From the NCBI RefSeq assembly GCF_056746865.1, contig NZ_CM163382.1: a stretch of 64,000 bases of DNA. One strand, given 5' to 3'. The notes under the pieces are model-generated. The model was not told where the DNA came from. It saw only the letters and a program-made list of their open reading frames with translations, and did not search any database. Position numbers and translations under genes: made by a program. Positions 1-64,000 of this stretch are shown here, one piece after another (positions within the stretch are counted from its first letter, which is position 1; each line of letters starts with the position of its first letter).

Positions 1-56
1 CCTGCACAAAGTGCAATCCCCGATGCCTGAATGAACTGACGCCGACTGAGTGACAT
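1..56 (-). CDS. ftsP: FtsP (SufI) cell division protein, N-terminal fragment only (gene continues beyond window start)
   Basis: Reverse complement of 1..56 reads ATG TCA CTC AGT CGG CGT CAG TTC ATT CAG GCA = MSLSRRQFIQASGIAL, a twin-arginine signal peptide start matching FtsP; lies directly downstream of plsC on the same strand as in E. coli. Confidence 0.55.
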   Translation of the reverse strand, partial: MSLSRRQFIQASGIALCA

Positions 57-130
57 ATTTGCTCCATGTAAAACTGGCTAAAGTAATACCGTGCAGGAAA
101 GTGTTCCCCGCAAAAATACAGATTGCCGAC

Positions 131-868
131 TTAAACTTTTCCGGCGGCTTCGCGTTCTGCGACTTCTTTATCGAGCTCGGCGATTTTTTGTTCCATTATC
201 GAACGACAATGGGCAGCCAGCTCACGAACCTGATCTTTGCCATACTGACTGACGTCAATTGGCGGCAGCATTTCGACAATCACCAGACCGTTGTGCAGTC
301 GATTAAGATTAATCTTATTCGAAGTTGTAGAGACGCACACGGGAATAATCGGGACGCCCGCCGCAATTGCCGCGTGAAATGCTCCAGTCTTGAACGGTAG
401 CAGGCCGCGACCACGGCTGCGGGTTCCTTCCGGGAACATCCAGATGGAAATACGGCGTTTTTTGAAGTGATTCACTACTTCCGCAATGGTGCCGTGAGCT
501 TTAGTGCGATTGTTTCTGTCGATCAATAAGTTGCCGGTTAACCAGTACAACTGCCCGAAGAAGGGGATCCACAGCAAGCTCTTTTTACCTACCGTCACCG
601 TCGGCGGTTGCACGATGTTCGATGCTGTCACCATGTCATAGTTGTTCTGGTGGTTAGCGATATAGATAGCATTGCCGTAGCTTTCAGCGTCTGTAGGTTT
701 ACGGCACTCAACTTTCAGGCCAAACAGCGGCGCAAGACGGCCAAACATATGCCCAAAGGTGGCCACATGTTTCGGGTTACGCGGGCTGAAAAGGCAGTAA
801 ATGGAGCCGAATACACAGACTAAGATGCTGTAAATCACGGTAATAATAAGACGAAAGATATATAGCAT
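131..868 (-). CDS. plsC: 1-acyl-sn-glycerol-3-phosphate acyltransferase
   Basis: 245 aa ORF; translation matches PlsC family (acyltransferase motif region, conserved N-terminus MLYIFRLIIT). Confidence 0.9.
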   Translation of the reverse strand: MLYIFRLIITVIYSILVCVFGSIYCLFSPRNPKHVATFGHMFGRLAPLFGLKVECRKPTDAESYGNAIYIANHQNNYDMVTASNIVQPPTVTVGKKSLLWIPFFGQLYWLTGNLLIDRNNRTKAHGTIAEVVNHFKKRRISIWMFPEGTRSRGRGLLPFKTGAFHAAIAAGVPIIPVCVSTTSNKINLNRLHNGLVIVEMLPPIDVSQYGKDQVRELAAHCRSIMEQKIAELDKEVAEREAAGKV

Positions 869-1101
869 AACACCCTCTGAAGGTCTGAGAGACTGGCATT
901 GTACGTCACCTGAAATCAGGTTAGGGCATTGTTAAAAGCCGCTCTCTGGAAAAGCGTATTGTTAATCGCAACGCATGAATAAACAACGGTTTCAAGGGAA
1001 TTTTTATCGTTTCCGGGGGTTGAATACGCTGCCGGATGACGACTTAACGTTTCATCCGGCGTTCCTTGCAAGCGGGAGGAAACAGCGCCCTCCCCGGCAT
1101 A

Positions 1102-3360
1102 TTACTCTTCGCTATCACCGCTGCTGGCACGGCGAGGAGAGTCGATCTCAACACGATCGATACGCTGCAAACCGCGCATCAACGTACCGCGGCGTCCACG
1201 TTCGCCAGTGACTTTCTGTAACTCTTCCGGGCGCAGTTTAATTTTGCGTTTCCCAACATGAATGGTCAGCGTGCTTTGCGGCGGCAGAACGTACAATTGC
1301 GCCAGACCATCTTCTCCACGCGCGGCTTCTGCCGATGGAATGTTGATAATCTTGTTGCCTTTGCCCTTCGACAGCTGCGGCAGATCACTTACCGGGAACA
1401 TCAACATACGGCCTGCCTGAGTGATTGCCAGCAGCATATCGGAAGCATCTTCAATCACCACCGGCGGCATAACATGGGCATTTTCCGGTAAGGTGATCAA
1501 AGCCTTACCTGCACGGTTACGCGCCACCAGATCGTTAAAGGTGCAGACGAAACCGTAACCCGCATCGGAAGCCATCAGCAGTTTCTGATCGTCGCTTTCC
1601 ATCAGCATATGGTCAACGGTCGCCCCAGGCGGCAACGTTAATTTGCCGGTGAGCGGCTCGCCCTGACCACGCGCCGACGGCAGCGTAATCGGGTCAATGG
1701 CATAGCTACGACCGGTGGAATCAACAAACACTACCGGTTGGTTGCTCTTACCTTTCACCGCCGCTTTGAAGCTATCACCCGCTTTATAATTCAGGCCCGG
1801 CGCGTCGATATCATGGCCTTTAGCGCTGCGTACCCAGCCCATCTGCGACAGCACAATGGTGACAGGTTCAGACGGCAGCATGTCGTGCTCGCTCATCGCT
1901 TTCGCTTCTTCGCGTTCCTGCAACGGCGAACGACGATCGTCACCGTAGGCTTGCGCGTCTGCCTGCAGTTCTTTCTTCAGCAGGTTATTCATTTTACGCT
2001 CGGAAGCCAAAATGCCCTGCAACTGGTCGCGCTCTTTTTCCAGTTCACTCTGCTCACCGCGAATCTTCATCTCTTCCAGTTTGGCAAGATGACGCAGTTT
2101 CAGTTCGAGGATCGCTTCCGCCTGGGTTTCCGTAAGGCCAAACCGCGACATCAGCGCCGGTTTCGGTTCATCTTCATTACGAATGATCTCAATCACTTCG
2201 TCGATATTGAGAAACGCCACCAGCAAACCTTCGAGGATATGCAGGCGCTTGAGGACTTTCTCCAGACGATAGTTCAGTCGGCGGCGCACGGTATCGCGGC
2301 GGAACACCAGCCATTCGGAGAGGATTTCCAGCAGGTTTTTCACCGCCGGACGACCATCCAGACCGATCATATTAAGGTTAATACGATAGCTCTTTTCCAG
2401 ATCGGTGGTAGCGAAGAGGTGGTTCATCACCTGATCCATATCCACGCGGTTGGAACGCGGCACAATCACCAGGCGGGTCGGGTTCTCGTGGTCAGATTCA
2501 TCGCGCAGATCGTCAACCATCGGCAGCTTTTTGTTGCGCATTTGCGCAGCAATTTGCTCCAGTACGCGCGCACCTGAAACCTGATGCGGCAATGCGCTGA
2601 TAACCACCGCGCCATCTTCTTTCTTCCACACCGCGCGCATACGCACTGAACCACGTCCGTTCTCGTAGATTTTACGGATCTCGGCGCGCGAAGTGATAAT
2701 TTCCGCTTCAGTCGGATAATCCGGCCCCTGCACGATATCCAGCAGCTGATCGAGCGTGGTTTTCGGCTGGTCGATTAATGCGATTGCCGCCTGAGCCACT
2801 TCACGCAGGTTATGCGGTGGAATATCGGTCGCCATGCCGACGGCAATACCGGTGGTGCCGTTAAGCAAAATGTTTGGCAGACGGGCAGGTAGCATTTTCG
2901 GCTCCTGCAAAGTGCCGTCGAAGTTTGGCACCCAGTCAGCCGTCCCCTGCCCCAGCTCGCTCAATAGCAGCTCGGAATATTTCGACAACCGGGATTCGGT
3001 GTAACGCATTGCCGCGAACGATTTCGGATCGTCCGGCGCGCCCCAGTTCCCCTGACCATCAACCAGCGGATAACGGTAAGAGAACGGTTGCGCCATCAGG
3101 ACCATCGCTTCATAACAGGCGATATCGCCGTGCGGATGGTATTTACCCAGTACGTCACCGACGGTACGGGCCGATTTTTTAAATTTGGCGCTGGCATTCA
3201 GGCCCAGTTCAGACATCGCATACACAATGCGGCGCTGAACAGGTTTCAGACCATCACCAATAAACGGCAACGCACGGTCCATGATCACGTACATGGAGTA
3301 GTTTAAGTAGGCGTTTTCCGTAAATTCATGTAGCGCAAGGCGCTCTGCCATATCGCTCAT
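1102..3360 (-). CDS. parC: DNA topoisomerase IV subunit A
   Basis: 752 aa ORF, N-terminus [32 protein letters not shown] typical of ParC; correct length. Confidence 0.95.
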
Positions 3361-3497
3361 TAATTCTGATTCCTCAACTTATTCGCCAGCCTTCAAAGGG
3401 GCAATATTGCCGGAGATACTACATTATCTGCCGCGTCGAGTCACAGGAGATCAGCGTGAATAGCGCCGCCGGACGTGCTCCGACGGCGATAAAGGCA

Positions 3498-5105
3498 TCA
3501 ATGTGCCTTGATATACAACTCTTTGCTGTAGACATAATCCTGGGGATTATGCAGCGGAAAACCGCCAACGTAGGGTTTAAGCAGTTTGATTAACGGCTGA
3601 TAGTAGATAGGAATCAGCGGTGCCTGTTGGTTGATGATCACTTCTGCCTGCTGATACAACGCATTACGCTTTGTCGCATCAGTGATCTGCGTGGCCTGGT
3701 TTAGTAAGGCGTCATACTGCGCATTTTTCCAGTGACCGACGTTTTCTTCACTATCGCTTTTGAGCGTGTTCAGGAAGCTGGAAGCATCATTGTACGTCGC
3801 ATCCCACGACTGCCGAGACAGCATGAAATCACCGGCTCGTCGGGCATCAAGATAGGTTTTCCACTCCATTGTGCGCAGCGTCACCTGTGCACCCAGCCAT
3901 TTTTTCCATTCGGAAGACAACGCTATCGCGGTCTTTTCATGCAGATCGTACTTGTTGTAGAACAGCTCAAAGCGTAGCGGATGAGAGGCGTCGTATCCCG
4001 CCTGTTTCAGCAAGGCTTTTGCCATCGCGACGCGCTCACTCATTGGCTTTTGCAGTTCATCGAACGTCGTCGCGCTAAAGCCTTTTACCTCTGGCGGCGT
4101 CAGCGTGGTTGCGGGCGTTCTCAACCCCAGTACCTTTTGCGCAATAAGCTGTCGATCAACCGTAAGATATAGCGCCCGACGCACTCGCACATCGTTAAAT
4201 GGCGGTTTCTCAAGGTTGAAGTTGTAATATTCGCTGTTCAGACGCGGAATAATTCGTAGCTCGCCAGGCAGTGATTTTTCAATGGCGGGAATTTGCTGCG
4301 CCGGAACCCAGGTGAGATCGACCTCTCCCGCGCGATAGCGGTTATAGCCGGTGACCGAATTATCTAGCGCCAGATACTCAACCTGTTGCAATACTGTATG
4401 TTGCGCATCGCGGTACTTTGGATTTTTGCGTGCAGTAATCTTTTCGTTAACTACCCACTGATCAAGCACAAAGGCACCGTTGTAAACCATGTTCTCTGGC
4501 TTACTCCAGCTATCGCCATGTTTAGCGATGACATGATGAGGAACCGGGAACAGCGTCGGCCAGGCGAGCATCGTCGTGAACCAAGGAACCGGCTGCTCAA
4601 GCGTAACTTCAAGAGTACGATCATCCGTCGCTTTGACACCCAGCGATGTAACATCTGCTTTACCCGCAACAATAGCTGCGGCATTGTTAATGTGCGCCTG
4701 TGCCAGATAGCCAGCAAAAGGGCTTGCCGTTTTCGGGTCAACCGCGCGCTGCCAGCCGAGGACAAAATCCTCTGCCGTCAGAGGCTGACCGTCGGACCAC
4801 TGCAAACCGCTACGCAGATGGAAAATATAGCGCTTGCCGCCGTCCAGTATCTCCCAGCGTTCAGCCTGAGCGGGCTGCACCTGGCCTTCACCGTCCATCC
4901 ATACCAGACCTTCAAACAGATCCAGCACAATCTGCGCGGCAGTATTCTCCTCCACCTTTTGCGGGTCGAGCGTACCTGGGTCGCTATGATTGTTGTAACG
5001 AAAGACTTGTTGCGGGGCGAGCGGTGTGTTGGCGGGAACGTCAGCAGCGTAGAGAGGAGCCGCACTTACCAGGCTGACCAGCCATAATAAATTTCGCGTA
5101 TACAT
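3498..5105 (-). CDS. ygiS: Periplasmic solute-binding protein (ABC transporter family 5, oligopeptide-binding like)
   Basis: ORF 3498..5168 trimmed to internal Met preceding signal peptide MYTRNLLWLVSLVSAAPLYA; 535 aa like YgiS. Confidence 0.8.
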   Translation of the reverse strand: MYTRNLLWLVSLVSAAPLYAADVPANTPLAPQQVFRYNNHSDPGTLDPQKVEENTAAQIVLDLFEGLVWMDGEGQVQPAQAERWEILDGGKRYIFHLRSGLQWSDGQPLTAEDFVLGWQRAVDPKTASPFAGYLAQAHINNAAAIVAGKADVTSLGVKATDDRTLEVTLEQPVPWFTTMLAWPTLFPVPHHVIAKHGDSWSKPENMVYNGAFVLDQWVVNEKITARKNPKYRDAQHTVLQQVEYLALDNSVTGYNRYRAGEVDLTWVPAQQIPAIEKSLPGELRIIPRLNSEYYNFNLEKPPFNDVRVRRALYLTVDRQLIAQKVLGLRTPATTLTPPEVKGFSATTFDELQKPMSERVAMAKALLKQAGYDASHPLRFELFYNKYDLHEKTAIALSSEWKKWLGAQVTLRTMEWKTYLDARRAGDFMLSRQSWDATYNDASSFLNTLKSDSEENVGHWKNAQYDALLNQATQITDATKRNALYQQAEVIINQQAPLIPIYYQPLIKLLKPYVGGFPLHNPQDYVYSKELYIKAH

Positions 5106-5237
5106 GGTATTCCTTACCGGAGAAATTATAAGCCCAACAACAATACGCCTGTGGCATTGTTCGCTCAAACTTATCGCGAGTGATTTGGCTCACACTCCGG
5201 TAAAGAAAAAAGCGAGTTGCCCCCGCTTTTCCATTAA

Positions 5238-5633
5238 TTAACGGATTTCATTCAATAGTTCTGGATGCTTATCCAGAACACGTAAAAGTTTGATTGTGGA
5301 AGGATGAGGTTGGGCATTGCCTTTTTCGTAACGCGAAAACGCATTTACACCTCCCCCAAAAATTTCGCTTGCCTCTTTTTGGGTAAGAGAGAGCTTTTTT
5401 CGAACCTTCACTATAAATTCAGGTGCCACTGTTTCGGCATTCACCGAAGCCCGAAATGCCTTTACTTGCGCCATGAAAGCATCTGACTCTTCTTTATTCA
5501 TGATGCTCTCTTCGCAATGGACACAATATAAACCGTGGATACCTTTCAATACTGTTTTTCGTCCACGGAAGGTGTATGGAATATCTTTAATGCCAGAAAC
5601 CATTTCTCCCTGGTGGCAAACCGGACATTTCAT
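5238..5633 (-). CDS. mqsA: MqsA antitoxin (HTH-Xre, zinc-binding N-terminal domain)
   Basis: 131 aa; MKCPVCHQGEM...CVHCEE zinc motif plus C-terminal HTH; 1 bp downstream of mqsR. Confidence 0.9.
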   Translation of the reverse strand: MKCPVCHQGEMVSGIKDIPYTFRGRKTVLKGIHGLYCVHCEESIMNKEESDAFMAQVKAFRASVNAETVAPEFIVKVRKKLSLTQKEASEIFGGGVNAFSRYEKGNAQPHPSTIKLLRVLDKHPELLNEIR

Positions 5634-5634
5634 A

Positions 5635-5931
5635 TTACTTCTCCTTAAACGAGACGATCAGTACGTCATGAATTACCGTAATTTTAAGATAAACCTGGCC
5701 TGTAACAAGCCTGGGTCTGTAAACATCCTGCCAGATAGTATGATCAGAGTAGGTGGTCATGCTTTTATAAAAGTCGCTCTCTGATAATCCAATGATAACA
5801 TTACACATACCATCAAAATCCAAACCTAACTCATCTGCATTTAACAGGGCACTACGTGTTGTACGAACTTGCCCGGCATTGACAAGTTTTTTAACCTGAC
5901 TCAAACGTGTATGTGGTGTGCGTTTTTCCAT
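5635..5931 (-). CDS. mqsR: MqsR mRNA interferase toxin
   Basis: 98 aa; MEKRTPHTRLSQVKKLVNAGQVRTT matches MqsR; toxin-first operon with mqsA. Confidence 0.9.
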   Translation of the reverse strand: MEKRTPHTRLSQVKKLVNAGQVRTTRSALLNADELGLDFDGMCNVIIGLSESDFYKSMTTYSDHTIWQDVYRPRLVTGQVYLKITVIHDVLIVSFKEK

Positions 5932-5961
5932 AACCCCCGCCTCCCTGTTACTTTAGTTATA

Positions 5962-6004
5962 ACCTAAAAGGTTAATTACAGCAATGAAAAAGCACCTAAA
6001 AGGT
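5962..6004. promoter_or_regulatory. Two MqsA operator palindromes (ACCT-AAA-AGGT) upstream of mqsR
   Basis: Sequence AACCTAAAAGGTT at 5961-5973 and ACCTAAAAGGT at 5994-6004, 30-70 bp upstream of mqsR start; matches known MqsA binding palindrome. Confidence 0.7.
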
Positions 6005-6135
6005 TAGTTAGATGTACGGAGATAGTGACCACACAAAACGTATTCTTTAAGGAAAGTGATTGACCATATAAGAAAGTGGCGCATTAGTAGCGCCAGTTTG
6101 AAGCAGGAATTTATAAGGGAAGCTGGAGTCAGGCA

Positions 6136-6618
6136 TCACGCCAACGGCACATAAACATCCGTTTCCAGTCGCTGCTCTGTCACCCCTTCGGCAAGATTGG
6201 TGTAGTGAAACAGAATCGGTGCTTTACGCATTTTCTCGCCGCTTGCAGGCAGCCAGTGGCGAATGATGCCCCATACCGTGTGTGAAATATCGTCCAGCTC
6301 GCCAACGTGGCGGGCCACGGCATAACGTCCACCGGTAAGTTCACCATTGCTCACACCATAACGATTATCGGGAATCGGTTCGCTAACGCTGCCGCAGATA
6401 TCAAAGCGAAACGCTTCCGGTGCGGTGGTGGCAGGGTCGTCCCAGGCGACGCCAAAAGTCTGGCTTTGGTTAACAGGAGAAAGCCCCGTCTCTTTACGCC
6501 ACATGATAAATTTCGCCACGCTGTAGTTGAGCAATTCAGGGCTACAGCGGTGCGGCAACATCGCCACAGGTATTGATGGGAAATCGATAATGTTTACATC
6601 CAGTGTCAGGTTTGTCAT
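6136..6618 (-). CDS. ygiV: GyrI-like/AraC effector-domain transcriptional regulator
   Basis: 160 aa ORF, matches YgiV length and N-terminus MTNLTLDVNIIDFPSIPVAML. Confidence 0.8.
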   Translation of the reverse strand: MTNLTLDVNIIDFPSIPVAMLPHRCSPELLNYSVAKFIMWRKETGLSPVNQSQTFGVAWDDPATTAPEAFRFDICGSVSEPIPDNRYGVSNGELTGGRYAVARHVGELDDISHTVWGIIRHWLPASGEKMRKAPILFHYTNLAEGVTEQRLETDVYVPLA

Positions 6619-6670
6619 TTTGCCTCCCTGCGAAATTATTCCCGGGAACGCGTCCCGGGAGCGGTAACAA

Positions 6671-7063
6671 TTACGGATTTACTTTGCGGATCTGTTTGAC
6701 GTCAATTTCAACAGAATTCCAGTCTTTATCGACTTCACCCTGAATCTCAACCGTATCTTTCGGCGTCACCGTCACGCCGTTCCAGCGTTTGTGGTCGATA
6801 TCAACATTGATAGTACCGCTGGCATCTTTGAACACGTAGAGATCGTCAGAGATGCGTTCAACGATATTGCCGCGCAGGGTTACCCAGGTGTCGTCACGCA
6901 GGGATTTTGCGCTTTCTACAGTCGTTACGCTGCCGTTCGGCCCCTGGAATCCTCCGGCCTGACTTTGCGTTGCCGATGGGCCAGAAAAACCGCCCTGCTC
7001 TGCTGCCATCACCGGTGCGCTGCACAGGGCCATTACTGCGATTACTGCTGCGAATTTTTTCAT
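6671..7063 (-). CDS. ygiW: BOF/YgiW family periplasmic OB-fold stress protein
   Basis: ORF trimmed to MKKFAAVIAVMALCSAPVMA signal peptide; 130 aa; divergent from qseBC. Confidence 0.8.
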   Translation of the reverse strand: MKKFAAVIAVMALCSAPVMAAEQGGFSGPSATQSQAGGFQGPNGSVTTVESAKSLRDDTWVTLRGNIVERISDDLYVFKDASGTINVDIDHKRWNGVTVTPKDTVEIQGEVDKDWNSVEIDVKQIRKVNP

Positions 7064-7214
7064 GTTTATTACTCCCTTTAATGTCTGTTTCCGAGCATTT
7101 AACAAGATAGTCCTTAACAACTTCTTAAGGGAAAAAAATAAAATTTAGTGCTGTACAGAGCGCGTTACAACACGGTTTACTGGCAGCAAATACGGTTATC
7201 GCAGGGATGAAAAA

Positions 7215-7874
7215 ATGCGAATTTTACTGATAGAAGATGACATGCTGATTGGCGACGGCATCAAAACGGGCCTTAGTAAAATGGGTTTTAGCGTCGACTG
7301 GTTTACACAAGGTCGTCAGGGAAAAGAGGCGCTTTATAGCGCACCTTATGATGCGGTGATCCTGGATTTAACCTTACCAGGCATGGATGGTCGCGATATT
7401 TTGCGCGAATGGCGAGAAAAAGGTCAGCGTGAGCCGGTACTGATCCTGACCGCGCGCGATGCGCTGGCGGAACGTGTAGAAGGGCTGCGTCTGGGAGCTG
7501 ACGATTATCTGTGTAAACCTTTTGCGTTGATAGAAGTCGCCGCCAGGCTGGAAGCTCTGATGCGCCGAACCAACGGCCAGGCCAGCAACGAGCTGCGCCA
7601 CGGTAACGTCATGCTCGACCCCGGCAAACGTATCGCCACGCTGGCTGGCGAACCCTTAACACTGAAACCAAAAGAATTTGCCCTGCTGGAATTACTGATG
7701 CGTAACGCTGGTCGGGTACTGCCGCGCAAACTGATTGAAGAGAAACTGTATACCTGGGACGAAGAGGTCACCAGTAATGCCGTTGAAGTGCATGTGCATC
7801 ATCTGCGACGCAAACTCGGTAGTGATTTTATTCGTACCGTGCATGGTATTGGTTACACATTAGGTGAGAAATGA
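7215..7874 (+). CDS. qseB: Two-component response regulator QseB (OmpR family)
   Basis: 219 aa; receiver domain [16 protein letters not shown] and winged-helix C-terminus; overlaps qseC by 4 nt. Confidence 0.9.
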
Positions 7875-9220
7875 AATTTACCCAACGTCTTAGTCTGCGC
7901 GTCAGGCTGACGCTAATCTTTTTAATTCTGGCCTCGGTGACCTGGCTGCTTTCCAGCTTTGTCGCCTGGAAACAAACAACGGATAACGTCGATGAATTGT
8001 TCGACACCCAACTGATGCTGTTTGCCAAGCGGTTAAGTACGCTCGATCTCAACGAAATCAACGCGGCGGATCGCATGGCACAGACGCCAAATAGATTAAA
8101 ACACGGTCATGTTGATGACGATGCGCTGACCTTTGCCATCTTTACCCACGACGGCAGAATGGTCCTTAATGATGGCGATAACGGAGAAGATATTCCCTAT
8201 AGCTATCAACGGGAAGGTTTTGCTGACGGGCAACTGGTCGGTGAAGACGATCCTTGGCGTTTTGTCTGGATGACCTCACCTGATGGCAAATATCGCATCG
8301 TTGTTGGCCAGGAATGGGAATACCGTGAAGACATGGCGCTGGCGATTGTTGCCGGGCAATTGATCCCGTGGCTGGTCGCACTGCCGATTATGTTAATCAT
8401 CATGATGGTACTACTGGGTCGTGAACTCGCGCCGCTGAACAAACTGGCGCTGGCACTACGTATGCGTGACCCTGACTCGGAAAAACCACTAAACGCGACT
8501 GGCGTACCCAGCGAAGTGCGGCCACTGGTTGAGTCGCTAAATCAACTGTTCGCCCGCACACATGCGATGATGGTTCGTGAACGACGCTTTACCTCCGACG
8601 CAGCTCACGAACTTCGTAGCCCGTTAACGGCGCTGAAAGTGCAAACCGAAGTTGCGCAGCTCTCTGACGATGATCCGCAGGCGCGGAAAAAAGCACTGCT
8701 CCAATTACATTCCGGGATCGATCGCGCTACTCGTCTGGTTGATCAACTGCTCACGCTATCGCGGCTGGACTCACTGGATAACCTTCAGGACGTCGCGGAG
8801 ATCCCGCTTGAAGATCTCCTGCAATCGTCGGTGATGGATATTTACCACACGGCGCAGCAGGCGAAAATTGACGTGCGACTGACACTCAATGCCCACAGCA
8901 TCAAACGCACCGGGCAACCGCTATTGCTAAGTTTGTTGGTGCGAAATTTGCTGGATAACGCCGTGCGCTACAGTCCACAGGGCAGCGTGGTAGACGTCAC
9001 GCTGAATGCTGATAATTTCATCGTGAGGGATAACGGCCCCGGTGTGACACCAGAGGCACTGGCGCGAATTGGCGAACGCTTCTATCGCCCACCCGGACAA
9101 ACCGCTACCGGCAGCGGGCTTGGGCTATCGATTGTCCAGCGAATCGCCAAATTGCATGGCATGAATGTTGAATTTGGGAATGCGGAACAAGGTGGATTTG
9201 AGGCGAAGGTAAGCTGGTAA
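7871..9220 (+). CDS. qseC: Sensor histidine kinase QseC
   Basis: 449 aa; two TM segments, H-box [10 protein letters not shown], ATPase domain. Confidence 0.9.
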
Positions 9221-9227
9221 CTTCTCT

Positions 9228-9264
9228 GTCTATGAGAGCCGTTAAAACGACTCTCATAGATTTT
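9228..9264. terminator. Bidirectional stem-loop between convergent qseC and ygiZ
   Basis: Inverted repeat TCTATGAGAG...CTCTCATAGA followed by TTTTACT. Confidence 0.55.
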
Positions 9265-9265
9265 A

Positions 9266-9598
9266 CTAATAGCAAAATATAAACCGTCCCCAAAAAAGCC
9301 ACCAACCACAAACCAGACAAATACCGAGCGAGAATACATATACCCAAAACTCGAACATTTCCCGCATAAAGAGTTTTCTTAAGATAAGAATAATAAGTGG
9401 CGTAAGAAGAAAAAATGCTGCAATCATTGCTTGCAATATACGATCTTCGCCTGAAACGGAAGGTATACTGCAAATATTTCCTCCCGACTCAAGCATCCAG
9501 TCATACTTATTGAAAGCAAAAAAAGAATCTATTAACCAATAAGTAAGCATTATATATAGCAATGCTTCAAATATTGTTTTAATTTTCTGCTTTAACAT
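9266..9598 (-). CDS. ygiZ: Small inner membrane protein YgiZ
   Basis: 110 aa hydrophobic ORF MLKQKIKTIFEALLYIMLTYWLIDSFF; position between qseC and mdaB as in E. coli. Confidence 0.7.
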   Translation of the reverse strand: MLKQKIKTIFEALLYIMLTYWLIDSFFAFNKYDWMLESGGNICSIPSVSGEDRILQAMIAAFFLLTPLIILILRKLFMREMFEFWVYVFSLGICLVCGWWLFWGRFIFCY

Positions 9599-9925
9599 AT
9601 ATCAGTACGCTCATAAAAATCCATTTATAATTATCAACATGACACGTTGATACTTTCATCTTTTACTTATTCAAAGCCATATTTTCAATCCCCAAAAAAA
9701 CCGAACCAAACGTGTAAATTATTCCGGTGCGAGTAAGAATTGTAAGAATTATGAGGAATGGCTATCAGTATTGTCATTTTCAGAAAATATTTATCCTGCA
9801 TCGGTGAGTCAGAGTAAGATCAGACTTTTGCTAAATTCGCAAAAGACTTTGCACATTTTGCTAATTTCACCGTACCGCTCTGTGACGTACTATAGTCGGC
9901 AAACGTCTCACCTTGAGGTTAAAAA

Positions 9926-10507
9926 ATGAGCAACATCCTGATTATCAACGGCGCGAAAAAATTCGCCCACTCCAATGGTCAACTGAACGACACCCTGACC
10001 GAAGTCGCGGATGGCACACTGCGCGACCTTGGGCATGATGTCCGCATCGTTCGCGCCGACAGCGACTACGATGTCAAAGCGGAAGTACAAAACTTTCTCT
10101 GGGCTGATGTGGTGATCTGGCAGATGCCAGGCTGGTGGATGGGCGCGCCGTGGACAGTGAAAAAATACATTGATGATGTATTCACCGAAGGTCACGGGAC
10201 GCTGTATGCCAGCGATGGTCGTACCCGCAAAGATCCGTCGAAAAAATACGGTTCCGGCGGCCTGGTACAGGGCAAAAAATATATGCTTTCTCTGACCTGG
10301 AACGCACCAATGGAAGCCTTCACCGAAAAAGATCAGTTCTTCCACGGCGTTGGCGTTGACGGTGTGTATCTGCCGTTCCATAAAGCAAACCAATTCCTCG
10401 GTATGGAACCGCTGCCGACATTTATCGCTAATGACGTGATAAAAATGCCTGATGTTCCCCGCTATACTGAAGAATATCGCAAGCATCTTGTGGAAATTTT
10501 TGGTTAA
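9926..10507 (+). CDS. mdaB: NADPH:quinone oxidoreductase MdaB
   Basis: 193 aa; MSNILIINGAKKFAHSNGQLNDTL matches MdaB. Confidence 0.9.
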   Translation: MSNILIINGAKKFAHSNGQLNDTLTEVADGTLRDLGHDVRIVRADSDYDVKAEVQNFLWADVVIWQMPGWWMGAPWTVKKYIDDVFTEGHGTLYASDGRTRKDPSKKYGSGGLVQGKKYMLSLTWNAPMEAFTEKDQFFHGVGVDGVYLPFHKANQFLGMEPLPTFIANDVIKMPDVPRYTEEYRKHLVEIFG

Positions 10508-10537
10508 CTAGAGCTCAGGCTTTAGAAGGAGTTAACC

Positions 10538-10852
10538 ATGCTTACCGTAATCGCAGAAATCCGTACTCGTCCTGGTCAACATCACCGTCAGGCGGTATTG
10601 GATCAGTTTGCTAAAATCGTTCCAACCGTACTGAAAGAAGAAGGTTGCCACGGCTATGCGCCAATGGTGGATTGCGCAGCTGGCGTGAGTTTCCAGTCTA
10701 TGGCACCGGATTCTATCGTGATGATTGAGCAGTGGGAAAGCATCGCGCATCTTGAAGCGCATCTGCAAACCCCGCACATGAAGGCGTATAGCGAAGCCGT
10801 AAAAGGTGACGTGCTGGAGATGAATATCCGTATTCTGCAGCCAGGGATTTAA
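10538..10852 (+). CDS. ygiN: Quinol monooxygenase YgiN (ABM domain)
   Basis: 104 aa; MLTVIAEIRTRPGQHHRQAVLDQF. Confidence 0.9.
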   Translation: MLTVIAEIRTRPGQHHRQAVLDQFAKIVPTVLKEEGCHGYAPMVDCAAGVSFQSMAPDSIVMIEQWESIAHLEAHLQTPHMKAYSEAVKGDVLEMNIRILQPGI

Positions 10853-10863
10853 TCCTGCCTTGT

Positions 10864-10895
10864 TTGCCCGGCCATCCTGACCGGGCAATGTTCTT
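10864..10895. terminator. Stem-loop between convergent ygiN and parE
   Basis: TTGCCCGG-loop-CCGGGCAA inverted repeat followed by T-rich tract. Confidence 0.5.
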
Positions 10896-10899
10896 TCCT

Positions 10900-12795
<1,896 letters not shown>

Positions 12796-12820
12796 TTAAG
12801 TTAGCAATTCGAGTTGATCG

Positions 12821-13402
12821 TCAGAGATGGTGCAGACCAAGAAAATCGACGATCGGGTTGAAATAATCTTCGAAGCCCGTGAATGCGTGGTTGCCGCCTT
12901 CTATGACAGTCTGGCGGCAGGAAGCGTAGTACGCCACCGCCTGGCGGTAATCCAGCACTTCATCTCCCGTCTGTTGCAGCAGCCAGATCAAATCCGGCGC
13001 TTCCAGCGGGTCAATCTGCATGACTTTGAGATCGTAAATATGGCGTGACTCTAGCACATATTGCTGCCCGGTGTAGGGGTTCTCGTTCTGACCGAGATAG
13101 TCCGTCAGCAGTTCAAACGGGCGTACCGCCGGGTTTACCACCACTGCGGGCAGCATAAAACATTGCGACAACCAGGTGGCGTAATATCCCCCCAGTGACG
13201 AACCGACAATACCCAGCGAATCGCCGCCATGTTCCAGGACAATGGATTCCAGCAGTTCTGCCGCATCGGAAGGATACGGCGGCAACTGCGGAATGATCAT
13301 CTCTACGTCAGGGTGATGTTCCGCCAACCAGTTTTTTAACAAGCTCGCTTTTGCAGAGCGCGGCGAGCTGTTGAAACCGTGTAAATAAAGAAGCGTAGAC
13401 AT
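12821..13402 (-). CDS. yqiA: Esterase YqiA (alpha/beta hydrolase)
   Basis: 193 aa; [25 protein letters not shown] serine motif. Confidence 0.85.
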
Positions 13403-14229
13403 CAGTAGCCTTCTGAAGCGGTATCAGGTTGGAAACGTGTGTCCGCCAGGCGATGCACCTCGGTGGTCAGCGTGCCATCAGCATGTAACTCGAGAGTACG
13501 CCAGCCGGGCGCGATGGTGTCCAGCGTAAAGTTGGAACAGTGCTGCTTAAACTGCACACAGGTCGACGGCGTTGCCAGCAGGCGGCGACCGTTCCAGTCG
13601 AGATCCAGCTCCTGATGAATATGACCGCACAGCAAGTATTTGACGTGCGGAAACTTCGCCAGCACGGTATCCAGTTCGCCCGCGTTACGCAGGCTGTGTT
13701 GATCAAGCCAACTACAACCCGCAGGTAGCGGATGATGATGTAGCAGCAGCAACGTATGGCGTTCTGGCGCATCGGCCAGTTTACGTTCCAGCCACTCAAG
13801 CTGAAACTCGCTCAGCTCACCGTGCGGCACGCCAAACACCTGGCTATCCAGCAACAGGATTTGCCATTGCTCACCAATAAACACCCGCTTCGCCGGGGAG
13901 ATACCCGCATCCTGTAACGCGCTGTACATCGCGGGCTGGAAATCGTGGTTGCCCGGCAGCCAGACGCAGGGCGCACGAAAACTTGCGATGCCTTCAGCGA
14001 AATGCTGATAGGCCGCAGAGGATTGATCCTGCGCTAAATCACCTGTCGCGACAATCAGGTCGAATTCGTGCTGGTGTGGCCGAATCGCCTCCAGCACCGC
14101 CTGGTAGCTTTCCCAGGTGTTTACCCCCAACAGGGCTTCGTGCTTTTGCGCAAACAGGTGAGTGTCGGTAATTTGTAAAATCCTGACTCTGGCCTCACCA
14201 GCCAGAGGAAGGGTTAACAGGCTTTCCAA
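13402..14229 (-). CDS. cpdA: 3',5'-cyclic AMP phosphodiesterase
   Basis: 275 aa; metallophosphoesterase motifs (DTH, GDL, GNHD). Confidence 0.9.
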
Positions 14230-14253
14230 ATGGTGTCCTTAGGTTTCACGACG

Positions 14254-14676
14254 CTAATAAACCGGAATCGCCATCGCTCCATGTGCTAAACAGTATCGCA
14301 ACCAGTCCGCTAAAAACTGATTAATTTGATGCTTTTCGTCGCGTTGATGCAACTTTTTATTAGGATAATCATACCGCGCTTTGAAGCGAAAAATCTGCTG
14401 GCTTGAACACACTTCAGCCACCATCGCGTCATGATACAGACGCACCGTCATTGACGGAAGGCTCCAGTAACTGATCGCGGGCGCAGTCTGTTCTATTGTC
14501 ACCAGGGTAGTGTATCGGGTCGATTCCACAATCGTCAGCCGATATTGTGCGTTTGCCACCTGATAGCTTACAGTTTCGCCGGGTGCGTCATTGCGCGGTA
14601 ACAAACGGCGCAATTGTGAAAAGTTCATCTCGCACAGGCGCATCATTTCAGGAAAGTCAGGTGTGTAACGCTTCAT
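14254..14676 (-). CDS. yqiB: DUF1249 protein YqiB
   Basis: 140 aa ORF in nudF-yqiB-cpdA-yqiA operon arrangement. Confidence 0.8.
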
Positions 14677-15306
14677 TTATGCCCACTCATTTTTTAACGC
14701 TTGATGATGCAGCTGCAGCCATTGCAAAGCGATGACCGACGCTGCGTTGTCGATTTTCCCCTCTTCTACCCACTGGTATGCCTGTTCCCGGCTTACCACA
14801 TGAACGCGAATATCTTCGTTTTCATCAGCCAGACCGTGAATACCGCTTGCGGTCGTGGCGTCCACTTCGCCCACCATAATTGACGAACGCTCACTGGTGC
14901 CCCCCGGGCTTGCCAGGAAACTTAACACCGGTTTGGTCCGTTTGACTATCAGTCCCGCCTCTTCAATCGCTTCGCGACGGGCAACATCTTCCACACTTTC
15001 ACCCTCTTCAATCATCCCGGCAACCATCTCCAGTAGCCAGGGGGTTTCGCTGGTGTCGTACGCGGCAATCCGAATCTGCTCAATCAGCACAACTTCATCA
15101 CGCACTGGGTCAAAGGGTAGCAAGACTGCGGCGTGACCGCGCTCAAAAATTTCCCGCCGTACCTCATGACTCATTTGCCCGTTGAATAGACGATGACGAA
15201 ATCTATAAAGATCTAATGAAAAAAAGCCGCGATAAAGTGTTTCTCGTGCAATAATTTCTACATCGTTTTTGCCAAATGTAACGGGCAGGTTGTCTGGCTT
15301 AAGCAT
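14677..15306 (-). CDS. nudF: ADP-ribose pyrophosphatase (Nudix)
   Basis: 209 aa; Nudix box [23 protein letters not shown]. Confidence 0.9.
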
Positions 15307-15407
15307 TGTTAATGTCCTGGCACTAATAGTGAATTAAATGTGAATTTCAGCGACGTTTGACTGCCGTTTGAGCAGTCATGTGTTAAATTGAGGCACATTA
15401 ACGCCCT

Positions 15408-15426
15408 ATGGCACGTAACGCCAACC
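15408..15426. promoter_or_regulatory. Candidate mar/sox/rob box in tolC promoter
   Basis: ATGGCACGTAACGCCAACC about 85 bp upstream of tolC ATG; resembles the marbox consensus (GCAC...AAA-type); identification from memory, not computed. Confidence 0.4.
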
Positions 15427-15510
15427 TTTTGCGGTAGCGGCTTCTGCTAGAATCCGCAATAATTTTACAGTTTGATCGCGCTAAATACTGCTTCACCACA
15501 AGGAATGCAA

Positions 15511-16992
15511 ATGAAGAAATTGCTCCCCATTCTTATCGGCCTGAGCCTTTCTGGGTTCAGTTCGTTGAGCCAGGCCGAGAACCTGATGCAAGTTTATCAG
15601 CAAGCACGCCTTAGTAACCCGGAATTGCGTAAGTCTGCCGCCGATCGTGATGCTGCCTTTGAAAAAATTAATGAAGCGCGCAGTCCATTACTGCCACAGC
15701 TAGGTTTAGGTGCAGATTACACCTATAGCAACGGCTACCGCGACGCGAACGGCATCAACTCTAACGCGACCAGTGCGTCCTTGCAGTTAACTCAATCCAT
15801 TTTTGATATGTCGAAATGGCGTGCGTTAACGCTGCAGGAAAAAGCAGCTGGGATTCAGGACGTCACGTATCAGACCGATCAACAAACCTTGATCCTCAAC
15901 ACCGCGACCGCTTATTTCAACGTGTTGAATGCTATTGACGTTCTTTCCTATACACAGGCGCAAAAAGAAGCGATCTACCGTCAATTAGATCAAACCACCC
16001 AACGTTTTAACGTGGGCCTGGTAGCGATCACTGACGTGCAGAACGCCCGCGCACAGTACGATACCGTGCTGGCGAACGAAGTGACCGCACGTAATAACCT
16101 TGATAACGCGGTAGAGCAGCTGCGCCAGATCACCGGTAACTACTATCCGGAACTGGCGGCGCTGAATGTCGAAAACTTTAAAACCGACAAACCACAGCCG
16201 GTTAACACGCTGCTGAAAGAAGCCGAAAAACGCAACCTGTCGTTGTTACAGGCGCGCTTGAGCCAGGACCTGGCACGCGAGCAAATTCGCCAGGCGCAGG
16301 ATGGTCACTTACCGACTCTGGATTTAACGGCTTCTACCGGGATTTCTGACACCTCATATAGCGGTTCGAAAACCCGAGGTGCCGCTGGTACCCAGTATGA
16401 CGATAGCAATATGGGCCAGAACAAAGTTGGCCTGAGCTTCTCGCTGCCGATTTATCAGGGCGGAATGGTTAACTCGCAGGTGAAACAGGCCCAGTACAAC
16501 TTTGTTGGTGCCAGCGAGCAACTGGAAAGCGCGCATCGTAGCGTCGTACAAACCGTACGTTCCTCCTTCAACAACATTAATGCTTCTATCAGTAGCATTA
16601 ACGCCTACAAACAAGCCGTAGTTTCCGCTCAAAGCTCATTAGACGCGATGGAGGCGGGCTACTCGGTCGGTACGCGTACCATTGTTGATGTGTTGGATGC
16701 GACCACCACGTTGTACAACGCCAAGCAAGAGCTGGCGAATGCGCGTTATAACTACCTGATTAATCAGCTGAATATTAAGTCAGCTCTGGGTACGTTGAAC
16801 GAGCAGGATCTGCTGGCACTGAACAATGCGCTGAGCAAACCGGTTTCCACTAATCCGGAAAACGTTGCCCCGCAAACGCCGGAACAGAATGCTATTGCTG
16901 ATGGTTATGCGCCTGATAGCCCGGCACCCGTCGTTCAGCAAACATCCGCACGCACTACCACCAGTAACGGTCATAACCCTTTCCGTAACTGA
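15511..16992 (+). CDS. tolC: Outer membrane channel TolC
   Basis: ORF trimmed to MKKLLPILIGLSLSGFSSLSQA signal peptide; 493 aa; unmistakable TolC sequence. Confidence 0.95.
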   Translation: MKKLLPILIGLSLSGFSSLSQAENLMQVYQQARLSNPELRKSAADRDAAFEKINEARSPLLPQLGLGADYTYSNGYRDANGINSNATSASLQLTQSIFDMSKWRALTLQEKAAGIQDVTYQTDQQTLILNTATAYFNVLNAIDVLSYTQAQKEAIYRQLDQTTQRFNVGLVAITDVQNARAQYDTVLANEVTARNNLDNAVEQLRQITGNYYPELAALNVENFKTDKPQPVNTLLKEAEKRNLSLLQARLSQDLAREQIRQAQDGHLPTLDLTASTGISDTSYSGSKTRGAAGTQYDDSNMGQNKVGLSFSLPIYQGGMVNSQVKQAQYNFVGASEQLESAHRSVVQTVRSSFNNINASISSINAYKQAVVSAQSSLDAMEAGYSVGTRTIVDVLDATTTLYNAKQELANARYNYLINQLNIKSALGTLNEQDLLALNNALSKPVSTNPENVAPQTPEQNAIADGYAPDSPAPVVQQTSARTTTSNGHNPFRN

Positions 16993-17139
16993 TGACGACG
17001 ACGGGGCTTCGGCCCCGTCTAAACGTAAGGCAACGTAAAGATACGGGTTATCTGCCGCATTCTTCCCCCTTCTCGCTTCAATTTCGACCAGCCATCCTCT
17101 ATTCTGATGGGTATTTACCACTGGTCCCGGAAGACAAAA

Positions 17140-17811
17140 ATGAAACGGACAAAATCCATACGCCACGCATCGTTCCGCAAAAACTGGAGCGCACGCCATC
17201 TGACACCAGTCGCTCTCGCGGTTGCCACTGTTTTTATGCTGGCTGGCTGTGAAAAGAGTGATGAAACAGTGTCTCTCTATCAAAATGCTGACGACTGTTC
17301 AGCTGCAAACCCAGGCAAAAGCGCCGAATGTACCACCGCGTACAACAATGCGCTGAAAGAAGCCGAACGTACTGCGCCGAAATACGCCACCCGTGAAGAC
17401 TGTGTTGCTGAATTTGGTGAAGGTCAGTGCCAGCAGGCACCAGCCCAGGCTGGTATGGCACCAGAAAACCAGGCGCAGGCCCAGCAATCCAGCGGAAGTT
17501 TCTGGATGCCGCTGATGGCCGGTTACATGATGGGGCGTCTGATGGGCGGCGGCGCGGGATTTGCACAGCAGCCGCTGTTCTCCTCGAAAAACCCAGCCAG
17601 CCCGGCTTACGGTAAATATACCGACGCGACGGGTAAAAACTATGGCGCAGCGCAGCCAGGCCGCACCATGACCGTACCGAAGACGGCAATGGCACCAAAA
17701 CCGGCGACCACCACCACCGTTACTCGTGGCGGTTTTGGTGAATCTGTTGCCAAACAAAGCACTATGCAGCGTAGCGCAACCGGCACCTCTTCTCGTTCAA
17801 TGGGTGGCTGA
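17140..17811 (+). CDS. ygiB: DUF1190 lipoprotein-like protein YgiB
   Basis: ORF trimmed to [16 protein letters not shown]...; 223 aa; downstream of tolC. Confidence 0.8.
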
Positions 17812-17816
17812 TACCG

Positions 17817-18977
17817 ATGGAAAGAGTCAGTATTACCGAGCGCCCGGACTGGCGCGAAAAAGCCCACGAATACGGTTTCAATTTTCACACCATGTACGGC
17901 GAACCGTACTGGTGTGAAGATGCTTACTACAAGTTGACCCTCGCCCAGGTTGAAAAGCTGGAAGAAGTCACCGCCGAACTGCACCAGATGTGCCTGAAAG
18001 TGGTTGAAAAAGTGATCGCCAGCGATGAGCTGATGACCAAATTCCGCATTCCAAAACACACCTGGAGTTTTGTGCGCCAGTCATGGCTGACTCACCAGCC
18101 ATCGCTTTATTCGCGTCTTGATCTGGCGTGGGATGGTACTGGCGAACCTAAACTTCTGGAAAATAACGCCGATACGCCAACGTCACTGTATGAAGCCGCA
18201 TTCTTTCAGTGGATCTGGCTGGAAGATCAGCTTAACGCCGGTAACCTGCCGGAAGGCAGCGACCAGTTTAACAGTCTGCAAGAAAAGCTAATCGATCGCT
18301 TTGTCGAGTTGCGTGAACAGTATGGCTTCCAGTTGCTGCATCTCACCTGCTGTCGCGACACGGTGGAAGATCGCGGAACCATTCAGTATTTGCAGGACTG
18401 CGCGACAGAAGCTGAAATCGCTACTGAATTCCTCTACATCGACGATATCGGTTTAGGCGAAAAAGGTCAGTTCACGGATTTACAAGATCAGGTGATTTCT
18501 AACCTGTTCAAGCTGTATCCGTGGGAATTTATGCTGCGTGAGATGTTCTCCACCAAGCTGGAGGATGCAGGCGTACGCTGGCTGGAACCGGCGTGGAAGA
18601 GCATTATCTCCAACAAAGCGCTTCTACCGCTGTTGTGGGAGATGTTCCCGAATCACCCGAACCTGCTGCCCGCTTATTTTGCGGAAGATGATCATCCGCA
18701 AATGGAAAAATATGTGGTTAAACCGATCTTCTCCCGTGAAGGCGCAAACGTGTCGATCATTGAGAACGGCAAAACCATTGAAGCAGCGGAAGGTCCGTAT
18801 GGCGAAGAAGGGATGATTGTTCAGCAATTCCACCCGTTACCGAAATTCGGCGACAGCTATATGCTGATTGGTAGCTGGCTGGTTAACGATCAACCTGCCG
18901 GAATTGGCATTCGTGAAGACCGTGCATTGATCACCCAGGATATGTCTCGGTTTTATCCGCATATTTTTGTTGAGTAA
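17817..18977 (+). CDS. ygiC: Glutathionylspermidine synthase-like ATP-grasp protein YgiC
   Basis: 386 aa; [32 protein letters not shown]. Confidence 0.85.
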
Positions 18978-19461
18978 TACTGTTCAATATTGCCCCGTTT
19001 ACCGGGGCAATTTATTATACTTCGCAAATCATCACCCCCATCTATATATAATCAATCACATCCATCACTTTTATTTAACATTAATTCCTAATTTAATATT
19101 AAATCGTCATATGTAAGCGATACTGTAATTAAATTAATCAATAAAATCACTTGGTAACCTATTGTTTTATGAGTTTATTTATATCCAACACCGCATCAAA
19201 AATAGATTTAATAATTAAAAAACAATGTCGCTGGGATCACACTACACAATATTGAATATTGTTATTGATATATTGCCCACCTAGTATCGACCAAAAGAAA
19301 ATATTTGTTACAGAGAAATACAAAAATTCTAAAACCAGTAAAAAATATTCATAACGATTATTATTAATACATTTTAATTCACAAAACAAATTTATTAGCA
19401 CCACCTCAACAGTCGATATTCATCATTATTATATATTTGCGTTATATAAGGAGATATATCC

Positions 19462-21258
19462 ATGTTTGATAAATATAGAAAAACTCTGGTAGCCGGAGCT
19501 GTGGCGATAACTCTGGGTTTGTCAGCACCGGGGGTGATGGCAGCAGGTTTTAAACCCGCACCACCTGCCGGGCAACTGGGTGCAGTCATTGTCGATCCCT
19601 ACGGCAATGCACCACTGACCGCTTTGGTTGACTTAGATAGCCATGTCATTTCTGATGTCAAAGTTACCGTCCATGGGAAGGGCGAAAAAGGCGTAGAAAT
19701 CAGCTATCCCGTGGGTCAGGAATCACTAAAAACTTATGATGGTGTACCGATTTTTGGTCTTTATCAGAAATTTGCTAACAAAGTGACCGTTGAGTGGAAA
19801 GAAAACGGCAAGGTCATGAAAGATGATTATGTGGTGCACACTTCGGCCATCGTCAATAATTACATGGATAACCGCTCTATCTCCGATTTACAACAGACCA
19901 AAGTTATTAAAGTCGCACCGGGTTTTGAAGATCGCCTCTATCTGGTTAATACCCACACCTTTACCGCCCAAGGTTCCGATCTCCACTGGCATGGTGAGAA
20001 AGATAAAAATGCCGGTATCCTTGATGCGGGTCCGGCAACCGGCGCACTACCTTTTGATATCGCGCCCTTTACTTTCATTGTCGATACCGAAGGTGAATAC
20101 CGCTGGTGGCTGGATCAAGACACTTTCTACGATGGTCGTGACCGCGATATCAACAAGCGTGGTTATCTGATGGGTATCCGCGAAACACCACGCGGCACCT
20201 TTACCGCTGTACAAGGTCAGCACTGGTACGAGTTCGACATGATGGGGCAGGTGCTCGAAGATCACAAACTACCGCGCGGATTTGCTGACGCCACTCATGA
20301 GTCCATTGAGACGCCTAATGGCACAGTATTGTTGCGCGTAGGTAAGAGCAATTACCGTCGCGATGACGGCGTACACGTCACCACCATTCGTGACCATATC
20401 CTCGAAGTCGATAAATCTGGTCGCGTTGTCGATGTATGGGATCTGACCAAGATCCTCGATCCGAAACGCGATGCACTGCTCGGCGCGCTGGATGCAGGTG
20501 CAGTTTGCGTTAACGTTGACCTTGCCCATGCAGGACAACAGGCAAAACTGGAACCGGATACACCGTTCGGCGACGCGCTGGGTGTAGGGCCAGGTCGTAA
20601 CTGGGCGCACGTTAACTCAATCGCCTATGACGCAAAAGATGACTCAATCATCCTCTCCTCTCGCCACCAGGGTGTTGTGAAAATTGGTCGTGATAAGCAA
20701 GTGAAATGGATCCTTGCGCCCTCTAAAGGTTGGGAAAAACCGCTGGCCAGCAAGCTGCTGAAACCGGTTGATGCTAACGGTAAGCCAATTACCTGTAACG
20801 AAAATGGCCTGTGCGAAAACTCAGACTTCGACTTTACCTACACCCAGCATACCGCCTGGATTTCCAGCAAAGGAACGCTCACCATTTTTGATAATGGCGA
20901 TGGGCGTCATCTGGAACAACCTGCCTTACCAACCATGAAATACTCCCGCTTTGTGGAATATAAGATTGATGAGAAGAAAGGCACCGTTCAGCAAGTGTGG
21001 GAATACGGTAAAGAACGTGGCTACGATTTCTATAGCCCGATTACCTCCATCATTGAATATCAAGCCGACCGTAACACCATGTTTGGCTTCGGTGGTTCTA
21101 TTCATTTGTTCGATGTCGGGCAGCCAACCGTCGGTAAGTTGAACGAAATCGATTACAAAACCAAAGAAGTGAAAGTGGAAATCGACGTGCTGTCAGATAA
21201 ACCCAATCAGACTCACTATCGTGCACTGTTAGTCCGTCCACAACAGATGTTCAAATAA
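19462..21258 (+). CDS. assT: Arylsulfate sulfotransferase (periplasmic, signal peptide)
   Basis: 598 aa; signal peptide MFDKYRKTLVAGAVAITLGLSAPGVMA; family recognised from translation; followed by dedicated DsbL/DsbI genes. Confidence 0.85.
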   Translation: MFDKYRKTLVAGAVAITLGLSAPGVMAAGFKPAPPAGQLGAVIVDPYGNAPLTALVDLDSHVISDVKVTVHGKGEKGVEISYPVGQESLKTYDGVPIFGLYQKFANKVTVEWKENGKVMKDDYVVHTSAIVNNYMDNRSISDLQQTKVIKVAPGFEDRLYLVNTHTFTAQGSDLHWHGEKDKNAGILDAGPATGALPFDIAPFTFIVDTEGEYRWWLDQDTFYDGRDRDINKRGYLMGIRETPRGTFTAVQGQHWYEFDMMGQVLEDHKLPRGFADATHESIETPNGTVLLRVGKSNYRRDDGVHVTTIRDHILEVDKSGRVVDVWDLTKILDPKRDALLGALDAGAVCVNVDLAHAGQQAKLEPDTPFGDALGVGPGRNWAHVNSIAYDAKDDSIILSSRHQGVVKIGRDKQVKWILAPSKGWEKPLASKLLKPVDANGKPITCNENGLCENSDFDFTYTQHTAWISSKGTLTIFDNGDGRHLEQPALPTMKYSRFVEYKIDEKKGTVQQVWEYGKERGYDFYSPITSIIEYQADRNTMFGFGGSIHLFDVGQPTVGKLNEIDYKTKEVKVEIDVLSDKPNQTHYRALLVRPQQMFK

Positions 21259-21275
21259 TTAAGAAGGGAATAAAA

Positions 21276-21944
21276 ATGTCGAAATTAGGGATCTCATCAC
21301 TATTTAAAACCATACTGCTTACCGCAGCTTTGGCTGTTTCATTTACCGCTTCTGCATTTACCGAAGGCACGGATTACATGGTTCTGGAAAAACCTATTCC
21401 GAATGCCGACAAAACGCTGATTAAGGTATTTAGCTACGCCTGCCCGTTCTGTTACAAGTACGACAAAGCGGTTACCGGTCCGGTATCGGAAAAAGTGAAA
21501 GATATCGTTGCTTTTACTCCATTCCATCTGGAAACAAAAGGTGAATACGGCAAACAAGCAAGCGAAGTCTTTGCGGTCTTGATCAATAAAGATAAAGCAG
21601 CAGGTATTTCATTATTTGATGCTAACTCTCAGTTTAAGAAAGCCAAGTTTGCTTATTACGCGGCTTATCATGACAAAAAAGAACGCTGGTCTGATGGTAA
21701 AGATCCGGCTGCCTTTATCAAAACCGGACTGGACGCCGCAGGTATGAGTCAGGCCGATTTTGAAGCCGCGCTGAAAGAGCCTGCAGTTCAGGAAACGCTG
21801 GAAAAATGGAAAGCCTCTTATGAAGTTGCAAAAATCCAGGGCGTTCCGGCGTATGTCGTCAATGGTAAATACCTGATCTACACCAAGAGTATTAAATCTA
21901 TTGACTCAATGGCAGACCTTATCCGCGAGTTAGCAAGCAAATAA
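21276..21944 (+). CDS. dsbL: Periplasmic thiol:disulfide oxidoreductase DsbL (DsbA paralogue)
   Basis: 222 aa; signal peptide and CPFC active-site motif ([14 protein letters not shown]). Confidence 0.8.
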
Positions 21945-21958
21945 CAGGGAAACAGGCT

Positions 21959-22630
21959 ATGGGTATTAAGGGAATGTGGAAAGACCTTCGCACTTCACCG
22001 GTGGACACGCTGGTAAGATGGCAAGAACAACGTTTTTTGTGGTTGTTAATGGCCATTGCGATGGGCGCGTTAATTATCCTGGCGCACTCTTTCTTCCAGA
22101 TCTATCTCTACATGGCACCCTGTGAGCAATGTGTATACATTCGCTACGCCATGTTTGTGATGGTTATTGGAGGATTGGTTGCAGCGATCAACCCAAAGAA
22201 CATCATCCTAAAGCTAATTGGCTGCGTGATGGCATTTTACGGCAGCATTTTGGGACTGAAGTTTTCGCTCAAACTGAACGATATCCACCATGCAGTACAT
22301 AATCCGGATCCCGATTCACTGTTTGGCGTACAGGGTTGCTCTACCGATCCAACTTTTCCCTTTAACCTGCCGCTGGCACAGTGGGCACCAAATTGGTTCA
22401 AGCCTACCGGGGATTGTGGCTATGACGCACCAATCGTTCCTGATGGCGTCACACTGAGCAGCACGCAACAGTGGTTTGTGGAAATGTATCAGCAATCTGA
22501 AGGCTGGTATCTGCTACCACCATGGCATTTTATGAATATGGCTCAGGCTTGTATGCTGGCTTTTGGTATGTGTCTGGTGCTGCTGGTCATTATGAGTGGC
22601 GCATGGGCGCTTAAAATCATCAGAGGCTAA
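21959..22630 (+). CDS. dsbI: Membrane disulfide oxidoreductase DsbI (DsbB paralogue)
   Basis: 223 aa polytopic membrane protein with paired cysteines (CEQC) immediately downstream of dsbL. Confidence 0.8.
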
Positions 22631-22675
22631 CTCAGCAACACCCGAAGCCAGTCGTTCTGGCTTCGGGTTCTTTTA

Positions 22676-23464
22676 TTAACCTATCTGCACCGACAGCATA
22701 CTTAAACTGCCCATTTCTATACCATCGACCGGAATGGTAATTGGCTCCTGCCCATCCCACGCACCTAAGACATACAACAACGGCAGATAGTGCTCTGGCG
22801 TTGGATTCGATAACGCGCCACCTTCATGGTCGAGATAATTCACCAGAGGATGCTGCTCTACCGGCCCTTGCCACGTCAGATTCGCTTTCACATACTCATT
22901 AAACGACATCGCCCACGGATACGGTGAACTATCACCGTGCCACTTCACCGTACGCAGGTTATGCACCACGTTACCGCTGGCGACCAACATTATTCCTTCA
23001 TCCCGCAGCGCTGCCAGTTTGCGCCCCATTTCGAAATGCCAGGCGGCAGGTTTGCTACTGTCGATACTCAACTGCACCATCGGGATATCCGCTTGCGGAT
23101 ACATCTTAATCAGCACGCCCCACGAGCCGTGGTCAAAGCCCCAGGCTTCTTTATCCAGCGTCACCGGGACCGGCGCTAACAGCTCAACCAGATGCTGTGC
23201 CAGCGCAGGCGAACCCGGAGCAGGATAATGCGTGTCGTACAGCGCCTGCGGGAAGCCACCAAAGTCATGAATCGTGGGCGGCGTCTCCATCGCGGTCACT
23301 CCTGTTCCACGGGTAAACCAGTGAGCCGAAACCACCACAATCGCTTGCGGGCGTGGCAATGTCATCCCCAACTTCTGCCAGCTGCGGGTATACAAATTAT
23401 CTTCCAGCACGTTCATCGGACTACCGTGACCTAAAAACAATGCTGGCATACGTGTTGAAGACAT
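22676..23464 (-). CDS. ygiD: 4,5-DOPA dioxygenase extradiol-like protein YgiD
   Basis: ORF 22676..23491; start taken at second Met (MSSTRMPALFLGHGSP); alternative start at 23491. Confidence 0.8.
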   Translation of the reverse strand: MSSTRMPALFLGHGSPMNVLEDNLYTRSWQKLGMTLPRPQAIVVVSAHWFTRGTGVTAMETPPTIHDFGGFPQALYDTHYPAPGSPALAQHLVELLAPVPVTLDKEAWGFDHGSWGVLIKMYPQADIPMVQLSIDSSKPAAWHFEMGRKLAALRDEGIMLVASGNVVHNLRTVKWHGDSSPYPWAMSFNEYVKANLTWQGPVEQHPLVNYLDHEGGALSNPTPEHYLPLLYVLGAWDGQEPITIPVDGIEMGSLSMLSVQIG

Positions 23465-23606
23465 GATGATATCCTTAACTAAAGGTGTCATTTTGATATC
23501 CTCACAATACGCTTGTTCGGCGGAGTAAGAACCCGGATAACAATGATGATGATCATCAGTTATTTTGACGATCTGCCTGAAGGTGAAGATTTATAAGGAG
23601 TTGTCG

Positions 23607-24380
23607 ATGTCAGTACCTCTCATTCTGACCATACTGGCGGGGGCAGCCACGTTTATTGGCGCGTTTCTCGGCGTTCTCGGGCAAAAACCCTCGAACCGCT
23701 TACTGGCGTTTTCGCTAGGATTTGCGGCGGGGATCATGTTGCTCATCTCATTAATGGAAATGCTTCCTGCCGCACTAGCAGCTGAAGGAATGTCGCCTGT
23801 GTTGGGTTATGGAATGTTTATCTTCGGTCTGCTTGGCTATTTTGGCCTGGACCGCATGTTGCCACATGCGCATCCGCAGGATTTAATGCAAAAATCGGTG
23901 CAGCCGTTGCCAAAATCGATCAAGCGCACAGCCATTCTGCTCACTCTCGGCATCAGTCTGCATAACTTCCCGGAAGGGATTGCCACCTTTGTCACTGCGA
24001 GCAGCAACCTGGAGCTGGGCTTTGGCATCGCACTGGCCGTTGCGTTACACAATATTCCTGAAGGTCTGGCGGTTGCAGGCCCGGTTTACGCGGCAACGGG
24101 GTCTAAACGCACCGCGATTCTGTGGGCGGGGATTTCTGGACTGGCAGAAATTCTTGGTGGTGTGCTGGCGTGGTTAATCCTCGGTAGCATGATTTCCCCG
24201 GTGGTCATGGCGGCAATCATGGCGGCGGTTGCAGGAATTATGGTGGCGCTCTCGGTTGATGAATTAATGCCGCTCGCCAAAGAGATTGACCCTAATAATA
24301 ACCCCAGCTATGGCGTACTATGTGGAATGTCAGTGATGGGATTCAGTTTAGTGCTGCTACAAACGGCGGGAATTGGTTAA
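23607..24380 (+). CDS. zupT: Zinc transporter ZupT (ZIP family)
   Basis: ORF trimmed to [18 protein letters not shown] with upstream TAAGGAG RBS; 257 aa. Confidence 0.9.
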
Positions 24381-24389
24381 AAACAACAT

Positions 24390-24420
24390 CAGAAGTTGTC
24401 CAGCGCATGGACAACTTCTG
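24390..24420. terminator. Stem-loop between convergent zupT and small membrane ORF
   Basis: Inverted repeat CAGAAGTTGTCCA-GCGCA-TGGACAACTTCTG. Confidence 0.5.
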
Positions 24421-24437
24421 CCAGCTTCACGAAAGCC

Positions 24438-24608
24438 TTATTCTACCTTTTCGGCTGTCTCTTCTCTCGTACTGTTTAAGTATTTGTTCCGCGCTTCAAG
24501 CAGTGCGTCTCTGTCCTGGCGAAACGCCCGACAATAACGTTTCAAATGCAGGAAATAACCCACCACAACCAGAGCAATCAATACAATCCAGTACCAGGCG
24601 ATAAACAT
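24438..24608 (-). CDS. Small single-TM membrane protein (56 aa)
   Basis: ATG at 24608 preceded by AAGGGTAAAAGG RBS; MFIAWYWIVLIALVVVGYFL hydrophobic helix then charged tail; track ORF begins at an upstream TTG. Confidence 0.45.
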   Translation of the reverse strand: MFIAWYWIVLIALVVVGYFLHLKRYCRAFRQDRDALLEARNKYLNSTREETAEKVE

Positions 24609-24869
24609 CCTTTTACCCTTAATATTTAACAATACTAAACATTTAGCGCATAAATTTCACATATCCTTTTTCGGATATATTCATATGGTCGCATAATAAC
24701 GGAACAATTATATGATTTTGATCATAATGAAAAAGAATGCCTGATATTAATGAAATTTTCTCATAGAAAGAGAAGCGGAATTAACATCTTGCATAGCAGG
24801 GAAAAATAAAAACCGAAGCCTGCTACAACTTCGGTTTCTTGATTAAGGCAGTAAATTAAGCAGCGGTTT

Positions 24870-25523
24870 TCAGCTGGCTTTACGCTCATGTGCCTGACGA
24901 TAAGCCACCAGGTCTTCAATAGTCACGAGCGCCATATTGTGTTTATTGGCAAACTCAATGCACTCTGGTGCACGCGCCATCGTGCCATCGTCATTAGTCA
25001 GCTCACACAGCACACCAGCCGGTTTAAAGCCTGCCAGCGTCATCAGATCAATAGTCGCTTCAGTATGGCCGCCACGCGTCAGTACACCACCAGCCTGAGC
25101 GCGAAGTGGGAAAACGTGGCCCGGGCGATTCAGATCAGAAGGTTTTGCGTCATCGGCAATCGCTGCGCGAACGGTCGTAATACGGTCAGCGGCAGAAACA
25201 CCGGTAGTCACACCTTCAGCCGCTTCAATGGTCACGGTAAAACCGGTGCCATAGGCGCTGGTGTTATTTTCTACCATCATTGGCAGATCAAGTTGTTTAC
25301 GGCGATCTTCAGTAATGCACAGGCAAACAATACCGCTACCGTGGCGAATGGTCAGCGCCATCTGCTCAACGGTCATGGTTTCTGCCGGGAAGATCATATC
25401 GCCTTCGTTTTCACGGTCTTCATCATCAAGCACCATTACACCGCGTCCTTCACGCAGCGCAGCCAGTGCATTTTCAACACGTTCGAAAGGCGTACCAAAA
25501 GAGGAAAGTAGCGTCTGATTCAT
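24870..25523 (-). CDS. ribB: 3,4-dihydroxy-2-butanone 4-phosphate synthase
   Basis: 217 aa; [45 protein letters not shown]. Confidence 0.95.
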
Positions 25524-25569
25524 GGTAAAAAAACCTCACTAAAATTATGGTTACCAGAATCAGGGCAGT

Positions 25570-25790
25570 CTTAGGAGTGGCGGCATATAGCCAAAATAAC
25601 GTGAGCGGGTCCATGCCCGACAGAATCGTTACTCTCTCCCATCCGGACTCTAACCGTCGGCCCCGGAATTACACCGGATCTGCTGTCCTTTGAGTTCGCA
25701 CCCAAAGCGCTCGCGGGCTTTCAACTGAGTTGATTTACCGCCGGTGGGGAATTTCGCCCCGCCCTGAGAATAAGCGGATTCACTATAACG
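25570..25790 (-). ncRNA. sroG: FMN riboswitch (RFN element, sroG) in ribB 5' leader
   Basis: Minus-strand sequence contains conserved aptamer blocks CAGATCCGGTGTAATTCCGGGGCCGACGGTTAGAGTCCGGATGGGAGAGAGTAACG upstream of ribB. Confidence 0.8.
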
Positions 25791-25896
25791 CTAATGATTA
25801 GCGCCAGCAACGCATAGCTTCACATAATTCTGGTTTATGACTTACCCTTATCGCACTACAATGGCACTCAACACCTATCAGTACAGGGAAACTACA

Positions 25897-26196
25897 ATGA
25901 TTGACCCGAAAAAAATTGAGCAAATCGCTCGCCAGGTTCACGAATCAATGCCTAAAGGAATCAGGGAGTTCGGGGAAGATGTGGAGAAAAAAATCCGCCA
26001 AACCCTACAAGCGCAACTGACGCGTCTCGATCTGGTGAGCCGCGAAGAATTCGACGTACAGACGCAAGTCCTGTTACGGACTCGTGAGAAACTGGCATTA
26101 CTGGAGCAGCGCATCAGTGAACTGGAAGCGCGCAATAATTCGGTAGCAGATCTTCAATCTCCTCCGGCTATCCCGCCTATTGATAAAGCAGAATAA
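25897..26196 (+). CDS. ubiK: Ubiquinone biosynthesis accessory factor UbiK (YqiC)
   Basis: ORF trimmed to [21 protein letters not shown]; coiled-coil small protein. Confidence 0.85.
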
Positions 26197-26204
26197 AGCA
26201 ACAC

Positions 26205-26226
26205 AAAAACGGGCCAGACGGCCCGT
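26205..26226. terminator. Stem-loop between convergent ubiK and glgS
   Basis: CGGGCC-AGAC-GGCCCG flanked by A5 / T-rich on minus strand. Confidence 0.5.
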
Positions 26227-26230
26227 AATA

Positions 26231-26431
26231 TCAGTGTTCTAATTCAAGTTCTCTGGTTTGCATCATCTGTTGGCAATACCAGGCATAACGTGCGCAAAAC
26301 CAGGTTCTATGTTCTTCATCCATGTTACCAGTAACGGCCAGAATATCGACCGGGCGACCTTCTGCGTGCATTCTGGCAAAACTACGCGCCAGGAAATCGA
26401 AATTATTTAAAGAATTAAGACTATGATCCAT
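26231..26431 (-). CDS. glgS: Surface composition regulator GlgS
   Basis: 66 aa; [33 protein letters not shown]. Confidence 0.9.
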
Positions 26432-26699
26432 AAGCACATCCTCCGGTTATCGCATACCTTTTAAGGCCATATGCTTTTTCTGATTTCAGTATTCCCCAAT
26501 CAGTGTAGTGCCTTTAAACATAACGTGCGTAAATATATTGTCCCCGATCACACTTTTTAGTGAAAAATAAAAAACCATATTAAAAGACTTTCTCTTCCAG
26601 AACTTCTCTAACATGTGTTATTATTAACAAAGATAAATGTAAGCAAGGAAACTATCCTAAAGTAAATATTGCGTCACTAAATGGACATTGGAGTGACAT

Positions 26700-27329
26700 A
26701 TGATTTTATTCGCCGACTATAACACCCCTTATCTTTTCGCTATTTCCTTTGTACTGTTGATCGGCCTTTTAGAAATTTTTGCGCTTATCTGCGGTCATAT
26801 GCTCTCCGGTGCTCTTGATGCACATCTTGACCATTATGATTCCATAACCACAGGTCATATTAGCCAGGCACTTCATTATCTCAATATCGGAAGATTGCCA
26901 GCTCTCGTCGTTCTCTGCTTACTGGCTGGTTTTTTTGGTCTTATTGGCATCCTGTTGCAGCATACCTGCATCATGGTCTGGCAATCACCACTCTCGAACC
27001 TGTTCGTGGTTCCTGTCAGTTTACTGTTTACGATTATTGCGGTGCATTATACCGGTAAAATAGTTGCGCCCTGGATTCCACGCGACCATAGTTCAGCTAT
27101 TACAGAAGAAGAATATATTGGTAGCATGGCGTTAATTACCGGACATCAAGCGACTTCAGGTAATCCCTGCGAAGGAAAACTCACCGATCAATTTGGCCAA
27201 ATACATTATTTACTACTGGAGCCTGAAGAAGGAAAAATTTTCACTAAAGGAGACAAAGTGTTAATTATTTGCCGACTTTCTGCAACGCGATATTTGGCGG
27301 AAAACAATCCCTGGCCCCAAATATTGTAA
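26700..27329 (+). CDS. yqiJ: NfeD-like inner membrane protein YqiJ
   Basis: 209 aa; membrane N-terminal half plus soluble C-terminal OB-like domain; upstream of SPFH gene. Confidence 0.8.
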
Positions 27330-27355
27330 TTTATTAATCAAAAGGAAATTTAATA

Positions 27356-29017
27356 ATGGATGATATTGTTAATTCTGTGCCCTCCTGGATGTTTACCGCA
27401 ATTATTGCCGTATGCATTCTGTTTATTATTGGAATTATTTTCGCCAGGCTCTATCGTCGCGCTTCGGCAGAGCAAGCTTTTGTTCGTACTGGTTTAGGTG
27501 GGCAAAAAGTGGTAATGAGCGGTGGCGCAATCGTGATGCCGATCTTTCATGAAATAATCCCCATCAATATGAATACCCTGAAGCTGGAAGTCAGCCGCTC
27601 AACCATTGATAGCCTGATTACGAAAGATCGTATGCGCGTCGATGTCGTGGTCGCTTTCTTTGTGCGGGTAAAACCTTCAGTTGAAGGGATTGCCACCGCC
27701 GCCCAGACGCTGGGACAACGCACCCTGTCGCCTGAAGACTTACGTATGTTGGTTGAAGATAAATTTGTCGATGCCCTCCGTGCAACAGCTGCACAAATGA
27801 CCATGCATGAGTTACAGGATACCCGCGAGAACTTCGTGCAGGGAGTACAAAATACCGTAGCTGAAGATCTGTCGAAAAACGGCCTGGAACTGGAAAGCGT
27901 TTCACTTACCAACTTTAACCAGACGTCGAAAGAACATTTCAATCCTAACAACGCCTTTGACGCCGAAGGTTTAACCAAGCTGACGCAGGAGACGGAGCGC
28001 CGTCGTCGCGAACGTAACGAAGTTGAACAGGATGTAGAAGTTGCGGTGCGTGAGAAAAACCGTGATGCGCTTTCGCGCAAGCTGGAGATTGAACAACAAG
28101 AAGCGTTTATGACGCTTGAGCAGGAGCAGCAGGTTAAAACCCGTACCGCTGAGCAGAATGCGAAAATTGCGGCTTTTGAGGCCGAGCGTCGTCGGGAAGC
28201 AGAGCAGACGCGAATTCTGGCTGAACGACAGATTCAGGAAACGGAAATCGACCGCGAACAGGCCGTCCGTTCCAGAAAAGTTGAAGCTGAACGTGAAGTT
28301 CGCATTAAAGAGATCGAACAGCAGCAGGTCACCGAAATCGCCAACCAGACGAAATCGATCGCTATTGCCGCCAAATCGGAACAGCAGTCACAAGCGGAAG
28401 CGCGTGCCAACCTTGCACTTGCAGAAGCGGTAAGCGCCCAGCAAAACGTTGAAACCACTCGCCAGACCGCAGAAGCCGATCGTGCTAAACAAGTTGCCCT
28501 AATCGCTGCCGCGCAGGACGCGGAAACCAAAGCAGTCGAACTGACCGTCCGGGCGAAAGCTGAAAAAGAAGCCGCAGAGATGCAGGCGGCGGCAATCGTT
28601 GAGTTAGCCGAAGCTACGCGTAAAAAGGGTCTGGCGGAAGCAGAAGCGCAACGTGCGCTGAACGACGCTATCAACGTACTTTCTGACGAGCAAACCAGCC
28701 TTAAATTCAAACTGGCGCTATTACAATCATTACCTGCGGTAATAGAGAAATCCGTTGAGCCGATGAAGTCCATTGACGGCATCAAGATTATTCAGGTCGA
28801 TGGATTAAACCGAGGTGGCGCTGCGGGGAATGCGGCATCAGGCAGCGTTAGTGGCGGAAACCTGGCAGAACAGGCATTGTCTGCCGCCCTTTCTTACCGC
28901 ACACAGGCACCACTGATTGACTCCTTGCTCAATGAAATCGGTGTTTCTGGCGGCTCGCTGGCGGCATTGACTTCACCCTTAACATCAACAACTCCCGTCG
29001 AAGAAAAAACAGAGTAA
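27356..29017 (+). CDS. yqiK: SPFH/band-7 (flotillin-like) protein YqiK
   Basis: 553 aa; N-terminal TM, SPFH domain then long charged coiled-coil (EQ/AE/K rich). Confidence 0.85.
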   Translation: MDDIVNSVPSWMFTAIIAVCILFIIGIIFARLYRRASAEQAFVRTGLGGQKVVMSGGAIVMPIFHEIIPINMNTLKLEVSRSTIDSLITKDRMRVDVVVAFFVRVKPSVEGIATAAQTLGQRTLSPEDLRMLVEDKFVDALRATAAQMTMHELQDTRENFVQGVQNTVAEDLSKNGLELESVSLTNFNQTSKEHFNPNNAFDAEGLTKLTQETERRRRERNEVEQDVEVAVREKNRDALSRKLEIEQQEAFMTLEQEQQVKTRTAEQNAKIAAFEAERRREAEQTRILAERQIQETEIDREQAVRSRKVEAEREVRIKEIEQQQVTEIANQTKSIAIAAKSEQQSQAEARANLALAEAVSAQQNVETTRQTAEADRAKQVALIAAAQDAETKAVELTVRAKAEKEAAEMQAAAIVELAEATRKKGLAEAEAQRALNDAINVLSDEQTSLKFKLALLQSLPAVIEKSVEPMKSIDGIKIIQVDGLNRGGAAGNAASGSVSGGNLAEQALSAALSYRTQAPLIDSLLNEIGVSGGSLAALTSPLTSTTPVEEKTE

Positions 29018-29204
29018 ACCCTCTTCTATGAATAATCCCTGGCCCAAAAAGCCGGGGATTTTTTATATCTGCGTTCCGCTAAAAGGTGCAAATGATCAGG
29101 CTGTTGCAGCATTTTGCGTGACCGCTCGGGGAAGGGAAAACTGCCTCTGGGAAAGCGTTGCGCGGGGTCTGGCGCTCATCAACAATCGGGGAGTCAGCAG
29201 GGGG

Positions 29205-29350
29205 CTGAAACGGGAAAGCCCCTCCCGAAGAAGGGGCCTTATAGAAGGAAAGGGTTATGATGAAGCTCGTCATCATACTGATTGTGTTGTTACTAGTAAG
29301 TTTCCAGGCTTATTAACAACCAATTCAGAGGGGGGAGAAATCCTCCCTTA
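29205..29350 (-). ncRNA. sibD: Sib antisense RNA (antitoxin to Ibs), copy 1; boundaries approximate
   Basis: Antisense to ibs ORF; GC hairpin GCCCCT-CCCGAAGA-AGGGGC at 29217-29240 fits a minus-strand terminator; boundaries inferred. Confidence 0.5.
29257..29316 (+). CDS. ibsD: Ibs-family type I toxin (19 aa hydrophobic peptide MMKLVIILIVLLLVSFQAY)
   Basis: ATG ATG AAG CTC GTC ATC ATA CTG... TAA; matches Ibs toxin family; located between yqiK and hldE as ibsD/ibsE are in E. coli. Confidence 0.7.
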   Translation: MMKLVIILIVLLLVSFQAY

Positions 29351-29582
29351 CCCTTGTTCCTTTACTTTAGGTTGAAAAAAAATCAGCGTCAAGAAGGTTT
29401 CTCTATCCCACATCCCTGGCCCAAAAAGCCGGGGATTTTTTATATCTGCGTTCCGCTAAAAGGTGCAAATGATCAGGCTGTTGCAGCATTTTGCGTGACG
29501 GCTCGGGGAAGGCAAAACTGCATCAGGGAAAGCATTGCGCGGGGTCTGGCGCTCATCAACAATCGGGGAGTCAGCAAGGGGC

Positions 29583-29727
29583 TGAAACGGGAAAGCCCCT
29601 CCCGAAGAAGGGGCCTTGTATAAGGAAAGGGTTATGATGAAGCTGGTCATCATACTGATTGTGTTGTTACTCGTAAGTTTCGCAGCTTATTAACAGCCAA
29701 TCAGAGGGGGGAGAAATCCTCCCTCAC
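29583..29727 (-). ncRNA. sibE: Sib antisense RNA, copy 2; boundaries approximate
   Basis: Antisense to second ibs ORF; same hairpin structure as copy 1. Confidence 0.5.
29634..29693 (+). CDS. ibsE: Ibs-family type I toxin (MMKLVIILIVLLLVSFAAY)
   Basis: Second copy of 19-codon hydrophobic ORF; differs from copy 1 by Q17A. Confidence 0.7.
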   Translation: MMKLVIILIVLLLVSFAAY

Positions 29728-29812
29728 CCTTGTTCCTTTACTTTAGGTTGAAAAAAAAACAGCGTCAATAGGCCTGCCAGGTTCGAAGCGAGATCTGTGA
29801 ACCGCTTTCCGG

Positions 29813-31246
29813 TTAGCCTTTTTTATCCTGTTGGATCTTCTTGATGATGTTGGTCGTCGAGCAACCGTCTTCAAAGTTGAGCACCAACACTTCGCCACCG
29901 TTGGCCCAGACTTCTTTACTCCCGGCAATCTCTTCTGGTTTATAGTCGCCGCCTTTCACCAGCAGGTCTGGCAAGATCCCGGCGATCAGGCGCTGCGGCG
30001 TGTCTTCTTCAAACGACACCACCCAGTCGACCGCTTCCAGTGCACCCAGCACAATCATACGCTGCTCGAGAGGGTTAACGGGGCGGGAATCCCCTTTCAG
30101 CCGTTTGGTGGAAGCATCGCTGTTGACGGCGACAATCAAACGGTCACCCAGTTTACGGGCATTTGCCAGATAAGAGACGTGCCCGGCGTGCAGGATGTCA
30201 AAGACGCCATTGGTCATTACCACCTTTTCGCCGCGTTTACGCGCCGCCGCCACAGCAAGCTTCAGTTCCTCTTCGGTCATCACACCAAAGCCGGTATCTG
30301 CACGTCCACGTACTGCGTTTTCCAGCTCGATCGGCGAAACCGTGGATGTCCCCAGTTTGCCGACCACTACGCCTGCCGCCGCATTAGCAAAGAAGCAGGC
30401 TTCTTCCAGCGAATTACCCGCCGCCAGCGTTGCCGCCAGGACACCAATCACCGTGTCGCCCGCACCGGTAACGTCATACACTTCCTGCGCCTGAGTTGGC
30501 ATATGCAGCGGCGTTTTGCCCGGTTGCAGCAGCGACATACCCTGTTCGGAACGGGTCACTAACAGAGCCGAGAGTTCGTAATCGGCAATCAGTTTCATGC
30601 CGCGTTCAACAATCTCTTCTTCGGTCTTACATTTACCGACAACAGCTTCAAATTCCGAGAGATTCGGCGTTAACAGCGTAGCGCCGCGGTAGCGCTCAAA
30701 ATCGGTGCCTTTTGGATCAATCAGCACCGGAACGCCCGCTTTACGCGCCAGTTGGATCATCTGCTGCACGCTTGCCAGCGCACCTTTCGCGTAGTCAGAG
30801 AGCACCAGCGCGCCAATCGAACTCAGCGCCTGATTAATCCGCTCGTGCAGCGGCTGCGGATCAACCCCTTCGAAACCTTCTTCAAAATCCAGACGGATCA
30901 GCTGTTGGTTGCGGGAAAGTACCCGTAATTTGGTGATGGTCGGATGCGTCGGTACAGAAACGAAGTCGCATTTGACGTTGACGTCGGCCAGAGATTTACT
31001 CAGCGCGCGCGCTGCATCGTCAATGCCCGTCAACCCGACCAGGCGTGCATTAGCACCGAGAGAAGCGATATTCATCGCCACGTTAGCCGCGCCGCCCGGA
31101 CGTTCTTCGATGGTATTCACTTTAACCACGGGCACCGGCGCTTCCGGCGAGATACGACTGGTGGGGCCGTACCAGTAACGATCCAGCATCACATCACCAA
31201 CCACCATCACTCCTGCACGTTCAAACTCTGGCAGCGTTACTTTCAT
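29813..31246 (-). CDS. hldE: Bifunctional D-beta-D-heptose 7-phosphate kinase / heptose 1-phosphate adenylyltransferase
   Basis: 477 aa; ribokinase-like N-domain and cytidylyltransferase C-domain ([10 protein letters not shown]). Confidence 0.95.
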
Positions 31247-31293
31247 TCCTGTCTCCTGAGAGATTCAAAATTTGCGCGCGATAATACCATACT

Positions 31294-34134
31294 TCATTCT
31301 TCCACCAGCCACTTCTGCCAGCTTGCCCGCACCAGTTCACGCTCTGCGGTGAAGCAATCCTCCGACACATGGCCCGGCAATTCCTGTAATGCCAGATGAT
31401 GAAGTTCATCGCGCAGCGTCGTGTAAGCACGGGTCAGCGCCATCGCTTCCTGCTCTTCCATAATGTCGTTTTGCGCCAGTAGTTCCAGAATGCGCACGTT
31501 GTCTGACCAGCGCGTTAACTTCGGTTTTTCATGAGCGTAGCGCAACACCAGATATTGAGTAATAAATTCGATATCGGTAATTCCGCCTTCATCGGCTTTG
31601 ATATCAAAGCGATCGCGATGTTTATTGCCGAGATGGGCACGCATTTTCTCGCGCATTTCCCGCACTTCTGTTTGCAGGGTTTTGCCTTCGCGCGGCAGCG
31701 TCATAATCTCCCGGCGTACTGCGTCAAAGTGCGCGGTGAGCTGCGGATCGCCGTACACTACACGCGCACGCACCAGCGCCTGATGTTCCCACGTCCAGGC
31801 CTCGTTTTTCTGATAATCGGCAAACGCTTCTGCGGAGGTAACCAGCATTCCCGCCGCCCCGGACGGACGCAGTCTAGCATCCACTTCATACAAAATGCCG
31901 GAAGAGGTTCGCGTACTGAACAGATGCATAATGCGTTGCGCCAGACGCAGATAAAACTGTCGCCCGTCGATTTCCCGCTCGCCGTCAGTCATCGCATCCA
32001 TTGGGCAATCATGGAGGAAGATCAGGTCAAGATCGGAACTGTAGCCTAACTCCCAGCCGCCCAGCTTGCCGTAGCCGACCACCGCAAAACCACGCCCTTC
32101 GCGTTCGTTCAGGTGATTTGGCTTACCGTAGCGGACAACCATTTGAACCCACGCCTGCTGAACGACGGCATCTATCATAGCCTCCGCCAGCCAGGTTAAG
32201 TGATCGCTCACTTTCATTACCGGTAGCGTACCGGCGATATCCGCTGCCGCAATACGTAACAGTTGCGCCTGTTTGAACTGACGCAGCGCCTCAAGCTGTT
32301 GTTCTTCGTCATCTTCCGGCACGCGCAGCAAATACTGGCGCAGTTCATCACGGTAGGCATCCGTCGCCGTCGGCTGGTAGAGAGTGTTTGGATCGAGCAG
32401 TTCGTCCAGCAATAATGGATAACGCGCCAGTTGGCTGGCAATCATCGGCGATGCGGCACACAGAGAAATCAAATGTTTAAGCGCCGCGGGGAATTCACTG
32501 AGCAATTCTAAATAGGTGGTGCGGGTAACAATCCCCACCAGCAAGGCGGTAATGCGCGACAGCGTGACAGCAGCGTCTTCACGCGCACATACATCACTTA
32601 GCAGATGCGGCATCAGATGGTCGAGCACCTGACGCCCGCGCGGCCCAATAGTGCGCTTATCCAGCTCTTTGCGGAAATCAGCAATCAGCGTCAGCACCTG
32701 TTTGCGATCATCTTCGCTAAGATGCGCCAGCACTGGCGTAGTGTCATCTTCCTGCAACGCATCCTGCCACAGCTCACGCCACTGTTCCGACAGCGACTCT
32801 TCCTGAGTTTCGCTTTCGTCGTCGCCAATCAATTCATTAAACACCCGGCGCACATTGGTCATATGTACGGTCAGCGCCCCGGTCAGTTGCGGCCAGTCAG
32901 CAAAGTCCATCGCCCACGCCAGCCGCGCACGGTTAAGCTCATCAGAAGGAAGCGTCTGGGTTTGTTCGTCGTTAATACTTTGCAGCAGGTTTTCCAGACG
33001 CCGCAGGAACAGATACGCCACTCGCAATTGTTCAGCATCGTTTTCAGAAAGCAGATGCAGCGCGGCAATGGCGCTGAGCGTTGGCAGTAAAGAGCGCGAT
33101 TGCAGCGACGGTTCGCGCCCGCCGCGAATGAGCTGGAATACCTGGACGATAAATTCAATTTCGCGAATGCCACCCGCGCCAAGTTTGATGTTGTCGGTCA
33201 AACCACGTCGACGCACTTCGCGGGCAATCATCCCTTTCATATTGCGCAGCGACTGGATGACGCTGAAATCGATGTAACGGCGGAAAACAAACGGGCGCAG
33301 CATCGCACGCAACTCGTTAGCATAGACGCCTTCGCTATCGCCCATAATCCGCGCCTTGACCATCGCGTAACGCTCCCAGTCGCGCCCCTGCTCCTGGTAA
33401 TAATCTTCCAGCGCCGCAAAGCTCAGCACCAGCGGGCCACTTTCGCCAAACGGACGCAGCCGCATATCCACGCGATAGACGAAGCCATCCTGCGTTGGTT
33501 GATCCAGCACTTTAATCAGCCGCTGCCCCATGCGGGTAAAAAACTGCGCGTTATCCAGTTCCCGGCGTCCGCCCTGCGTACAACCATGTTCTGGCCAGGC
33601 AAAAATCAGATCGATATCTGAGGAGAAATTCAGTTCCCCACCGCCCAGCTTACCCATGCCTAAAATCAGCAGCGGTTGCGCTTCGCCCTGCGCATTGCAC
33701 GGCGTTCCCCACTCGCGGCAGCAAGCGTCATACAGCCAGTCACGCGCCGCAACAATCAGCGTCTCCGCCAGATGGCTGAGCTGCTGCAATATGCTCTCTT
33801 CAGTAACCAGTGCCAGCGTTTGCGCCCAGGCGATGCGCACCATAATGCGCCGCCGGAATAGCCGCAGTTCACGCATTAACCCGGCTTCGTCACTCACATT
33901 ACTGAGCGCCTCCTGCAACCAGGCAGCGTAATGCTGCCATTCGTCGGCCTGCGGCGGCTGGCTTTGCAGTTCCGTCAGCCACTCTGGATGCGCAATTACG
34001 CTGTCCTGCACAAAATCACTGAAAGTAAGTACTGACTTCGCCTGTGCGCTAAGTGATTCCTCGGCTAAAGGCTCTGGCAGCCGCTCAACAACGGTCTGCC
34101 AGTACTGCTGTAACGGTGAAGAGAGCGGCTTCAT
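31294..34134 (-). CDS. glnE: Glutamine synthetase adenylyltransferase/deadenylase
   Basis: ORF 31294..34338 trimmed to [21 protein letters not shown] giving 946 aa. Confidence 0.9.
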
Positions 34135-34156
34135 AAGCGATTTTATCCTTGCCTGA

Positions 34157-35458
34157 TTAACGTTTTCCGCTGTGCAACCAGAACGGTTCCTGATTGTTTG
34201 CCTCATTACGGAAATGTTCAATTTCAATGCGTTGCCCGGTCGCAATAGCGTGACGCAGCCCCTGCCAGTTCTCCAGCCAGGCTTGCGCGACGAGAGGATC
34301 GTAGTAACCCGCCAGCAACAGTATTGAGTCAATATCACGCGTCAGGCGTGGCAACTGGTCACGGTAGCGATCCCCCAACGGCTGGCAGAAAACGCTTTTC
34401 AGTTCAGCGGCATGGCGGGAAAGATGGATATCGGCAAAGCGTTTGAAGGAATCGCTCATTTTACTCTGCGCTTTGGCATCTAAAAACGGCTGCCAGGCTT
34501 TGCTTACCAGCCATTCGGTCAATGCCAGCTTCGCCATTGCCGTTTCGGTAGAGTAGACCGCCGTCACGGCAGAAACCGCTGAAGCGATGGTCGCTTCGCA
34601 TTGAGTCAATAAATCACGTAAGTGAGTGCTCGCTTTACGCGGCACAATGCCACCGAACAACATCAGCGTATGACGGACCAGGCCAATGGCTGCCAGCACC
34701 TGCTCTTTCGCCGCATCATTGCCGCGTACCCATAGTTCTTCATGATACTGCCATTGCGCTAACGCCAGCTCGAGCGCCGCTTCCAGCCCCTGCTCGACAT
34801 CCGCTTTTGCCGCAACATGTAAAATGGTGGTCGGTTTAATTTCACGCGCGGGATTACCCTGCGCCAAATGATAGCCACGCGCCGCTTTGCTCAGGCTGCC
34901 CTGGCGTAATCCGGTTTGCGATACCAGTTGGTTCGCCAGTTTCAGCACCGCGCGCGTGTCGCCGCTAAGCAGTTCCAGTTCCAGCTCGCAGATAGGTTCA
35001 GCAAATTCACCCGCTTTCACTTCCCCCTGGTCGAGGGCGATTTCAATTTGGCTACCATCAACCTCTACCAGCCACTTTTCGCGATAAAAATCGGTGCTGA
35101 ACAGCGGTTGTACGCGGGAAGCGAGATCGGCAGGCAATTCGCCGTTCGGCCAGACTTCCGTCGGTAACTGCGCCAGGTCGAGCGTCGGTTCGCTCAACGA
35201 CACGTTATATTCCGGGCGCTGGTGTAAGCCGCCTGTCACTCTTCCTGCAACTTTCATGGTCATCTCATAGCGACCGTTTTCGCCACGAATACGCAAGCCC
35301 ATGTCGTGCCCACGCAGCCAGTTATCCGGCGTTTCGTAGTAAATATTCAACAACTGCACGGGGTCATGGTGCTCGCCGCCCAGCGTATTGAGATGGTCAC
35401 GCAACGCCTCAACGGCACTGTGATTAACAATAAACTTTAATTCGATTTCCTGAGCCAT
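34157..35458 (-). CDS. ygiF: Inorganic triphosphatase YgiF (CYTH + CHAD domains)
   Basis: 433 aa; [25 protein letters not shown] start. Confidence 0.85.
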
Positions 35459-35699
35459 GGCCTTTACTTATCGGTTATGTCACATAAGTGACGATGAACG
35501 GCGAACTTAATGCGATCTTTTTTGTCAGTAGATAGTATTTTGCGCCAAATTGCCATGCAACGGGCAATTTGACGGGCGTAAAAGTTTGAAGCAGTGGCAA
35601 GACCTGACACAGAGGATTCCGATTGATGTCGAATGCTTTGCGTAGCGACACTGATGCCACTACTATCGTTCCACTTTCCATGACAATAACGACAGCCTG

Positions 35700-36320
35700 A
35701 TGCCAAAATTACGCCTGATCGGATTAACTTTACTCGCACTTAGCGCGACTGCCGTCTCACACGCTGAAGAAACGCGCTATGTTTCCGACGAACTGAATAC
35801 CTGGGTCCGTAGCGGTCCGGGAGACCATTATCGCCTCGTGGGCACGGTTAACGCCGGCGAGGAAGTGACCTTATTACAAACTGACGCCAACACCAATTAT
35901 GCCCAGGTGAAAGACAGCTCTGGCCGTACCGCCTGGATCCCGTTGAAACAACTTAGCACAGAGCCAAGCCTGCGCACCCGTGTGCCAGATCTGGAAAATC
36001 AGGTCAAAACCCTGACTGATAAGCTCACCAATATCGATAACACCTGGAATCAGCGCACCGCAGAAATGCAGCAAAAAGTGGCGCAGAGCGACAGCGTGAT
36101 CAACGGGTTAAAAGAAGAAAATCAGAAACTGAAAAACGAGCTGATTGTCGCGCAGAAAAAGGTCGATGCCGCCAGCGTACAGCTGGATGACAAACAGCGC
36201 ACCATCATCATGCAGTGGTTTATGTATGGCGGTGGCGTGCTGGGGCTTGGCTTGCTGCTCGGTCTGGTACTGCCGCACCTGATCCCAACGCGCAAACGCA
36301 AAGATCGCTGGATGAACTAA
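35700..36320 (+). CDS. ygiM: SH3-domain signal-anchored protein YgiM
   Basis: 206 aa; signal peptide, SH3b-like region, coiled coil, C-terminal TM. Confidence 0.8.
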   Translation: MPKLRLIGLTLLALSATAVSHAEETRYVSDELNTWVRSGPGDHYRLVGTVNAGEEVTLLQTDANTNYAQVKDSSGRTAWIPLKQLSTEPSLRTRVPDLENQVKTLTDKLTNIDNTWNQRTAEMQQKVAQSDSVINGLKEENQKLKNELIVAQKKVDAASVQLDDKQRTIIMQWFMYGGGVLGLGLLLGLVLPHLIPTRKRKDRWMN

Positions 36321-36383
36321 ATCGCCTTCTTCGTTGCACTGTCTTATTATTAGGAATTGTGTATTTGACGAAGGGAAAATGGC

Positions 36384-37622
36384 GTGAAGATTTATCTGGT
36401 CGGTGGTGCTGTTCGGGATGCATTGTTAGGGCTACCGGTCAAAGACAGAGATTGGGTGGTGGTCGGCAGTACGCCACAGGAGATGCTCGACGCGGGCTAC
36501 CAGCAGGTAGGCCGCGATTTTCCTGTTTTTCTGCATCCGCAAACCCATGAAGAGTATGCGCTGGCACGAACCGAACGGAAATCCGGTTCCGGTTACACCG
36601 GTTTTACCTGCTATGCCGCACCGGATGTCACGCTGGAAGATGATCTTAAGCGGCGCGATCTGACCATTAATGCGCTGGCCCAGGACGATAACGGCGAGAT
36701 TATCGACCCGTACAACGGTCTGGGCGATCTGCAAAATCGTCTGTTGCGCCATGTTTCCCCCGCTTTTGGCGAAGATCCGTTACGCGTACTGCGCGTGGCG
36801 CGTTTTGCTGCGCGTTATGCCCACCTCGGTTTTCGTATTGCCGATGAAACTCTGGCGCTGATGCGCGAGATGACCCACGCGGGTGAACTGGAACACCTGA
36901 CGCCTGAACGGGTGTGGAAAGAGACGGAAAGCGCCCTCACTACCCGCAATCCCCAGGTGTTCTTCCAGGTACTGCGCGATTGCGGCGCACTGCGCGTTTT
37001 ATTCCCGGAAATTGACGCCCTGTTTGGCGTTCCGGCCCCTGCCAAGTGGCATCCGGAAATCGACACCGGTATTCACACCTTAATGACGCTCTCAATGGCG
37101 GCGATGCTGAGTCCGCAGGTCGATGTCCGTTTCGCAACGCTATGCCACGATCTCGGTAAAGGACTGACGCCACCAGAACTTTGGCCGCGTCATCATGGTC
37201 ATGGCCCGGCGGGTGTTAAGTTAGTGGAACAACTCTGTCAGCGTCTGCGCGTGCCAAATGAAATTCGCGATTTAGCCAGACTGGTGGCTGAGTTTCACGA
37301 TCTCATCCACACCTTCCCAATGCTGAACCCAAAAACCATCGTCAAATTGTTTGATTCCATTGACGCCTGGCGTAAACCGCAGCGTGTCGAGCAACTGGCG
37401 CTGACCAGTGAGGCTGATGTGCGCGGCAGAACCGGTTTTGAATCAGCGGACTACCCGCAAGGCCGCTGGTTGCGCGAAGCCTGGGAAGTGGCACAGTCAG
37501 TGCCGACAAAAGCCGTCGTTGAAGCGGGATTTAAAGGTGTGGAGATTCGCGAGGAGCTGACCCGACGGCGGATTGCGGCGGTAGCCAGCTGGAAGGAACA
37601 GCGTTGCCCAAAACCTGAGTGA
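36384..37622 (+). CDS. cca: tRNA nucleotidyltransferase (CCA-adding enzyme)
   Basis: 412 aa; GTG start; GGAVRD...RDWV head domain and HD domain. Confidence 0.95.
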
Positions 37623-37636
37623 GTGTTGGATATTTT

Positions 37637-37670
37637 GCCGGATGCGGCGTGAACGCCTTATCCGGCCTAC
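37637..37670. repeat. REP (repetitive extragenic palindromic) element
   Basis: GCCGGATGCGGCGTGAACGCCTTATCCGGCCTAC between convergent cca and uppP. Confidence 0.6.
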
Positions 37671-37712
37671 GCAATCGTTGACAATTCCACGCATCCGACA
37701 CTGTTCTTTACC

Positions 37713-38534
37713 TCAAAAGAACACGACATACACCGCAGCCGCCACAATAAAGCGATAAATGGCGAACGGTATAAACGAAATGCGCTTAATCAATTGCAGG
37801 AAGGTTTTAATCGCTATCAGCGCCACCACAAAAGCGGTGATAAACCCAACGGCAAACATCGGGATATCGCCGGTTGTCAGGAAGCCCCAGCTTTTGTAGA
37901 GATCGAGCGCCGTTGCGCCCATCATCATCGGCACCGCCAGCAGGAACGAAAACTCGGAAGCAGCGTAACGGCTCACCCCCATCAGCATCCCACCTGAAAT
38001 GGTCGCCCCGGAGCGAGAGAAACCCGGCCACAGCGCCAGACACTGGAAACAGCCAATCATAAACGCCTGACGATAGGTCATATCATCGAGACCCGGCGCA
38101 CGCGGCTCTTTCGGCTTCAGGCATTCAGCGGCAATCAGCAACAGACCGCCAACGACCAGCGCATACATCACATTTATTGGATTAAACAACGACTTAATCG
38201 TGTCGTGGAACAACAGCCCCAATACTACCGCTGGGATCATGCCAAGCAGAATGTGGATCAGCGTTAAACGACCTTTGCTTTCTCCTTCGTGCTGCAACGG
38301 GCGGCCAAAGTGGATGCCAATCAGGCCAAACAGACGCCGCCAGAACATCACTACTACCGCCAGAATTGATCCTAACTGGATCACAACCTCAAAGGTTTTC
38401 GCCGTGTCGCCCTCAAACCCCAACAAGTGACCGACAATAATCATATGGCCCGTGCTGGATACCGGCAGAAATTCTGTCAATCCTTCGACCACACCCAATA
38501 TTGCCGCTATCAGCAGCGAGTGCATATCGCTCAT
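37713..38534 (-). CDS. uppP: Undecaprenyl-diphosphatase
   Basis: 273 aa from second Met [30 protein letters not shown]. Confidence 0.9.
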
Positions 38535-38624
38535 CAATAAACCCCTAAATTATTAAAATGTACCGCTTGTCCGAACTACTGCAGTATGACCAGGTTTTAA
38601 CCGTTTGGTTTAACAGCTGTAAAA

Positions 38625-38993
38625 TTAATTATTTTCTTTCAGATTATTGCCACGCTCAATGATTACGCCAACATTCGCCGCCCGCGCCACTGCGCCTGGC
38701 TTGCTGAGTTTGATACGCACCCACGGCGAGTTGAAGCGTGCTAACAGCAGCTCCGCCACCTCTTCCGCCACACGTTCCACCAGCGCAAAACGCGCCCCCT
38801 CGACGTGGCTGACTACCGTTTCTGCAATGTCAGCGTAACTGAGGCAATCCGCCACATCATCACTTTTCGCCGCTTTACGGTTATCCCACGCCATTTCGAT
38901 ATCGAACACTAACTTCTGTTCGATGGTCTGTTCCCAGTCGTAAACACCAATAGTGGTGATTACCGAAAGTTGCTCTATAAATACAATATCCAT
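38625..38993 (-). CDS. folB: Dihydroneopterin aldolase
   Basis: 122 aa; MDIVFIEQLSVITTIGVYDWEQ. Confidence 0.9.
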   Translation of the reverse strand: MDIVFIEQLSVITTIGVYDWEQTIEQKLVFDIEMAWDNRKAAKSDDVADCLSYADIAETVVSHVEGARFALVERVAEEVAELLLARFNSPWVRIKLSKPGAVARAANVGVIIERGNNLKENN

Positions 38994-39097
38994 CACGTCC
39001 TGCCTGCTTTTTGGCTAACCGGATACCACTTCCGGCGAAATGTGCGTATTATCCACAGATTCATCGTTGAACACGAATTTTCAAAACGGAACAGCTT

Positions 39098-39715
39098 ATG
39101 AGTGCAATCGCGCCTGGAATGATCCTCATCGCGTACCTCTGCGGCTCCATTTCCAGTGCCATTCTGGTTTGCCGCTTGTGTGGGCTGCCCGATCCGCGAA
39201 CCAGCGGCTCCGGCAATCCAGGCGCAACCAATGTGTTACGTATCGGTGGCAAGGGAGCAGCCGTAGCAGTACTGATTTTCGACGTTCTGAAAGGAATGTT
39301 GCCTGTCTGGGGCGCGTATGAATTAGGTGTCAGCCCCTTCTGGCTAGGCTTAATTGCCATCGCCGCCTGCCTTGGACACATCTGGCCCGTTTTCTTCGGT
39401 TTTAAAGGAGGAAAAGGCGTTGCTACCGCTTTTGGTGCCATCGCACCAATTGGCTGGGATCTCACCGGAGTAATGGCGGGAACCTGGTTACTGACCGTGC
39501 TATTGAGCGGATACTCGTCGCTGGGAGCGATTGTCAGTGCACTGATTGCTCCGTTTTATGTCTGGTGGTTTAAGCCACAATTCACCTTCCCGGTTTCGAT
39601 GCTCTCTTGCCTGATCCTGCTGCGTCACCATGACAACATCCAGCGTCTGTGGCGTCGTCAGGAGACAAAAATCTGGACGAAATTCAAAAGAAAGCGCGAA
39701 AAGGATCCCGAGTGA
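39098..39715 (+). CDS. plsY: Glycerol-3-phosphate acyltransferase PlsY
   Basis: 205 aa polytopic membrane protein; GSGNPGATN motif. Confidence 0.9.
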
Positions 39716-39727
39716 TTTCTGGTGGAT

Positions 39728-40660
39728 CTACATAACCTGATAGCCTTCGTCGGGCTTGCCCAGCCGTTGCTGGCACCATGCCGCCAGAAATTCCACGCAG
39801 ACACGTAATTTCATGCTGCGATAGAGCGGCTCCCGGTAAACAGCCCAGATATTGGCGCTTTGTGCATACTCCGGCAATACTCGCACCAGTTTGCCACTCT
39901 CCAGAAACGGCAACACATCCCACTCGGAACGCAACATAATCCCTTTGCCCTCCAGCGCCCATTGCAACACTATCTCGCCGCTATTGGAGGAAAGATGCCC
40001 GCTTACCTTCACCGATTTTTTCTCCTGACCGTTCCCCAACTCCCATATTCCGTGGGTCATATCGCGCTCTTTGGTCACCAGACAATCATGACGACTTAAT
40101 TCCTGCAAGGATTGTGGCTGCGGATATTTTTGCAGATACTCAGGTGCAGCACATAATATTCGTTTATTTTTTGTCAAAAGATGCGCAATATAATAATCAG
40201 GAATTTCGTCATTAATACGAATATCCAGATCAATATTATCCTGCACTAAATCAATTTGCCGATCGAACAATTCAAAATGCACCTGTAACTCAGGATAATT
40301 GCGCATCAGTTCGGTAATAGCTGGCGCAATATGGCTGCGCCCAAAACCAAAACTACAGCCAATACGAATCATCCCCTCCGGGCGCGTTTTGATTTGCGTA
40401 ACGTCATCGACCAGTCGCTGATATTGGGTGAGGATTTCCAGCGCATGCTCGTAACAACGTTGGCCACTTTCAGTCAGCGCCACGCCGCGAGCGGAGCGGT
40501 TCAGCAGCGTTGTTGCCAGCGTATTTTCAAGGATTTGGATCCGCTTGGTGACAAATGCAGGCGTTTGCCCAAGCGTCGCCGCTGCGGCGCTAAAACTCCC
40601 GCTGTGGACGATTTCTACCAGTACCTGCAAATCTTTGGCTAAAGGCCAGCTATTCAGCAT
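39728..40660 (-). CDS. ttdR: LysR-type transcriptional activator of tartrate genes
   Basis: 310 aa LysR HTH; divergent from ttdAB. Confidence 0.85.
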
Positions 40661-40866
40661 CGTTAATTATCCGCAGTTGTGATAAGCGCAGTGTATTTCG
40701 CAAAACATTGCCATTCCCTGCTCTGGCGCAATATTCATTCTTATTTTCGCGTTGATTCACGAACTGTGAATTACATATTCACGGCGGCAAAAAATATAAA
40801 ACCACATTTTTAGTGGTAGTTTGTGGCGGTGAATTTTTCCAGACAAATACATAAACTGGAGTTGCC

Positions 40867-41778
40867 ATGATGAGCGAAAGTAATAAGCAACAGGCAGTGA
40901 ATAAGTTGACGGAGATTGTCGCTAACTTTACCGCCATGATTTCTACCCGAATGCCCGATGACGTGGTGGACAAACTAAAACAGCTAAAGGATGCCGAAAC
41001 GTCGTCGATGGGGAAAATCATCTACCACACGATGTTCGACAACATGCAAAAAGCGATCGACCTGAATCGCCCAGCCTGTCAGGACACCGGCGAAATCATG
41101 TTTTTCGTTAAAGTCGGTTCCCGTTTCCCGCTGCTTGGCGAGCTGCAAAGCATTCTTAAGCAAGCCGTGGAAGAAGCAACCGTCAAAGCGCCACTGCGCC
41201 ACAACGCGGTGGAAATTTTTGACGAAGTGAACACCGGCAAAAATACCGGCAGCGGCGTACCGTGGGTCACCTGGGATATCGTCCCCGACGGTGACGATGC
41301 GGAAATCGAAGTTTACATGGCAGGCGGCGGCTGCACGTTGCCTGGTCGTTCGAAAGTGTTAATGCCGTCGGAAGGCTACGAAGGCGTGGTGAAATTCGTC
41401 TTCGAAAATATCTCCACCCTCGCCGTAAACGCCTGTCCACCGGTACTGGTAGGCGTGGGCATCGCCACCTCGGTGGAAACCGCCGCTATGCTCTCACGTA
41501 AAGCCATTTTGCGCCCAATTGGCAGCCGCCACCCCAATCCGAAAGCGGCAGAGCTGGAGCTACGCTTGGAAGAAGGACTCAACCGTCTGGGGATTGGTCC
41601 ACAAGGGCTGACTGGCAACAGTTCAGTGATGGGCGTGCATATCGAATCTGCCGCTCGCCATCCGTCAACCATCGGCGTTGCTGTTTCTACAGGCTGCTGG
41701 GCGCATCGTCGCGGCACACTGCTGGTTCATGCCGATCTCTCCTTTGAAAATCTGTCTCACACCCGGAGCGCGTTATGA
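40867..41778 (+). CDS. ttdA: L(+)-tartrate dehydratase alpha subunit
   Basis: 303 aa Fe-S hydro-lyase alpha; overlaps ttdB by 4 nt. Confidence 0.9.
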
Positions 41779-42380
41779 AAAAGATCCTGACAACCCCGAT
41801 CAAAGCTGAAGATCTGCAAGATATTCGCGTCGGCGATGTGATCTACCTGACCGGTACGCTGGTGACCTGCCGTGACGTTTGTCACCGCCGCTTGATCGAA
41901 CTGAAACGTCCGATCCCTTACGATCTCAACGGCAAAGCGATTTTCCACGCTGGCCCCATCGTGCGCAAAAACGGCGACAAATGGGAGATGGTATCCGTCG
42001 GCCCGACAACCAGTATGCGTATGGAAAGTTTTGAACGTGAATTTATCGAACAGACCGGCGTGAAACTGGTGGTCGGCAAAGGCGGAATGGGGCCGCTGAC
42101 CGAAGAAGGCTGCCAGAAATTCAAGGCGCTACATGTGATTTTCCCGGCAGGCTGCGCAGTACTGGCGGCAACCCAGGTGGAAGAGATTGAAGAAGTGCAC
42201 TGGACAGAACTCGGGATGCCGGAGTCACTGTGGGTCTGCCGGGTCAAAGAGTTCGGCCCGCTGATTGTCTCTATTGATACCCACGGCAACAACCTGATAG
42301 CCGAAAACAAAAAGCTGTTCGCCGAACGCCGCGATCCCATCGTGGAAGAGATTTGCGAGCACGTCCACTACATCAAATAA
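41775..42380 (+). CDS. ttdB: L(+)-tartrate dehydratase beta subunit
   Basis: 201 aa fumarase-C-terminal-like. Confidence 0.9.
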
Positions 42381-42428
42381 CCCTCCCGGAGAGGCTCACC
42401 CCCTCTCCTTTTTCGCAGGCATAACACG

Positions 42429-43892
42429 ATGAAACCTTCCACTGAATGGTGGCGATACCTTGCGCCGCTGGCGGTCATCGCCATTATTGCTCTACTTCCG
42501 CTTCCCGCAGGGCTGGAGAGTCATACCTGGCTCTACTTTGCTGTTTTTACTGGCGTGATCGTTGGACTGATCCTCGAACCCGTGCCGGGTGCCGTGGTGG
42601 CGATGGTGGGTATCTCCATTATCGCCATTCTCTCTCCCTTGCTGCTGTTCAGCCCGGAGCAGCTCGCCCAGCCAGGTTTTAAGTTCACCGCCAAATCCCT
42701 CTCCTGGGCGGTTTCTGGTTTTTCTAATTCGGTTATCTGGCTGATTTTCGCCGCCTTTATGTTTGGTACGGGCTATGAAAAAACCGGGCTTGGACGTCGC
42801 ATCGCGCTGATTCTGGTGAAAAAGATGGGGCATCGTACGCTGTTTCTCGGCTATGCAGTGATGTTCTCCGAGCTGATACTTGCGCCTGTAACACCGTCCA
42901 ACTCGGCGCGTGGTGCGGGGATTATCTATCCCATCATCCGTAACCTGCCACCGCTCTATCAATCACAACCAAACGACAGCAGTTCGCGCAGCATTGGCTC
43001 GTACATCATGTGGATGGGGATTGTTGCCGACTGCGTGACCAGCGCCATTTTCCTGACGGCGATGGCACCTAACTTGCTGTTAATTGGCCTGATGAAAAGC
43101 GCATCTCACGCCACGCTGAGCTGGGGCGACTGGTTCCTCGGGATGTTGCCGCTCAGCATTTTACTGGTTCTGCTGGTTCCCTGGCTGGCTTACGTGCTGT
43201 ACCCGCCGGTACTGAAGTCTGGTGATCAGGTGCCGCGCTGGGCAGAGACGGAACTGCAGGCAATGGGCCCGCTCTGTTCGCGTGAAAAACGGATGCTGGG
43301 GCTGATGGTAGGCGCGCTGGTGCTGTGGATTTTCGGCGGTGATTATATCGATGCCGCGATGGTCGGTTACAGCGTGGTGGCGCTGATGCTGCTTCTGCGC
43401 ATTATCAGTTGGGACGACATTGTCAGTAATAAAGCCGCGTGGAACGTTTTCTTCTGGCTGGCCTCGCTTATCACCCTCGCTACCGGACTCAACAACACCG
43501 GTTTTATTAGCTGGTTTGGCAAACTGTTAGCAGGCAGCTTAAGCGGTTATTCGCCGACGATGGTGATGGTGGCGTTGATTGTGGTCTTTTATCTGCTGCG
43601 CTACTTCTTTGCCAGCGCCACGGCGTATACCTCCGCTCTCGCGCCGATGATGATTGCCGCCGCGCTGGCGATGCCGGAAATCCCGCTGCCGGTGTTCTGC
43701 CTGATGGTTGGCGCGGCAATTGGTCTGGGGAGCATTCTTACGCCATACGCCACCGGACCCAGTCCGATTTACTACGGTAGTGGTTATCTGCCAACGGTGG
43801 ATTACTGGCGACTGGGGGCAATTTTTGGGCTGATATTCCTCGTGTTGCTGGTGATTACCGGCTTACTGTGGATGCCCGTGGTGTTGCTTTAA
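42429..43892 (+). CDS. ttdT: Tartrate/succinate antiporter (DASS family)
   Basis: 487 aa polytopic transporter following ttdAB. Confidence 0.85.
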   Translation: MKPSTEWWRYLAPLAVIAIIALLPLPAGLESHTWLYFAVFTGVIVGLILEPVPGAVVAMVGISIIAILSPLLLFSPEQLAQPGFKFTAKSLSWAVSGFSNSVIWLIFAAFMFGTGYEKTGLGRRIALILVKKMGHRTLFLGYAVMFSELILAPVTPSNSARGAGIIYPIIRNLPPLYQSQPNDSSSRSIGSYIMWMGIVADCVTSAIFLTAMAPNLLLIGLMKSASHATLSWGDWFLGMLPLSILLVLLVPWLAYVLYPPVLKSGDQVPRWAETELQAMGPLCSREKRMLGLMVGALVLWIFGGDYIDAAMVGYSVVALMLLLRIISWDDIVSNKAAWNVFFWLASLITLATGLNNTGFISWFGKLLAGSLSGYSPTMVMVALIVVFYLLRYFFASATAYTSALAPMMIAAALAMPEIPLPVFCLMVGAAIGLGSILTPYATGPSPIYYGSGYLPTVDYWRLGAIFGLIFLVLLVITGLLWMPVVLL

Positions 43893-43934
43893 GTGAGGAC
43901 GGTGCCGGAAGTGACTCTCCGGCACCTAAGAGTT

Positions 43935-44948
43935 TTACGCGGCCGGTAACTCTGCCAGCGGCCAGCGCGGACGCACGCTAACGCCAAGATCCGCCGTCGC
44001 GCCTGCTTTAAACCGCACCATTCCGGCATAGGCGATCATCGCGCCGTTATCAGTACAAAATTCCGGACGCGCGTAGAACACTTCGCCACGGCGTTTTTTC
44101 ATCATTTCAGCCAGCTTCGCCCGTAACGTGCGGTTAGCACTCACGCCACCTGCCATTACCAGTCGCTTAAAGCCCGTCTGATCCAGCGCTCGCTTACACT
44201 TAATCATCAACGTATCGACCACCGCATCTTCAAAGGCGCGGGCGATATCAGCACGCGTCTGGTCGTCGGTGCCGTTATCACGAATGGTATTTGCCGCGAA
44301 GGTTTTCAGACCAGAAAAGCTGAAATCCAGCCCCGGACGGTCGGTCATCGGGCGCGGGAAGACAAAGCGCCCGGCAGTACCCTGAGCCGCCATTTTCGAC
44401 AGTAATGGCCCGCCAGGATAATCCAGCCCCAGCAGCTTCGCGGTTTTGTCAAACGCTTCCCCGGCGGCATCATCAATAGACTCGCCGAGCAGCTCATACT
44501 GACCAATGCCAGTGACGCTGATTAACTGCGTATGACCGCCGGAAACCAGTAGCGCCACAAACGGAAATTCCGGTGGGTTATCTTCCAGCATCGGCGCTAA
44601 CAGATGCCCTTCCATATGGTGTACCGGGATCGCCGGAACGTCCCAGGCAAACGCCAGAGAACGCCCCACGGTCGCGCCAACCAGCAGCGCGCCGACTAAT
44701 CCAGGGCCTGCGGTATAGGCCACAGCATCAATGTCTTTTGCCGTTAAACCAGACTCCTTTAGCGCCGCCTGGATCAACGGTACGGTTTTACGCACGTGAT
44801 CGCGGGAGGCCAGTTCAGGCACGACGCCGCCGTAGTCAGCGTGCAATTTCACCTGACTATACAATTGGTTGGCTAACAAACCTTTTTCATCGTCGTAAAT
44901 GGCGATGCCGGTTTCATCGCAGGAAGTTTCAATACCCAGTACACGCAT
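43935..44948 (-). CDS. tsaD: tRNA N6-adenosine threonylcarbamoyltransferase
   Basis: 337 aa; [32 protein letters not shown]. Confidence 0.95.
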
Positions 44949-45146
44949 GACTTGTTTTACCTCGCTTTATTACCGCGCAGTGTAGGACCAATGCGGGTTG
45001 ATGTAAAACTTTGTTCGCCCCTGGAGAAAGCCTCGTGTATACTCCTCACCCTTATAAAAGTCCCTTTCAAAAAAGGCCGCGGTGCTTTACAAAGCAGCAG
45101 CAATTGCAGTAAAATTCCGCACCATTTTGAAATAAGCTGGCGTTGA

Positions 45147-45401
<255 letters not shown>

Positions 45402-45511
45402 TTCCCCGAGAGCGTTGCTCTCCGATCAGACCGAGTTGTAGTTGTAAGGCCGTGCTTCCGAAAGGAATGCGCGGCTTATTTTCGTTTATGAATTGCTAAA
45501 AATCGGGGCCT

Positions 45512-47257
45512 ATGGCTGGACGAATCCCACGCGTATTCATTAATGATCTGCTGGCACGCACTGACATCGTCGATCTGATCGATGCCCGTGTAAAGCTGAA
45601 AAAGCAGGGCAAGAATTTCCACGCGTGTTGTCCATTCCACAACGAGAAAACCCCGTCATTCACCGTTAACGGTGAGAAACAGTTTTACCACTGCTTTGGA
45701 TGTGGCGCGCACGGCAACGCGATCGACTTCCTGATGAACTACGACAAGCTCGAGTTCGTCGAAACGGTCGAAGAGCTGGCAGCAATGCACAATCTTGAAG
45801 TGCCATTTGAAGCAGGCAGCGGCCCCAGCCAGATCGAGCGCCATCAGCGGCAAACGCTTTATCAGTTGATGGACGGTCTGAATACGTTTTACCAACAATC
45901 TTTACAACAACCTGTTGCCACGTCTGCGCGCCAGTATCTGGAAAAACGCGGATTAAGCCACGAGGTTATCGCCCGCTTTGCGATTGGTTTTGCGCCCCCC
46001 GGCTGGGACAACGTCCTGAAGCGGTTTGGCGGCAATCCAGAAAATCGCCAGTCATTGATTGATGCGGGGATGTTGGTCACTAACGATCAGGGGCGCAGTT
46101 ACGACCGTTTCCGCGAGCGGGTGATGTTCCCCATTCGTGATAAACGCGGTCGGGTGATTGGTTTTGGCGGACGCGTGCTGGGCAACGATACCCCCAAATA
46201 CCTGAACTCGCCGGAAACGGACATTTTCCATAAAGGCCGCCAGCTTTACGGTCTTTATGAAGCGCAGCAGGATAACGCTGAACCCAATCGTCTGCTTGTG
46301 GTCGAAGGCTATATGGACGTGGTGGCGCTGGCGCAATACGGCATTAATTACGCCGTTGCGTCGTTAGGTACGTCAACCACCGCCGATCACATACAACTGT
46401 TGTTCCGCGCGACCAACAATGTCATTTGCTGTTATGACGGCGACCGTGCAGGCCGCGATGCCGCCTGGCGAGCGCTGGAAACGGCGCTGCCTTACATGAC
46501 AGACGGCCGTCAGCTACGCTTTATGTTTTTGCCTGATGGCGAAGACCCTGACACGCTGGTACGAAAAGAAGGTAAAGAAGCGTTTGAAGCGCGGATGGAG
46601 CAGGCGATGCCACTCTCCGCATTTCTGTTTAACAGTCTGATGCCGCAAGTTGATCTGAGTACCCCTGACGGGCGCGCACGTTTGAGTACGCTGGCACTGC
46701 CATTGATATCGCAAGTGCCGGGCGAAACGCTGCGAATATATCTTCGTCAGGAATTAGGCAACAAATTAGGCATACTTGATGACAGCCAGCTTGAACGATT
46801 AATGCCAAAAGCGGCAGAGAGCGGCGTTTCTCGCCCTGTTCCGCAGCTAAAACGCACGACCATGCGTATACTTATAGGGTTGCTGGTGCAAAATCCAGAA
46901 TTAGCGACGTTGGTCCCGCCGCTTGAGAATCTGGATGAAAATAAGCTCCCTGGACTTGGCTTATTCAGAGAACTGGTCAACACTTGTCTCTCTCAGCCAG
47001 GTCTGACCACCGGGCAACTTTTAGAGCACTATCGTGGTACAAATAATGCTGCCACCCTTGAAAAACTGTCGATGTGGGACGATATAGCAGATAAGAATAT
47101 TGCTGAGCAAACCTTCACCGACTCACTCAACCATATGTTTGATTCGCTGCTTGAACTGCGCCAGGAAGAGTTAATCGCTCGTGAGCGCACGCATGGTTTA
47201 AGCAACGAAGAACGCCTGGAGCTCTGGACATTAAACCAGGAGCTGGCGAAAAAGTGA
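45512..47257 (+). CDS. dnaG: DNA primase
   Basis: 581 aa; zinc-binding CPFHNEKTPSF, TOPRIM. Confidence 0.95.
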   Translation: MAGRIPRVFINDLLARTDIVDLIDARVKLKKQGKNFHACCPFHNEKTPSFTVNGEKQFYHCFGCGAHGNAIDFLMNYDKLEFVETVEELAAMHNLEVPFEAGSGPSQIERHQRQTLYQLMDGLNTFYQQSLQQPVATSARQYLEKRGLSHEVIARFAIGFAPPGWDNVLKRFGGNPENRQSLIDAGMLVTNDQGRSYDRFRERVMFPIRDKRGRVIGFGGRVLGNDTPKYLNSPETDIFHKGRQLYGLYEAQQDNAEPNRLLVVEGYMDVVALAQYGINYAVASLGTSTTADHIQLLFRATNNVICCYDGDRAGRDAAWRALETALPYMTDGRQLRFMFLPDGEDPDTLVRKEGKEAFEARMEQAMPLSAFLFNSLMPQVDLSTPDGRARLSTLALPLISQVPGETLRIYLRQELGNKLGILDDSQLERLMPKAAESGVSRPVPQLKRTTMRILIGLLVQNPELATLVPPLENLDENKLPGLGLFRELVNTCLSQPGLTTGQLLEHYRGTNNAATLEKLSMWDDIADKNIAEQTFTDSLNHMFDSLLELRQEELIARERTHGLSNEERLELWTLNQELAKK

Positions 47258-47451
47258 TTTAACGGCTTAAGTGCCGAAGAGCGATCGGGAAGCCCCCGAC
47301 AGCCGCACTGAGAGGCAGCGGCAAATATATAAGTACGCCCTCGTAATTATCGTTGGCGGTAAACAACCGTTGGATTTCAGCGTTAACGGCTGAAGGACAT
47401 CGGGTCAATCGCCCAACACCAACCTCATGAAATAAGTGTGGATACCGTCTT

Positions 47452-49293
47452 ATGGAGCAAAACCCGCAGTCACAGCTGAAACTTCTTGTCACCCGTGGTA
47501 AGGAGCAAGGCTATCTGACCTATGCCGAGGTCAATGACCATCTGCCGGAAGATATCGTCGATTCAGATCAGATCGAAGACATCATCCAAATGATCAACGA
47601 CATGGGCATTCAGGTGATGGAAGAAGCACCGGATGCCGATGATCTGATGCTGGCTGAAAACACCGCGGACGAAGATGCTGCCGAAGCCGCCGCGCAGGTG
47701 CTTTCCAGCGTGGAATCTGAAATCGGGCGCACGACTGACCCGGTACGCATGTACATGCGTGAAATGGGCACCGTTGAACTGTTGACCCGCGAAGGCGAAA
47801 TTGACATCGCTAAGCGTATTGAAGACGGGATCAACCAGGTTCAATGCTCCGTTGCTGAATATCCGGAAGCGATCACCTATCTGCTGGAACAGTACGATCG
47901 TGTTGAAGCAGAAGAAGCGCGTCTGTCCGATCTGATCACCGGCTTTGTTGACCCGAACGCAGAAGAAGATCTGGCACCTACCGCCACTCACGTCGGTTCT
48001 GAGCTTTCCCAGGAAGATCTGGACGATGACGAAGATGAAGACGAAGAAGATGGCGATGACGACAGCGCCGATGATGACAACAGCATCGACCCGGAACTGG
48101 CTCGTGAAAAATTTGCGGAACTGCGCGCTCAGTACGTTGTAACGCGTGACACCATCAAAGCGAAAGGTCGCAGTCACGCTGCCGCTCAGGAAGAGATCCT
48201 GAAACTGTCTGAAGTATTCAAACAGTTCCGCCTGGTGCCGAAGCAGTTTGACTACCTGGTCAACAGCATGCGCGTCATGATGGACCGCGTTCGTACGCAA
48301 GAACGTCTGATCATGAAGCTCTGTGTTGAGCAGTGCAAAATGCCGAAGAAAAACTTCATTACCCTGTTTACCGGCAACGAAACCAGCGATACCTGGTTCA
48401 ACGCGGCAATTGCGATGAACAAGCCGTGGTCGGAAAAACTGCACGATGTCTCTGAAGAAGTGCATCGCGCCCTGCAGAAACTGCAGCAGATTGAAGAAGA
48501 AACCGGCCTGACCATCGAGCAGGTTAAAGATATCAACCGTCGTATGTCCATCGGTGAAGCGAAAGCCCGCCGTGCGAAGAAAGAGATGGTTGAAGCGAAC
48601 TTACGTCTGGTTATTTCTATCGCCAAGAAATACACCAACCGTGGCTTGCAGTTCCTTGACCTGATTCAGGAAGGTAACATCGGCCTGATGAAAGCGGTTG
48701 ATAAATTCGAATACCGCCGTGGTTACAAGTTCTCCACCTACGCAACCTGGTGGATCCGTCAGGCGATCACCCGTTCTATCGCGGATCAGGCGCGCACCAT
48801 CCGTATTCCGGTGCATATGATTGAGACTATCAACAAACTCAACCGTATTTCTCGCCAGATGCTGCAAGAGATGGGCCGTGAACCGACGCCGGAAGAACTG
48901 GCTGAACGTATGCTGATGCCGGAAGACAAGATCCGCAAAGTGCTGAAGATCGCCAAAGAGCCAATCTCCATGGAAACGCCGATCGGTGATGATGAAGATT
49001 CGCATCTGGGGGATTTCATCGAGGATACCACCCTCGAGCTGCCGCTGGATTCTGCGACCACCGAAAGCCTGCGTGCGGCAACGCACGACGTGCTGGCTGG
49101 CCTGACCGCGCGTGAAGCGAAAGTTCTGCGTATGCGCTTCGGTATCGATATGAACACCGACCACACGCTGGAAGAAGTGGGTAAACAGTTCGACGTTACC
49201 CGCGAACGTATCCGTCAGATCGAAGCGAAGGCGCTGCGCAAACTGCGTCACCCGAGCCGTTCTGAAGTGCTGCGTAGCTTCCTGGACGATTAA
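47452..49293 (+). CDS. rpoD: RNA polymerase sigma factor sigma-70
   Basis: 613 aa; acidic region 1.1-NCR, regions 2-4. Confidence 0.95.
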
Positions 49294-49346
49294 TCGGTAG
49301 GCCGGATCAGGCGTTACGCCGCACCCGGCACTAGGCCCTCTGCACA

Positions 49347-49374
49347 AACGCCACCTTTTCGGTGGCGTTTTTTA
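49347..49374 (+). terminator. rpoD intrinsic terminator
   Basis: ACGCCACC-TTTTC-GGTGGCGT followed by TTTTTT. Confidence 0.7.
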
Positions 49375-49878
49375 TCGCCCACGCACTACCAGCGCCTGGT
49401 CCAGCTCGCGATACGCTTCAACCAGTTTCTCCAGTGAAACGCGACTTAAACCACTGGGATTTGGCAGCACCCAAATCTGCGTCGAACCAATGGTGAGCGT
49501 TTGTTTCCCCCACTGTGCACCGCGCTGGCTGAATCCCTGTTCATATGCTTGTTTGCCCAGAATCGCCAACGCCTGTGGCTGATAATCTTCTATTTTTTCA
49601 ATTAGCTTACGCCCGCCTGCGTGCAGCTCCTGCTTTGAAACTTCATTGGCTTGCACCGTTGGACGGTCTACCAGTTTGGTGACGCCACAACGATAATCCA
49701 GCAGATGCTGTGCCTCCTGCGGCTTCAACTGACGGTCGGTAAACCCGGCCTGATATATCACCTTCCAGAAGCGATTTGCCGGATGAGCAAAGGGAAAACC
49801 AGTCCCGGCGGATGAAAGCCCAGGGTTGATACCGCAAAACACGACCCGTAACCCTGGAGCCAAAATATCCTCAACCAT
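49372..49878 (-). CDS. mug: G/U mismatch-specific DNA glycosylase
   Basis: 168 aa; [20 protein letters not shown]. Confidence 0.9.
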
Positions 49879-50003
49879 ATTTACTCCTTTCTAACATCAC
49901 CAGGAAAAGTATAACGGATTGAAAATACATTGTTTATAAAAACAGCAGGCGCGCGGTAATGGCTGGATTGCGACACGGAGTTACTTTATAATCCGCTACC
50001 ATG

Positions 50004-50078
50004 GCCCCTTAGCTCAGTGGTTAGAGCAGGCGACTCATAATCGCTTGGTCGTTGGTTCAAACCCAACAGGGGCCACCA
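50004..50078 (+). tRNA. ileX: tRNA-Ile (anticodon CAU; lysidine-modified Ile2 type)
   Basis: GGCCCCTTAGCTCAGTGGTTAGAGCAGGCGACTCATAATCGCTTGGTCGTTGGTTCAAACCCAACAGGGGCCACCA; cloverleaf with CAT anticodon in loop CTCATAA; encoded CCA. Confidence 0.9.
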
Positions 50079-50088
50079 TACACAACAA

Positions 50089-50121
50089 AGGGTTAGCTAA
50101 TAAACCAGCTAACCCTTTTTC
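50089..50121 (+). terminator. tRNA-Ile intrinsic terminator
   Basis: AGGGTTAGCT-AATAAACC-AGCTAACCCT followed by TTTTTCTTTTT. Confidence 0.65.
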
Positions 50122-50176
50122 TTTTTCCTTTGAATTGGGTCAGGTAATGGGTCAGGTAAGCTTTTTTCCATCTGAC

Positions 50177-51022
50177 TCAGATGGCTGATAATTGTCCCGG
50201 ATAACGCTTTGCAATGATGTCATTTAGCCGATCAACCAGTTCTGGTTTTCTGAATGTGATATGCGCGGAGCCCTTCTTAAAGTATCTGATGCTGAACATC
50301 TCATCTTCATAGCTCTCTTTACCCTGAACAGACTGAATGTGCTCATCCAGACGAATAGTGATGTTTTCCCGATTGTCGGGGATTGGTTTACCGCTGAACA
50401 GGTGCAACATTCTTTCCAGATCGGCGAGTCGGTCAGCCTGTTGTCCGGTGATAAGATGAAATCCCCACCGGTCCCATCTCACCAGATTGTTGACGATAAT
50501 TTTACTGCCAAATTTACAGGGGCAATTGGTTTTGTAATTCCAGTTCAGCCCTCTGAAGACGTTGATCACCCCTCGCTCAAACACCTCATCCTTATTCTGG
50601 TGCAGTTGTTCAAATGTGCTCAGGATGTTCGCTTCGCTGATTTCCGGAAAATTATCGTACTCCAGTGACCGGTACCATGTCTCACGGGCCTGTGCATCCA
50701 TTAAGGAAAGCATCCCGGAACGTTGCATCAAGTCACGCCAGATTTCACGATCGAGATTGTGTGTGATGGCTTTCATTGCCGTTTCAGGTTTCTCCATGAG
50801 CCAGCAGCCACAGCGAAAATCCTGTTTCATCGCCCAGTCCAGTGCGGTTTTACCGCCAATACTTTCTGTCATTGCTGAGATTTCAGCCAGTTGCCGGATA
50901 AGTGTGTTGATTTGCAGCAGTGTACTTTTTCGTACAGCCAGAATGTGGCGGATACTGGTTGAGCAGATAACGTCCGTATGCCCGTTGACTACTTCCGGAC
51001 GGGAGGCTGTGATATCAGACAT
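50177..51022 (-). CDS. Uncharacterised island protein (281 aa; possibly DUF4942 family)
   Basis: Long clean ORF at tRNA-proximal end of island; family assignment from memory only. Confidence 0.55.
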   Translation of the reverse strand: MSDITASRPEVVNGHTDVICSTSIRHILAVRKSTLLQINTLIRQLAEISAMTESIGGKTALDWAMKQDFRCGCWLMEKPETAMKAITHNLDREIWRDLMQRSGMLSLMDAQARETWYRSLEYDNFPEISEANILSTFEQLHQNKDEVFERGVINVFRGLNWNYKTNCPCKFGSKIIVNNLVRWDRWGFHLITGQQADRLADLERMLHLFSGKPIPDNRENITIRLDEHIQSVQGKESYEDEMFSIRYFKKGSAHITFRKPELVDRLNDIIAKRYPGQLSAI

Positions 51023-51118
51023 AATCGATATTCCTTTTTGCAGATAAATGAAAACGCCAGCCCTGTTCAGGCTGGCGTCAGTGGAATGAAGTCTGGTGAG
51101 TGAGATGATGAGTGAAAC

Positions 51119-51316
51119 TCACCGGTTCGGGGGCTGAAGCTGCAGTTGGCGCAGGGTACGGATATCCTCCCTGGCCTGTTCAATACAGGACAACAGGGCT
51201 GTCGAATCCGTTTTATCCTCATCGTTGTCAAAGATAATTCCGGATTCACAGTCGATATTGTCCTGCAGCCACGCAATCAGAATATCCAGCGCTGTTTCCG
51301 TGGTTAATGATTTCAT
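51119..51316 (-). CDS. Small uncharacterised island protein (65 aa from MKSLTTET; possibly DUF957)
   Basis: ORF 51119..51361 trimmed to internal Met to avoid overlap with upstream ORF; acidic small protein. Confidence 0.4.
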   Translation of the reverse strand: MKSLTTETALDILIAWLQDNIDCESGIIFDNDEDKTDSTALLSCIEQAREDIRTLRQLQLQPPNR

Positions 51317-51327
51317 GTTGTTTCTGG

Positions 51328-51816
51328 TTACCAGTCGAAAGTGGGTAAATCCGGCAGACACCCGGCGCTGGCATCCAGATGAATAAGACTGACGCCATAA
51401 CGCCGGATGAGAGTGACAACCAGACGGCGGAAGGTTTTTGACAGGCCCAGACGTTTAAGGTGTAGCACCGGATACGACAAAGCATCGGTACGTAACAGAT
51501 ACCCTCTGCCTGTAAAATGAATCCATTCTGATTCGCCGGTGTCATTCGTCTGATGCGACAGCGAGTACAGCCAGGTGTTGTCCGTTTCCGTGATATGTGC
51601 GGTACTGCAGCGTATGCCGGTAAGGGCAGCAAATGGTGGCGTGCAGTCTGCTGAGGTCCGGTCAGATTCATCAACAACACGAAGGGAGTAGCCGTTATCG
51701 CAGATCATGTTAATCAGTTCAGCGAGATTAACACCATCAATGTCAACGACAATTCGCCCCATATTCAGTGCCTGTACGTTAACGCTGTCGGCTTCCAGTG
51801 TCAGGGTCAGTTGCAT
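51328..51816 (-). CDS. YeeW-like uncharacterised protein downstream of cbtA
   Basis: 162 aa ORF immediately after cbtA stop, position equivalent to yeeW in CP4-44. Confidence 0.45.
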
Positions 51817-52190
51817 CGTTTCGACTCCTGATGCTTACCCAGGGTAATGTTATTTACCGTTCTGTAATTGTCGCGGGTCATCAGGCCGGTTGCCCGGCGA
51901 GCCCGGAGAATATCAATACTGTTTATTAACTGAGAGCGGGTACAGGCGCTGAATCCCGGCTGGTCGGTACGTACCAGTGCGTATTTTTCAACGAGAAAGT
52001 TCACCGCATCGCACAGTGAAATGCCTGCCTCAATATGCTGCTCAATCACACGTTCATCAGCGAACGGTGTGTCATTCAGCGTAAGGCCGTAATGCTGGTC
52101 CAGCAGTCGGGTGAGCAGTGTCTGCCAGATTTCAACCGGAGACGGGCGTGAACTGGCCGCCTGCCCGGGTAATACAGGTAATGTTTTCAT
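51807..52190 (-). CDS. cbtA: CbtA/YeeV-family type IV toxin (cytoskeleton-binding toxin)
   Basis: ORF trimmed to [23 protein letters not shown]...; family conserved sequence. Confidence 0.8.
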
Positions 52191-52279
52191 ACTGAAGATT
52201 TTCCTGATATGCAGAGATGAAAAATGGAAAAGTGGCGTGGTGAAAGCACCAGGCCGGAGCAGAAGGTTATTCTGGATAG

Positions 52280-52648
52280 TTACCTTTTCGTTTCGGGCGT
52301 CGGATAAACAGCCATATAAACGTAGCCACAACTGCCGAGGGTGTCGGCTTCGCAGGTCAGCCCTTTTGCATACAGCGTGACGGTATGCTGATGGCGGGAA
52401 TTCAGTTCACCGCTGGTGAGCATGAGTTCCAGTTGTTTCATCAGCAGCGGAAAGGCCTGGTCCAGGTGGTACGAATCCGCGTCGCTGAACCGGCCTCTGA
52501 TACCGGCGCGGTCGGCAAGGTAATGCAACCGGTTGCCCTCCTGCACCAGACGGGCGCCAAAACAAGGTGTCACGGTACAGGGCAGCCCCCACCAGGGGCG
52601 GTCGTGATTGTCATCGGGATGCGTTGTCCCGGGCAGTGTGTCTGACAC
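52280..52648 (-). CDS. cbeA: CbeA/YeeU-family antitoxin
   Basis: 122 aa; [48 protein letters not shown]. Confidence 0.8.
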
Positions 52649-52727
52649 AATAAAATCCTCACAGAAAATTGGTTAAGAATGGTCCGGTGGTGGCGATAAT
52701 TCTGCTCTTCTGAATGCCCTTCCGGAC

Positions 52728-52949
52728 TCAGTTCAGGGTGACGCTCATCAGCCGGACATACGGACCAAAACTGTCCTTACGGCGTTCTGCAAACACAGCC
52801 AGCACACCGGGAATATCCTGCACTTCACGGCCGGTATATGTATCCGTGCTACCGTGCCAGCGGTATTTGCCGGTACAGAACGGAAAAAGACGGGATGCCG
52901 GATGTTGTTGGTGAATACGCATGGCTTCACCACGGGTGATGATTTTCAT
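52728..52949 (-). CDS. YeeT/DUF987 protein
   Basis: 73 aa; MKIITRGEAMRIHQQHPASRLFPF; conserved partner upstream of cbeA. Confidence 0.7.
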   Translation of the reverse strand: MKIITRGEAMRIHQQHPASRLFPFCTGKYRWHGSTDTYTGREVQDIPGVLAVFAERRKDSFGPYVRLMSVTLN

Positions 52950-53017
52950 GGTGTGATACCTCTTAAGACAGAAGATAAAAGTGAAAACAGGTGTGATGTG
53001 GTGGTGACGGTGACGGG

Positions 53018-53494
53018 TTAAAGCAGACCGTGTTCCGCAAAGGAGAAAACCTGGCTGCCACCGACTATCAGATGGTCCGGTACCCGGATATCCACCAGGC
53101 CCAGTGCCTGTACCAGACGTTCCGTGATAAGGCGGTCTGCCTTGCTGGGTGTGACTTCACCGGACGGGTGATTGTGTGCCAGCACCACGGCAGCGGCATT
53201 GTGGTACAGGGCACGTTTAATCACTTCCCGGGGATGGACTTCCGTGCGGTTGATGGTGCCGGTGAAGAGGGTTTCACCGGCAATCAGCTGATTCTGGTTG
53301 TTCAGATACAGCACCCGGAACTCTTCCCGCTCCAGTCCCGCCATGTTCAGAATCAGCCACTCCCGTGCCGCATGCGTGGAGGTGAAGGCCACGCCGGGTT
53401 CATGAAGATGGCGGTCCAGGGTTTTCAGGGCCCGCTGAATGAGGCTGCGCTCGCCGGGCGTCATCTCTCCGGGCAGAAAAGAAAGCTGTTGCAT
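53018..53494 (-). CDS. RadC-like JAB-domain protein (YeeS/YfjY family)
   Basis: 158 aa; JAMM motif HNHPSGEVTPSKAD. Confidence 0.85.
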   Translation of the reverse strand: MQQLSFLPGEMTPGERSLIQRALKTLDRHLHEPGVAFTSTHAAREWLILNMAGLEREEFRVLYLNNQNQLIAGETLFTGTINRTEVHPREVIKRALYHNAAAVVLAHNHPSGEVTPSKADRLITERLVQALGLVDIRVPDHLIVGGSQVFSFAEHGLL

Positions 53495-53508
53495 TGTTCC
53501 GGCCCCTT

Positions 53509-53994
53509 TCAGTCAATGATGCGCATAATGGCGTTGCATTCCGGATGCTGCAGGGCGTAATCCCGCAGCCGGTAATAATGGACCGTCATGGCATAACACT
53601 CCGTACGACAGGCATGATGGCTGTACGTCATCAGACAGGCAGCAATGCCGGCGGCTTCCGGGCTCATTTCAGCGCGGTTACCGTTCATGGCACTGAACAG
53701 TACCCATGTTTCGTCATCATCGTCATCCGGTTCGGGTGCCATAAATGCCCCGCCGTTGTTCAGGGTGTACAGATTCCAGATACCACCACAGTAGTCTTCG
53801 CACAGACGATCCATCCAGCCGAAGACACGGGGCTCCAGGGTCACCCACTGTGGAATGAGGCCAAAATGCTGCGGCCAGAAGCTGATGCGCTGTTCATCAG
53901 GGACGAGGGTGGCAACCAGTTGAGGCGGGTTATTCTCTGATACAGCGGTTACGGAAACAGAAGGTGTGGTGGAATTATGCAAAACGGTTGTCAT
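53509..53994 (-). CDS. Antirestriction protein (ArdB/KlcA/YfjX family)
   Basis: 161 aa; family-typical C-terminal region; position upstream of radC-like gene as in CP4-57 yfjX. Confidence 0.7.
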   Translation of the reverse strand: MTTVLHNSTTPSVSVTAVSENNPPQLVATLVPDEQRISFWPQHFGLIPQWVTLEPRVFGWMDRLCEDYCGGIWNLYTLNNGGAFMAPEPDDDDDETWVLFSAMNGNRAEMSPEAAGIAACLMTYSHHACRTECYAMTVHYYRLRDYALQHPECNAIMRIID

Positions 53995-54084
53995 GAGATT
54001 ATTCCTTATAAAAAGTAAATGAATGGAAGAAGTCGCGGGGCAGGGACGGACATGAGTCAGAACTGCGCTTTCAGGGAAAAGGCA

Positions 54085-54903
54085 TCAGCGCATACTCTTC
54101 AGCAGTGTTTCTGCCATCACCCACAATGCGCGATTGAGCTTAATGTCGGTGTCGATGCTGTGAATGGCACGGGTATGGATACGTTTTCCTCTGGCACTGC
54201 GACCGGAAATCCCGCCTTTCAGCATATTCTCCTGGATGGTCTGATAAGCACTCCACAGGTCCTTACCGTAATCCTCCCGGCGTCGCGGTGTCAGAATGTC
54301 AGCAGCGGTGACGGGCTGATGTTCGTCACCATAACGGTAAGTCAGTGCCGCCTGTGCCAGCGCCTGGCGTGCCGGTGGCGGCAGGACCAGCGACTGCATG
54401 GCATCACGCTTCTCCTCAATCCGGTCAAAAACCCCCACCACCTCGTAAGCCCCTTCGATAACTTTCTCCACTACGTCTCCCCGGTGTGGAACACGCACTT
54501 CCCCCAGAGACTGACCACAGACGCATCCGTTCTGGCAGACGAACCTGAAGTAACCCGGCAGCATCTGGTAGCTGGAGGTACCGTCATGGGAGTTCAGCAG
54601 GATGATTTCAGGGACATGTTGTCCGTTTATCTCCCCGTCACGGCGCAGACGCAGCATGTGTTTGGTGTATCCCCGGCGGCCCGGGTCGCGCACGCGGGTC
54701 TGGCAGGCGAAGAATGGCTGGAAGCCTTCCCGCTGCAGGCTTTCCAGCACGGTGATGGTGGGGATCCAGGTATAGTTCTCGCTTCTGGATGTGTGTTTCT
54801 CTTCCCCGAATACGCTGGGGACGACCTGCATCAGTTCTTCACGGGTTAAGGGGCGGTCACGGCGTATCTGGTTCGCATAACCAAAACGACTGGCTAATCG
54901 CAT
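54085..54903 (-). CDS. DUF932 protein (YfjQ/YafZ family)
   Basis: 272 aa; MRLASRFGYANQIRRDRPLTREELMQVVPSVFGEEKH. Confidence 0.75.
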   Translation of the reverse strand: MRLASRFGYANQIRRDRPLTREELMQVVPSVFGEEKHTSRSENYTWIPTITVLESLQREGFQPFFACQTRVRDPGRRGYTKHMLRLRRDGEINGQHVPEIILLNSHDGTSSYQMLPGYFRFVCQNGCVCGQSLGEVRVPHRGDVVEKVIEGAYEVVGVFDRIEEKRDAMQSLVLPPPARQALAQAALTYRYGDEHQPVTAADILTPRRREDYGKDLWSAYQTIQENMLKGGISGRSARGKRIHTRAIHSIDTDIKLNRALWVMAETLLKSMR

Positions 54904-55174
54904 GATTTATTCCTTATGAATGAGTTAGCGGTGTAAATGAAAAAGCCGCGTCTCCCGGAGAAGACGCGGCCTGATGGACGAAATGAATGACGTTTATTGT
55001 CTGAGAAGCCCTTCACTGGCGAGCTGCGTATTTTTATGGAAGGAGATCACCCAATAACCCCATCGGGATCGGGCAATAACCGGCCAAATTGTGAACGATT
55101 CAGATGCCATTTGGCAGCAAAAGAGCCTTCGGCAATAAACGTGATGTACAACCCGGCATATCTGTTGCTCCCTG

Positions 55175-55207
55175 AAAGTAAAAAGCCCCGGTCATTATGA
55201 CCGGGGC
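55175..55207 (-). terminator. Ag43 intrinsic terminator
   Basis: GCCCCGGTCAT-TATGACCGGGGC hairpin followed on minus strand by TTTTTACTTTC. Confidence 0.6.
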
Positions 55208-55229
55208 CTGAAGGGGAGTGACCTGATTA

Positions 55230-58076
55230 TCAGAAAGTCACATTCAGCGTGGCCTGACCGTTATAGCCTTCAGCGCTGTTGCCGCTGACACTGTGGGCAT
55301 AACCGGCCTGAACGCCCAGAGTGATATTTTCCCGGACACGGGCTTCCAGTCCGGCCTGCAGGTCCAGTGACGTGCCATTCTGTGACGGTGAGAACGTCAT
55401 GTTACTGCCGGCTTCAGCTGTACCCATGCTCATGTCACCCCGGGAGCTGAAAGTGCGGATAACAGAAGGCTGTACCCACCAGTTCACCGGCAGTTCACTC
55501 ACACGGTGTTTTGTACTGTCGCGCAGAGTGTCACGGGATGAGGTGCCTTCGCCAAAGGTCATATCGTTGTGGCTGCCCAGACGGAAGCCGGCACGCACAT
55601 GTTGTGTACTGCCATGCCCGAACTTCACATAACCGGCGTTATCCTGGCCGTCATCCAGGGAGAGCCCCTGCCAGGTGTACTGCAGTTGTGGCTCCAGCAT
55701 CAGGTTGTCAGTGATACTGAAGGGCAGACCGGTTTCCAGTGAGCCCAGCCAGCCCCAGCCCCGGGCGCGGAAGTCGTTATTGTCCGATGACGCTTTCATG
55801 CTGTGGCGGGTTCCCTGTGCCACAATGTCAGCCCACAGGCCGGAGGACGTGTGTGTCAGATTCAGGTATCCGCCCAGGCTGCCGGCATCATCCCGGACTG
55901 TGCCGGCGCGGGAACCGTCATCATCCTTAACATCAACGGAAGAATGACCTGCAGCACCATACACCCCTGTCGTCAGAGACATACCTGCAACCTCTGTTCT
56001 CAGCAGGTCACCCTCCAGACGGACGAAGCCATAGCTGCCGCTGCTTTCCGGCGTGGCTCCACGGGCAATACCGCCGTTGTTATCGTGACCGAGATGACCG
56101 CCCTGAATGCTGAGACGGACGCTGTTATTTTCACCGTTTACACCGGTCTGATGGCTGCGGGAGCCTGCCAGAATCCGGTCATAGTCCATTGCCTGTGTCA
56201 GCATGGAGGCATACAGGGGGACTTCAGCACGATAAGCATTTTCACTGCGCAGGTACCAGTCTTCATCGCTGTCACGGTTCAGGGTGTAGTTAAAGGCACC
56301 GGCCTGAAGCGGGCGACTCAGGGCAAACGCACCTTCTTCTGTGGTGGCACCATTCTGTGCATCCACAACCCGGATACCCTGTCCGGAGGTTGCCACCCCG
56401 AGGTTACTGTTTCCGACATTTGTGAACGCAAGCCAGGTTTTGCCGGTTGCCTGACCACCATTAATCACCAGCTGGTCAGAGGCATTGCTGCCATCAAGGC
56501 GAACACGCATATTGATGGTGCCACCCTGACCGGTGAGGTTACTGGTTGTCAGTTTATGGAACGTTACCGGGGCGTTGCCTTTTGCAACAGCACGGCTCAG
56601 TATGGCATCCGGTGTTGTCTGATTGTCAAAGTAAATCTCCCCTGCGTTAACAATATCGCCGGTACTGACCACATCACCATTCAGTACCATGCTGGCGCCT
56701 TTACTGAGCTGTGTTCTGCCACTCAGACTTCCCCCGGCAGCCAGCATCAGTGTTCCACGATGTCCGACAGTGGTGTTGCCAGCCTGTCCCCCGGCATTAA
56801 CCGTAAAGCTGCCGCCATTTTCCAGCAGCAGGCCGCTGGCCTGACCGGATATGCCATCAATACTGAACTTACCGCTGGCATTGGTCCCCTCAACAGTGGC
56901 ACCACTGTCTGCAATCAGGGCACCACCGGATGTCATGGTGACACCTGTCGCCTTACCACCGGCAGACACTGCCAGGGTTCCGCCGTCATCCACCCGTGTT
57001 TTCTGCGCTGAATGGCCCTCCAGTACATCCAGGCGACCGCCGGACTCCAGAACAACACCGTCAGCCTTACCGTTTTCCACCGTGAAATTCCCCAGACGGT
57101 TGCTGCCGGTGACGGTTGCCGCCGTACTGGTGACCAGTGCGCCGCCCTGCTTCAGGGTGACATTCGTGGCTGTACCACCGGCGTTCACCTGCAGTTTGCC
57201 TTTCTGGTTAACGGTGGAGAAATCCGCCAGACCACCTTCCTTGATAATCTGCCAGCCGTCACTGTTTACAACAGTGCCAGACGCCGTACCGCCGTTGTGC
57301 ACATACTGGTACCCCCCATTCAGCGTGGTATCCAGTGCGTGACCATGTACAGTCTGGTCGCCGCCGGCATAAACCACAGTGGTATTTGCCGTTCCTTCAG
57401 CAGCCACAATCTGACGACCATTTTTATTGATGGTGGTGCGTACGGCATCTCCGTAGACGGTCTGCCCGGTATCACCATTTTCTGCATCCGGTCCCCCTTC
57501 CGCGCCGGTATTCACAACCGTGTCGGTTGCCATTGCGCCGGATTTGACGGCCTGCCAGCCCTTCTCATTAATGACGGTACCCGTTGCAATCCCGCCTTCA
57601 TGTATCCACTGCTCACCGCCGTTCAGAGTGGTGTTCACTGCCTGCCCCTGAAGGCTCTGTCCGCCTCCGGCACTGATAACCGTGTCTGAAACGCTTCCTC
57701 CGGCATTCACTCTCTGAAGACCACCACCGGTGACAGTAGTGTTGTTGGCGGTACCGCCATTTTGTATCCATTGGCCGCCGGTATTCGCCTCGTTATCCGG
57801 CCCATACTCCAGCCCGGTACTGATGGTCATTCCGTTGGCCGTACCGAAGACAATCTGGTTGTCATGATTTGTCAGTGTTCCGCCGCTCACGGTTTCTCCC
57901 GCCTGTACGACCGTGTCAGCAGCCAGTACCGGGACTGACGTGACAGCAGCAAGAGACAGCGCAACCGCCACACCGGTGCGTTTTCCCCGTGAGCGCGCCA
58001 GTTCGGAAGCCACCACCAGGGTGCCCGTAATGTGATTCCATACCAGCCTGTAGCTGGTGTTCAGATGTCGTTTCAT
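55230..58076 (-). CDS. flu: Antigen 43 self-associating autotransporter adhesin (short ~950 aa variant)
   Basis: ORF trimmed to MKRHLNTSYRLVWNHITGTLVVASELARSRGKR extended signal peptide; beta-helical passenger repeats; C-terminal beta-barrel ending ...YNGQATLNVTF. Confidence 0.9.
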   Translation of the reverse strand: MKRHLNTSYRLVWNHITGTLVVASELARSRGKRTGVAVALSLAAVTSVPVLAADTVVQAGETVSGGTLTNHDNQIVFGTANGMTISTGLEYGPDNEANTGGQWIQNGGTANNTTVTGGGLQRVNAGGSVSDTVISAGGGQSLQGQAVNTTLNGGEQWIHEGGIATGTVINEKGWQAVKSGAMATDTVVNTGAEGGPDAENGDTGQTVYGDAVRTTINKNGRQIVAAEGTANTTVVYAGGDQTVHGHALDTTLNGGYQYVHNGGTASGTVVNSDGWQIIKEGGLADFSTVNQKGKLQVNAGGTATNVTLKQGGALVTSTAATVTGSNRLGNFTVENGKADGVVLESGGRLDVLEGHSAQKTRVDDGGTLAVSAGGKATGVTMTSGGALIADSGATVEGTNASGKFSIDGISGQASGLLLENGGSFTVNAGGQAGNTTVGHRGTLMLAAGGSLSGRTQLSKGASMVLNGDVVSTGDIVNAGEIYFDNQTTPDAILSRAVAKGNAPVTFHKLTTSNLTGQGGTINMRVRLDGSNASDQLVINGGQATGKTWLAFTNVGNSNLGVATSGQGIRVVDAQNGATTEEGAFALSRPLQAGAFNYTLNRDSDEDWYLRSENAYRAEVPLYASMLTQAMDYDRILAGSRSHQTGVNGENNSVRLSIQGGHLGHDNNGGIARGATPESSGSYGFVRLEGDLLRTEVAGMSLTTGVYGAAGHSSVDVKDDDGSRAGTVRDDAGSLGGYLNLTHTSSGLWADIVAQGTRHSMKASSDNNDFRARGWGWLGSLETGLPFSITDNLMLEPQLQYTWQGLSLDDGQDNAGYVKFGHGSTQHVRAGFRLGSHNDMTFGEGTSSRDTLRDSTKHRVSELPVNWWVQPSVIRTFSSRGDMSMGTAEAGSNMTFSPSQNGTSLDLQAGLEARVRENITLGVQAGYAHSVSGNSAEGYNGQATLNVTF

Positions 58077-58293
58077 CAGCTTTTCCTTACAGAGGGTGAA
58101 TAAAAAAGCCGGTACCCACAAATGTGGATACCGGCAGGTACAAAACAGCATGGTCAGATAAAGTGGTTTTTCCCGGACATAAATGCTTCCCCTCTCTCAT
58201 CCGCCAGAGAAGTATCAGTCCGTTGTGTGCAATTCCGTTCTGCATGATGAAGAGATTCAACTGCCTTTTCGCAGGCCATTAACCACTATAAAC

Positions 58294-58329
58294 GATCGAT
58301 AGTAACGATCGATACCTGTTTTATTGATC
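58294..58329. promoter_or_regulatory. Three clustered Dam GATC sites (Ag43 phase-variation switch / OxyR operator)
   Basis: GATC at 58294, 58307 and 58326 within 36 bp (AACGATCGATAGTAACGATCGATACCTGTTTTATTGATCG) ~220 bp upstream of Ag43 start. Confidence 0.7.
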
Positions 58330-58448
58330 GTTTTATTCTATTGATTGCAAGGCGGTCACGCAAGAGAAACAGGAGGATCATGAGGTGTTTGTGTCATGTT
58401 TTCAGTTGGTTAACGCAATGTAATCAGGCATTTCCCCTGGCAGACTGT

Positions 58449-59321
58449 TCAGAAGAAAATCCAGTTCCATACAGCGCGGGCAACAGAGACCACCGAGTCA
58501 CGGACGGCACGCAGAACCGTGCGTGCAACAGAGGCAATACAGACGCTCTCCGCCGTGTCAAATATCCGGTCCACCGCACCGGTAAACTGTTCACGGGCCT
58601 GAGACCGGACAGATTCCGTGCGCAGCTCGTCCTGCAGGCGGGTCATCAGGGGACTGGCGGCATGGTCGGGAAGCGCTGTCATGAGCGCACTGACCAGCGT
58701 ATCCAGTTCCCAGCCGGTGCAGGCCGATACGGCCACAACCGGATGTACGGGTCGGAACAGCCGGAATACCGCATCTGTTTTCTCACGAATGTTCTGTGCC
58801 TGTGCGGGAGAAGGCTGAATGCCGGCCATATCCCATTCATGGCAGGGCTCCGTTTTGTCGGCCTGCGTCACCACAAACAGTACCCGCTGATGTCCCCGGT
58901 GCAGGATGTGTCGCCAGAAATACTCATCCACAGACAGGGCACGGTCATCGGCTTTAATCAGCCACAGTACCAGGTCAAGTTCAGGCAGAATGTTACGGTA
59001 CAGGGCTTCATACTCTGCATCCCTGTCCCGGCTCTCGCCCACCCCGGGCAGGTCAGTGATAATCATGCTGTGACCGTGGCCACTCAGACGGAAGCGCTGC
59101 ACTTCCCGGGTGCCGGCGTGAACATCACTGACCGGTGTGACTTCCCCCTGAAACAGCGCATTACAGAGTGAGGATTTACCGGCCCCGCTTTTACCCATAA
59201 TGCCAATCACGGGTTCGTGGCTGGTGAGTTTACGCAGATGTTCCAGGATGTGACGGGAAAGCGAATAAGGCAGGGAGGAGAGCGGTTTTTCAATTGCCTC
59301 AATGGCATCAGACGGATTCAT
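58449..59321 (-). CDS. YfjP/YeeP/YkfA-family GTPase
   Basis: P-loop GKSGAGKSS, G3 DLPG, G4 TQADK; start taken at MNPSDAIEAIEK (ORF extends to 59360). Confidence 0.75.
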   Translation of the reverse strand: MNPSDAIEAIEKPLSSLPYSLSRHILEHLRKLTSHEPVIGIMGKSGAGKSSLCNALFQGEVTPVSDVHAGTREVQRFRLSGHGHSMIITDLPGVGESRDRDAEYEALYRNILPELDLVLWLIKADDRALSVDEYFWRHILHRGHQRVLFVVTQADKTEPCHEWDMAGIQPSPAQAQNIREKTDAVFRLFRPVHPVVAVSACTGWELDTLVSALMTALPDHAASPLMTRLQDELRTESVRSQAREQFTGAVDRIFDTAESVCIASVARTVLRAVRDSVVSVARAVWNWIFF

Positions 59322-59584
59322 ATATGTATTCCCGGTGAAAAAAGACAAAACCCCGCGCACCGGAAAGGTGGCGGGGGATTCACGGAGATAATATCTGTCT
59401 GAAATTATTTAGAATGCACCTGGTGCACTGCAAAGGAAAGGCAGTATTCCGTTCCTCCTCCTTGTCGTGAATACCCCAGGTATCTCACAATGTACACCGA
59501 CTTACTCCGGGGCTGCCTGAACCACAAGATTGCTGTAGAATTGCCCCCAATGATTCAGGTCCAAACCAGGCAAATGGATTAAAA

Positions 59585-61141
59585 ATGACAAGTATTCAAC
59601 AACGAGCAGAACTGCACCGCCAGATATGGCAAATTGCCAATGATGTCAGAGGTTCTGTTGACGGATGGGATTTTAAGCAATACGTTCTGGGCGCACTTTT
59701 CTACCGTTTTATCAGCGAAAATTTTTCCAGTTATATTGAAGCCGGTGATGACAGTATCTGTTATGCGAAACTGGATGACAGCGTAATTACTGATGACATT
59801 AAAGACGATGCCATCAAAACTAAAGGCTACTTCATCTACCCCAGTCAGCTTTTCTGCAACGTAGCGGCGAAAGCAAATACTAATGACAGGCTGAATGCAG
59901 ATTTAAACAGCATCTTCGTTGCTATCGAAAGTTCTGCTTACGGTTATCCTTCAGAAGCTGACATCAAAGGTTTGTTTGCTGATTTCGATACCACCAGTAA
60001 CCGCCTGGGTAACACCGTTAAGGATAAAAATGCCCGCCTGGCTGCGGTTCTGAAAGGGGTTGAAGGGTTAAAACTTGGTGACTTCAACGAACATCAGATT
60101 GACCTGTTCGGTGATGCCTATGAGTTCCTGATTTCTAACTATGCGGCAAATGCCGGTAAGTCAGGCGGTGAGTTCTTTACACCGCAGCACGTCTCCAGGC
60201 TGATTGCACAACTGGCTATGCACGGGCAGACCAGCGTTAACAAAATCTACGACCCGGCAGCGGGTTCCGGCTCACTGTTGTTGCAGGCGAAAAAACAGTT
60301 TGATAACCACATCATCGAAGAAGGCTTTTTCGGTCAGGAAATCAACCATACGACCTATAACCTGGCGCGTATGAACATGTTTTTGCACAACATCAACTAC
60401 GACAAGTTTGATATCAAGCTGGGTAATACACTGACTGAGCCACACTTCAGAGATGAAAAACCGTTTGATGCCATCGTTTCTAACCCGCCGTATTCGGTGA
60501 AATGGATTGGCAGCGATGACCCGACGCTGATTAACGATGAACGTTTTGCCCCGGCTGGCGTTCTGGCCCCCAAATCAAAAGCTGACTTCGCCTTTGTACT
60601 ACATGCGCTGAACTATCTTTCTGCCAAAGGTCGCGCCGCGATTGTCTGCTTCCCGGGTATTTTTTACCGTGGCGGCGCGGAGCAGAAAATCCGTCAGTAT
60701 CTGGTCGATAATAACTATGTCGAAACCGTGATTTCACTGGCACCGAACCTGTTCTTTGGCACCACCATTGCCGTCAATATTCTGGTGCTGTCTAAACATA
60801 AAACGGATACCAAAGTTCAGTTTATTGACGCCAGCGAACTGTTCAAAAAAGAGACTAATAACAACATCCTGACCGATGCTCATATCGAACAGATTATGCA
60901 GGTATTTGCCGGCAAGGAAGATGTTGCTCATCTGGCGAAATCTGTCACGTTTGAGACTGTTGTCGCGAATGACTATAACCTGTCGGTGAGCAGCTATGTG
61001 GAAGCGAAAGATAACCGCGAAGTGGTGGACATTGCTCAGCTCAACGCCGAGCTGAAATCTACTGTCGCCAGGATTGACCAGCTTCGCAGGGATATTGATG
61101 CCATCGTCGCTGAAATTGAAGGCGAGGAGCAGGAGGCATGA
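59585..61141 (+). CDS. hsdM: Type I restriction-modification methyltransferase subunit HsdM (type IC, EcoR124-like)
   Basis: 518 aa; SAM-binding DPAAGSGS and catalytic NPPY motif; overlaps hsdS by 4 nt. Confidence 0.9.
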
Positions 61142-62343
61142 GTAGCGTGAACTTCTTGGAAAAGCTGTTGGATGGCGTTGAGGTCGAGTGGAAGACACTT
61201 GGGCAAACTTGCAAAATTGAAACAGGAAAGCTTAATGCGAATGCGGCTGTTGATGATGGAGAGTATATGTTCTTCACGACAGCCAAAGAGACAAGCAAAA
61301 TTGATAAATTCCGCTGGGATACAGAGGCATTGCTGATTGCAGGCAATGCGAATGTTGGTGAGGTGAAGCATTACATCGGCAAGTTTGAGGCTTATCAGCG
61401 CACCTATGTTCTGACAAATTTCGACGAAAATGTAAGTGTTAGATTTTTGTATTTTGTGCTTAGCCATAGCCTGAAGAAATATCTCGAGGAAAGAACAAAT
61501 AGCGCGGCAATGACATATATCGTGCTATCAACCTTAGAGAATTTCCCTATCCCCATCCCCTGCCCAGGCAACCCCCAAAAATCCCTTGCCATCCAGTCTG
61601 AAATCGTTCGGATTCTGGATAAATTTACTGCACTTACCGCTGAGCTTACCGCTGAGCTTAACATGCGTAAAAAACAGTACAACTACTATCGCGACCAGTT
61701 GTTGAGTTTTAAAGAGGGTGAGGTTGAGTGGAAGACTTTGGGGGAAATTGGAGATTTTACATATGGATATGCAGCCAAAGCCATGGATTCAGGAGATGCC
61801 CGTTTCGTGAGAATTACTGACATAAATAAAGACGGGAAGCTATCGAAAGAAAACCCAATGTACGTTGAATTAAATGAGGAAAATGAGAAATATACCTTAG
61901 ACAAAAATGATTTACTCATGGCAAGAACTGGGGCAACCTTTGGTAAAACAATGATTTTTGAAGAAGATTATCCAGCAGTATACGCTGGTTTTTTAATAAA
62001 GTTGAACCTAAATAAAACGATTATTAATGCCAAATATTACTGGCACTTTGCACAAAGTGATTTTTTTTGGGAACAGGCTAATAAATTAGTATCTGGTGGT
62101 GGGCAACCACAGTTTAATGCTAATGCACTGAAACAAGTCAGAGTACCTATTCCATACCCATCTCACCCTCAAAAATCTTTAGACGAACAGGGGCGTATTG
62201 TGGATATTCTGGATAAGTTTGATGCAATCGCAGCTTCCATCACCGAAGGTCTCCCGCGTGAAATCGAGTTACGTCAAAAACAATACGAATACTATCGTGA
62301 TTTACTGCTCAGTTTCCCAAAACCTGAAACTGTCAGTAAATAA
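61138..62343 (+). CDS. hsdS: Type I R-M specificity subunit HsdS (type IC)
   Basis: 401 aa; two TRDs separated by central conserved region with TAELTAEL repeat and conserved KKQYxYYRDxLLSF blocks after each TRD. Confidence 0.85.
61627..61659 (+). repeat. Tandem 12-bp repeat (ACCGCTGAGCTT x2, preceded by partial ACTGCACTT) encoding TAEL-TAEL in hsdS
   Basis: Direct reading of hsdS codons 164-174: [11 protein letters not shown]. Confidence 0.8.
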
Positions 62344-62464
62344 TTGACCATTGCTACCGACCGGGCCTCCTTAACATCCGGTCAGTATATAGACTATTTT
62401 TTACGCGCCGGAAGTCACTCTTAACGCCCTTCCGGCTCTTGCCAGGCGGCACAAAGGATGCGCT

Positions 62465-64000
62465 ATGACTCATCAAACACACACCATTGCTGAATCCAAT
62501 AACTTTATCGTCCTTGATAAGTACATCAAAGCTGAGCAAACAAGCGACAGCTACCAGAGCGAATCGGACCTGGAACGTGAACTGATTCAGGACCTGCGGA
62601 ATCAGGGTTATGAATTTATTTCCGTAAAATCACAGTCGGCAATGCTGTCTAATGTTCGGGAACAGCTTCAGAGCCTCAATGGTGTGATGTTTAATGACAG
62701 CGAGTGGCGGCGCTTCACGGAGCAGTATCTGGACAACCCCAGCGATGGTATTCTGGATAAAACCCGTAAAATCCATATCGACTATATCTGCGACTTTATT
62801 TTTGACGACGGGCGACTTGAGAACATCTATTTGATAGATAAAAAGAATCTCATGCGCAATAAGGTGCAGATTATCCAGCAGTTTGAACAGACGGGTTCTC
62901 ATGCTAACCGTTATGACGTCACGATCCTGGTTAATGGTTTACCGCTGGTGCAAATCGAACTAAAAAAACGCGGGGTGGCGATTCGTGAGGCTTTCAACCA
63001 GATACATCGTTACAGTAAAGAGAGTTTTAACAGCGAAAATTCCCTGTTTAAGTATCTGCAACTGTTTGTCATTTCTAACGGCACCGATACCCGTTATTTT
63101 GCCAACACGACAAAGCGCGATAAAAACAGTTTTGACTTCACCATGAATTGGGCGAAATCAGACAACACGCTGATTAAAGACCTCAAAGACTTTACCGCTA
63201 CCTTTTTCCAGAAACATACTCTGCTGAATGTTCTGGTGAACTACAGCGTTTTTGACAGTAGTCAGACGCTACTGGTGATGCGACCGTACCAGATTGCCGC
63301 CACCGAGCGCATTCTGTGGAAAATTAAGAGTTCCTTTACAGCGAAGAACTGGTCAAAACCGGAAAGCGGTGGGTATATCTGGCACACTACCGGTTCTGGT
63401 AAAACCCTCACCAGCTTTAAAGCCGCGCGTCTGGCAACAGAGCTGGACTTTATTGATAAAGTCTTCTTTGTGGTCGACAGGAAAGACCTCGATTACCAGA
63501 CCATGAAGGAATATCAGCGTTTTTCGCCAGACAGCGTCAACGGCTCGGAAAATACCGCAGGCCTTAAACGAAATCTGGATAAGGACGATAACAAAATTAT
63601 CGTCACTACTATTCAGAAACTCAATAACCTGATGAAAGCAGAAAGCGACCTGCCTGTATATAATCAGCAAGTGGTGTTTATATTTGATGAATGCCACCGC
63701 AGCCAGTTTGGAGAAGCGCAGAAAAACCTGAAGAAGAAATTCAAACGCTATTATCAGTTTGGTTTTACCGGCACCCCTATTTTCCCGGAAAACGCCTTAG
63801 GCTCAGAAACAACCGCCAGCGTATTTGGCCGTGAATTGCATTCGTATGTGATTACCGATGCGATTCGTGACGAAAAAGTGCTCAAATTCAAGGTGGACTA
63901 CAACGATGTGCGGCCACAGTTTAAGTCTTTAGAGACAGAAACTGACGAGAAAAAACTGAGTGCGGCTGAAAATCAGCAGGCGTTTCTTCACCCCATGCGT
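62465..64000 (+). CDS. hsdR: Type I restriction endonuclease subunit HsdR (type IC), 5' portion only, truncated by window end
   Basis: In-frame translation [20 protein letters not shown]...; helicase motif I TGSGKT and motif II DECH; open to window end (not in ORF track because no stop). Confidence 0.9.

Follow-up and report, generated by a model that had tools for sequence, protein, structure and literature searches.

The MqsR/MqsA module of Escherichia coli K-12 (YgiU/YgiT, b3022/b3021; structures 3HI2, 3GN5, 3O9X and 2KZ8) is among the best-characterised toxin-antitoxin loci. Crystal structures of toxin-antitoxin complexes have been obtained, and 3O9X was deposited for the promoter-bound antitoxin. 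MqsR was shown to cleave RNA at GCU and, more broadly, at GCA or GC, with K56 and Y81 being strictly required, and its inhibition by MqsA was explained by a steric block of substrate binding (PMC4803016, PMC9636575). MqsA dimers were shown to bind two palindromes, which are located in the K-12 sequence U00096.2 at 3166595-609 (palindrome 1, 15 bp) and 3166629-639 (palindrome 2, 11 bp) (PMC4894380), and to repress the promoter pRA (PMC6918082). MqsR displaces MqsA from the operator (PMC7167474, PMC5422877). In the description given in PMC6918082, pRA is very weak and MqsA-repressed, and two sigma-70 promoters within the mqsR open reading frame, pA1 and pA2, are constitutive, with neither of them being autoregulated.

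Related systems have been identified in a number of other bacteria. In proteobacterial MqsRA loci, like P. putida PP_4205/PP_4204, those of Xylella and several plasmid copies, the toxin gene is also located first and ACCT-N3-AGGT lies over the -10 region, as in the locus described here; however, many homologues, for example those of P. putida, Rhizobium and Magnetospirillum, contain one palindrome and not two. In MqsRAC of E. coli C496_10, an RNase toxin of the MqsR family likewise precedes an antitoxin of the MqsA family (PMC9519451), but the system has a third gene, coding for a SecB-like chaperone, and its antitoxin is chaperone-dependent. K-12-type strains are said to be without the tripartite MqsRAC (PMC10783111). 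HigBA, HicAB and RnlAB share with mqsRA the upstream position of the toxin gene, an HTH antitoxin, extra antitoxin promoters, and the displacement of the antitoxin by the toxin without co-repression (PMC7167474). They belong to other protein families, however, and among these systems only MqsA uses a structured zinc-ribbon domain for binding of the toxin and its C-terminal domain for binding of DNA (PMC4803016, PMC2791442).

This paper describes an mqsRA locus in a 64-kb stretch of DNA, referred to as the window, which originates from a non-K-12 E. coli. The window differs from K-12 by an assT-dsbLI insertion, by an island located at the ileX tRNA and by the absence of yqiGHI and IS2.

Genes and operators of the locus

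The locus at 5238-6010 is almost certainly the canonical type II toxin-antitoxin module mqsRA of the E. coli chromosome, and it forms part of an accessory cassette of 927 bp in the ygiV/ygiS interval. DNA, proteins, operators and neighbours all match the K-12 system. The DNA is 100% identical to that of K-12 MG1655 across the 773 bp of 5238-6010, and in the larger interval 4500-6700 a single SNP was identified, at 4953 in ygiS. Both strains have ygiS downstream and ygiV upstream of the module, and the RefSeq annotation of the window also places mqsA and mqsR between these two genes. MqsA is identical at every residue to the PDB chains 2kz8, 3gn5 and 3o9x, and MqsR to 3hi2_B. In Pfam, the MqsA_antitoxin profile matched MqsA end to end (1-131/131, 7.2e-56), with HTH_3 as a second domain at 76-117, and the score of MqsR for its toxin family was above the cut-off. 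No contrary evidence was found for this identification, and the module is already known in full detail.

The initial annotation had proposed a complete MqsR/MqsA module with a toxin-first operon and a spacing of 1 bp, and the Pfam matches, the PDB identities and the DNA identity to K-12 bear this out. The two open reading frames are separated by the single nucleotide 5634, with the minus-strand junction reading AAG GAG AAG TAA T ATG, so that the Shine-Dalgarno sequence of mqsA, AAGGAG, is located within the final codons of mqsR. The Shine-Dalgarno sequence of mqsR is GGGAGG at 5945-5940. The interval proposed for the module takes in both genes and both operators, and the mqsA terminator (5232-5206) lies outside of it.

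The residues with known functions are present in both proteins. In MqsA, these are the zinc ligands C3, C6, C37 and C40 (PMC2791442), the DNA-contact residues N97 and R101 (PMC5422877), and the residues F22, R23, K58 and R61 of the N-domain DNA clamp, all of which are intact. Mutations of the DNA-binding residues, which the initial annotation had named as the finding that would speak against its reading, were looked for on alignment and not found. In MqsR, the residues K56, Q68, Y81 and K96, to which roles in toxicity have been assigned (PMC2791442, PMC9636575), are all present. All features of a type II MqsR/MqsA system which can be tested on sequence were thus identified: the toxin family, the antitoxin domains, the toxin-first order and the operators together with their contact residues. 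Growth arrest by MqsR, and neutralisation of the toxin and repression of the operon by MqsA, would be expected here by transfer from the identical K-12 sequences (PMC2791442, PMC6918082).

Two ACCT-AAA-AGGT palindromes had also been proposed for the promoter, and both were confirmed as exact matches directly upstream of mqsR (Table 1). Both operators read ACCTAAAAGGT on the plus strand and ACCTTTTAGGT on the coding strand; they are spaced 32 bp centre to centre, and the distances from their ends to the downstream ATG of mqsR are 30 and 62 nt. They coincide with the published K-12 palindromes 1 and 2 at a constant offset of 3,160,635. The pattern ACCTNNNAGGT has its third and last match in the 64 kb at 38386; in shuffled sequences a mean of 0.46 matches was obtained, and at least three matches were reached in 1 of 100 shuffles. 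The number of palindromes is by itself modestly unusual, but the paired identical copies at the mqsR promoter are not due to chance.

Table 1. Positions of the mqsRA cassette, its genes and its regulatory elements in the window
Feature	Position	Strand	Description
mqsRA accessory cassette	5207..6133	-	927 bp; presence/absence polymorphism between ygiS and ygiV
Intrinsic terminator after mqsA	5206..5232	-	GAAAAGCGGGG-GCAAC-UCGCUUUUUU; A-tract/hairpin/U-tract
mqsA	5238..5633	-	antitoxin and autorepressor, 131 aa; N-terminal zinc ribbon, C-terminal HTH-XRE; Pfam MqsA_antitoxin PF15731
mqsR	5635..5931	-	toxin, 98 aa; GCU/GC-specific endoribonuclease; Pfam MqsR_toxin PF15723, 5.5e-35
pA1, internal constitutive mqsA promoter	5681..5708	-	TTGTTA-16-TAAAAT; predicted start near 5673
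pA2, internal constitutive mqsA promoter	about 5792..5800	-	extended -10 TGTTATCAT; predicted start near 5784
pRA -10, putative	5956..5961	-	TATAAC; predicted pRA start near 5949; AGGT-TATAAT-like junction kept in the Kacie_13, Yersinia, Diaphorobacter and Polaromonas homologues
Proximal MqsA operator (palindrome 1)	5960..5974	.	perfect 15-mer TAACCTAAAAGGTTA; exact core 5962-5972; overlaps putative -10
pRA -35, putative	5979..5984	-	TTGCTG; 17 nt upstream of TATAAC
Distal MqsA operator (palindrome 2)	5994..6004	.	ACCTAAAAGGT; exact pattern match; perfect over 11-13 nt
Terminator-like hairpin	6077..6095	-	TGGCGC-loop-GCGCCA then CTTTCTTATA (terminator scan); promoter-distal cassette edge, just downstream of ygiV

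Promoters and terminators

The autorepressed promoter pRA probably corresponds to TTGCTG-17-TATAAC, as judged from the sequence of the region. Here, the proximal palindrome fills the spacer and overlaps the -10 hexamer, and the distal palindrome is located just upstream of the -35 hexamer. The consensus promoter scan did not call pRA, with TTGCTG giving 3 of 6 matches at -35. The assignment was kept because the 17-nt spacing and the layout are conserved in homologues, and the weak scan score fits the very low pRA activity which has been published (PMC6918082). The pRA hexamers and all start positions were deduced from the sequence together with the text descriptions of PMC6918082.

The site assigned to pA1 was the sole sigma-70-like call of the scan in 5100-6200, and it agrees with the sigma-70 promoter described within the mqsR open reading frame (PMC6918082). 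A second start has been described at a distance of 111 nt upstream from that of pA1, and its promoter is located a further 8 nt upstream (Fraikin 2019, PMC6918082). The extended -10 element TGTTATCAT was found exactly 111 nt upstream of the predicted pA1 start, which suggested that it represents pA2. The operon proposed in the initial annotation therefore holds with respect to the gene order, but it is incomplete as an account of transcription, since the two constitutive promoters within mqsR also give rise to mqsA transcripts (PMC6918082).

The terminator after mqsA was not called by the terminator scan, and its support came from folding: the minus-strand segment 5240-5196 folds with -12.8 kcal/mol (z = -2.87), and 2 of 200 shuffles were as good. 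For the hairpin at the other edge, the segment 6135-6060 was folded, and its minimum-free-energy structure (z = -2.5) contains the GC stem of 6 bp. This hairpin is likely to insulate pRA from read-through out of ygiV.

The accessory cassette and its plasmid homologues

The mqsRA core was identified in 2297 of 5426 complete E. coli genomes (42%), always with at least 99% identity, and is missing from the other 58%, whereas the flanks are present in essentially all of them. The empty site was analysed in two E. coli without mqsRA (L002 and L003). Here, the homology to the window extends up to 5206 and starts again at 6134, and the two parts are joined by TTCCC. The left boundary of the cassette is thereby located inside the U-tract of the mqsA terminator, and the span of the cassette includes both terminators. 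The cassette has a GC content of 41.1%, compared to 52.0% for the flanks. No target-site duplication, terminal (inverted) repeats or recombinase were found at the 927-bp cassette. In several genomes, IS1 interrupts mqsR at about 5800-5808 and mqsA is intact. A separate presence/absence polymorphism was observed for ygiS, in L003.

By tblastn, homologues of MqsA were identified on 104 plasmids, which originate from many genera of Proteobacteria; 54 of these plasmids are conjugative or mobilizable. Ten plasmid loci, with MqsA identities of 35-66%, were used as a comparison set. The E. coli "plasmid" NZ_MG591698 was left out, since it carries parC, qseBC and ygiS and is evidently chromosomal DNA. 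In all ten loci mqsR is the first gene, with a gap of 1-2 nt or an overlap of 4 nt to mqsA, except for the Vibrio locus with 21 nt. The four zinc cysteines are invariant, K56, Y81 and K96 are present in ten out of ten, and N97/R101 in nine out of ten.

An exact ACCT-N3-AGGT was found within 350 nt upstream of mqsR in five of these ten loci, compared to 0.04 expected from shuffles, and none was found in the remaining 16 kb of the ten loci. Three of them, from Enterobacteriaceae Kacie_13, Pectobacterium and Legionella, contain two palindromes with a spacing of 31-32 bp, an arrangement like that of the window. Palindromes with one mismatch are located at the same place in Diaphorobacter, Burkholderia and Polaromonas, where they abut a -10-like hexamer, and the plasmids of Yersinia similis and Vibrio tasmaniensis contain a variant, ACCCT-N3-AGGGT, at the same place and likewise abutting a -10-like hexamer. 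A Burkholderia match with an N4 spacer, 396 nt upstream, is probably due to chance and was not counted. Several plasmid homologues show a -35 element, 17 nt containing the palindrome, and a -10 element, for example TTGCCA-17-TAGAAT, and this layout supports the assignment of pRA in the window. In Pectobacterium, an open reading frame of 75 aa is located between the operators and mqsR.

The gain from this analysis is a full annotation of the locus in the window, covering the genes, the operators, three promoters, two terminators and the cassette boundaries. The boundaries, the mapping of promoters and terminators and the operator layout across the family are useful annotation and not new biology.

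Regulation and role of the module

For the regulation of the module, the following scheme is proposed. The weak pRA would transcribe mqsR-mqsA from the putative hexamers TTGCTG and TATAAC. MqsA dimers would bind both ACCT-N3-AGGT palindromes via the C-terminal HTH with N97 and R101 and would repress pRA; binding and repression have both been demonstrated in K-12, where the sequence is identical. The overlap of the proximal operator with the -10 hexamer points to occlusion of RNA polymerase, and the two operators, which are separated by about three helical turns, are predicted to be on the same side of the DNA. By analogy to the published system, MqsR would bind to the zinc-ribbon N-domain of MqsA at a ratio of about 1:1 and take MqsA off the DNA, which would result in de-repression and not in co-repression. 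The two internal promoters and the strong AAGGAG ribosome-binding site, whose positions were mapped here, would provide the MqsA excess which is described in the literature despite the toxin-first order. Free MqsR would then be expected to cut RNA at GCU/GC by means of K56 and Y81, as reported, leading to an arrest of translation and growth. The hairpin terminators at both ends may insulate the cassette. A depletion of MqsR cleavage sites in the mRNA of the module itself was also considered and rejected: GCU is present once in mqsR and three times in mqsA, per kb below the window average, but the difference to composition-matched shuffles was not significant (P = 0.12 and 0.30).

The most likely role of the module would be that of a horizontally acquired, self-maintaining and self-regulating addiction-type cassette which is little integrated into host regulatory networks. 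This view is based on the accessory status of the cassette, its GC contrast to the flanks, the plasmid homologues, the IS1 knock-outs of mqsR with an intact mqsA, and the lack of a stress or biofilm phenotype in isogenic strains.

A different role was implied by the initial annotation, namely that MqsA also controls other promoters with the same palindrome and in this way influences stress and biofilm regulation. [quoted passage not shown] Such a palindrome is short enough to recur in a genome. The Wood and Page laboratories reported regulation of rpoS, csgD and cspD together with stress, biofilm and bile phenotypes (PMC4803016, PMC4894380). Overproduced MqsA was shown by EMSA and qRT-PCR to bind and repress p-csgD and p-rpoS (PMC4894380; reviewed in PMC4803016), and the mcbR and spy promoters were bound by MqsA in vitro (PMC2791442).

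However, these effects, reported with MqsA overproduced, were not reproduced at physiological levels (Fraikin 2019, PMC6918082). [quoted passage not shown] When mqsRA was deleted in an isogenic background, no phenotype was seen with respect to biofilm, curli, oxidative stress or bile salts (PMC6918082), and the level and half-life of MqsA were stable under stress (PMC6918082, PMC7167474). According to Fraikin et al. 2019, the earlier results are explained by overexpression, by polar effects on neighbouring genes, such as ygiS and qseBC, and by the use of strains that were not isogenic (PMC6918082).

The window and the genome comparison also speak against a global regulator. The search for further ACCT(N)3AGGT palindromes in promoters, as suggested in the initial annotation, gave none in a promoter within the 64 kb: the N3 palindrome at 38386-38396 is located within bacA/uppP and has no promoter element, and the N2 palindrome at 9910-9919 overlaps the Shine-Dalgarno sequence of mdaB, 6 nt before the ATG at 9926, and is likewise without a promoter element. 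With a looser spacer of N2-4, four matches were present in the window against 1.39 expected, and the two of them that are additional to the operators are at chance level when compared to the same 1.39. A core regulatory role is hard to square with the absence of the module from more than half of the complete E. coli genomes, and the genomes with an IS1-interrupted mqsR and an intact mqsA also argue against it. A role of MqsA as global regulator is therefore considered unlikely. Its control of stress and biofilm genes is a disputed claim of the literature and not an established property, and the label "global regulator of stress and biofilm" should not be passed on as fact.

For the addiction-type cassette, the distribution was also considered in terms of selection. 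It has been conceived that the cassette is a discrete unit which is gained and lost precisely, and that its prevalence of 42% and the recurrent knock-out of the toxin by IS1 reflect an unrecognised selective trade-off, for example between defence against particular phages or plasmids by the bipartite module and the cost of the toxin; this is regarded as quite improbable.

Very improbable, finally, is a function of the bipartite module in phage defence, by abortive infection or persistence, in which infection would lower MqsA or free MqsR, translation would halt, and the benefit would explain the patchy distribution. It is true that the tripartite MqsR/MqsA/MqsC system of E. coli C496_10 gives strong protection against T2 (PMC9519451, PMC10783111), that the distribution of mqsRA is accessory and plasmid-associated, and that plasmid homologues of mqsRA adjoin antirestriction genes, for example ardA. 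However, the protective system requires the SecB-like chaperone and the chaperone-dependent antitoxin, neither of which is present in the window, and according to the authors a defence role of bipartite MqsRA has not been documented (PMC9519451, PMC10783111). The gene downstream of mqsA, located past a terminator, is ygiS, which codes for a periplasmic solute-binding protein (SBP_bac_5, 3.5e-84), and not for a SecB-like chaperone; MqsA, at 131 aa, can be aligned over its whole length to the profile of the bipartite antitoxin and to the PDB chains, and an extension at the C-terminus is absent. An equation of MqsC with YgiS was ruled out, since MqsC is the SecB-like chaperone of another strain (PMC9519451, PMC10783111). 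A search of 50,697 phage records gave no homologue of MqsR. In PADLOC, MqsR gave no match and MqsA only weak HTH matches; a weak HTH similarity of MqsA was also identified to HigA-2 of V. cholerae (E = 4.6e-4).

Variation at the mqsRA site

In E. coli, ygiS (about 3498-5083) was identified as a presence/absence polymorphism in its own right, as seen at a locus lacking mqsRA (L003). HUSEC2011 and similar genomes contain neither ygiS nor mqsRA, yet have retained the sequence corresponding to window positions 5084-5206, and therefore at least three haplotypes exist at the ygiS-mqsRA site. In several other E. coli genomes, mqsR is disrupted by IS1 at one shared site (about 5800-5808; L018 and L019), which lies in the AT-rich -10 region of pA2, the internal mqsA promoter. 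Two different IS1 variants were found there, with about 778 and 858 extra bp, and mqsA is intact, so that the IS1-broken form is an orphan antitoxin allele.

Among the plasmid-borne homologues, the operators themselves differ. In Yersinia similis (L008, 500-600) and Vibrio tasmaniensis (L013, 500-535), ACCT-N3-AGGT is replaced by ACCCT-N3-AGGGT, an A-to-C change per half-site. Despite the altered half-sites, N97 and R101 are retained in the MqsA proteins of both plasmids, as is the GGGxNAFSRYE recognition helix. For the Pectobacterium versatile plasmid (L007, 288-600), both operator palindromes were located 273-304 nt upstream of mqsR, separated from it by an ORF for a hypothetical protein of 75 aa (371-598), which ends 4 nt before mqsR. 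This locus may represent a three-gene operon variant.

Within the window, an mqsRA-like palindrome, ACCTTGAGGT, was identified 6 nt ahead of the mdaB ATG (9926), and its spacing matches that of the csgD site, which is disputed. The mdaB match is probably a chance occurrence, since two extra matches were found where 1.39 were expected.

Relatedness to K-12 and other features of the window

Although mqsRA is identical to that of K-12 MG1655, the window comes from a non-K-12 strain. Collinearity with MG1655 is limited to blocks across the window (1-64000). Only 4 SNPs were identified across the first 9 kb, and the divergence climbs from there, so that 18-19 kb into the window 37 differences are counted per kb, a pattern which suggests a recombination mosaic.

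Insertions and a replaced segment relative to K-12 were also identified (see table). In matching genomes, the 3.7-kb insertion is annotated as coding for an aryl-sulfate sulfotransferase together with DsbA/DsbL-type and DsbI oxidoreductases, and a query spanning it was covered to at least 80% in about 1,508 of 5,426 genomes. At the site of the missing fimbrial cluster, about 70 bp stand in place of about 6.6 kb of K-12 sequence. The 9-bp insertion arises from the neighbouring 9-mer being duplicated in tandem.

Features of the window
Feature	Position	Remarks
ACCTTGAGGT, N2-spaced mqsRA-like palindrome	9910-9919	overlaps mdaB Shine-Dalgarno
9-bp insertion GTAAGAATT vs K-12	9733-9741	ygiZ-mdaB intergenic region
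3.7-kb insertion, not in K-12	18978-22672	between ygiC and ygiD
FMN riboswitch	25627-25775	precedes ribB; 120.9 bits
K-12 ygiL-yqiGHI fimbrial cluster (with IS2) missing	26128-26199	
Two tandem Sib antitoxin RNAs	29242-29392, 29619-29768	Rfam SIB_RNA, 142 and 150 bits
CAU-anticodon tRNA	50003-50078	ARAGORN: Met; RefSeq, equivalent gene: tRNA-Ile
Genomic island	50003-64000	begins directly after CAU-anticodon tRNA
IS102 RNA family match	58095-58331	74 bits; within island, adjoining Ag43 region

The tRNA-linked island and further toxin-antitoxin loci

The genomic island was covered to at least 80% in only 297 genomes. In a close relative, the island contains DUF4942, the cbtA/yeeU type IV toxin-antitoxin pair, yeeS, an antirestriction gene, a GTPase, a type I restriction-modification system (hsdM, hsdS and hsdR) and the Ag43/Cah adhesin, which is a pseudogene in that relative. 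The two Sib RNAs match the ibsD/sibD and ibsE/sibE repeats, which are type I toxin-antitoxin loci, and the window therefore carries at least three further toxin-antitoxin loci besides mqsRA.

Follow-up and report, generated by a model that had tools for sequence, protein, structure and literature searches.

The interval between ygiC and ygiD in the window, a 64,000-nucleotide stretch of DNA, in all probability carries the already known and well-studied tricistronic assT-dsbL-dsbI operon. We also consider it probable that this cassette has long belonged to the tolC-ribB neighbourhood and has stood at the ygiC/ygiD site since the Escherichia ancestor. In the ORF list, ygiC, assT, dsbL and dsbI all lie on the plus strand and are followed by convergent ygiD on the minus strand, and the ygiC-ygiD interval holds a 484-bp intergenic region and three intact, co-oriented genes. 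For annotation purposes, the region can confidently be labelled assT-dsbL-dsbI. The main features of the locus are as follows.

17817-18977, plus strand: ygiC (ORF list)
18978-19461, plus strand: regulatory intergenic region upstream of assT (484 bp, 27% GC)
18989-19011, plus strand: ygiC intrinsic terminator hairpin (terminator scan), ATTGCCCCG-loop-CGGGGCAAT, then a T-run
19448-19453, plus strand: Shine-Dalgarno AAGGAG, 8 nt ahead of the assT ATG
19462-21258, plus strand: assT, periplasmic PAPS-independent aryl-sulfate sulfotransferase precursor, 598 aa (ORF list, PDB, Pfam)
21276-21944, plus strand: dsbL, periplasmic DsbA-like dithiol oxidase, 222 aa (ORF list, PDB match)
21959-22630, plus strand: dsbI, inner-membrane DsbB paralogue, 223 aa (ORF list, NF003304)
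22640-22668, plus strand: strong intrinsic terminator after dsbI (terminator scan and inverted repeat), 12-bp stem with 8 G-C pairs, then a T-run
22676-23491, minus strand: ygiD (ORF list), stop codon at 22676

An initial annotation had placed the cassette at 18978-22660. Its start, the first base past the ygiC stop, is correct, but its end is 15 nt short. Strain-specific DNA continues to 22675, one base ahead of the ygiD stop codon, and position 22660 falls within the terminator hairpin that follows dsbI. Two terminators bracket the genes. Other Escherichia retain the stem of the ygiC terminator around loops that differ, and the changed stem bases of MOD1-EC7003 can still pair; this hairpin insulates the cassette from ygiC transcription. 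The terminator after dsbI, which is also conserved in other Escherichia, closes the operon immediately ahead of the ygiD stop codon. Gaps of 17 nt (assT-dsbL) and 14 nt (dsbL-dsbI) separate the three genes, and the terminator scan found no convincing internal terminator between them. The shared strand, short gaps and bracketing terminators are consistent with one transcription unit, and co-transcription of assT-dsbL-dsbI as a tricistronic operon has been reported for CFT073 (PMC7810732).

Matches to PDB entries 3ELQ and 3C7M, to Pfam and to NF003304 bear out the gene names given in the initial annotation, and the three ORFs are, judged from their sequences, real genes and not chance ORFs. Throughout its 571 aa, mature AssT (residues 28-598) shows 100% identity to PDB 3ELQ/3ETS/3ETT, with 3ELQ being the crystallised CFT073 AssT. 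Since an NCBIfam search of AssT returned no family, its identity rests on Pfam and PDB. The two Pfam domains are the arylsulfotransferase beta-propeller domain PF05935 (residues 146-587, E = 7e-136) and the N-terminal Ig-like domain PF17425 (residues 42-127, E = 2.6e-28). Three features of the gene relate to export and catalysis.

19462-19542, plus strand: assT signal peptide, codons 1-27; the crystallised mature chain begins at precursor residue 28, after ...GVMA
20794-20796 and 20812-20814, plus strand: disulfide Cys418 and Cys424 in mature numbering (precursor Cys445 and Cys451)
20848-20850, plus strand: catalytic His436 (mature numbering)

The published account of ASST lists His436 as catalytic and His252, His356, Asn358, Arg374 and Thr501 as sulfuryl-binding (PMC13426309). 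All six residues, together with Cys418 and Cys424, are present at the expected mature positions. AssT thus has the domains, catalytic residues, signal peptide and disulfide cysteines of an ASST of PF05935 cluster I. The AAGGAG ahead of the gene is invariant across Enterobacteriaceae loci (Escherichia, Citrobacter, Salmonella, Intestinirhabdus), with one change in Pseudocitrobacter.

The motifs of the two Dsb proteins were located as follows.

dsbL codons 1-27, plus strand: signal peptide
21441-21452, plus strand: dsbL CPFC active site, codons 56-59
22121-22132, plus strand: dsbI CEQC, codons 55-58

Over residues 28-222, DsbL matches PDB 3C7M at 193 of 195 positions (422.8 bits, 2 substitutions). 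It combines a DsbA-type thioredoxin fold with the CPFC motif, found at residues 56-59 as the initial annotation had read it, and its gene lies directly downstream of assT. Against the DsbA equivalog it scored 78 bits, under the cut-off of 279, and for this reason we regard DsbL as a distinct paralogue. DsbI scored 418.8 bits against NCBIfam NF003304 (DsbI), above the cut-off of 212, and 83 bits against DsbB, for which the cut-off is 157. Its second cysteine pair is Cys127 and Cys153. Alignment with DsbB structures brought the CxxC and the two loop cysteines of DsbI into register, giving it the four essential cysteines of the DsbB type.

The steps of the mechanism that we propose come from published work on the CFT073 proteins (PMC13426309, PMC7810732, PMC6067686). 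A signal peptide of 27 residues would direct newly made AssT to the periplasm, where its folding would require the Cys418-Cys424 disulfide. The very oxidising DsbA paralogue DsbL (CPFC) would put in this bond, and the membrane DsbB paralogue DsbI (CEQC, Cys127, Cys153) would re-oxidise reduced DsbL. As a homodimeric beta-propeller, AssT would then, with no need for PAPS, take sulfuryl groups from phenolic sulfate esters and pass them to phenolic acceptors by a ping-pong mechanism via a sulfo-His436 intermediate. For ASST, the role of His436, ping-pong kinetics, a single essential disulfide and co-expression with DsbL/DsbI have been described (PMC13426309), as have the tricistronic operon and the specificity of DsbL/DsbI (PMC7810732). 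Sequence identity with the characterised CFT073 enzyme leads us to expect MUS/pNPS-to-phenol sulfuryl transfer in this strain. AssT acts on phenolic compounds, dietary polyphenols and drug sulfates among them, and the sulfotransferase system is already in use as a read-out for DsbA-inhibitor screens.

The main role of DsbL and DsbI might instead be that of a second, general pathway for the oxidative folding of virulence factors, with AssT as one client among several. Plasmid-borne DsbLI partly restores motility in a CFT073 dsbAB dsbLI double mutant, and DsbA/DsbB are able to fold AssT too (PMC6067686, PMC7810732). However, the motility complementation requires over-expression, and published accounts describe DsbL as specific for ASST, with an electropositive surface and a groove that is truncated (PMC6067686, PMC13426309). 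The three genes are also linked in every Enterobacterales context that we saw, and AssT adjoins DsbA-like genes in Campylobacter. A general role as the main function is, in our judgement, unlikely.

The initial annotation gave the cassette as absent from K-12 at this position, and this was upheld: in MG1655 the stop codons of ygiC and ygiD are 37 bp apart, and that 37 bp holds none of the three genes. The comparison with CFT073 that it proposed placed all three genes at the same ygiC-ygiD site with the same 484-bp spacing. Its description of the cassette as inserted found no support. According to that explanation, the cassette would be a recent, horizontally inserted genomic islet in extraintestinal pathogenic lineages. 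Its absence from K-12 and from 72% of complete genomes fits such an origin, as does a GC content below that of the flanks (27% upstream, about 42-44% in dsbL). The unit also occurs in at least three chromosomal contexts across Enterobacterales and so has moved over long time-scales; the peptide-pattern scan misses some known carriers, Salmonella enterica subsp. enterica and Klebsiella being absent from its matches.

Most other observations speak against recent insertion. There is no integrase or transposase among the ORFs, a search of positions 10000-32000 found no tRNA, and a repeat search found no direct or inverted repeat pairing the two borders, so that the integrase or transposase, attachment site and flanking repeats of a mobile island or islet are all lacking here. 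The identical ygiC/ygiD junction is found in four non-coli Escherichia lineages, namely E. albertii, E. whittamii, SCPM-O-B-8794 and MOD1-EC7003 (cryptic Escherichia), and in Pseudocitrobacter. Synonymous divergence of the cassette is comparable with that of ygiC, ygiD and zupT, and the more similar an outgroup is in the flanks, the more similar it is in the cassette. In comparison with E. coli alleles of B2/F, dS was 0.06-0.31 for the cassette and 0.04-0.16 for the flanks; against the cryptic lineages, both were 0.33-0.48, with dsbL higher against MOD1-EC7003. Strains outside the extraintestinal pathogens carry the cassette as well. On balance, a recent islet seems quite improbable to us.

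The empty sites give a less direct view of the history. One homologous spacer of 37 bp is common to the four that we read (K-12, O26 and two other strains), and every sampled empty site was equal in length. Nothing in the K-12 spacer matches the edges of the cassette, meaning that there is no edge-derived scar, and the spacer resembles a REP-like hairpin between adjacent ygiC and ygiD in Salmonella and Citrobacter. Over its first 200 nt, ygiD shows 6-8% divergence between K-12 and cassette-bearing strains, which suggests that the empty allele may itself be old or imported by recombination; ygiC is not more divergent near the junction. Since the junction evidence is ambiguous, the polarity call rests on the outgroups, here E. 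albertii, E. whittamii, SCPM-O-B-8794, MOD1-EC7003 and Pseudocitrobacter. The shared junction, the flank-like dS and the missing mobility hallmarks make it most likely that the cassette is ancestral in Escherichia and the K-12-type state derived. The K-12-type allele would then reflect replacement of the cassette by a 37-bp REP-like hairpin. A record named 'O157:H7 str. EC10' (4.79 Mb, urine) was set aside as evidence for phylogroup E; its junction is identical to that of the O26 strain.

A further alternative is that the operon is a silent, decaying remnant without current function in this strain. The CFT073 operon is not expressed under standard conditions and is dispensable for bladder colonisation, and it is up-regulated in the urine of infected mice (PMC7810732). 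Disrupted cassettes do occur elsewhere, with ISVsa5 in CE0007a, IS1A in RIVM_C037794 and a 17-bp dsbI deletion in KP63. In the window, by contrast, all three ORFs are full length, and mature AssT is unchanged relative to CFT073 in spite of 38 nucleotide differences. An upstream island and the ribosome-binding site are conserved across genera. Values of dN/dS were 0.014-0.07 for the cassette over dS up to about 0.5, and 0.016-0.05 for assT. Decay of the operon in this strain therefore appears very unlikely, and the cassette seems to be kept by purifying selection. Viewing the locus as an ancient, maintained Escherichia trait and not as a pathogen acquisition affects how it should be read as a 'virulence-associated' marker.

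Among E. coli, the cassette was present in 1508 of 5426 complete genomes, and the remainder (72%) had a clean empty site. The earlier suggestion that its presence says something about the lineage of the source strain therefore survives. The proposed association with extraintestinal pathogenic E. coli does not, as carriers include strains that are non-pathogenic or otherwise outside that pathotype: Nissle (EcN), ABU 83972, the environmental strain SMS-3-5, enteroaggregative 042, and bovine, gull and poultry isolates. We take the named carrier strains to belong to phylogroups B2, D and F. The association of the cassette is with phylogeny, not pathotype. Carrying it sets this strain apart from the K-12 branch (phylogroups A/B1). 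The haplotype of the region upstream of assT narrows the placement further, to a group resembling ST69; the source strain probably belongs to such an ST69-like lineage and not to ST73.

In the 484 bp upstream of assT, identity to the B2/F allele is only about 78% and the alignment opens 12 gaps, whereas the neighbouring genes are 94-98% identical. Among the 1508 carrier genomes, upstream identity to this strain was bimodal: 261 were at 95% or above, 1247 at 60-80%, and none in between. There are thus two E. coli assT upstream haplotypes about 22% apart, and this strain has the minority one, for which identity is higher with E. whittamii (88%) than with other E. coli (78%). Sliding-window differences between the haplotypes were concentrated in two hypervariable blocks, 19017-19210 and 19311-19409. 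Three features lie between these blocks.

19217-19289, plus strand: conserved island, aligning across Escherichia, Pseudocitrobacter, Citrobacter and Salmonella
19246-19262: 17-bp palindrome ACAATATTgAATATTGT, overlapping the -35 (inverted-repeat search)
19259-19264 (-35, TTGTTA) and 19282-19287 (-10, TAGTAT), plus strand: candidate sigma-70 promoter, 17-nt spacer

Besides the ribosome-binding region, the island is the only upstream block that can be aligned across genera, whichever site the cassette occupies. We infer the promoter from this cross-genus conservation only; it agrees with consensus at 8 of 12 positions, which is below the scan threshold. The sigma-70 scan gave fewer matches than shuffled sequence and none that was convincing upstream of assT. 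Transcription probably begins at the promoter in the conserved island, near 19259-19287. An Rfam scan of positions 17000-26500 at a permissive E-value found no match in the cassette or the upstream region, the sole convincing match in that range being the ribB FMN riboswitch. Small intergenic ORFs were rejected as genes, as all are AT-rich and disrupted by indels between haplotypes.

AT-rich regions such as this one (27% GC) are typically silenced by H-NS. The upstream region may be under H-NS silencing with relief by LeuO, by analogy with Salmonella Typhi, in which assT is repressed by H-NS and activated by LeuO (summarised in PMC4264507). Silencing by H-NS would agree with reports that the CFT073 operon is silent when grown in the laboratory. 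It is conceivable, and we offer it tentatively, that the regulatory DNA was replaced horizontally, so that in ST69-like strains of phylogroup D the operon has another H-NS/LeuO set-point and another expression pattern. The upstream dimorphism is a new detail, while the biology of the operon itself is already established. A regulatory region that is dimorphic around a promoter-like, cross-genus island is a concrete target for expression studies.

The closest known system is the CFT073 assT(astA)-dsbL-dsbI operon, described by Grimshaw et al. 2008, Malojcic et al. 2008 and Totsika et al. 2009, as cited in later accounts (PMC13426309, PMC7810732). The ygiC-ygiD site, gene order and 484-bp, 17-nt and 14-nt spacings are alike, and mature AssT is identical. 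AssT differs only at A13T and P23S, both in the signal peptide; a third mismatch, at residue 172, is an ambiguous base in the CFT073 record, and none of the 38 nucleotide differences in assT changes an amino acid of the mature protein. DsbL differs at two residues (E183D, S211A; 94.8% nucleotide identity in dsbL), as does DsbI (F26L, I33V). The upstream 484 bp, at about 78% identity, differ by many small indels.

The Salmonella enterica cluster (Typhi, Typhimurium) has the same three genes in the same order (PMC4264507; PMC6067686) and shares the conserved upstream island and ribosome-binding region, outside of which the upstream region cannot be aligned. Protein identities to S. arizonae are 86% for AssT, 88% for DsbL and 85% for DsbI. 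The Salmonella cluster lies between zupT and ribB and not between ygiC and ygiD, which amounts to a swap of adjacent blocks. Campylobacter astA is likewise an AssT homologue linked to DsbL-like and DsbI-like genes (PMC4152235, PMC4460558), but the genes are ordered and oriented differently, DsbA is present in additional copies, and protein identities are far lower (for AssT, 40-47% in full-length matches and up to 55% in partial ones). This linkage suggests that the functional coupling of AssT with Dsb proteins is conserved across phyla. E. coli K-12 DsbA/DsbB is also a thioredoxin-fold CxxC oxidase with a membrane partner that has four essential cysteines. The motifs differ, with CPHC in K-12 DsbA and CPFC in DsbL, and CVLC in K-12 DsbB and CEQC in DsbI; unlike DsbA/DsbB, the DsbL/DsbI pair would be co-transcribed with one client enzyme.

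The open reading frames at this locus run nudF (minus strand), tolC, ygiB, ygiC, a 484-bp gap, assT, dsbL, dsbI, a 45-bp gap and ygiD (minus strand), followed by zupT, yqiD, ribB with its FMN riboswitch, ubiK and glgS. The ORF list and a terminator scan gave the following features.

17817-18977, plus strand, ygiC
18989-19011, hairpin terminator after ygiC
19462-21258, plus strand, assT (598 aa)
21276-21944, plus strand, dsbL (222 aa)
21959-22630, plus strand, dsbI (223 aa)
22640-22668, strong hairpin terminator after dsbI
22676-23491, minus strand, ygiD, convergent with the cassette

With small gaps between the cassette genes (17 nt for assT-dsbL, 14 nt for dsbL-dsbI) and terminators after ygiC and dsbI, the sequence fits the published tricistronic operon (PMC7810732). 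GC content is 27% in the 484-bp gap and about 50% on both sides. The initial annotation had placed the cassette at 18978-22660. Its start is exact; its end falls within the dsbI terminator hairpin, short of 22675, where the strain-specific DNA ends.

The gene assignments in that annotation, including a DsbL with CPFC, were confirmed by structure, domain and family matches and by motif position. Over residues 28-598, AssT shows 100% identity to the aryl-sulfate sulfotransferase crystallised from CFT073 (PDB 3ELQ, 3ETS, 3ETT), and the protein has the Pfam domains Arylsulfotrans and Arylsulfotran_N. All key residues listed in PMC13426309 are present (mature numbering: His436, His252, His356, Asn358, Arg374, Thr501 and the Cys418/Cys424 pair). 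DsbL differs from structure 3C7M at two residues and carries CPFC at residues 56-59. DsbI scored 418.8 bits against the NCBIfam DsbI equivalog (cut-off 212), and its CxxC (CEQC) and both loop cysteines are in register with DsbB structures.

The absence of the cassette from K-12 at this position, as given in that annotation, holds: in MG1655, 37 bp (GCCACGATACCGGATGGCACTCGCCATCCGGTAATTG) separate the ygiC and ygiD stop codons, and there is no trace of assT, dsbL or dsbI between the two genes, intact or otherwise. In CFT073 all three genes occupy this very site, with the same spacings.

Of 5426 complete E. coli genomes, 1508 contain the cassette, in each case with ≥80% of its length covered. The remaining genomes, with one exception, gave matches to the flanks alone, and in all non-carriers sampled ygiC, ygiD and zupT are adjacent, spanning ~2.9 kb. 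Named carriers include ATCC 25922, ST131, ABU 83972, Nissle (EcN), CFT073, SMS-3-5, 042 and ST69, which we take to belong to phylogroups B2, F and D; the site is empty in K-12, HS, a B strain and O26, presumably of phylogroups A and B1. The cassette is thus informative about lineage, as had been proposed. Its association with extraintestinal pathogens was overstated, since commensal, probiotic, environmental and enteroaggregative strains are among the carriers; it associates with phylogeny rather than pathotype.

Cassettes are occasionally disrupted in other genomes: by ISVsa5 in CE0007a (NZ_CP119011.1 and NZ_CP086623.1 are listed for disrupted cassettes), by IS1A in RIVM_C037794, and in KP63 by a 17-bp deletion that shortens dsbI (6974-7612 of its extracted locus, L006). 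Of the 1510 cassette-matching places, one falls in a record classified as plasmid, and chromosome NZ_CP114227.1 has two; these may reflect assembly artefacts or duplication.

The source strain is probably ST69-like, because many genomes, 'O15:H18 strain ST69' and 'UPEC69' among them, match a 25-kb stretch of the window with few or no differences. It is also probably fluoroquinolone-resistant at the level of topoisomerase IV, judging from parC (1102-3360, minus strand), where codon 80 encodes Ile, and parE (10900-12792, minus strand), where codon 458 encodes Ala. We read these as ParC S80I, which we take to be the classical quinolone-resistance substitution of a wild-type Ser, and ParE S458A, again assuming the wild-type residue. 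The neighbourhood of ubiK and glgS has several lineage-specific insertion or deletion sites. In the window glgS directly follows ubiK (25837-26437); in K-12 the two are separated by the ygiL-yqiGHI fimbrial operon, which IS2 interrupts, and in CFT073, ATCC 25922 and ST131 a four-gene fimbrial operon is found instead, between zupT/yqiD-like and ribB. In E. coli O26 RM10386, zupT is annotated as frameshifted (2130-2902 of extracted locus L063). Elsewhere, the window has the mqsR-mqsA toxin-antitoxin pair (~5200-5950), as in K-12. CFT073 has, between ygiZ/mdaB and between ygiN and parE, an Hcp gene and a siderophore receptor/ABC transporter cluster that are absent from the window (ygiN-parE junction, ~10800-10900).

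The initial annotation described the cassette as inserted between ygiC and ygiD, a direction that is probably wrong. A recent insertion into an empty site seems unlikely to us, since there are no integrase or transposase genes among the ORFs of the region, no tRNA near the cassette, and no direct or inverted repeats pairing its two borders. The same junction is also used in E. whittamii, Escherichia sp. MOD1-EC7003, SCPM-O-B-8794 (labelled E. coli, yet 6-9% divergent in flanking core genes) and Pseudocitrobacter, and likewise in E. albertii, where the ygiC and ygiD ends were seen. These outgroups, E. fergusonii not among them, come from scanning a single genome for each species, followed by tblastn with flanking proteins; the scan missed some known carriers. 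In Citrobacter, Salmonella arizonae and Intestinirhabdus (extracted loci L013-L018, L023) the cassette, together with its conserved upstream island, is at zupT|ribB, a swap of two adjacent blocks. In the Budviciaceae (Budvicia, Leminorella and Limnobaculum) it is flanked on one side by a divergent gene for a LysR-type regulator and on the other by sspB (in full, gltD and the regulator gene, the cassette, then sspB-sspA-rpsI), and Edwardsiella has the same regulator upstream.

Cassette divergence also resembles that of the flanks, which again speaks against recent arrival. Relative to B2/F alleles, dS was 0.06-0.31 in the cassette and 0.04-0.16 in the flanks; relative to cryptic Escherichia lineages, it was 0.34-0.48 (dsbL 1.6 against MOD1-EC7003) and 0.33-0.41. 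Cassette identity to each outgroup drops in step with the flanks. The strong purifying selection on the cassette genes (dN/dS 0.014-0.07, comparable with 0-0.10 in neighbouring core genes) argues for an operon in use.

At the empty sites of K-12, O26, 'O157 EC10' and U1 the 37-bp spacer is homologous throughout and carries the same hairpin, which favours a single event. With this spacer, the same-site outgroups, the flank-like divergence and the lack of mobility hallmarks, we think it reasonably probable that the cassette was ancestral at ygiC|ygiD in Escherichia and was later lost or replaced, leaving one derived cassette-less allele. Rather than a simple deletion, that allele may be a haplotype that is old or was imported, because the spacer is not composed of cassette edges, resembles the REP-like hairpin that Salmonella and Citrobacter have where ygiC and ygiD are adjacent, and adjoins a ygiD whose first 200 nt are 6-8% divergent in K-12 from carriers, with no such block in ygiC. 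Divergence is also locally raised in the 3' part of dsbL (21709-21909), with 10-15 differences per 100 nt from the B2 and F alleles, nearly all of them synonymous; this suggests a history of mosaic recombination within the cassette.

Identity to the B2 and F alleles is 94-98% in the coding genes but only ~78%, with 12 gap openings, in the 484-bp upstream region. Identity to this region is bimodal among carriers: 261 genomes at ≥95%, 1247 at 60-80% (76-78% in the sampled rows) and none between. Among themselves, B2 and F alleles share 99-100% identity in this region; the window type comes nearest to E. whittamii (88%). Replacement of promoter regions by divergent alleles has been described in E. 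coli, so this dimorphism is variation of a known kind. Most of the differences fall in 19017-19210 and 19311-19409. The island between them, 19217-19289, also aligns in Citrobacter, Salmonella and Pseudocitrobacter at either cassette site, so this stretch of the regulatory region, if not more of it, has travelled with the genes. We infer a possible promoter there, near 19259-19287.

19246-19262, 17-bp palindrome overlapping the possible -35
19259-19264, possible -35 (TTGTTA)
19282-19287, possible -10 (TAGTAT), 17-nt spacer from the -35

The S. Typhi cluster is reported to be under H-NS repression and LeuO activation (PMC4264507), and the CFT073 operon to be silent under standard culture conditions (PMC7810732); an AT-rich upstream region fits such regulation. 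In Limnobaculum, Leminorella, Budvicia and Edwardsiella (extracted loci L019-L021 and L024, ~4500-5630), the divergent LysR-type gene is the direct upstream neighbour of assT. Among NCBIfam models it matches BsrA (129 bits) and LeuO (103 bits) best, both below cut-off, which again points to LeuO-type control.

Because the proteins match characterised ones exactly or almost exactly, the published mechanism should apply (PMC13426309, PMC7810732, PMC6067686). AssT would be exported to the periplasm, where DsbL would form its Cys418-Cys424 disulfide and be re-oxidised by DsbI; the AssT homodimer would then move sulfuryl groups between phenolic compounds via sulfo-His436, without PAPS. DsbA/DsbB can partly replace DsbL/DsbI (PMC6067686, PMC7810732), and detoxification of phenolics has been proposed in the literature as a possible physiological role. 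An apparent difference from CFT073 at AssT residue 172 is an ambiguous base in the CFT073 record. The assT-dsbL-dsbI system is already known. At the protein level the window copy differs from that of CFT073 by A13T and P23S alone in AssT, both in the signal peptide (residues 1-27), by E183D and S211A in DsbL, and by F26L and I33V in DsbI.

Follow-up and report, generated by a model that had tools for sequence, protein, structure and literature searches.

The 484 bp between ygiC and assT (positions 18978–19461, the exact gap from the ygiC stop codon, which ends at 18977, to the assT ATG at 19462) are probably a conditionally silent, AT-rich and activator-dependent promoter of an accessory operon. 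On balance, we read the interval as a composite intergenic control region of assT-dsbL-dsbI, in which the terminator of ygiC, an AT-rich spacer, a conserved promoter core and a predicted 5′ untranslated region (UTR) follow one another. The window, i.e. the whole stretch of 64,000 nucleotides that was analysed, matched E. coli strain 118UI, which was isolated from urine, at 100% identity.

Extraintestinal and gut E. coli carry AssT as an accessory enzyme of the periplasm. Its substrates are phenolic sulfates, and it serves as a reporter in screens for DsbA inhibitors. Knowing what turns on the chromosomal gene, which is silent in the laboratory, would help to define its natural role. The proposed anatomy provides specific targets (the dyad, the −35 and −10 hexamers, the predicted start and the AT-rich flanks), plus two natural alleles for direct comparison. 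The locus illustrates known regulatory principles and challenges none. It is an ordinary example of known regulatory DNA.

The assT cassette and its chromosomal sites

The cassette ends at 22675, adjoining the ygiD stop codon. In BL21 the spacer between ygiC and ygiD is only 37 bp, and the block 18978–22675 stands in its place here. No feature was annotated under 18978–19461 in any of the RefSeq records listed.

The region had been described as horizontally acquired. The distribution of the cassette supported this in part. Of 5426 complete E. coli genomes, 1508 carried it and 72% were without it, and in Citrobacter, Salmonella and Intestinirhabdus it occupied another site, after zupT-yqiD. On the other hand, all the Escherichia species sampled had it at the same site between ygiC and ygiD, including E. 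albertii, E. whittamii and a cryptic Escherichia clade. The GC content of its coding sequences (0.44–0.49) was only slightly under that of the neighbors (0.50–0.53). In Pseudocitrobacter, the cassette was also between ygiC and ygiD.

The assT cluster of S. Typhi (2012, J Bacteriol 194:2254, summarized in PMC4264507) is an orthologous operon, with the identical three genes in the identical order. The AssT encoded here was ~86% identical to the S. arizonae protein. As in E. coli, an AT-rich region of several hundred bp precedes assT in Salmonella. The contexts differ, in that the Salmonella cassette shares its upstream region with the divergent yqiD, whereas the E. coli cassette is inserted between ygiC and ygiD.

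In strain Z1323CEC0015, a chicken isolate, assT was annotated as frameshifted (a pseudogene; L057:2763-4560), and the upstream region was intact.

Base composition

The original prediction had described an extremely AT-rich stretch of about 480 bp with long A/T tracts. This was borne out. The GC content of the 484 bp was 0.271 (73% AT), versus 0.5125 across the 64-kb window. Runs composed only of A and T reached 17 bp, and there were 12 tracts of at least four A or at least four T.

The lowest-GC 484-bp stretch in the 64 kb fell at this locus (GC 0.254, start 19008). A single other 484-bp stretch, near 9366, had a GC content of 0.32 or lower. Fifty intergenic regions of 20 bp or more were annotated in the window. 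The gap upstream of assT was the longest of them, and no other one above 30 bp had so low a GC content. Their median length was 114 bp, with a GC content of 0.49. The second-longest one, between aer and ygjG (53045–53461, 417 bp), was at the opposite extreme, with a GC content of 0.60.

The conserved core and the predicted promoter

The features of the region and the operon are listed in Table 1.

Table 1. Coordinates of the features in and around the region upstream of assT
Feature	Position	Strand	Remarks
ygiC intrinsic terminator hairpin	18989–19011	+	9-bp stem, 5-nt loop; terminator scan; T-rich tail to ~19019
Escherichia-specific AT-rich spacer	19012–19212		GC ~0.23–0.28
Core conserved across genera	19213–19288 (~75 bp)	+	longest gap-free block of the 13-sequence alignment
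Dyad TGTCGctgggaTCACA (TGTCG-N6-TCACA), candidate activator site	19226–19241		CRP-like at 8/10 positions; LTTR recognition site also possible
Predicted −35 hexamer TTGTTA	19259–19264	+	sigma-70 weight-matrix scan
Predicted −10 hexamer TAGTAT	19282–19287	+	TACTAT in most relatives
Predicted 5′ UTR, ~168 nt	19294–19461	+	AT-rich, unstructured; predicted start placed 7 nt past the −10 hexamer
Shine-Dalgarno sequence AAGGAG	19448–19453	+	8 nt before the assT ATG; read from the sequence
assT-dsbL-dsbI operon	19462–22630	+	assT 19462–21258, dsbL 21276–21944, dsbI 21959–22630; RefSeq annotation of the identical strain
Operon terminator, hairpin then T run	22640–22668	+	described as strong

The core was common to five genera: Escherichia, Pseudocitrobacter, Citrobacter, Salmonella and Intestinirhabdus. 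Local alignment of 19201–19300, compared with shuffled sequences, gave z scores of 12 for a Salmonella-like contig, 9.7 for C. youngae, 5.9 for Pseudocitrobacter and 3.2 for Intestinirhabdus. What the Salmonella sequences share with E. coli is this core, with the dyad, the −35 and the −10 (seen in S. arizonae), and the region of the ribosome-binding site. The homology amounts to ~75 bp plus ~50 bp of the 484 bp only. The same core stands before assT at two chromosomal sites, between ygiC and ygiD and after zupT-yqiD, which indicated that it travels with the operon.

The sigma-70 candidates came from a simple weight-matrix scan of 13 aligned sequences. The pair TTGTTA and TAGTAT was the only candidate found at a fixed alignment position in all 13, and its spacer was always 17 bp. 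Proximal promoters near 19395–19445 were also considered and rejected, as none with acceptable hexamers was also conserved.

In all of 15 sequences, the GATCACA of the dyad was invariant, and the spacing of dyad, −35 and −10 was identical. The homology between the two cassette contexts starts just upstream of the dyad. This made the dyad the outermost assT element on the upstream side. Judged from the sequence, an activator site bordering a promoter would be expected to have such a placement.

Class I CRP-dependent promoters of the lac P1 type have their site centered at −61.5. From the center of the dyad (19233.5) to the first base of the −10 hexamer downstream, the distance is 48.5 bp, versus 49.5 bp in lac, which puts the dyad at about −60.5 to −61.5 from the predicted start. 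The dyad resembles the lac P1 arrangement also in its TGT-N10-ACA geometry, its perfect GATCACA right half and the weak −35 that accompanies it. It differs in its left half, TGTCG, which is without the conserved, key GA of the CRP consensus. Moreover, as a single sequence the match was not above chance; 18 CRP-like matches of 8/10 quality were found in the window, versus 28 expected by chance. CRP may recognize the dyad, going only by its conservation and position, and the same position would be just as suitable for recognition by a regulator of the LysR type. When metagenomes were scanned with the dyad pattern, only 6 of 120 among the matches listed came from genuine regions upstream of assT, and the others had arisen by chance.

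A second, near-perfect palindrome, ACAATATTgAATATTGT, was present at 19246–19262, downstream of the dyad and overlapping the −35 hexamer. An inverted repeat was partly retained at this position in Citrobacter (CAATA-N5-TATTG). This palindrome could be the operator for a repressor.

Silencing by H-NS and relief by an activator

The stretch had been predicted to be typical of promoters silenced by H-NS. An AT content of 73% over 484 bp is within the range that H-NS prefers. The AA/TT steps were phased at 10.5 bp, in line with the curvature that had been proposed as a check. This periodicity was exceeded by 0.8% of the shuffles, a modest support with five periods tested and no correction applied.

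A TCGATAAATT-like sequence is the high-affinity nucleation motif of H-NS. In the region, three matches to this motif were found with two mismatches, and none with one or zero. The density of matches was ~6 per kb, versus 1.2 per kb (about 5-fold), and AT-richness alone would give as much.

The DNA flanking the core was unalignable between genera, and its GC content was held at 0.19–0.31. Composition was kept and sequence was not, as would be expected if a composition-reading protein, for instance H-NS, were exerting selection.

For the orthologous cluster of S. Typhi, repression by H-NS and activation by LeuO have been reported, both varying with the growth conditions (reviewed in PMC4264507). 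In CFT073, the chromosomal assT has been reported to be silent under standard laboratory conditions and to be induced in urine from infected mice (PMC7810732). Constitutive expression, which had been named as an outcome that would speak against silencing, was therefore not observed. CFT073 bears another allele of the region, which is 78% identical, and its phenotype may not transfer to the window allele. In the literature, E. coli data on the derepression of assT upon removal of hns were not found.

ChIP-seq of H-NS in CFT073, grown in rich glucose medium, gave 798 bound genes (PMC9765446, Data set S1, sheet 1E). assT, dsbL and dsbI were not among these 798 genes; in the list, ygiZ is followed by C_RS29490, c3790, c3791 and further genes (PMC9765446). 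This indicated that there was no extended H-NS filament over the operon in rich glucose medium. In the table, the signal is averaged per gene, and intergenic DNA is left unscored. H-NS bound only over the 484 bp upstream of the 1797-bp assT could therefore be missed. The list does hold long genes, such as ygjI (1434 nt). It also holds neighbors that lie beside less AT-rich intergenic regions, namely ygiZ, the yqiD-like c3790, glgS and yqiJ.

Compared with the window, CFT073 (L061) contained two further H-NS-bound insertions, each at another AT-rich intergenic region of this neighborhood and both absent from the window strain. The first was an insertion with an Hcp/T6SS fragment after ygiZ, at the place of window positions 9599–9925. 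The second consisted of the fimbrial genes c3791–c3794, between the yqiD-like gene and ribB, at the place of 24609–24869.

The claim of silencing was supported in part, by the AT content, the phasing and the S. Typhi orthologue. From these data, H-NS likely binds the region upstream of assT. That H-NS is the main cause of the silence of assT has an even chance.

We propose the following model. A sigma-70 promoter, weak on its own and embedded in 73% AT DNA, would transcribe from near 19294 through the UTR to a strong ribosome-binding site. H-NS, possibly with StpA, would coat the AT-rich DNA and hold the operon off in laboratory media. Relief would come from an activator or counter-silencer. 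This might be LeuO, as reported for S. Typhi, or a factor that binds the dyad, or the two together. The factor at the dyad might be cAMP-CRP, acting from a class I position, or else a protein of the LysR type.

The bgl, ompS1 and cas operon promoters are the classic enterobacterial promoters that are silenced by H-NS and counter-silenced by LeuO. The assT locus is like them in having an AT-rich control region before genes of ordinary composition, in being silent in the laboratory, and in being accessory or variable. It differs from them in that the operon is off the gene-level list of CFT073 and its silencing is putative.

The absence of the three genes from that list would also fit an activator-dependent promoter without meaningful silencing by H-NS. 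Such a promoter would be off in the laboratory as its activator (cAMP-CRP, LeuO or another LysR-type protein) is inactive, and the AT-richness would reflect weak constraint and AT-biased mutation. The conservation of the dyad ~60–61 bp upstream of the predicted start, at an invariant spacing, agrees with this explanation, as do the assT loci of Budviciaceae and Edwardsiella with their dedicated divergent LysR-type regulator. It does not account well for an AT content held at 70–80% across genera in unalignable DNA, where the intergenic median of the window is a GC content of 0.49, or for the reported repression of the S. Typhi orthologue by H-NS (PMC4264507). In addition, dependence on an activator and silencing by H-NS are not mutually exclusive. 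We consider the explanation without silencing possible but rather unlikely, and prefer the silenced promoter described above.

The ygiC terminator and the AT-rich spacer

The hairpin at the upstream end folded at −15.1 kcal/mol (z = −3.6), and the z scores over Escherichia lineages ranged from −3.6 to −4.3. It was located at an equal offset past the ygiC stop codon in four Escherichia lineages (the window, CFT073, Escherichia sp. MOD1 and E. albertii). The stem was identical in CFT073, and differed in MOD1 and E. albertii.

A consensus promoter, TTGCCC-17-TATTAT, was detected at 18990–19018. We treated it as incidental. It is inside the terminator stem, it was found only in the window and E. 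whittamii, and it was weaker in the CFT073-type allele and MOD1.

The spacer (19012–19212) was unalignable with the upstream regions of Pseudocitrobacter, Citrobacter and Salmonella, with local alignment z scores of ~0 versus shuffles. The sequence at the same position in these genera was likewise AT-rich (GC 0.27–0.31). The z scores of ~0 against the yqiD regions also made the MAFFT columns to the left of the core untrustworthy for the non-Escherichia sequences. Where the cassette follows zupT-yqiD (Citrobacter, Salmonella and Intestinirhabdus), the left part of the DNA upstream of assT is the promoter region of yqiD, which is homologous to window positions 24609–24730 (z = 50) and not to the E. 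coli assT region.

The stretch 24609–24730, upstream of the minus-strand yqiD, contained a conserved, FNR/CRP-family-like palindrome, TATGATTTTGATCATA, at 24711–24726. It belongs to yqiD, not to assT.

In Pseudocitrobacter, a small yqiD-like ORF (MYIAWHW...; L007:3154-3525, minus strand; also L023) was present between ygiC and assT and is transcribed away from assT. Escherichia was without such an ORF between ygiC and assT.

The extra ~200 bp of Escherichia could be a functionless leftover, namely the scar of a mobile element or of a gene, perhaps a yqiD-like one, that has been deleted. The Escherichia-specific nature of 19012–19212 agrees with this, as does, by eye, the yqiD-like ORF that points away from assT at the ygiC–ygiD site of Pseudocitrobacter. 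However, the similarity to the yqiD regions was not significant (z ~0), and the left 230 bp were on this ground rejected as the remnant of a yqiD-like gene or promoter. In addition, the region is single-copy in genomes (median one place, maximum two), terminal repeats or IS features were not found in it, and the block 19069–19140 within the spacer was conserved between the two E. coli alleles while the neighboring sequence diverged. A scar is thus very unlikely.

The predicted leader and coding potential

The original prediction had referred to the whole stretch as a leader without coding potential. The term leader fits the final ~168 nt, which are predicted to be transcribed with assT, and does not fit the first ~35 bp, which are the intrinsic terminator of ygiC. 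For the S. Typhi cluster, several start sites were reportedly described in the primary paper.

The middle of the UTR (19296–19440) was unalignable across most genera (z of 1 or lower; Intestinirhabdus 3.2), and its GC content was still 0.19–0.28. The last ~50 nt were highly conserved. There, TATAAGGA was invariant in all 13 aligned sequences. The Shine-Dalgarno sequence was AAGGAG in 11 of them and AAGGAA in two, both from Pseudocitrobacter.

In C. amalonaticus and Intestinirhabdus (L015 and L020), a GC-rich, REP-like insertion of ~140 bp was present between the core and the ribosome-binding site. It would extend the predicted UTR to ~300 nt.

The lack of coding potential was confirmed. All six frames of 18978–19461 were closed, with 8–19 stops per frame and a longest open stretch of 60 codons. 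The mechanically called ORFs inside the interval were 55 aa or shorter, and a 64-aa ORF on the minus strand (19395–19589) overlaps only the 3′ end of the interval. The two mechanical ORFs that were submitted to Pfam gave no match. No reading frame of the region was kept open across the relatives, and a 3-base (codon) periodicity was not found among the substitutions.

The RNA of the predicted UTR folded no better than shuffled sequences (z = +0.41). A scan of the region against Rfam gave nothing above threshold. The best match, to the rimP leader, had 23.9 bits versus a gathering threshold of 47 (E = 0.25), and it lay over the terminator end and not over the UTR.

The length of the predicted UTR and the conservation of its last ~50 nt might suggest a functional product of the AT-rich stretch, either an RNA (a cis-regulatory leader or an sRNA) or a small protein such as a leader peptide. 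This is extremely improbable in view of the sub-threshold Rfam match, the ordinary fold, the unalignable middle and the absence of conserved open frames, codon periodicity and Pfam matches.

Two alleles of the control region

The variable 389 bp of the region occurred as two discrete alleles among the 1508 genomes. In 261 genomes they were at least 95% identical to the window (allele A), and in 1247 they were 60–80% identical (allele B). None fell between. CFT073 carries allele B (L061:18373-18856), at 3,618,373–3,618,856 of NC_004431.1.

Between alleles A and B, the intergenic region was 74–78% identical (76–78% over its full length), versus 97% for ygiC and 95–98% for assT. Within allele B, the region was 99.2–100% identical even where assT differed by 4–5%. 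This uniformity argued that the divergence of A and B is not simply fast drift. The sequence closest to allele A was the E. whittamii region (88%), ahead of allele B, and the assT gene that goes with allele A was nearer to the genes that go with allele B. This disagreement between the relationships of the intergenic region and the gene points to recombination. Both alleles kept the terminator, the block 19069–19140, the core and the last ~60 bp.

Oren et al. (PNAS, 2014) reportedly described how regulatory intergenic regions are switched horizontally in E. coli. The assT region is similar in its discrete intergenic alleles without intermediates, its flanking genes that are 95–98% identical, and the incongruent relationships. 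It differs in that both assT alleles keep the promoter core and the block of the ribosome-binding site.

It is a doubtful but conceivable extension that alleles A and B are functionally different regulatory variants that arose by recombination, with the dyad as the site of a conserved counter-silencer. If this were true, the escape of assT from silencing, and its timing, would vary among ExPEC lineages.

Distant assT loci

In Limnobaculum, Leminorella, Budvicia and Edwardsiella (L016, L017, L018, L019, L021, L022 and L052), a divergent regulator gene preceded assT, ~300–450 bp upstream. In the two loci tested with Pfam (L016 and L021), the regulator was of the LysR type (HTH_1 plus LysR_substrate). 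In the distant loci, a palindrome, ATCTCT-N4/5-AGAGAT, adjoined CCTACTATCG, which resembles the −10 region of E. coli, CCTAGTATCG.

Follow-up and report, generated by a model that had tools for sequence, protein, structure and literature searches.

yqiD, a conserved Escherichia coli gene between zupT and ribB encoding a predicted single-pass membrane protein

The open reading frame between zupT and ribB is the translated gene yqiD

The spacer between zupT and ribB in the stretch of E. coli DNA analysed here (64 kb in length, hereafter the window) contains a 56-codon open reading frame on the minus strand, and the locus raises the question of whether this frame is a genuine gene, whether it has been described before and what its product might do. 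The frame (24438–24608, minus strand, including the stop codon) begins with an ATG at 24608–24606, ends with a TAA at 24440–24438 and, according to the list of open reading frames and its translation, encodes MFIAWYWIVLIALVVVGYFLHLKRYCRAFRQDRDALLEARNKYLNSTREETAEKVE. An earlier note on this DNA had called it unannotated-looking, which was wrong: the RefSeq annotation of MG1655 carries the CDS "protein YqiD" (WP_000469266.1) at exactly this position, with length, strand and offsets all matching the window frame. The name was given by VanOrsdel et al. 2018 (Proteomics 18:1700064; PMC6001520), whose Table 1 lists YqiD as a 56-aa protein at NC_000913.3 3183381–3183551, flanked by zupT and rib in the strand arrangement > < <. 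The window translation was 100% identical both to the YqiD sequence in that table and to the protein of a small ORF found by tetracycline-inhibited ribosome profiling (TetRP). The gene order zupT(+), yqiD(−), ribB(−), with yqiD convergent to zupT, is common to the MG1655 annotation and the window, and the frame and YqiD of E. coli K-12 (b4756) have the same sequence, the same zupT/ribB position and the same strand; they are the same gene without any difference. The designation "b4756 yqiD" was used as the last EcoCyc locus ID in a 2026 paper. The frame is therefore yqiD (b4756), read here as an E. coli gene with a transcription unit of its own whose 56-residue product is predicted to lie in the inner membrane; we put our confidence in this reading as a whole at about 0.85. 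The gene itself is already known, having been named and shown to be translated in 2016–2018 and included in the current RefSeq; as a discovery it therefore does not matter, and its value lies in the testable handles that it offers.

In a megablast search, the 489-bp zupT–ribB spacer had a match at a minimum of 98% identity in 4432 of 5426 complete E. coli genomes, with yqiD as the feature beneath the match (annotated in 24/24 sampled full-length spacer hits), and at least 80% of the spacer was covered in 4424 genomes. The window and MG1655 were about 1 nt apart across the 489 bp (99.8% identity). A second, divergent E. coli allele of yqiD occupied the same site in 989 genomes. Its spacer was 85% identical to the K-12 type over ~226 alignable nt, its protein was 66% identical to K-12 YqiD (69% by BLASTP), and the two haplotypes were separated by a dS of ~1.3 over 43 codons (L002 positions 2438–2608 compared with window positions 24438–24608). 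The two alleles jointly accounted for 5425/5426 complete genomes, and yqiD was single-copy, with a median of one place per genome. The site looks like an old hotspot of recombination or rearrangement. The sole divergent-allele genome examined, E. coli Z1323CEC0015 (L002), had a fimbrial operon upstream, not ribB–ubiK. RefSeq naming was inconsistent between the alleles, with "protein YqiD" in ~4430 K-12-type genomes and only "hypothetical protein" in the 989 others.

Beyond E. coli, a word-indexed search returned 108 relatives, all from Escherichia, Citrobacter or Salmonella where the source was named, and a profile search run exhaustively over 1.84 billion cluster representatives gave 25 hits only, adding divergent members from unclassified Enterobacter, Kosakonia, Phytobacter/Metakosakonia and Atlantibacter. 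These searches demonstrated that the YqiD family is small and confined to Enterobacteriaceae and that the gene is core in E. coli. Two short ENA/Logan contigs encoded chimeric proteins, one fusing the ORF that precedes ubiK with the C-terminus of YqiD (P0103) and the other joining the first ~70 ZupT residues to a YqiD-like C-terminus, though the genes are convergent (P0124); both are probably assembly or deletion artefacts.

A 56-codon frame in a spacer could be open by chance, its conservation being that of non-coding DNA, for instance the zupT 3′ UTR or a terminator region, and the small size of the frame and the uniformly sub-threshold Pfam/NCBIfam hits described below would be compatible with such an origin. 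We compared the frame with its orthologs by pairwise Nei-Gojobori analysis of the first 43 codons, which align without gaps. The in-frame dN/dS was 0.06 for Salmonella, 0.05 for C. freundii, 0.16 for E. albertii, 0.10 for the divergent E. coli allele and 0.17 for an Enterobacter-like metagenome-assembled genome (MAG), a range of 0.05–0.17. Shifted to the +1 and +2 frames, this stretch gave ratios of about 1–2, with a full range of 0.5–4.3, and contained stops. The changes fell mainly at third codon positions (for example, 7/5/19 at the three positions in the comparison with Salmonella). The yqiD frame is under strong purifying selection.

Published data demonstrate that the frame is translated. 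The supplement of Nakahigashi et al. 2016 (PMC4909307) contains the sORF M_ECK3031_3032_3181573 (minus strand, 3181573–3181403, 56 aa) with the same DNA and protein, and its TetRP initiation site at 3181573 is the ATG of yqiD in the window. VanOrsdel et al. detected YqiD by immunoblot through a chromosomal C-terminal SPA tag in LB, in both exponential and stationary phase, and reported that it had been an unidentified positive in tetracycline-inhibited ribosome profiling (PMC6001520). Translation of yqiD thus begins at ATG 24608, and the protein accumulates in cells in rich medium. Frame-specific selection, the conserved start codon and Shine-Dalgarno sequence, ribosome-profiling initiation, detection of the tagged protein and the RefSeq annotation all argue against a chance frame, which is excluded, the published translation data having refuted it. 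Ribosome profiling and tagged-fusion expression, two of the checks proposed in the earlier note, had therefore already been published with positive results (PMC4909307 and PMC6001520, respectively), and the third was confirmed in the present analysis, the frame being conserved in Enterobacteriaceae.

The start codon was also supported by its surroundings. The Shine-Dalgarno region read from the sequence directly upstream of the ATG (AAGGGTAAAAGG; 24609–24620, minus strand) bears out the good ribosome-binding site first noticed there: its AAGGG core, 7 nt away from the start codon, is kept in Salmonella and Citrobacter, and the motifs AAGG and AAAAG(G/A) are kept across the eight aligned taxa. 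An upstream TTG at 24632, which would give a 64-aa form, was rejected as the start because a 1-nt indel breaks its frame in Salmonella and C. amalonaticus; TetRP marks the ATG.

The yqiD transcription unit and its boundaries

Upstream, the yqiD unit is bounded by the ribB terminator identified by terminator scan (24808–24839, minus strand), which follows the ribB CDS (24870–25523, from the ORF list and RefSeq). An alignment of eight Escherichia, Salmonella and Citrobacter loci defined a conserved upstream region, leader and/or promoter (24609–24728, minus strand), in which conservation held to about −120 from the ATG and then collapsed. The gene upstream of yqiD is ribB in E. coli K-12, C. freundii and Phytobacter, assT in Salmonella, C. 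rodentium and C. amalonaticus, and a fimbrial subunit gene in E. albertii, and all upstream breakpoints fall just beyond the conserved block of ~120–200 bp (L003, L005, L009, L010, L011, L012 and L014). Because the conservation ends at the same place whatever the upstream gene is, the ~120-nt block belongs to yqiD.

The distal end of this block contains a perfect palindrome, TATGATCAAAATCATA (24711–24726, both strands), ~100–118 nt upstream of the yqiD ATG, which is a candidate operator and/or −10 element. It was the sole match to this sequence in the window (0.08 expected), and its arms were near-invariant, at −114 to −119, in the eight Escherichia, Salmonella and Citrobacter loci; the palindrome was absent from the divergent genera. 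The left arm forms the −10 of TTAATA-18-TATGAT (24750–24721), the only σ70-like site returned by the promoter scan. The TATGAT in the palindrome may serve as a −10 on each strand. Inspected by eye, the palindrome has a CRP/FNR-type TGA-N6-TCA core (TATGA-N6-TCATA), with the wrong outer bases for the FNR site TTGAT-N4-ATCAA. Fur (12/19 match) and Zur fitted the palindrome poorly, and it was assigned to no regulator; as a literal string, ATGATCAAAATCAT had no match in the literature searched.

We also considered a structured leader or a known small RNA as the source of the upstream conservation. Comparison of the yqiD leader with Rfam gave chance-level hits only, and RNAalifold returned −4.3 kcal/mol, to which covariation contributed −0.01, that is, no structural covariation, so both candidates were rejected. 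Since the leader matches no Rfam family and lacks covariation, its conservation is at the level of sequence, as expected of protein-binding DNA. Upstream of ribB, the FMN riboswitch RF00050 was recovered in the ribB leader (25627–25775, minus strand, 120.9 bits), as expected from its annotation in MG1655. A sub-threshold Rfam match to the Salmonella sRNA candidate STnc240 (24801–24871, minus strand; 29.1 bits, gathering score 55) spans the ribB stop codon and terminator and may reflect an RNA derived from the ribB 3′ end.

Two published experiments bear on the activity of this spacer. A ~200-bp fragment beginning immediately past the ribB terminator and ending in the first yqiD codons was cloned as a promoter-GFP reporter (2025 preprint), and the reporters of the K-12-type and divergent haplotypes gave consistent expression differences. 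In genomic SELEX with reconstituted RpoS holoenzyme, the zupT > < ribB spacer gave peak no. 153 (map position 3181642, intensity 10.0), assigned to "type C", i.e., downstream of both flanking genes and then puzzling (PMC5493296). Assuming that this study shares the 2006 coordinate system in which the yqiD ATG is at 3181573, the peak is centred ~69 nt upstream of that start codon, at about window position 24677; the peak records in vitro binding at a resolution of ~100 bp on AT-rich DNA. With yqiD in place, this orphan "type C" peak would acquire a target gene. The end of the conserved block at about −120, the reporter construct and the RpoS SELEX peak in the spacer together argue that yqiD has its own promoter. 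Transcription would start within the conserved ~120–200 bp that separate the yqiD start codon from the ribB terminator, a spacer bound by σS RNA polymerase in vitro, and would end at the hairpin at 24390–24420.

This hairpin lies between yqiD and zupT, as the earlier note had observed in describing the two genes as convergent with a shared hairpin. Terminator scan and folding identified it as an intrinsic terminator of yqiD (24380–24420, minus strand) with a 13-bp stem, a 5-nt loop and a T-rich tail. The perfect stem at 24390–24420 starts 10 nt past the zupT stop and 17 nt past the yqiD stop, within the 57 nt that separate the end of zupT from the yqiD stop codon, and its fold of −24.9 kcal/mol corresponds to z = −3.5 relative to shuffled sequences. 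It scored as a terminator on the yqiD strand only (tail ATGTTGTTTT), the zupT strand having no T-run after the hairpin. A hairpin of differing sequence was found at the same place in 7/9 loci, including those of E. albertii, the E. coli variant allele, Salmonella, C. freundii and C. amalonaticus. In 2/9 loci and in Phytobacter massiliensis, the 3′ ends of the two genes overlap or lie almost against each other.

Predicted topology and relatives of YqiD

Hydropathy, invariant residues and AlphaFold2 (AF2) defined one predicted transmembrane helix, FIAWYWIVLIALVVVGYFL, in codons 2–20 (24549–24605, minus strand). Residues 2–20 have a Kyte-Doolittle mean of 2.43, no second hydrophobic stretch is present in YqiD, and residues 1–20 are free of charge. 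AF2 with a homolog alignment modelled residues 2–55 as a single continuous helix (mean pLDDT 73), with pLDDT highest in the membrane part (83–87 across residues 1–20). The single transmembrane helix proposed earlier was thus upheld by hydropathy and by the AF2 prediction, as was the charged C-terminal tail, the last 21 residues containing four K/R and five D/E. Conservation, purifying selection and the published translation back a genuine small single-pass membrane protein, its topology being predicted. According to the positive-inside rule, the K/R-rich flank of a membrane helix faces the cytoplasm. Because the N-terminus of YqiD is uncharged and five K/R follow the helix (residues 21–35), the protein most likely adopts an N-out/C-in orientation, which would place ~35 residues in the cytoplasm, the conserved polar helix included.

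The strongest constraint outside the membrane falls on the juxtamembrane segment HLKRYCRAFRQDRDALLEARNKY (codons 21–43; 24480–24548, minus strand), conserved among orthologs and predicted to be cytoplasmic. In 22 orthologs, the invariant residues were M1, I3, W5, Y6, W7, Y18, H21, K23, R24, A28, R30, D32, R33, D34, A35 and L36, and F2, A4, V9, L10, I11, L13, G17, Y25, C26, F29, Q31, L37, R40 and K42 were at least 90% conserved. The pattern [KR][RH]x[CSY][RK]A[YFC]R[QH][DE]R[DE]A was retained even by the divergent genera. The charged tail that follows (codons 44–56; 24441–24479, minus strand) is variable: past residue 43 there are no conserved columns, only charge persists, and both length and sequence differ between genera. 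At the membrane boundary, His and Cys make up 14% of an 18-residue segment compared with ~1–2% elsewhere in the homologs. Salmonella and Citrobacter typically have C20-H21-x-K-R-x-C26 at this boundary; E. coli has H21/C26.

Database families gave little purchase on function. Homologs from Salmonella, Citrobacter, Kosakonia and Phytobacter that carry the UniRef/NCBI label DUF4051 align end to end with YqiD and have in common with it the core WYW...KRxCRAxRQDRDAL and the ribB/zupT context; the label carries no functional information. A Pfam-A scan of YqiD and six homologs gave no DUF4051 hit even at E ≤ 1, and the model may have been retired. Other scores stayed below their cut-offs, at 19.8 against 27.7 for DUF2621, 14.7 against 27.2 for DUF4381, 14.4 against 23.7 for DUF6526 and 18.2 against 50 for the NCBIfam model NF038143; in each case ~50 residues were aligned, and the likeness came down to a hydrophobic helix with basic or charged residues after it. 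Since these hits lie below the cut-offs and the family changes from homolog to homolog, they indicate compositional resemblance, and membership in DUF2621, DUF4381, DUF6526, ResB or NF038143 was rejected as sub-threshold and inconsistent between YqiD and the six homologs. A profile search of the PDB found no solved relative at E ≤ 1.

Several small single-pass proteins of enterobacteria regulate larger membrane proteins, for example MgrB (PhoQ), MgtS (MgtA/PitA), AcrZ (AcrB), KdpF (KdpABC) and CydX (CydAB). By analogy, YqiD resembles them in size class, in its single predicted transmembrane helix and in having its own small transcription unit, and with 56 residues and one helix predicted by hydropathy and AF2 it falls among membrane proteins of no more than ~60 aa. 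It has no sequence similarity to these regulators, however; compared with KdpF or AcrZ, its predicted cytoplasmic segment is unusually long, with ~22 near-invariant residues. YqiD can be described as a core, strongly constrained and genus-spanning small membrane protein. Handles for characterising it are the near-invariant helix predicted to be cytoplasmic, the boundary His/Cys and the adjacency to zupT, to which the conserved promoter region with its palindrome and σS-holoenzyme binding signal can be added.

Possible functions and the zupT neighbourhood

The searchable literature held no study of the localisation, topology, partners or phenotype of E. coli YqiD; its remaining matches to "yqiD" concern an unrelated Bacillus gene. 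By analogy with the small regulators, we propose tentatively, at somewhat less than even odds, that YqiD works by binding to a larger protein of the inner membrane, which it modulates. The reading best supported by the sequence is a bitopic inner-membrane peptide in which residues 2–20 would form the one transmembrane helix in the N-out/C-in orientation and the functional part would be the near-invariant juxtamembrane helix H21–K42 (KRYCRAFRQDRDALLEAR) with its boundary His/Cys cluster. In the docking proposal, this segment would make the contact with the larger protein; the variable acidic tail would act as a spacer.

A different role that the anatomy of the protein brings to mind is that of a type I toxin-like membrane peptide in the style of Hok, Ldr or TisB, held in check by an antisense RNA, a resemblance resting on the small size, the one hydrophobic helix, the possibly long conserved leader and the intergenic location. 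Such toxins are pore-forming, unlike a protein more than half of which is a conserved polar segment predicted to be cytoplasmic. Rather than being patchy or repeated, yqiD is a single-copy core gene (the 5425/5426 E. coli genomes above) that is syntenic across genera; ribosomes initiate on it, and the tagged protein was easily seen in cells growing normally in rich medium. The leader, in turn, showed neither fold-back structure nor covariation, no promoter-like site was found on the opposite strand between 24300 and 24900 by a consensus scan, which could miss one, and no Rfam sRNA hit above threshold was obtained for an antisense antitoxin at yqiD. Since yqiD is a single-copy core gene whose protein is detected in normal growth and since the scans revealed neither an antisense promoter nor a leader structure, a type I toxin is very improbable.

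As to the identity of a docking partner, the only candidate suggested by genomic context is ZupT, an unlikely one in our estimation, the suggestion coming solely from adjacency. The convergent neighbour zupT (23607–24380, plus strand; RefSeq annotation) encodes a ZIP-family metal permease. A yqiD homolog stands tail-to-tail with a gene of the Pfam Zip family at 11 of 12 distinct loci, counting that of the window: E. coli (both alleles), E. albertii, two Salmonella loci, C. freundii, C. rodentium, C. amalonaticus, an Enterobacter-like MAG, a JGI metagenome contig and Phytobacter massiliensis. The exception is L014, in which the homolog lies between assT and a glutathionylspermidine-synthase-like gene, without adjoining zupT. 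The adjacency has thus been kept in several genera, whereas the other flank has been rearranged in at least three ways.

Combined with the enrichment of His and Cys at the boundary noted above, this neighbourhood suggests YqiD as a metal-responsive accessory or regulatory subunit of ZupT, in which the boundary Cys/His (C-H-x-K-R-x-C in Salmonella and Citrobacter, H21/C26 in E. coli) would ligate Zn2+ or some other divalent cation on the inner side of the membrane and adjust the activity or stability of the permease. The divergent lineage represented by P0117, the L014 homolog, has neither His nor Cys in the boundary segment, so that the sole lineage without adjoining zupT is also the sole one without boundary His/Cys. 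This co-variation comes from one lineage, however, and the sequences are few and phylogenetically non-independent. The L014 homolog, moreover, was kept without adjoining zupT, and since it has no boundary His/Cys, metal ligation is not universal in the family. As the two genes are convergent, they are not co-transcribed; they have separate promoters, and the adjacency may only mark where yqiD arose. The zupT promoter is reported to be constitutive, ZupT works without known partners (PMC7567609), and no Zur- or Fur-like box was recognised by eye upstream of yqiD. We consider a metal-responsive ZupT subunit unlikely on balance, and somewhat more doubtful still the specific version in which an Enterobacteriaceae-only partner would sense cytoplasmic Zn2+ or another cation through its Cys/His and, through its basic helix, gate or destabilise ZupT. 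If true, it would provide post-translational control for ZupT, whose transcription is considered constitutive. In L014, P0117, which is the most divergent homolog (1676–1846, minus strand), overlaps the 3′ end of the convergent glutathionylspermidine-synthase-like gene (1498–1722, plus strand) by 47 nt.

Follow-up and report, generated by a model that had tools for sequence, protein, structure and literature searches.

The ribB gene of Escherichia coli K-12 is preceded by an FMN riboswitch, also known as sroG, which lies upstream of ribB and divergent from ubiK and through which riboflavin synthesis in E. coli is placed under feedback control. An aptamer of the same family exerts the same negative feedback on riboflavin synthesis at ribD (ribDEAHT) of Bacillus subtilis (PMC11571811).

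For the K-12 leader, FMN-dependent protection of the P1 and sequestering stems from RNase H was demonstrated on a sequence identical to the one described below; binding of FMN was found to raise the accessibility of the region 184-193, and the pauses of RNA polymerase at 175/181 and at 247-249 were shown to bound the FMN sensing window (PMC11571811). Roseoflavin competes in the photoaffinity labelling of the K-12 ribB riboswitch (PMC9204756). Removal of 223 bp from the leader derepresses ribB, and the culture supernatant becomes yellow, a visible sign of flavin overproduction (PMC9885008). The transcriptional control of ribB is lost in a rho R66S mutant, the Rho termination score being 3.1 (PMC5499598), and ribocil-C modulates Rho termination on the ribB template in a minimal purified system with purified Rho (PMC10085680). 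As a target of antibacterials the ribB riboswitch has been validated (roseoflavin, ribocil), and it serves as a model of sensing during transcription and of riboswitches coupled to Rho.

The element described herein is located in a stretch of 64,000 nucleotides of contig NZ_CM163382.1 (assembly GCF_056746865.1), hereafter the window, which is a part of an E. coli chromosome. With high confidence it is the E. coli ribB FMN riboswitch, catalogued also as SroG, working as an OFF switch at two levels. The general importance of this riboswitch has already been established for this exact sequence and nothing new is added to it; the element is already known in full, and the coordinates are the sole refinement. 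The identity of the aptamer, the alternative pairings and their conservation, the absence of an intrinsic terminator and the identity of the leader with that of K-12 were computed in this work, and the binding of FMN, the pause sites, the translational repression and the Rho dependence are taken from the literature on the identical K-12 sequence.

The aptamer and its chromosomal setting

A preliminary description of this region had read conserved blocks of an RFN aptamer on the minus strand upstream of ribB, and had named a scan with the Rfam model RF00050 as the check. The scan was strongly positive and bears out that reading: a full-length match to RF00050 (FMN riboswitch) was found at 25627..25775 (minus strand), with 120.9 bits against a gathering score of 66.2, covering positions 1-138 of the 138 of the model, and ribB adjoins it downstream on the same strand. 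The E-value was 6e-29 in a permissive scan of 3.5 kb (24000..27500), in which sub-threshold matches were included, and 1.1e-27 for the whole window, in which the match was found again at gathering thresholds. Canonical pairs occupy 27 of the 28 consensus base pairs of RF00050. Among 111 other FMN aptamers from the matches listed, 63 columns show a conservation of 90% or more; the window has the consensus base in every one of them, 21 of these columns having been fixed by the search pattern. A chance origin of the match is excluded. The same 149 nt are annotated by RefSeq as "riboswitch / FMN riboswitch" in E. coli genomes; the element had rightly been called a known one.

Three further Rfam matches were discarded. 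AdoCbl-II, with 22.3 bits below its threshold of 36.5, lies over the FMN aptamer and was regarded as a partial resemblance due to chance; STnc240 (29.1 bits against 55), also below threshold, lies on the terminator hairpin of ribB and was likewise taken as chance; a mir-999 match below threshold was considered to be noise.

Of 5426 complete E. coli genomes, 5425 contain the leader, and a query of 451 nt across it was 100% identical to many E. coli chromosomes. One complete genome lacks the leader, some have two copies, and one copy is plasmid-borne. From +1 to +266 the sequence is identical to that of K-12 MG1655, and the published experiments were therefore done on this very transcribed leader; the published K-12 numbering of P1, anti*-P1, the pauses 175/181 and the sequestering stem maps exactly onto the window. 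When the comparison is extended from -40 to +266 (306 nt), a single difference appears at -29 (25804), in the promoter spacer, with G here and C in K-12 MG1655, the K-12 base being common to Ec-U5, AR_0077 and Escherichia albertii. Among the E. coli alleles retrieved, the most divergent ones, like E. albertii, have their substitutions in the variable hairpin loops and the platform spacers, and none was found in P1, in the switch segment or in the start-region strand.

The divergent gene upstream of ribB is ubiK. The gene order in the window is zupT, yqiD, ribB, then ubiK, glgS, yqiJ and yqiK. The surroundings of the ribB-ubiK pair (23565-26440) differ from strain to strain, by which the riboswitch itself is unaffected. 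In K-12 ubiK is followed by ygiL and further fimbrial genes, whereas in the window glgS comes directly after it. In strains ATCC 11775 and SK1144 pilus, chaperone and usher genes stand directly after ribB; none such is present in the window. Between zupT and ribB, at the position of the 56-aa YqiD of K-12 (b4756), there is an open reading frame of 64 aa (24438-24632, minus strand) for which no NCBIfam match was obtained.

Other RNA elements were recorded along the window. Downstream of yqiK there are two tandem full-length matches to Sib RNA (RF00113), at 29242-29392 and 29619-29768 (minus strand), with 142.5 and 150.2 bits, respectively. Sib RNAs are the antitoxins of the Ibs type I toxin-antitoxin pairs. 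A match to IS102 RNA (RF00124; 74 bits) lies at 58095-58331 (minus strand) and a tRNA gene (72 bits) at 50003-50075 (plus strand).

Layout of the leader and its alternative pairings

The leader numbering is that of Eschbach et al. 2024 (PMC11571811), RNA position n corresponding to window coordinate 25776 - n. Only one register fits the published numbering, with C, G and U at C175, G176 and U181 and with perfectly complementary anti*-P1 strands at 141-149 and 175-183, and +1 was placed at 25775 because no other register satisfies both. The elements of the transcription unit are as follows:

25805..25810, minus strand: TTGCTG, putative sigma-70 -35 hexamer of the ribB promoter (from the sequence)
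25782..25787, minus strand: TATAGT, putative -10 hexamer (from the sequence and the spacing to +1)
25775, minus strand: probable transcription start +1 (G), from the numbering of PMC11571811; first base of the Rfam match
25627..25775, minus strand: FMN aptamer (RFN element), helices P1-P6, RNA 1-149 (RF00050, pairs, covariation)
25534..25537, minus strand: Shine-Dalgarno sequence GAGG, RNA 239-242, 10 nt upstream of the AUG (sequence, folds)
24870..25523, minus strand: ribB, the regulated gene, 3,4-dihydroxy-2-butanone-4-phosphate synthase, 217 aa (TIGR00506, RefSeq)
24808..24839, minus strand: intrinsic terminator of the ribB transcription unit, a 13-bp stem followed by a T run (terminator scan)

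The consensus promoter scan reported none upstream of the aptamer; TTGCTG-17-TATAGT reaches 8 of 12 positions, which is below its threshold, and TTGCTG, 17 nt upstream of TATAGT, agrees with TTGACA at 3 of 6 positions only. The promoter was assigned by eye together with the published +1 register, the end of TATAGT being 7 nt from the presumed start, and TTGCTG-17-TATAGT is a plausible promoter of ribB. The regulated gene is RibB by its TIGR00506 match, which scores 287.7 bits where the cut-off is 177.45.

Between the end of the aptamer and the ribB AUG (RNA 253-255), on the same strand, lie 103 nt, and RNA 150-252 forms the expression platform. The long non-coding leader, which the riboswitch had been expected to explain, is thus accounted for, its 252 nt being made up of the 149-nt aptamer and the 103-nt platform. 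The switch function of the platform extends into codon 3 of ribB (25515). The interval initially delimited (25570..25790) contains the full aptamer match, the -10 element and the first half of the platform, but it misses the functional 3' half, 25566..25515; the whole switch is longer and runs from about 25810, in the promoter, to 25515. A leader peptide was also considered. The candidate, an open reading frame of 46 aa (25474..25614, minus strand) that starts within the platform and, in another frame, overlaps the start of ribB, was rejected, as it has no Shine-Dalgarno sequence and its frame or stop is broken in Enterobacter.

The strands that take part in the alternative pairings are:

25766..25773, minus strand: P1 5' strand, UUAUUCUC, RNA 3-10 (Rfam alignment, motif positions)
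25629..25636, minus strand: P1 3' strand, GAGAGUAA, RNA 140-147 (Rfam alignment, motif positions)
25593..25601, minus strand: anti*-P1 3' strand, CGUUAUUUU, RNA 175-183 (folds, complementarity to RNA 141-149)
25551..25566, minus strand: switch segment, GCCCUGAUUCUGGUAA, RNA 210-225 (pairing, conservation)
25515..25528, minus strand: sequestering-stem 3' strand, UUACC-AUG-AAU-CAG, RNA 248-261, spanning the start codon of ribB together with codons 2 and 3

The switch segment GCCCUGAUUCUGGUAA has two mutually exclusive partners: in the ON state it is the 3' strand of the anti-P1 helix, and in the OFF state it supplies the 5' strand of the sequestering stem. When no FMN is bound, the anti-P1 helix takes up RNA 3-7 and 9-15; in it UUAUU (3-7) faces GGUAA (221-225) and UCAGGGC (9-15; 25761..25767) faces GCCCUGA (210-216; 25560..25566, both on the minus strand), all of the pairs being canonical. 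The anti*-P1 helix, described in PMC11571811, joins CGUUAUUUU to a 5' strand AGAGUAACG (RNA 141-149; 25627..25635), which when FMN is absent includes a part of the P1 3' strand; here too every pair is canonical, and the helix is present in the unconstrained minimum-free-energy folds. CGUUAUUUU coincides with the RNA polymerase pause sites 175/181 published in PMC11571811.

With the aptamer enforced, ViennaRNA predicted a sequestering helix of 13 bp between CUGAUUCUGGUAA (213-225) and UUACCA·U·GAAUCAG (248-261), in which the U of the AUG is bulged and the Shine-Dalgarno GAGG lies within the inner part of the hairpin. The start codon through codon 3 of ribB, AUGAAUCAG (25515..25523), is thereby included in the helix, which is also formed in unconstrained folds. 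When the ON constraints (both anti-helices) were imposed, the AUG was predicted to be unpaired with a probability of 0.59 instead of 0.35, and the ribosome footprint with one of 0.57 instead of 0.37. No gain in accessibility was predicted by ViennaRNA for the Shine-Dalgarno sequence in the ON model (0.16 against 0.21), since a CCUC early in the coding sequence is available for pairing with GAGG.

The unconstrained fold of the whole leader (-88.1 kcal/mol, against -80.3 for the ON model) already includes the sequestering stem; the free fold thus differs from the ON model, and the switch would therefore be kinetic (co-transcriptional), as the literature proposes. The minimum-free-energy fold of the whole leader was no better than that of shuffled sequences (z -0.57) and did not reproduce the aptamer, and the identity of the riboswitch is not given by thermodynamic folding alone. 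The duplex-energy z-scores of the sequestering, anti-P1 and anti*-P1 helices against dinucleotide shuffles ranged from about +1 to -2.8 and have little power, and they were replaced by a test of positional overlap and by a pair-by-pair tabulation.

Covariation and conservation across species

An exact-pattern scan with a conserved block of the aptamer through a genome collection of 100,044 species gave at least 120 loci. The 111 distinct aptamers among the matches listed were aligned with that of the window (112 in all), and the Rfam structure of the window was projected onto the alignment. Paired bases filled 92.0% of the cells, against 38-58% when the partners were slid by 1-3 columns; compensatory changes were observed in 18 of the 28 pairs, and none of 500 shuffles reached the observed values. 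The search pattern itself fixed P2 and the 5' sides of two helices, and the invariance of these parts is uninformative. The six-helix fold of the aptamer is supported by this covariation.

An aptamer-ribB arrangement was recognized at no fewer than 23 loci of other species, where 170-380 nt separate the pattern match from the start of the ribB homologue downstream. The platforms of 16 of these (E. albertii, Citrobacter, two Enterobacter, two Aeromonas, Rodentibacter, Shewanella, four Vibrio and four metagenome-assembled genomes) were compared with that of the window, which gives 17 leaders. CCCUGAU is present in the platform of every one of them, and the longer CCCUGAUUCUGG in 15. The aptamer 5' end and the start region each have a best duplex partner, and in 15 of the 17 leaders these two partners share 6 nt or more of the conserved motif. 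The 11-bp core of the sequestering helix was likewise intact in 15 leaders. Its variation consists of a single compensatory replacement, GGUAA/UUACC to GGAAA/UUUCC, and of a single codon change, AAU to GAU, that is wobble-preserving, and its support is conservation rather than real covariation, because the helix is nearly invariant.

The first codons of ribB follow the same pattern. Codon 2 is AAU in 16 of the 17 leaders and codon 3 is CAG in 16, both being kept in 15, synonymous sites included, while one Vibrio has the synonymous AAC and CAA further on, at codons 4-5. These counts point to a constraint at the RNA level on the first codons of ribB, by which the sequestering helix would constrain the N-terminal MNQ of the enzyme.

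Control of ribB and comparison with known systems

On these pairings and on the literature cited above the following course of events is proposed. Transcription would start at about 25775, and the first 149 nt would fold as the six-helix FMN aptamer. If FMN is bound while RNA polymerase is still within the leader, P1 would close (25773..25766 with 25636..25629), leaving GCCCUGAUUCUGGUAA (25566..25551) free to pair with UUACC-AUG-AAU-CAG (25528..25515). The resulting helix would bury the start codon and the inner hairpin that contains the Shine-Dalgarno sequence, and the initiation of translation would be blocked; in the same OFF conformation the C-rich stretch of the platform would be single-stranded, and Rho would terminate transcription in the leader or early in ribB. 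When FMN is absent, CGUUAUUUU would capture the P1 3' strand in anti*-P1, and the aptamer 5' end would combine with the switch segment in anti-P1, so that the sequestering stem could not form and ribB would be both transcribed and translated (ON).

The stretch in which Rho may load is:

25546..25605, minus strand: C-rich, G-poor stretch of the platform, RNA 171-230, candidate Rho-loading (rut-like) region (composition)

RNA 171-230 holds more C than G, most markedly at 191-220 (12 C and 5 G), a composition that makes the stretch a candidate rut site. For RNA 184-212 the predicted unpaired probability is somewhat higher in the OFF state (0.59) than in the ON state (0.44), in agreement with the published exposure of 184-193 (PMC11571811).

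The switch could instead be purely translational, the drop in ribB mRNA being an indirect effect of the exposure of untranslated mRNA to Rho, as for thiM. The conserved helix aims at the AUG and codons 2-3, which favours this account, the rut-like region of the ribB leader is purely an argument from composition, and indirect Rho control through the inhibition of translation has been documented for another E. coli riboswitch (PMC5499598). However, ribocil-C alters the efficiency of Rho termination on the ribB template without ribosomes (PMC10085680), ribB is classed explicitly as a case of direct control (PMC5499598), and it is the ligand-bound state that is the more accessible one, at RNA 184-212 by prediction and at 184-193 as reported (PMC11571811). 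A purely translational switch is accordingly considered improbable, although it is the best placed of the alternatives.

Somewhat less probable again is that the leader, once terminated or processed (SroG, about 150-250 nt), has a function in trans, for example as a small RNA that acts by base pairing or as one that buffers FMN. Catalogues list the leader by the small RNA name sroG, which is in use in engineering and probing papers, and Rho termination in the OFF state would yield a fragment of the SroG type. Vogel et al., in 2003, are said to have first detected SroG as a stable short transcript. Against such a role, the literature consulted gave no evidence of a trans target of SroG, the switch in cis fully explains the conservation of the leader, and the substitutions within the species are confined to variable loops. 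That codons 2-3 of ribB are frozen across Gammaproteobacteria is a smaller point than a trans function of SroG, and a better supported one.

A switch of the B. subtilis ribD type, in which FMN lets an intrinsic terminator hairpin form and transcription stops free of Rho, is very unlikely: the ribD and ribB leaders do share one aptamer family, and a permissive terminator scan found a weak hairpin with a U-run at about +178-182 in some Enterobacter and Citrobacter leaders, but in the window neither of two scans found an intrinsic terminator, or a terminator-like site, between the aptamer and the AUG (25627 to 25523), the U-run 178-183 is the anti*-P1 strand and a pause site with only a weak stem before it, the partner in the conserved platform helix is the start codon and not a U-tract, and the loss of ribB control in the rho mutant (PMC5499598) argues against an intrinsic terminator.

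The dual-level OFF switch can finally be set beside the related systems. In the ribB leaders of Vibrio, Aeromonas, Shewanella, Pasteurellaceae, Enterobacter, Citrobacter and E. albertii the aptamer is followed by the same GCCCUGAUUCUGGU, the switch motif whose conservation in front of ribB extends over Enterobacterales, Aeromonas, Pasteurellaceae, Shewanella and Vibrio. In the other gammaproteobacterial leaders the pairing partner of GCCCUGAUUCUGGU is UCAGGGC, from the aptamer 5' end, or else ACC-AUG-AAU-CAG, whereas the platform between aptamer and switch motif varies in sequence and in length (66-218 nt), and the anti*-P1 complementarity was weaker or unclear outside the enterics in a duplex test. 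Ligand-dependent Rho termination, inside a leader or early in the coding sequence, is known also for the Mg2+ leader of Salmonella mgtA and for the TPP riboswitch of E. coli thiM (PMC5499598, PMC10085680), which differ from ribB in ligand and aptamer; moreover, Rho control of thiM is indirect, via translation, whereas that of ribB was reported to be direct (PMC5499598). Compared with ribDEAHT of B. subtilis, the difference lies in the expression platform, which is there an intrinsic terminator/antiterminator and in the window a helix that sequesters the start codon, together with Rho.

Follow-up and report, generated by a model that had tools for sequence, protein, structure and literature searches.

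In Escherichia coli, Yqi and Yqi-like are related, mutually exclusive fimbrial types encoded at different loci (Wurpel et al., 2013; PMC3559732). Table S2 of that paper lists Yqi-like in all A and B1 strains and in IAI39, Yqi in most B2 strains, strain 042, and E. fergusonii, and neither type in O157:H7, O55:H7, UMN026, SMS-3-5, 536, F11, and E2348/69. The main text ties Yqi-like to phylogroups A, B1, D, and E, whereas its own Table S2 has the type in no E strain and, among the "D" strains, only in IAI39. The Yqi operon of B2 strains (UTI89, APEC IMT5155) is ExPEC adhesin I (EA/I) (Antao et al., 2009; PMC2771359). Both types are four-gene operons of the pi clade of chaperone-usher systems and lie in the same chromosomal neighborhood, but the B2 Yqi usher is only 55-56% identical to K-12 YqiG, and its operon is located between yqiD and ribB. 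In K-12 MG1655, the gene order is ubiK - ygiL - yqiG (a pseudogene split by IS2) - yqiH - yqiI - glgS (b3042-b3049), and 6,608 bp separate the ubiK and glgS stop codons.

The window, which is the whole stretch of 64,000 nucleotides analyzed here, is E. coli DNA; the 851-bp stretch across its ubiK-glgS junction is 100% identical in many complete genomes of the species. Presumably it belongs to phylogroup D, an assignment that we base partly on one strain label (ST69). Gene annotation was transferred from strain 2017C-4173W12, a near-identical genome with the same gene coordinates and 4 mismatches in 50 kb. The order is ribB (24870-25523, minus strand), an FMN riboswitch (25627-25775, minus strand), ubiK, glgS, yqiJ, yqiK, two Sib/Ibs copies, and hldE. 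The open reading frame list and the sequence place ubiK and glgS in convergent orientation with the following features at their junction.

25897..26196, plus strand: ubiK (yqiC), 99 aa, with an ancestral-type C-terminal tail (open reading frame, Pfam, annotation of the near-identical genome)
26197..26230, no strand: intergenic gap between the convergent stop codons, 34 bp (open reading frame coordinates)
26209..26226, minus strand: hairpin ACGGGCC-AGAC-GGCCCGT, 7-bp stem with 6 GC pairs and a 4-nt loop (terminator scan and folding)
26231..26431, minus strand: glgS (surface composition regulator), 66 aa (open reading frame, Pfam, annotation)

The last base of the ubiK stop codon is 26196, and the stop codon of glgS, read on the minus strand, covers 26231-26233. 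An earlier note on this DNA had put the two genes about 35 bp apart; the measured distance is 34 bp, and the interval it gave, 26197-26230, is exactly the intergenic region. Both gene identities have strong domain matches. UbiK matches PF04380 (UbiK/BMFP) over residues 1-78 (E = 1.6e-27; 96.2 bits against a gathering cut-off of 37.2), and GlgS matches PF08971 over its full length (E = 1.1e-45; 153.9 bits against a cut-off of 32.2). The 34 bp between ubiK and glgS in the window hold no fimbrial genes. The same 34-bp gap occurs in strain 118UI, O157:H7, UTI89, and one divergent Escherichia genome. Strain 118UI is identical to the window across the 851-bp junction query, and tblastn with K-12 YgiL, YqiH, and YqiI gave no match at its ubiK-glgS locus. 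A promoter scan detected no sigma-70-like sites in 25700-26800, so there is no hint of a hidden transcription unit in the gap. Likewise, an Rfam scan of 23000-31000 returned the FMN riboswitch and two Sib RNAs and nothing at the ubiK-glgS junction.

The K-12 Yqi-like locus shares its flanking genes and elements with the window (ribB, FMN riboswitch, ubiK, glgS, yqiJ, yqiK, sib/ibs, and hldE), but the window lacks the 5.3-kb operon (6.6 kb with IS2). The earlier note had given a K-12 map with ygiL and yqiGHI between ubiK and glgS and had concluded that the fimbrial genes are missing from this strain. The MG1655 annotation bears out that map, and the 6,608 bp between the K-12 stop codons are far from the equally compact K-12 junction that the note had named as counterevidence; the window is without ygiL-yqiGHI, and K-12 carries the operon. 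Comparison by blastn and alignment placed the breaks in homology at window 26127/26128 and 26199/26200 and defined two further features.

26128..26199, plus strand: empty site, 72 bp, consisting of the last 23 ubiK codons including the stop plus 3 bp (blastn breakpoints and alignments)
26016..26273, no strand: window stretch corresponding to the divergent tract (about 16%) of operon-bearing strains (shared differences in a three-way alignment)

The 72 bp of the empty site correspond to 6,637 bp in K-12 (positions 3072-9708 of the extracted K-12 locus, L001), or 5,301 bp without IS2. This K-12 segment contains a new ubiK tail, ygiL, yqiG::IS2, yqiH, and yqiI. The left break lies inside ubiK, and the last 22 UbiK codons are replaced in K-12. 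The two proteins consequently differ in their C-terminal tails and in length (96 aa in K-12 and 99 aa, with the ancestral tail, in the window), and the swap begins exactly at the end of the Pfam BMFP domain. Inspection by eye of the K-12 insert boundaries revealed no repeats or att-like sequences. The K-12 sequence immediately left of the hairpin weakly resembles the ubiK end of the window; the two agree at 14 of 24 positions, which is indistinguishable from chance.

Outgroup arrangements are useful for deciding which of the two states is the older. Species-representative genomes were scanned with the window UbiK, up to a limit of 600 candidate stretches and 80 loci, which yielded at least 80 loci. 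At every listed locus with a glgS homologue, ubiK and glgS are convergent with stop codons 28-73 bp apart. Compact junctions of this kind are present in a divergent Escherichia genome, E. albertii, eight Citrobacter loci, Salmonella arizonae, Superficieibacter, Pseudocitrobacter, Raoultella, and Klebsiella. The UbiK tail motif PAIPPVD is shared by the window, Citrobacter, Salmonella arizonae, Enterobacter, and Kosakonia and is absent from the K-12 tail. Fimbrial genes do not intervene between ubiK and glgS at any of the 80 outgroup loci listed. By this sample of loci, the compact junction is the ancestral state and the K-12 arrangement the derived one: the listed loci with glgS are compact, most share the hairpin stem, several share the tail motif with the window, and none has the operon at this site. 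Strains like that of the window keep the ancestral junction.

The presence or absence of the operon was surveyed in 5,426 complete E. coli genomes using the 851-bp junction stretch as query. The junction is in one piece in 2,062 genomes, including O157:H7 and UTI89, and is split into two places in the other 3,363 matching genomes. The K-12 yqiG-yqiI segment was matched in 3,362 of the 5,426, and the compact and operon-bearing classes are therefore complementary to within one genome; these class counts are totals and not a per-genome cross-tabulation on a tree, and rare secondary losses would escape them. About 38% of complete E. coli genomes thus lack the operon at ubiK-glgS, and the polymorphism that the earlier note had proposed to look for in other genomes is real. 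These counts agree with Table S2 of Wurpel et al. (2013; PMC3559732) and give no support for Yqi-like in phylogroup E. The operon itself falls into two E. coli allele classes, one of 1,574 records with at least 99% identity to K-12 and one of 1,711 records with 90-95%. Between K-12 and an O121:H19 strain (L001 and L086), identity is lowest, at 82%, in the adhesin-like gene yqiI (insert offset about 4000-4800), which suggests that the tip protein has diversified. The yqiH gene of the O121:H19 strain carries a frameshift according to its annotation.

The window likewise has an empty site where the B2-type operon is found, about 1.3 kb from that of the K-12 operon.

24609..24869, no strand: second empty site, yqiD-ribB intergenic region, 261 bp (window annotation and comparison with UTI89)

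UTI89 carries the four-gene Yqi operon between yqiD and ribB, where the interval is 5.6 kb, and window 24727-24871 stands where UTI89 has 5,482 bp. B2 strains resemble the window in their compact ubiK-glgS junction, but the window has no B2 operon. Of the 5,426 genomes, 994 have the B2-type Yqi operon, and about 1,070 (about 20%, obtained by subtraction of totals and not by per-genome cross-tabulation) lack both operons. Among these is O157:H7 TW14359, in which, as in the window, both the yqiD-ribB and the ubiK-glgS sites are empty and the 34-bp gap is of identical sequence; the two differ at the junction only in alleles (98.5% identity over 851 bp). Lack of the K-12 operon at ubiK-glgS is a widespread polymorphism already on record, and strains without either operon are tabulated (PMC3559732, Table S2).

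Yqi-family operons at zupT/yqiD-ribB also occur in several Citrobacter, Enterobacter, Lelliottia, Pseudocitrobacter, and Klebsiella species (loci L013, L018, L022, L025, L026, L028, L031-L033, L057, L076, and L078, at about 2000-6900; the UTI89 copy is at 5993-10967 of L003). The ushers of these operons share 40-46% identity with both E. coli types; the exception is Klebsiella spallanzanii, whose usher is 71% identical to that of UTI89. The zupT/yqiD-ribB interval appears to be an old site that has been recurrently occupied or vacated.

Base composition and local divergence are informative about the origin of the K-12 segment. Without IS2, the K-12 insert has a GC content of 40.2%, compared to about 49% in the flanks, and the spacer between ubiK and ygiL has only 23%. 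Identity between the window and K-12 drops beside the insert: over the last 220 nt on the ubiK side it is first 95% and then 83%, and over the first 150 nt on the glgS side it is 91%. Farther out, it is again 99-100%. The differences are shared: K-12 (phylogroup A) and O121:H19 (B1) have a common UbiK tail, common insert boundaries, and every substitution in common within window 26016-26273, and both are identical to the window throughout the 119 nt to the left of the tract and the 166 nt to its right. The K-12-type edge sequences are farther from E. albertii than the compact alleles are. A search for a donor by tblastn of K-12 YgiL, YqiH, and YqiI, with an IS2-free YqiG, against the 80 outgroup loci found related operons only upstream, at zupT-ribB.

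The sharply bounded divergent tract common to A and B1 strains points to import by homologous recombination, and we infer a single event of this kind from the sequence comparison. The ygiL-yqiGHI genes would be a later gain by part of the species through a single entry, for which homologous recombination with a diverged relative is the likeliest route; that relative would already have had the operon between ubiK and glgS. Crossovers would have taken place inside ubiK, near window 26016, and inside glgS, near window 26273. The import would have brought in low-GC DNA and given UbiK its new C-terminal tail, and the imported segment may then have been inherited or spread among A- and B1-type strains, while the window lineage would never have received the operon. 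The full proposal is that the Yqi-like operon was imported once from an unsampled diverged relative, rewriting the last 22 ubiK codons, and that two UbiK isoforms now segregate with operon presence and absence, the window having the original one; we consider the arguments for and against this proposal to be evenly balanced. If it is true, exchange of the tail might have consequences for how UbiK functions or for its pairing with UbiJ.

The earlier note had left open whether the operon is absent from this strain or was never inserted. The outgroups, the UbiK tail, the low GC content of the K-12 segment, and the divergent tract favor the second wording, and we consider it highly probable that the window retains the ancestral, uninterrupted ubiK-glgS arrangement and that the K-12 operon never entered its lineage. 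Secondary loss would require that an ancestor had ygiL-yqiGHI and that the genes were later either deleted or exchanged through recombination for a compact allele of another lineage. Recombination is frequent in E. coli, and fimbrial operons often decay; in this one, yqiG is split by IS2 in K-12, IS insertions or frameshifts are found in the operon of other strains, and 94 matching genomes retain less than 80% of it. A simple deletion, however, would leave a K-12-type tail or the divergent tract, and the window has neither: its UbiK tail is of the ancestral type, and it has no substitution of the set common to K-12 and the B1 strain. The junction has no scar, its tail, spacer, and hairpin are all of the outgroup type, and its right edge is 100% identical to that of O157:H7. 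Replacement by an ancestral allele would look identical to never having had the operon, but it needs two events where the preferred history needs none, and we regard loss as very improbable. The idea that the compact junction is an assembly collapse or mis-join can be set aside as having a negligible probability; it is refuted by 2,062 complete genomes in which the 851-bp stretch is contiguous, in many cases with 100% identity to the window, and by a 24-kb stretch that is 100% identical in many independent assemblies.

A GC-rich hairpin with a U-run directly behind it on the transcribed strand is the hallmark by which intrinsic terminators are recognized. The gap hairpin folds at -14.3 kcal/mol on the plus strand (z = -4.9; none of 200 shuffled sequences folded as well) and has a folding z of -4.0 on the minus strand. 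On the minus strand the hairpin is followed by TTTTTGTGTTG, which makes a consensus intrinsic terminator (stem plus T-run) for glgS, and the terminator scan scores the hairpin on this strand only. By these features, the junction hairpin is a textbook predicted Rho-independent terminator for glgS. K-12 retains the glgS-side hairpin, with yqiI and glgS as its neighbors. The plus strand of the window has an A-run ahead of the hairpin, and the tail behind it, UAAUAUCAG, is U-poor, with 3 U in its first 8 nt. The earlier note had described a single terminator hairpin shared by the convergent genes. The structure and the presence of one hairpin hold, but the scan recognized the glgS strand only, and a role for ubiK transcripts is a probable one deduced from the arrangement. 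The hairpin would end glgS transcripts and probably also stops or stabilizes ubiK transcripts arriving from the opposite side.

The single-strand call and the U-poor plus-strand tail would also fit a hairpin that acts for glgS only, with ubiK transcripts reading through antisense into glgS, so that the terminator is shared in position and not in function. We hold this to be possible but somewhat doubtful, for several features of the locus and of its relatives run against it. The A-run upstream of the stem on the plus strand is the mirror-image layout expected of a two-way terminator, and the 34-bp gap offers ubiK no other hairpin. The T-run of this hairpin is on the ubiK side in Citrobacter youngae and C. 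werkmanii, and both tails are T-rich in Raoultella, which suggests that the element may serve both genes family-wide. Outgroup junctions in Citrobacter, Salmonella arizonae, Raoultella, Klebsiella, and E. albertii resemble that of the window in having a convergent pair with one hairpin on the ACGGGCC/GGCCCGT stem. They differ from it in the loop, which is variable, and in the side with the better T-run, which changes by genus; Salmonella arizonae has an extra spacer. Superficieibacter and Pseudocitrobacter have another hairpin at the equivalent position. A stem kept with changed loops, or replaced by a different hairpin at the same place, is the pattern expected of conserved terminator function.

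For annotation, the main implication is that K-12 represents the derived state at ubiK-glgS. The junction could serve as a lineage marker, and knowing its state helps when K-12 gene coordinates or UbiK protein models are carried over to other strains. Beyond correct annotation, the difference matters little. Replacement of the UbiK tail in K-12 and the bounded tract pointing to recombination are minor additions that may be unstated in earlier papers.

Several other polymorphisms lie near the junction. The genes assT (aryl-sulfate sulfotransferase), dsbL, and dsbI are upstream at window 19462-22630, between ygiC and ygiD. UTI89 has them at this position, whereas O157:H7 TW14359 does not, and there ygiC abuts ygiD; this is another presence/absence polymorphism. 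Downstream, two tandem Sib antitoxin RNAs (RF00113; 142 and 150 bits) are located at window 29242-29392 and 29619-29768 on the minus strand, each with an Ibs toxin open reading frame on the opposite strand, as at K-12 sibD/sibE. Strains 118UI and UTI89 have one Ibs gene annotated here, indicating that either copy number or annotation varies between strains. The 3' part of the flotillin-like gene yqiK (window about 28440-28900), which encodes the C-terminal region, is unusually variable among E. coli strains, being 79-90% identical to K-12, O157:H7, and UTI89, compared to 96-100% in the rest of the gene.
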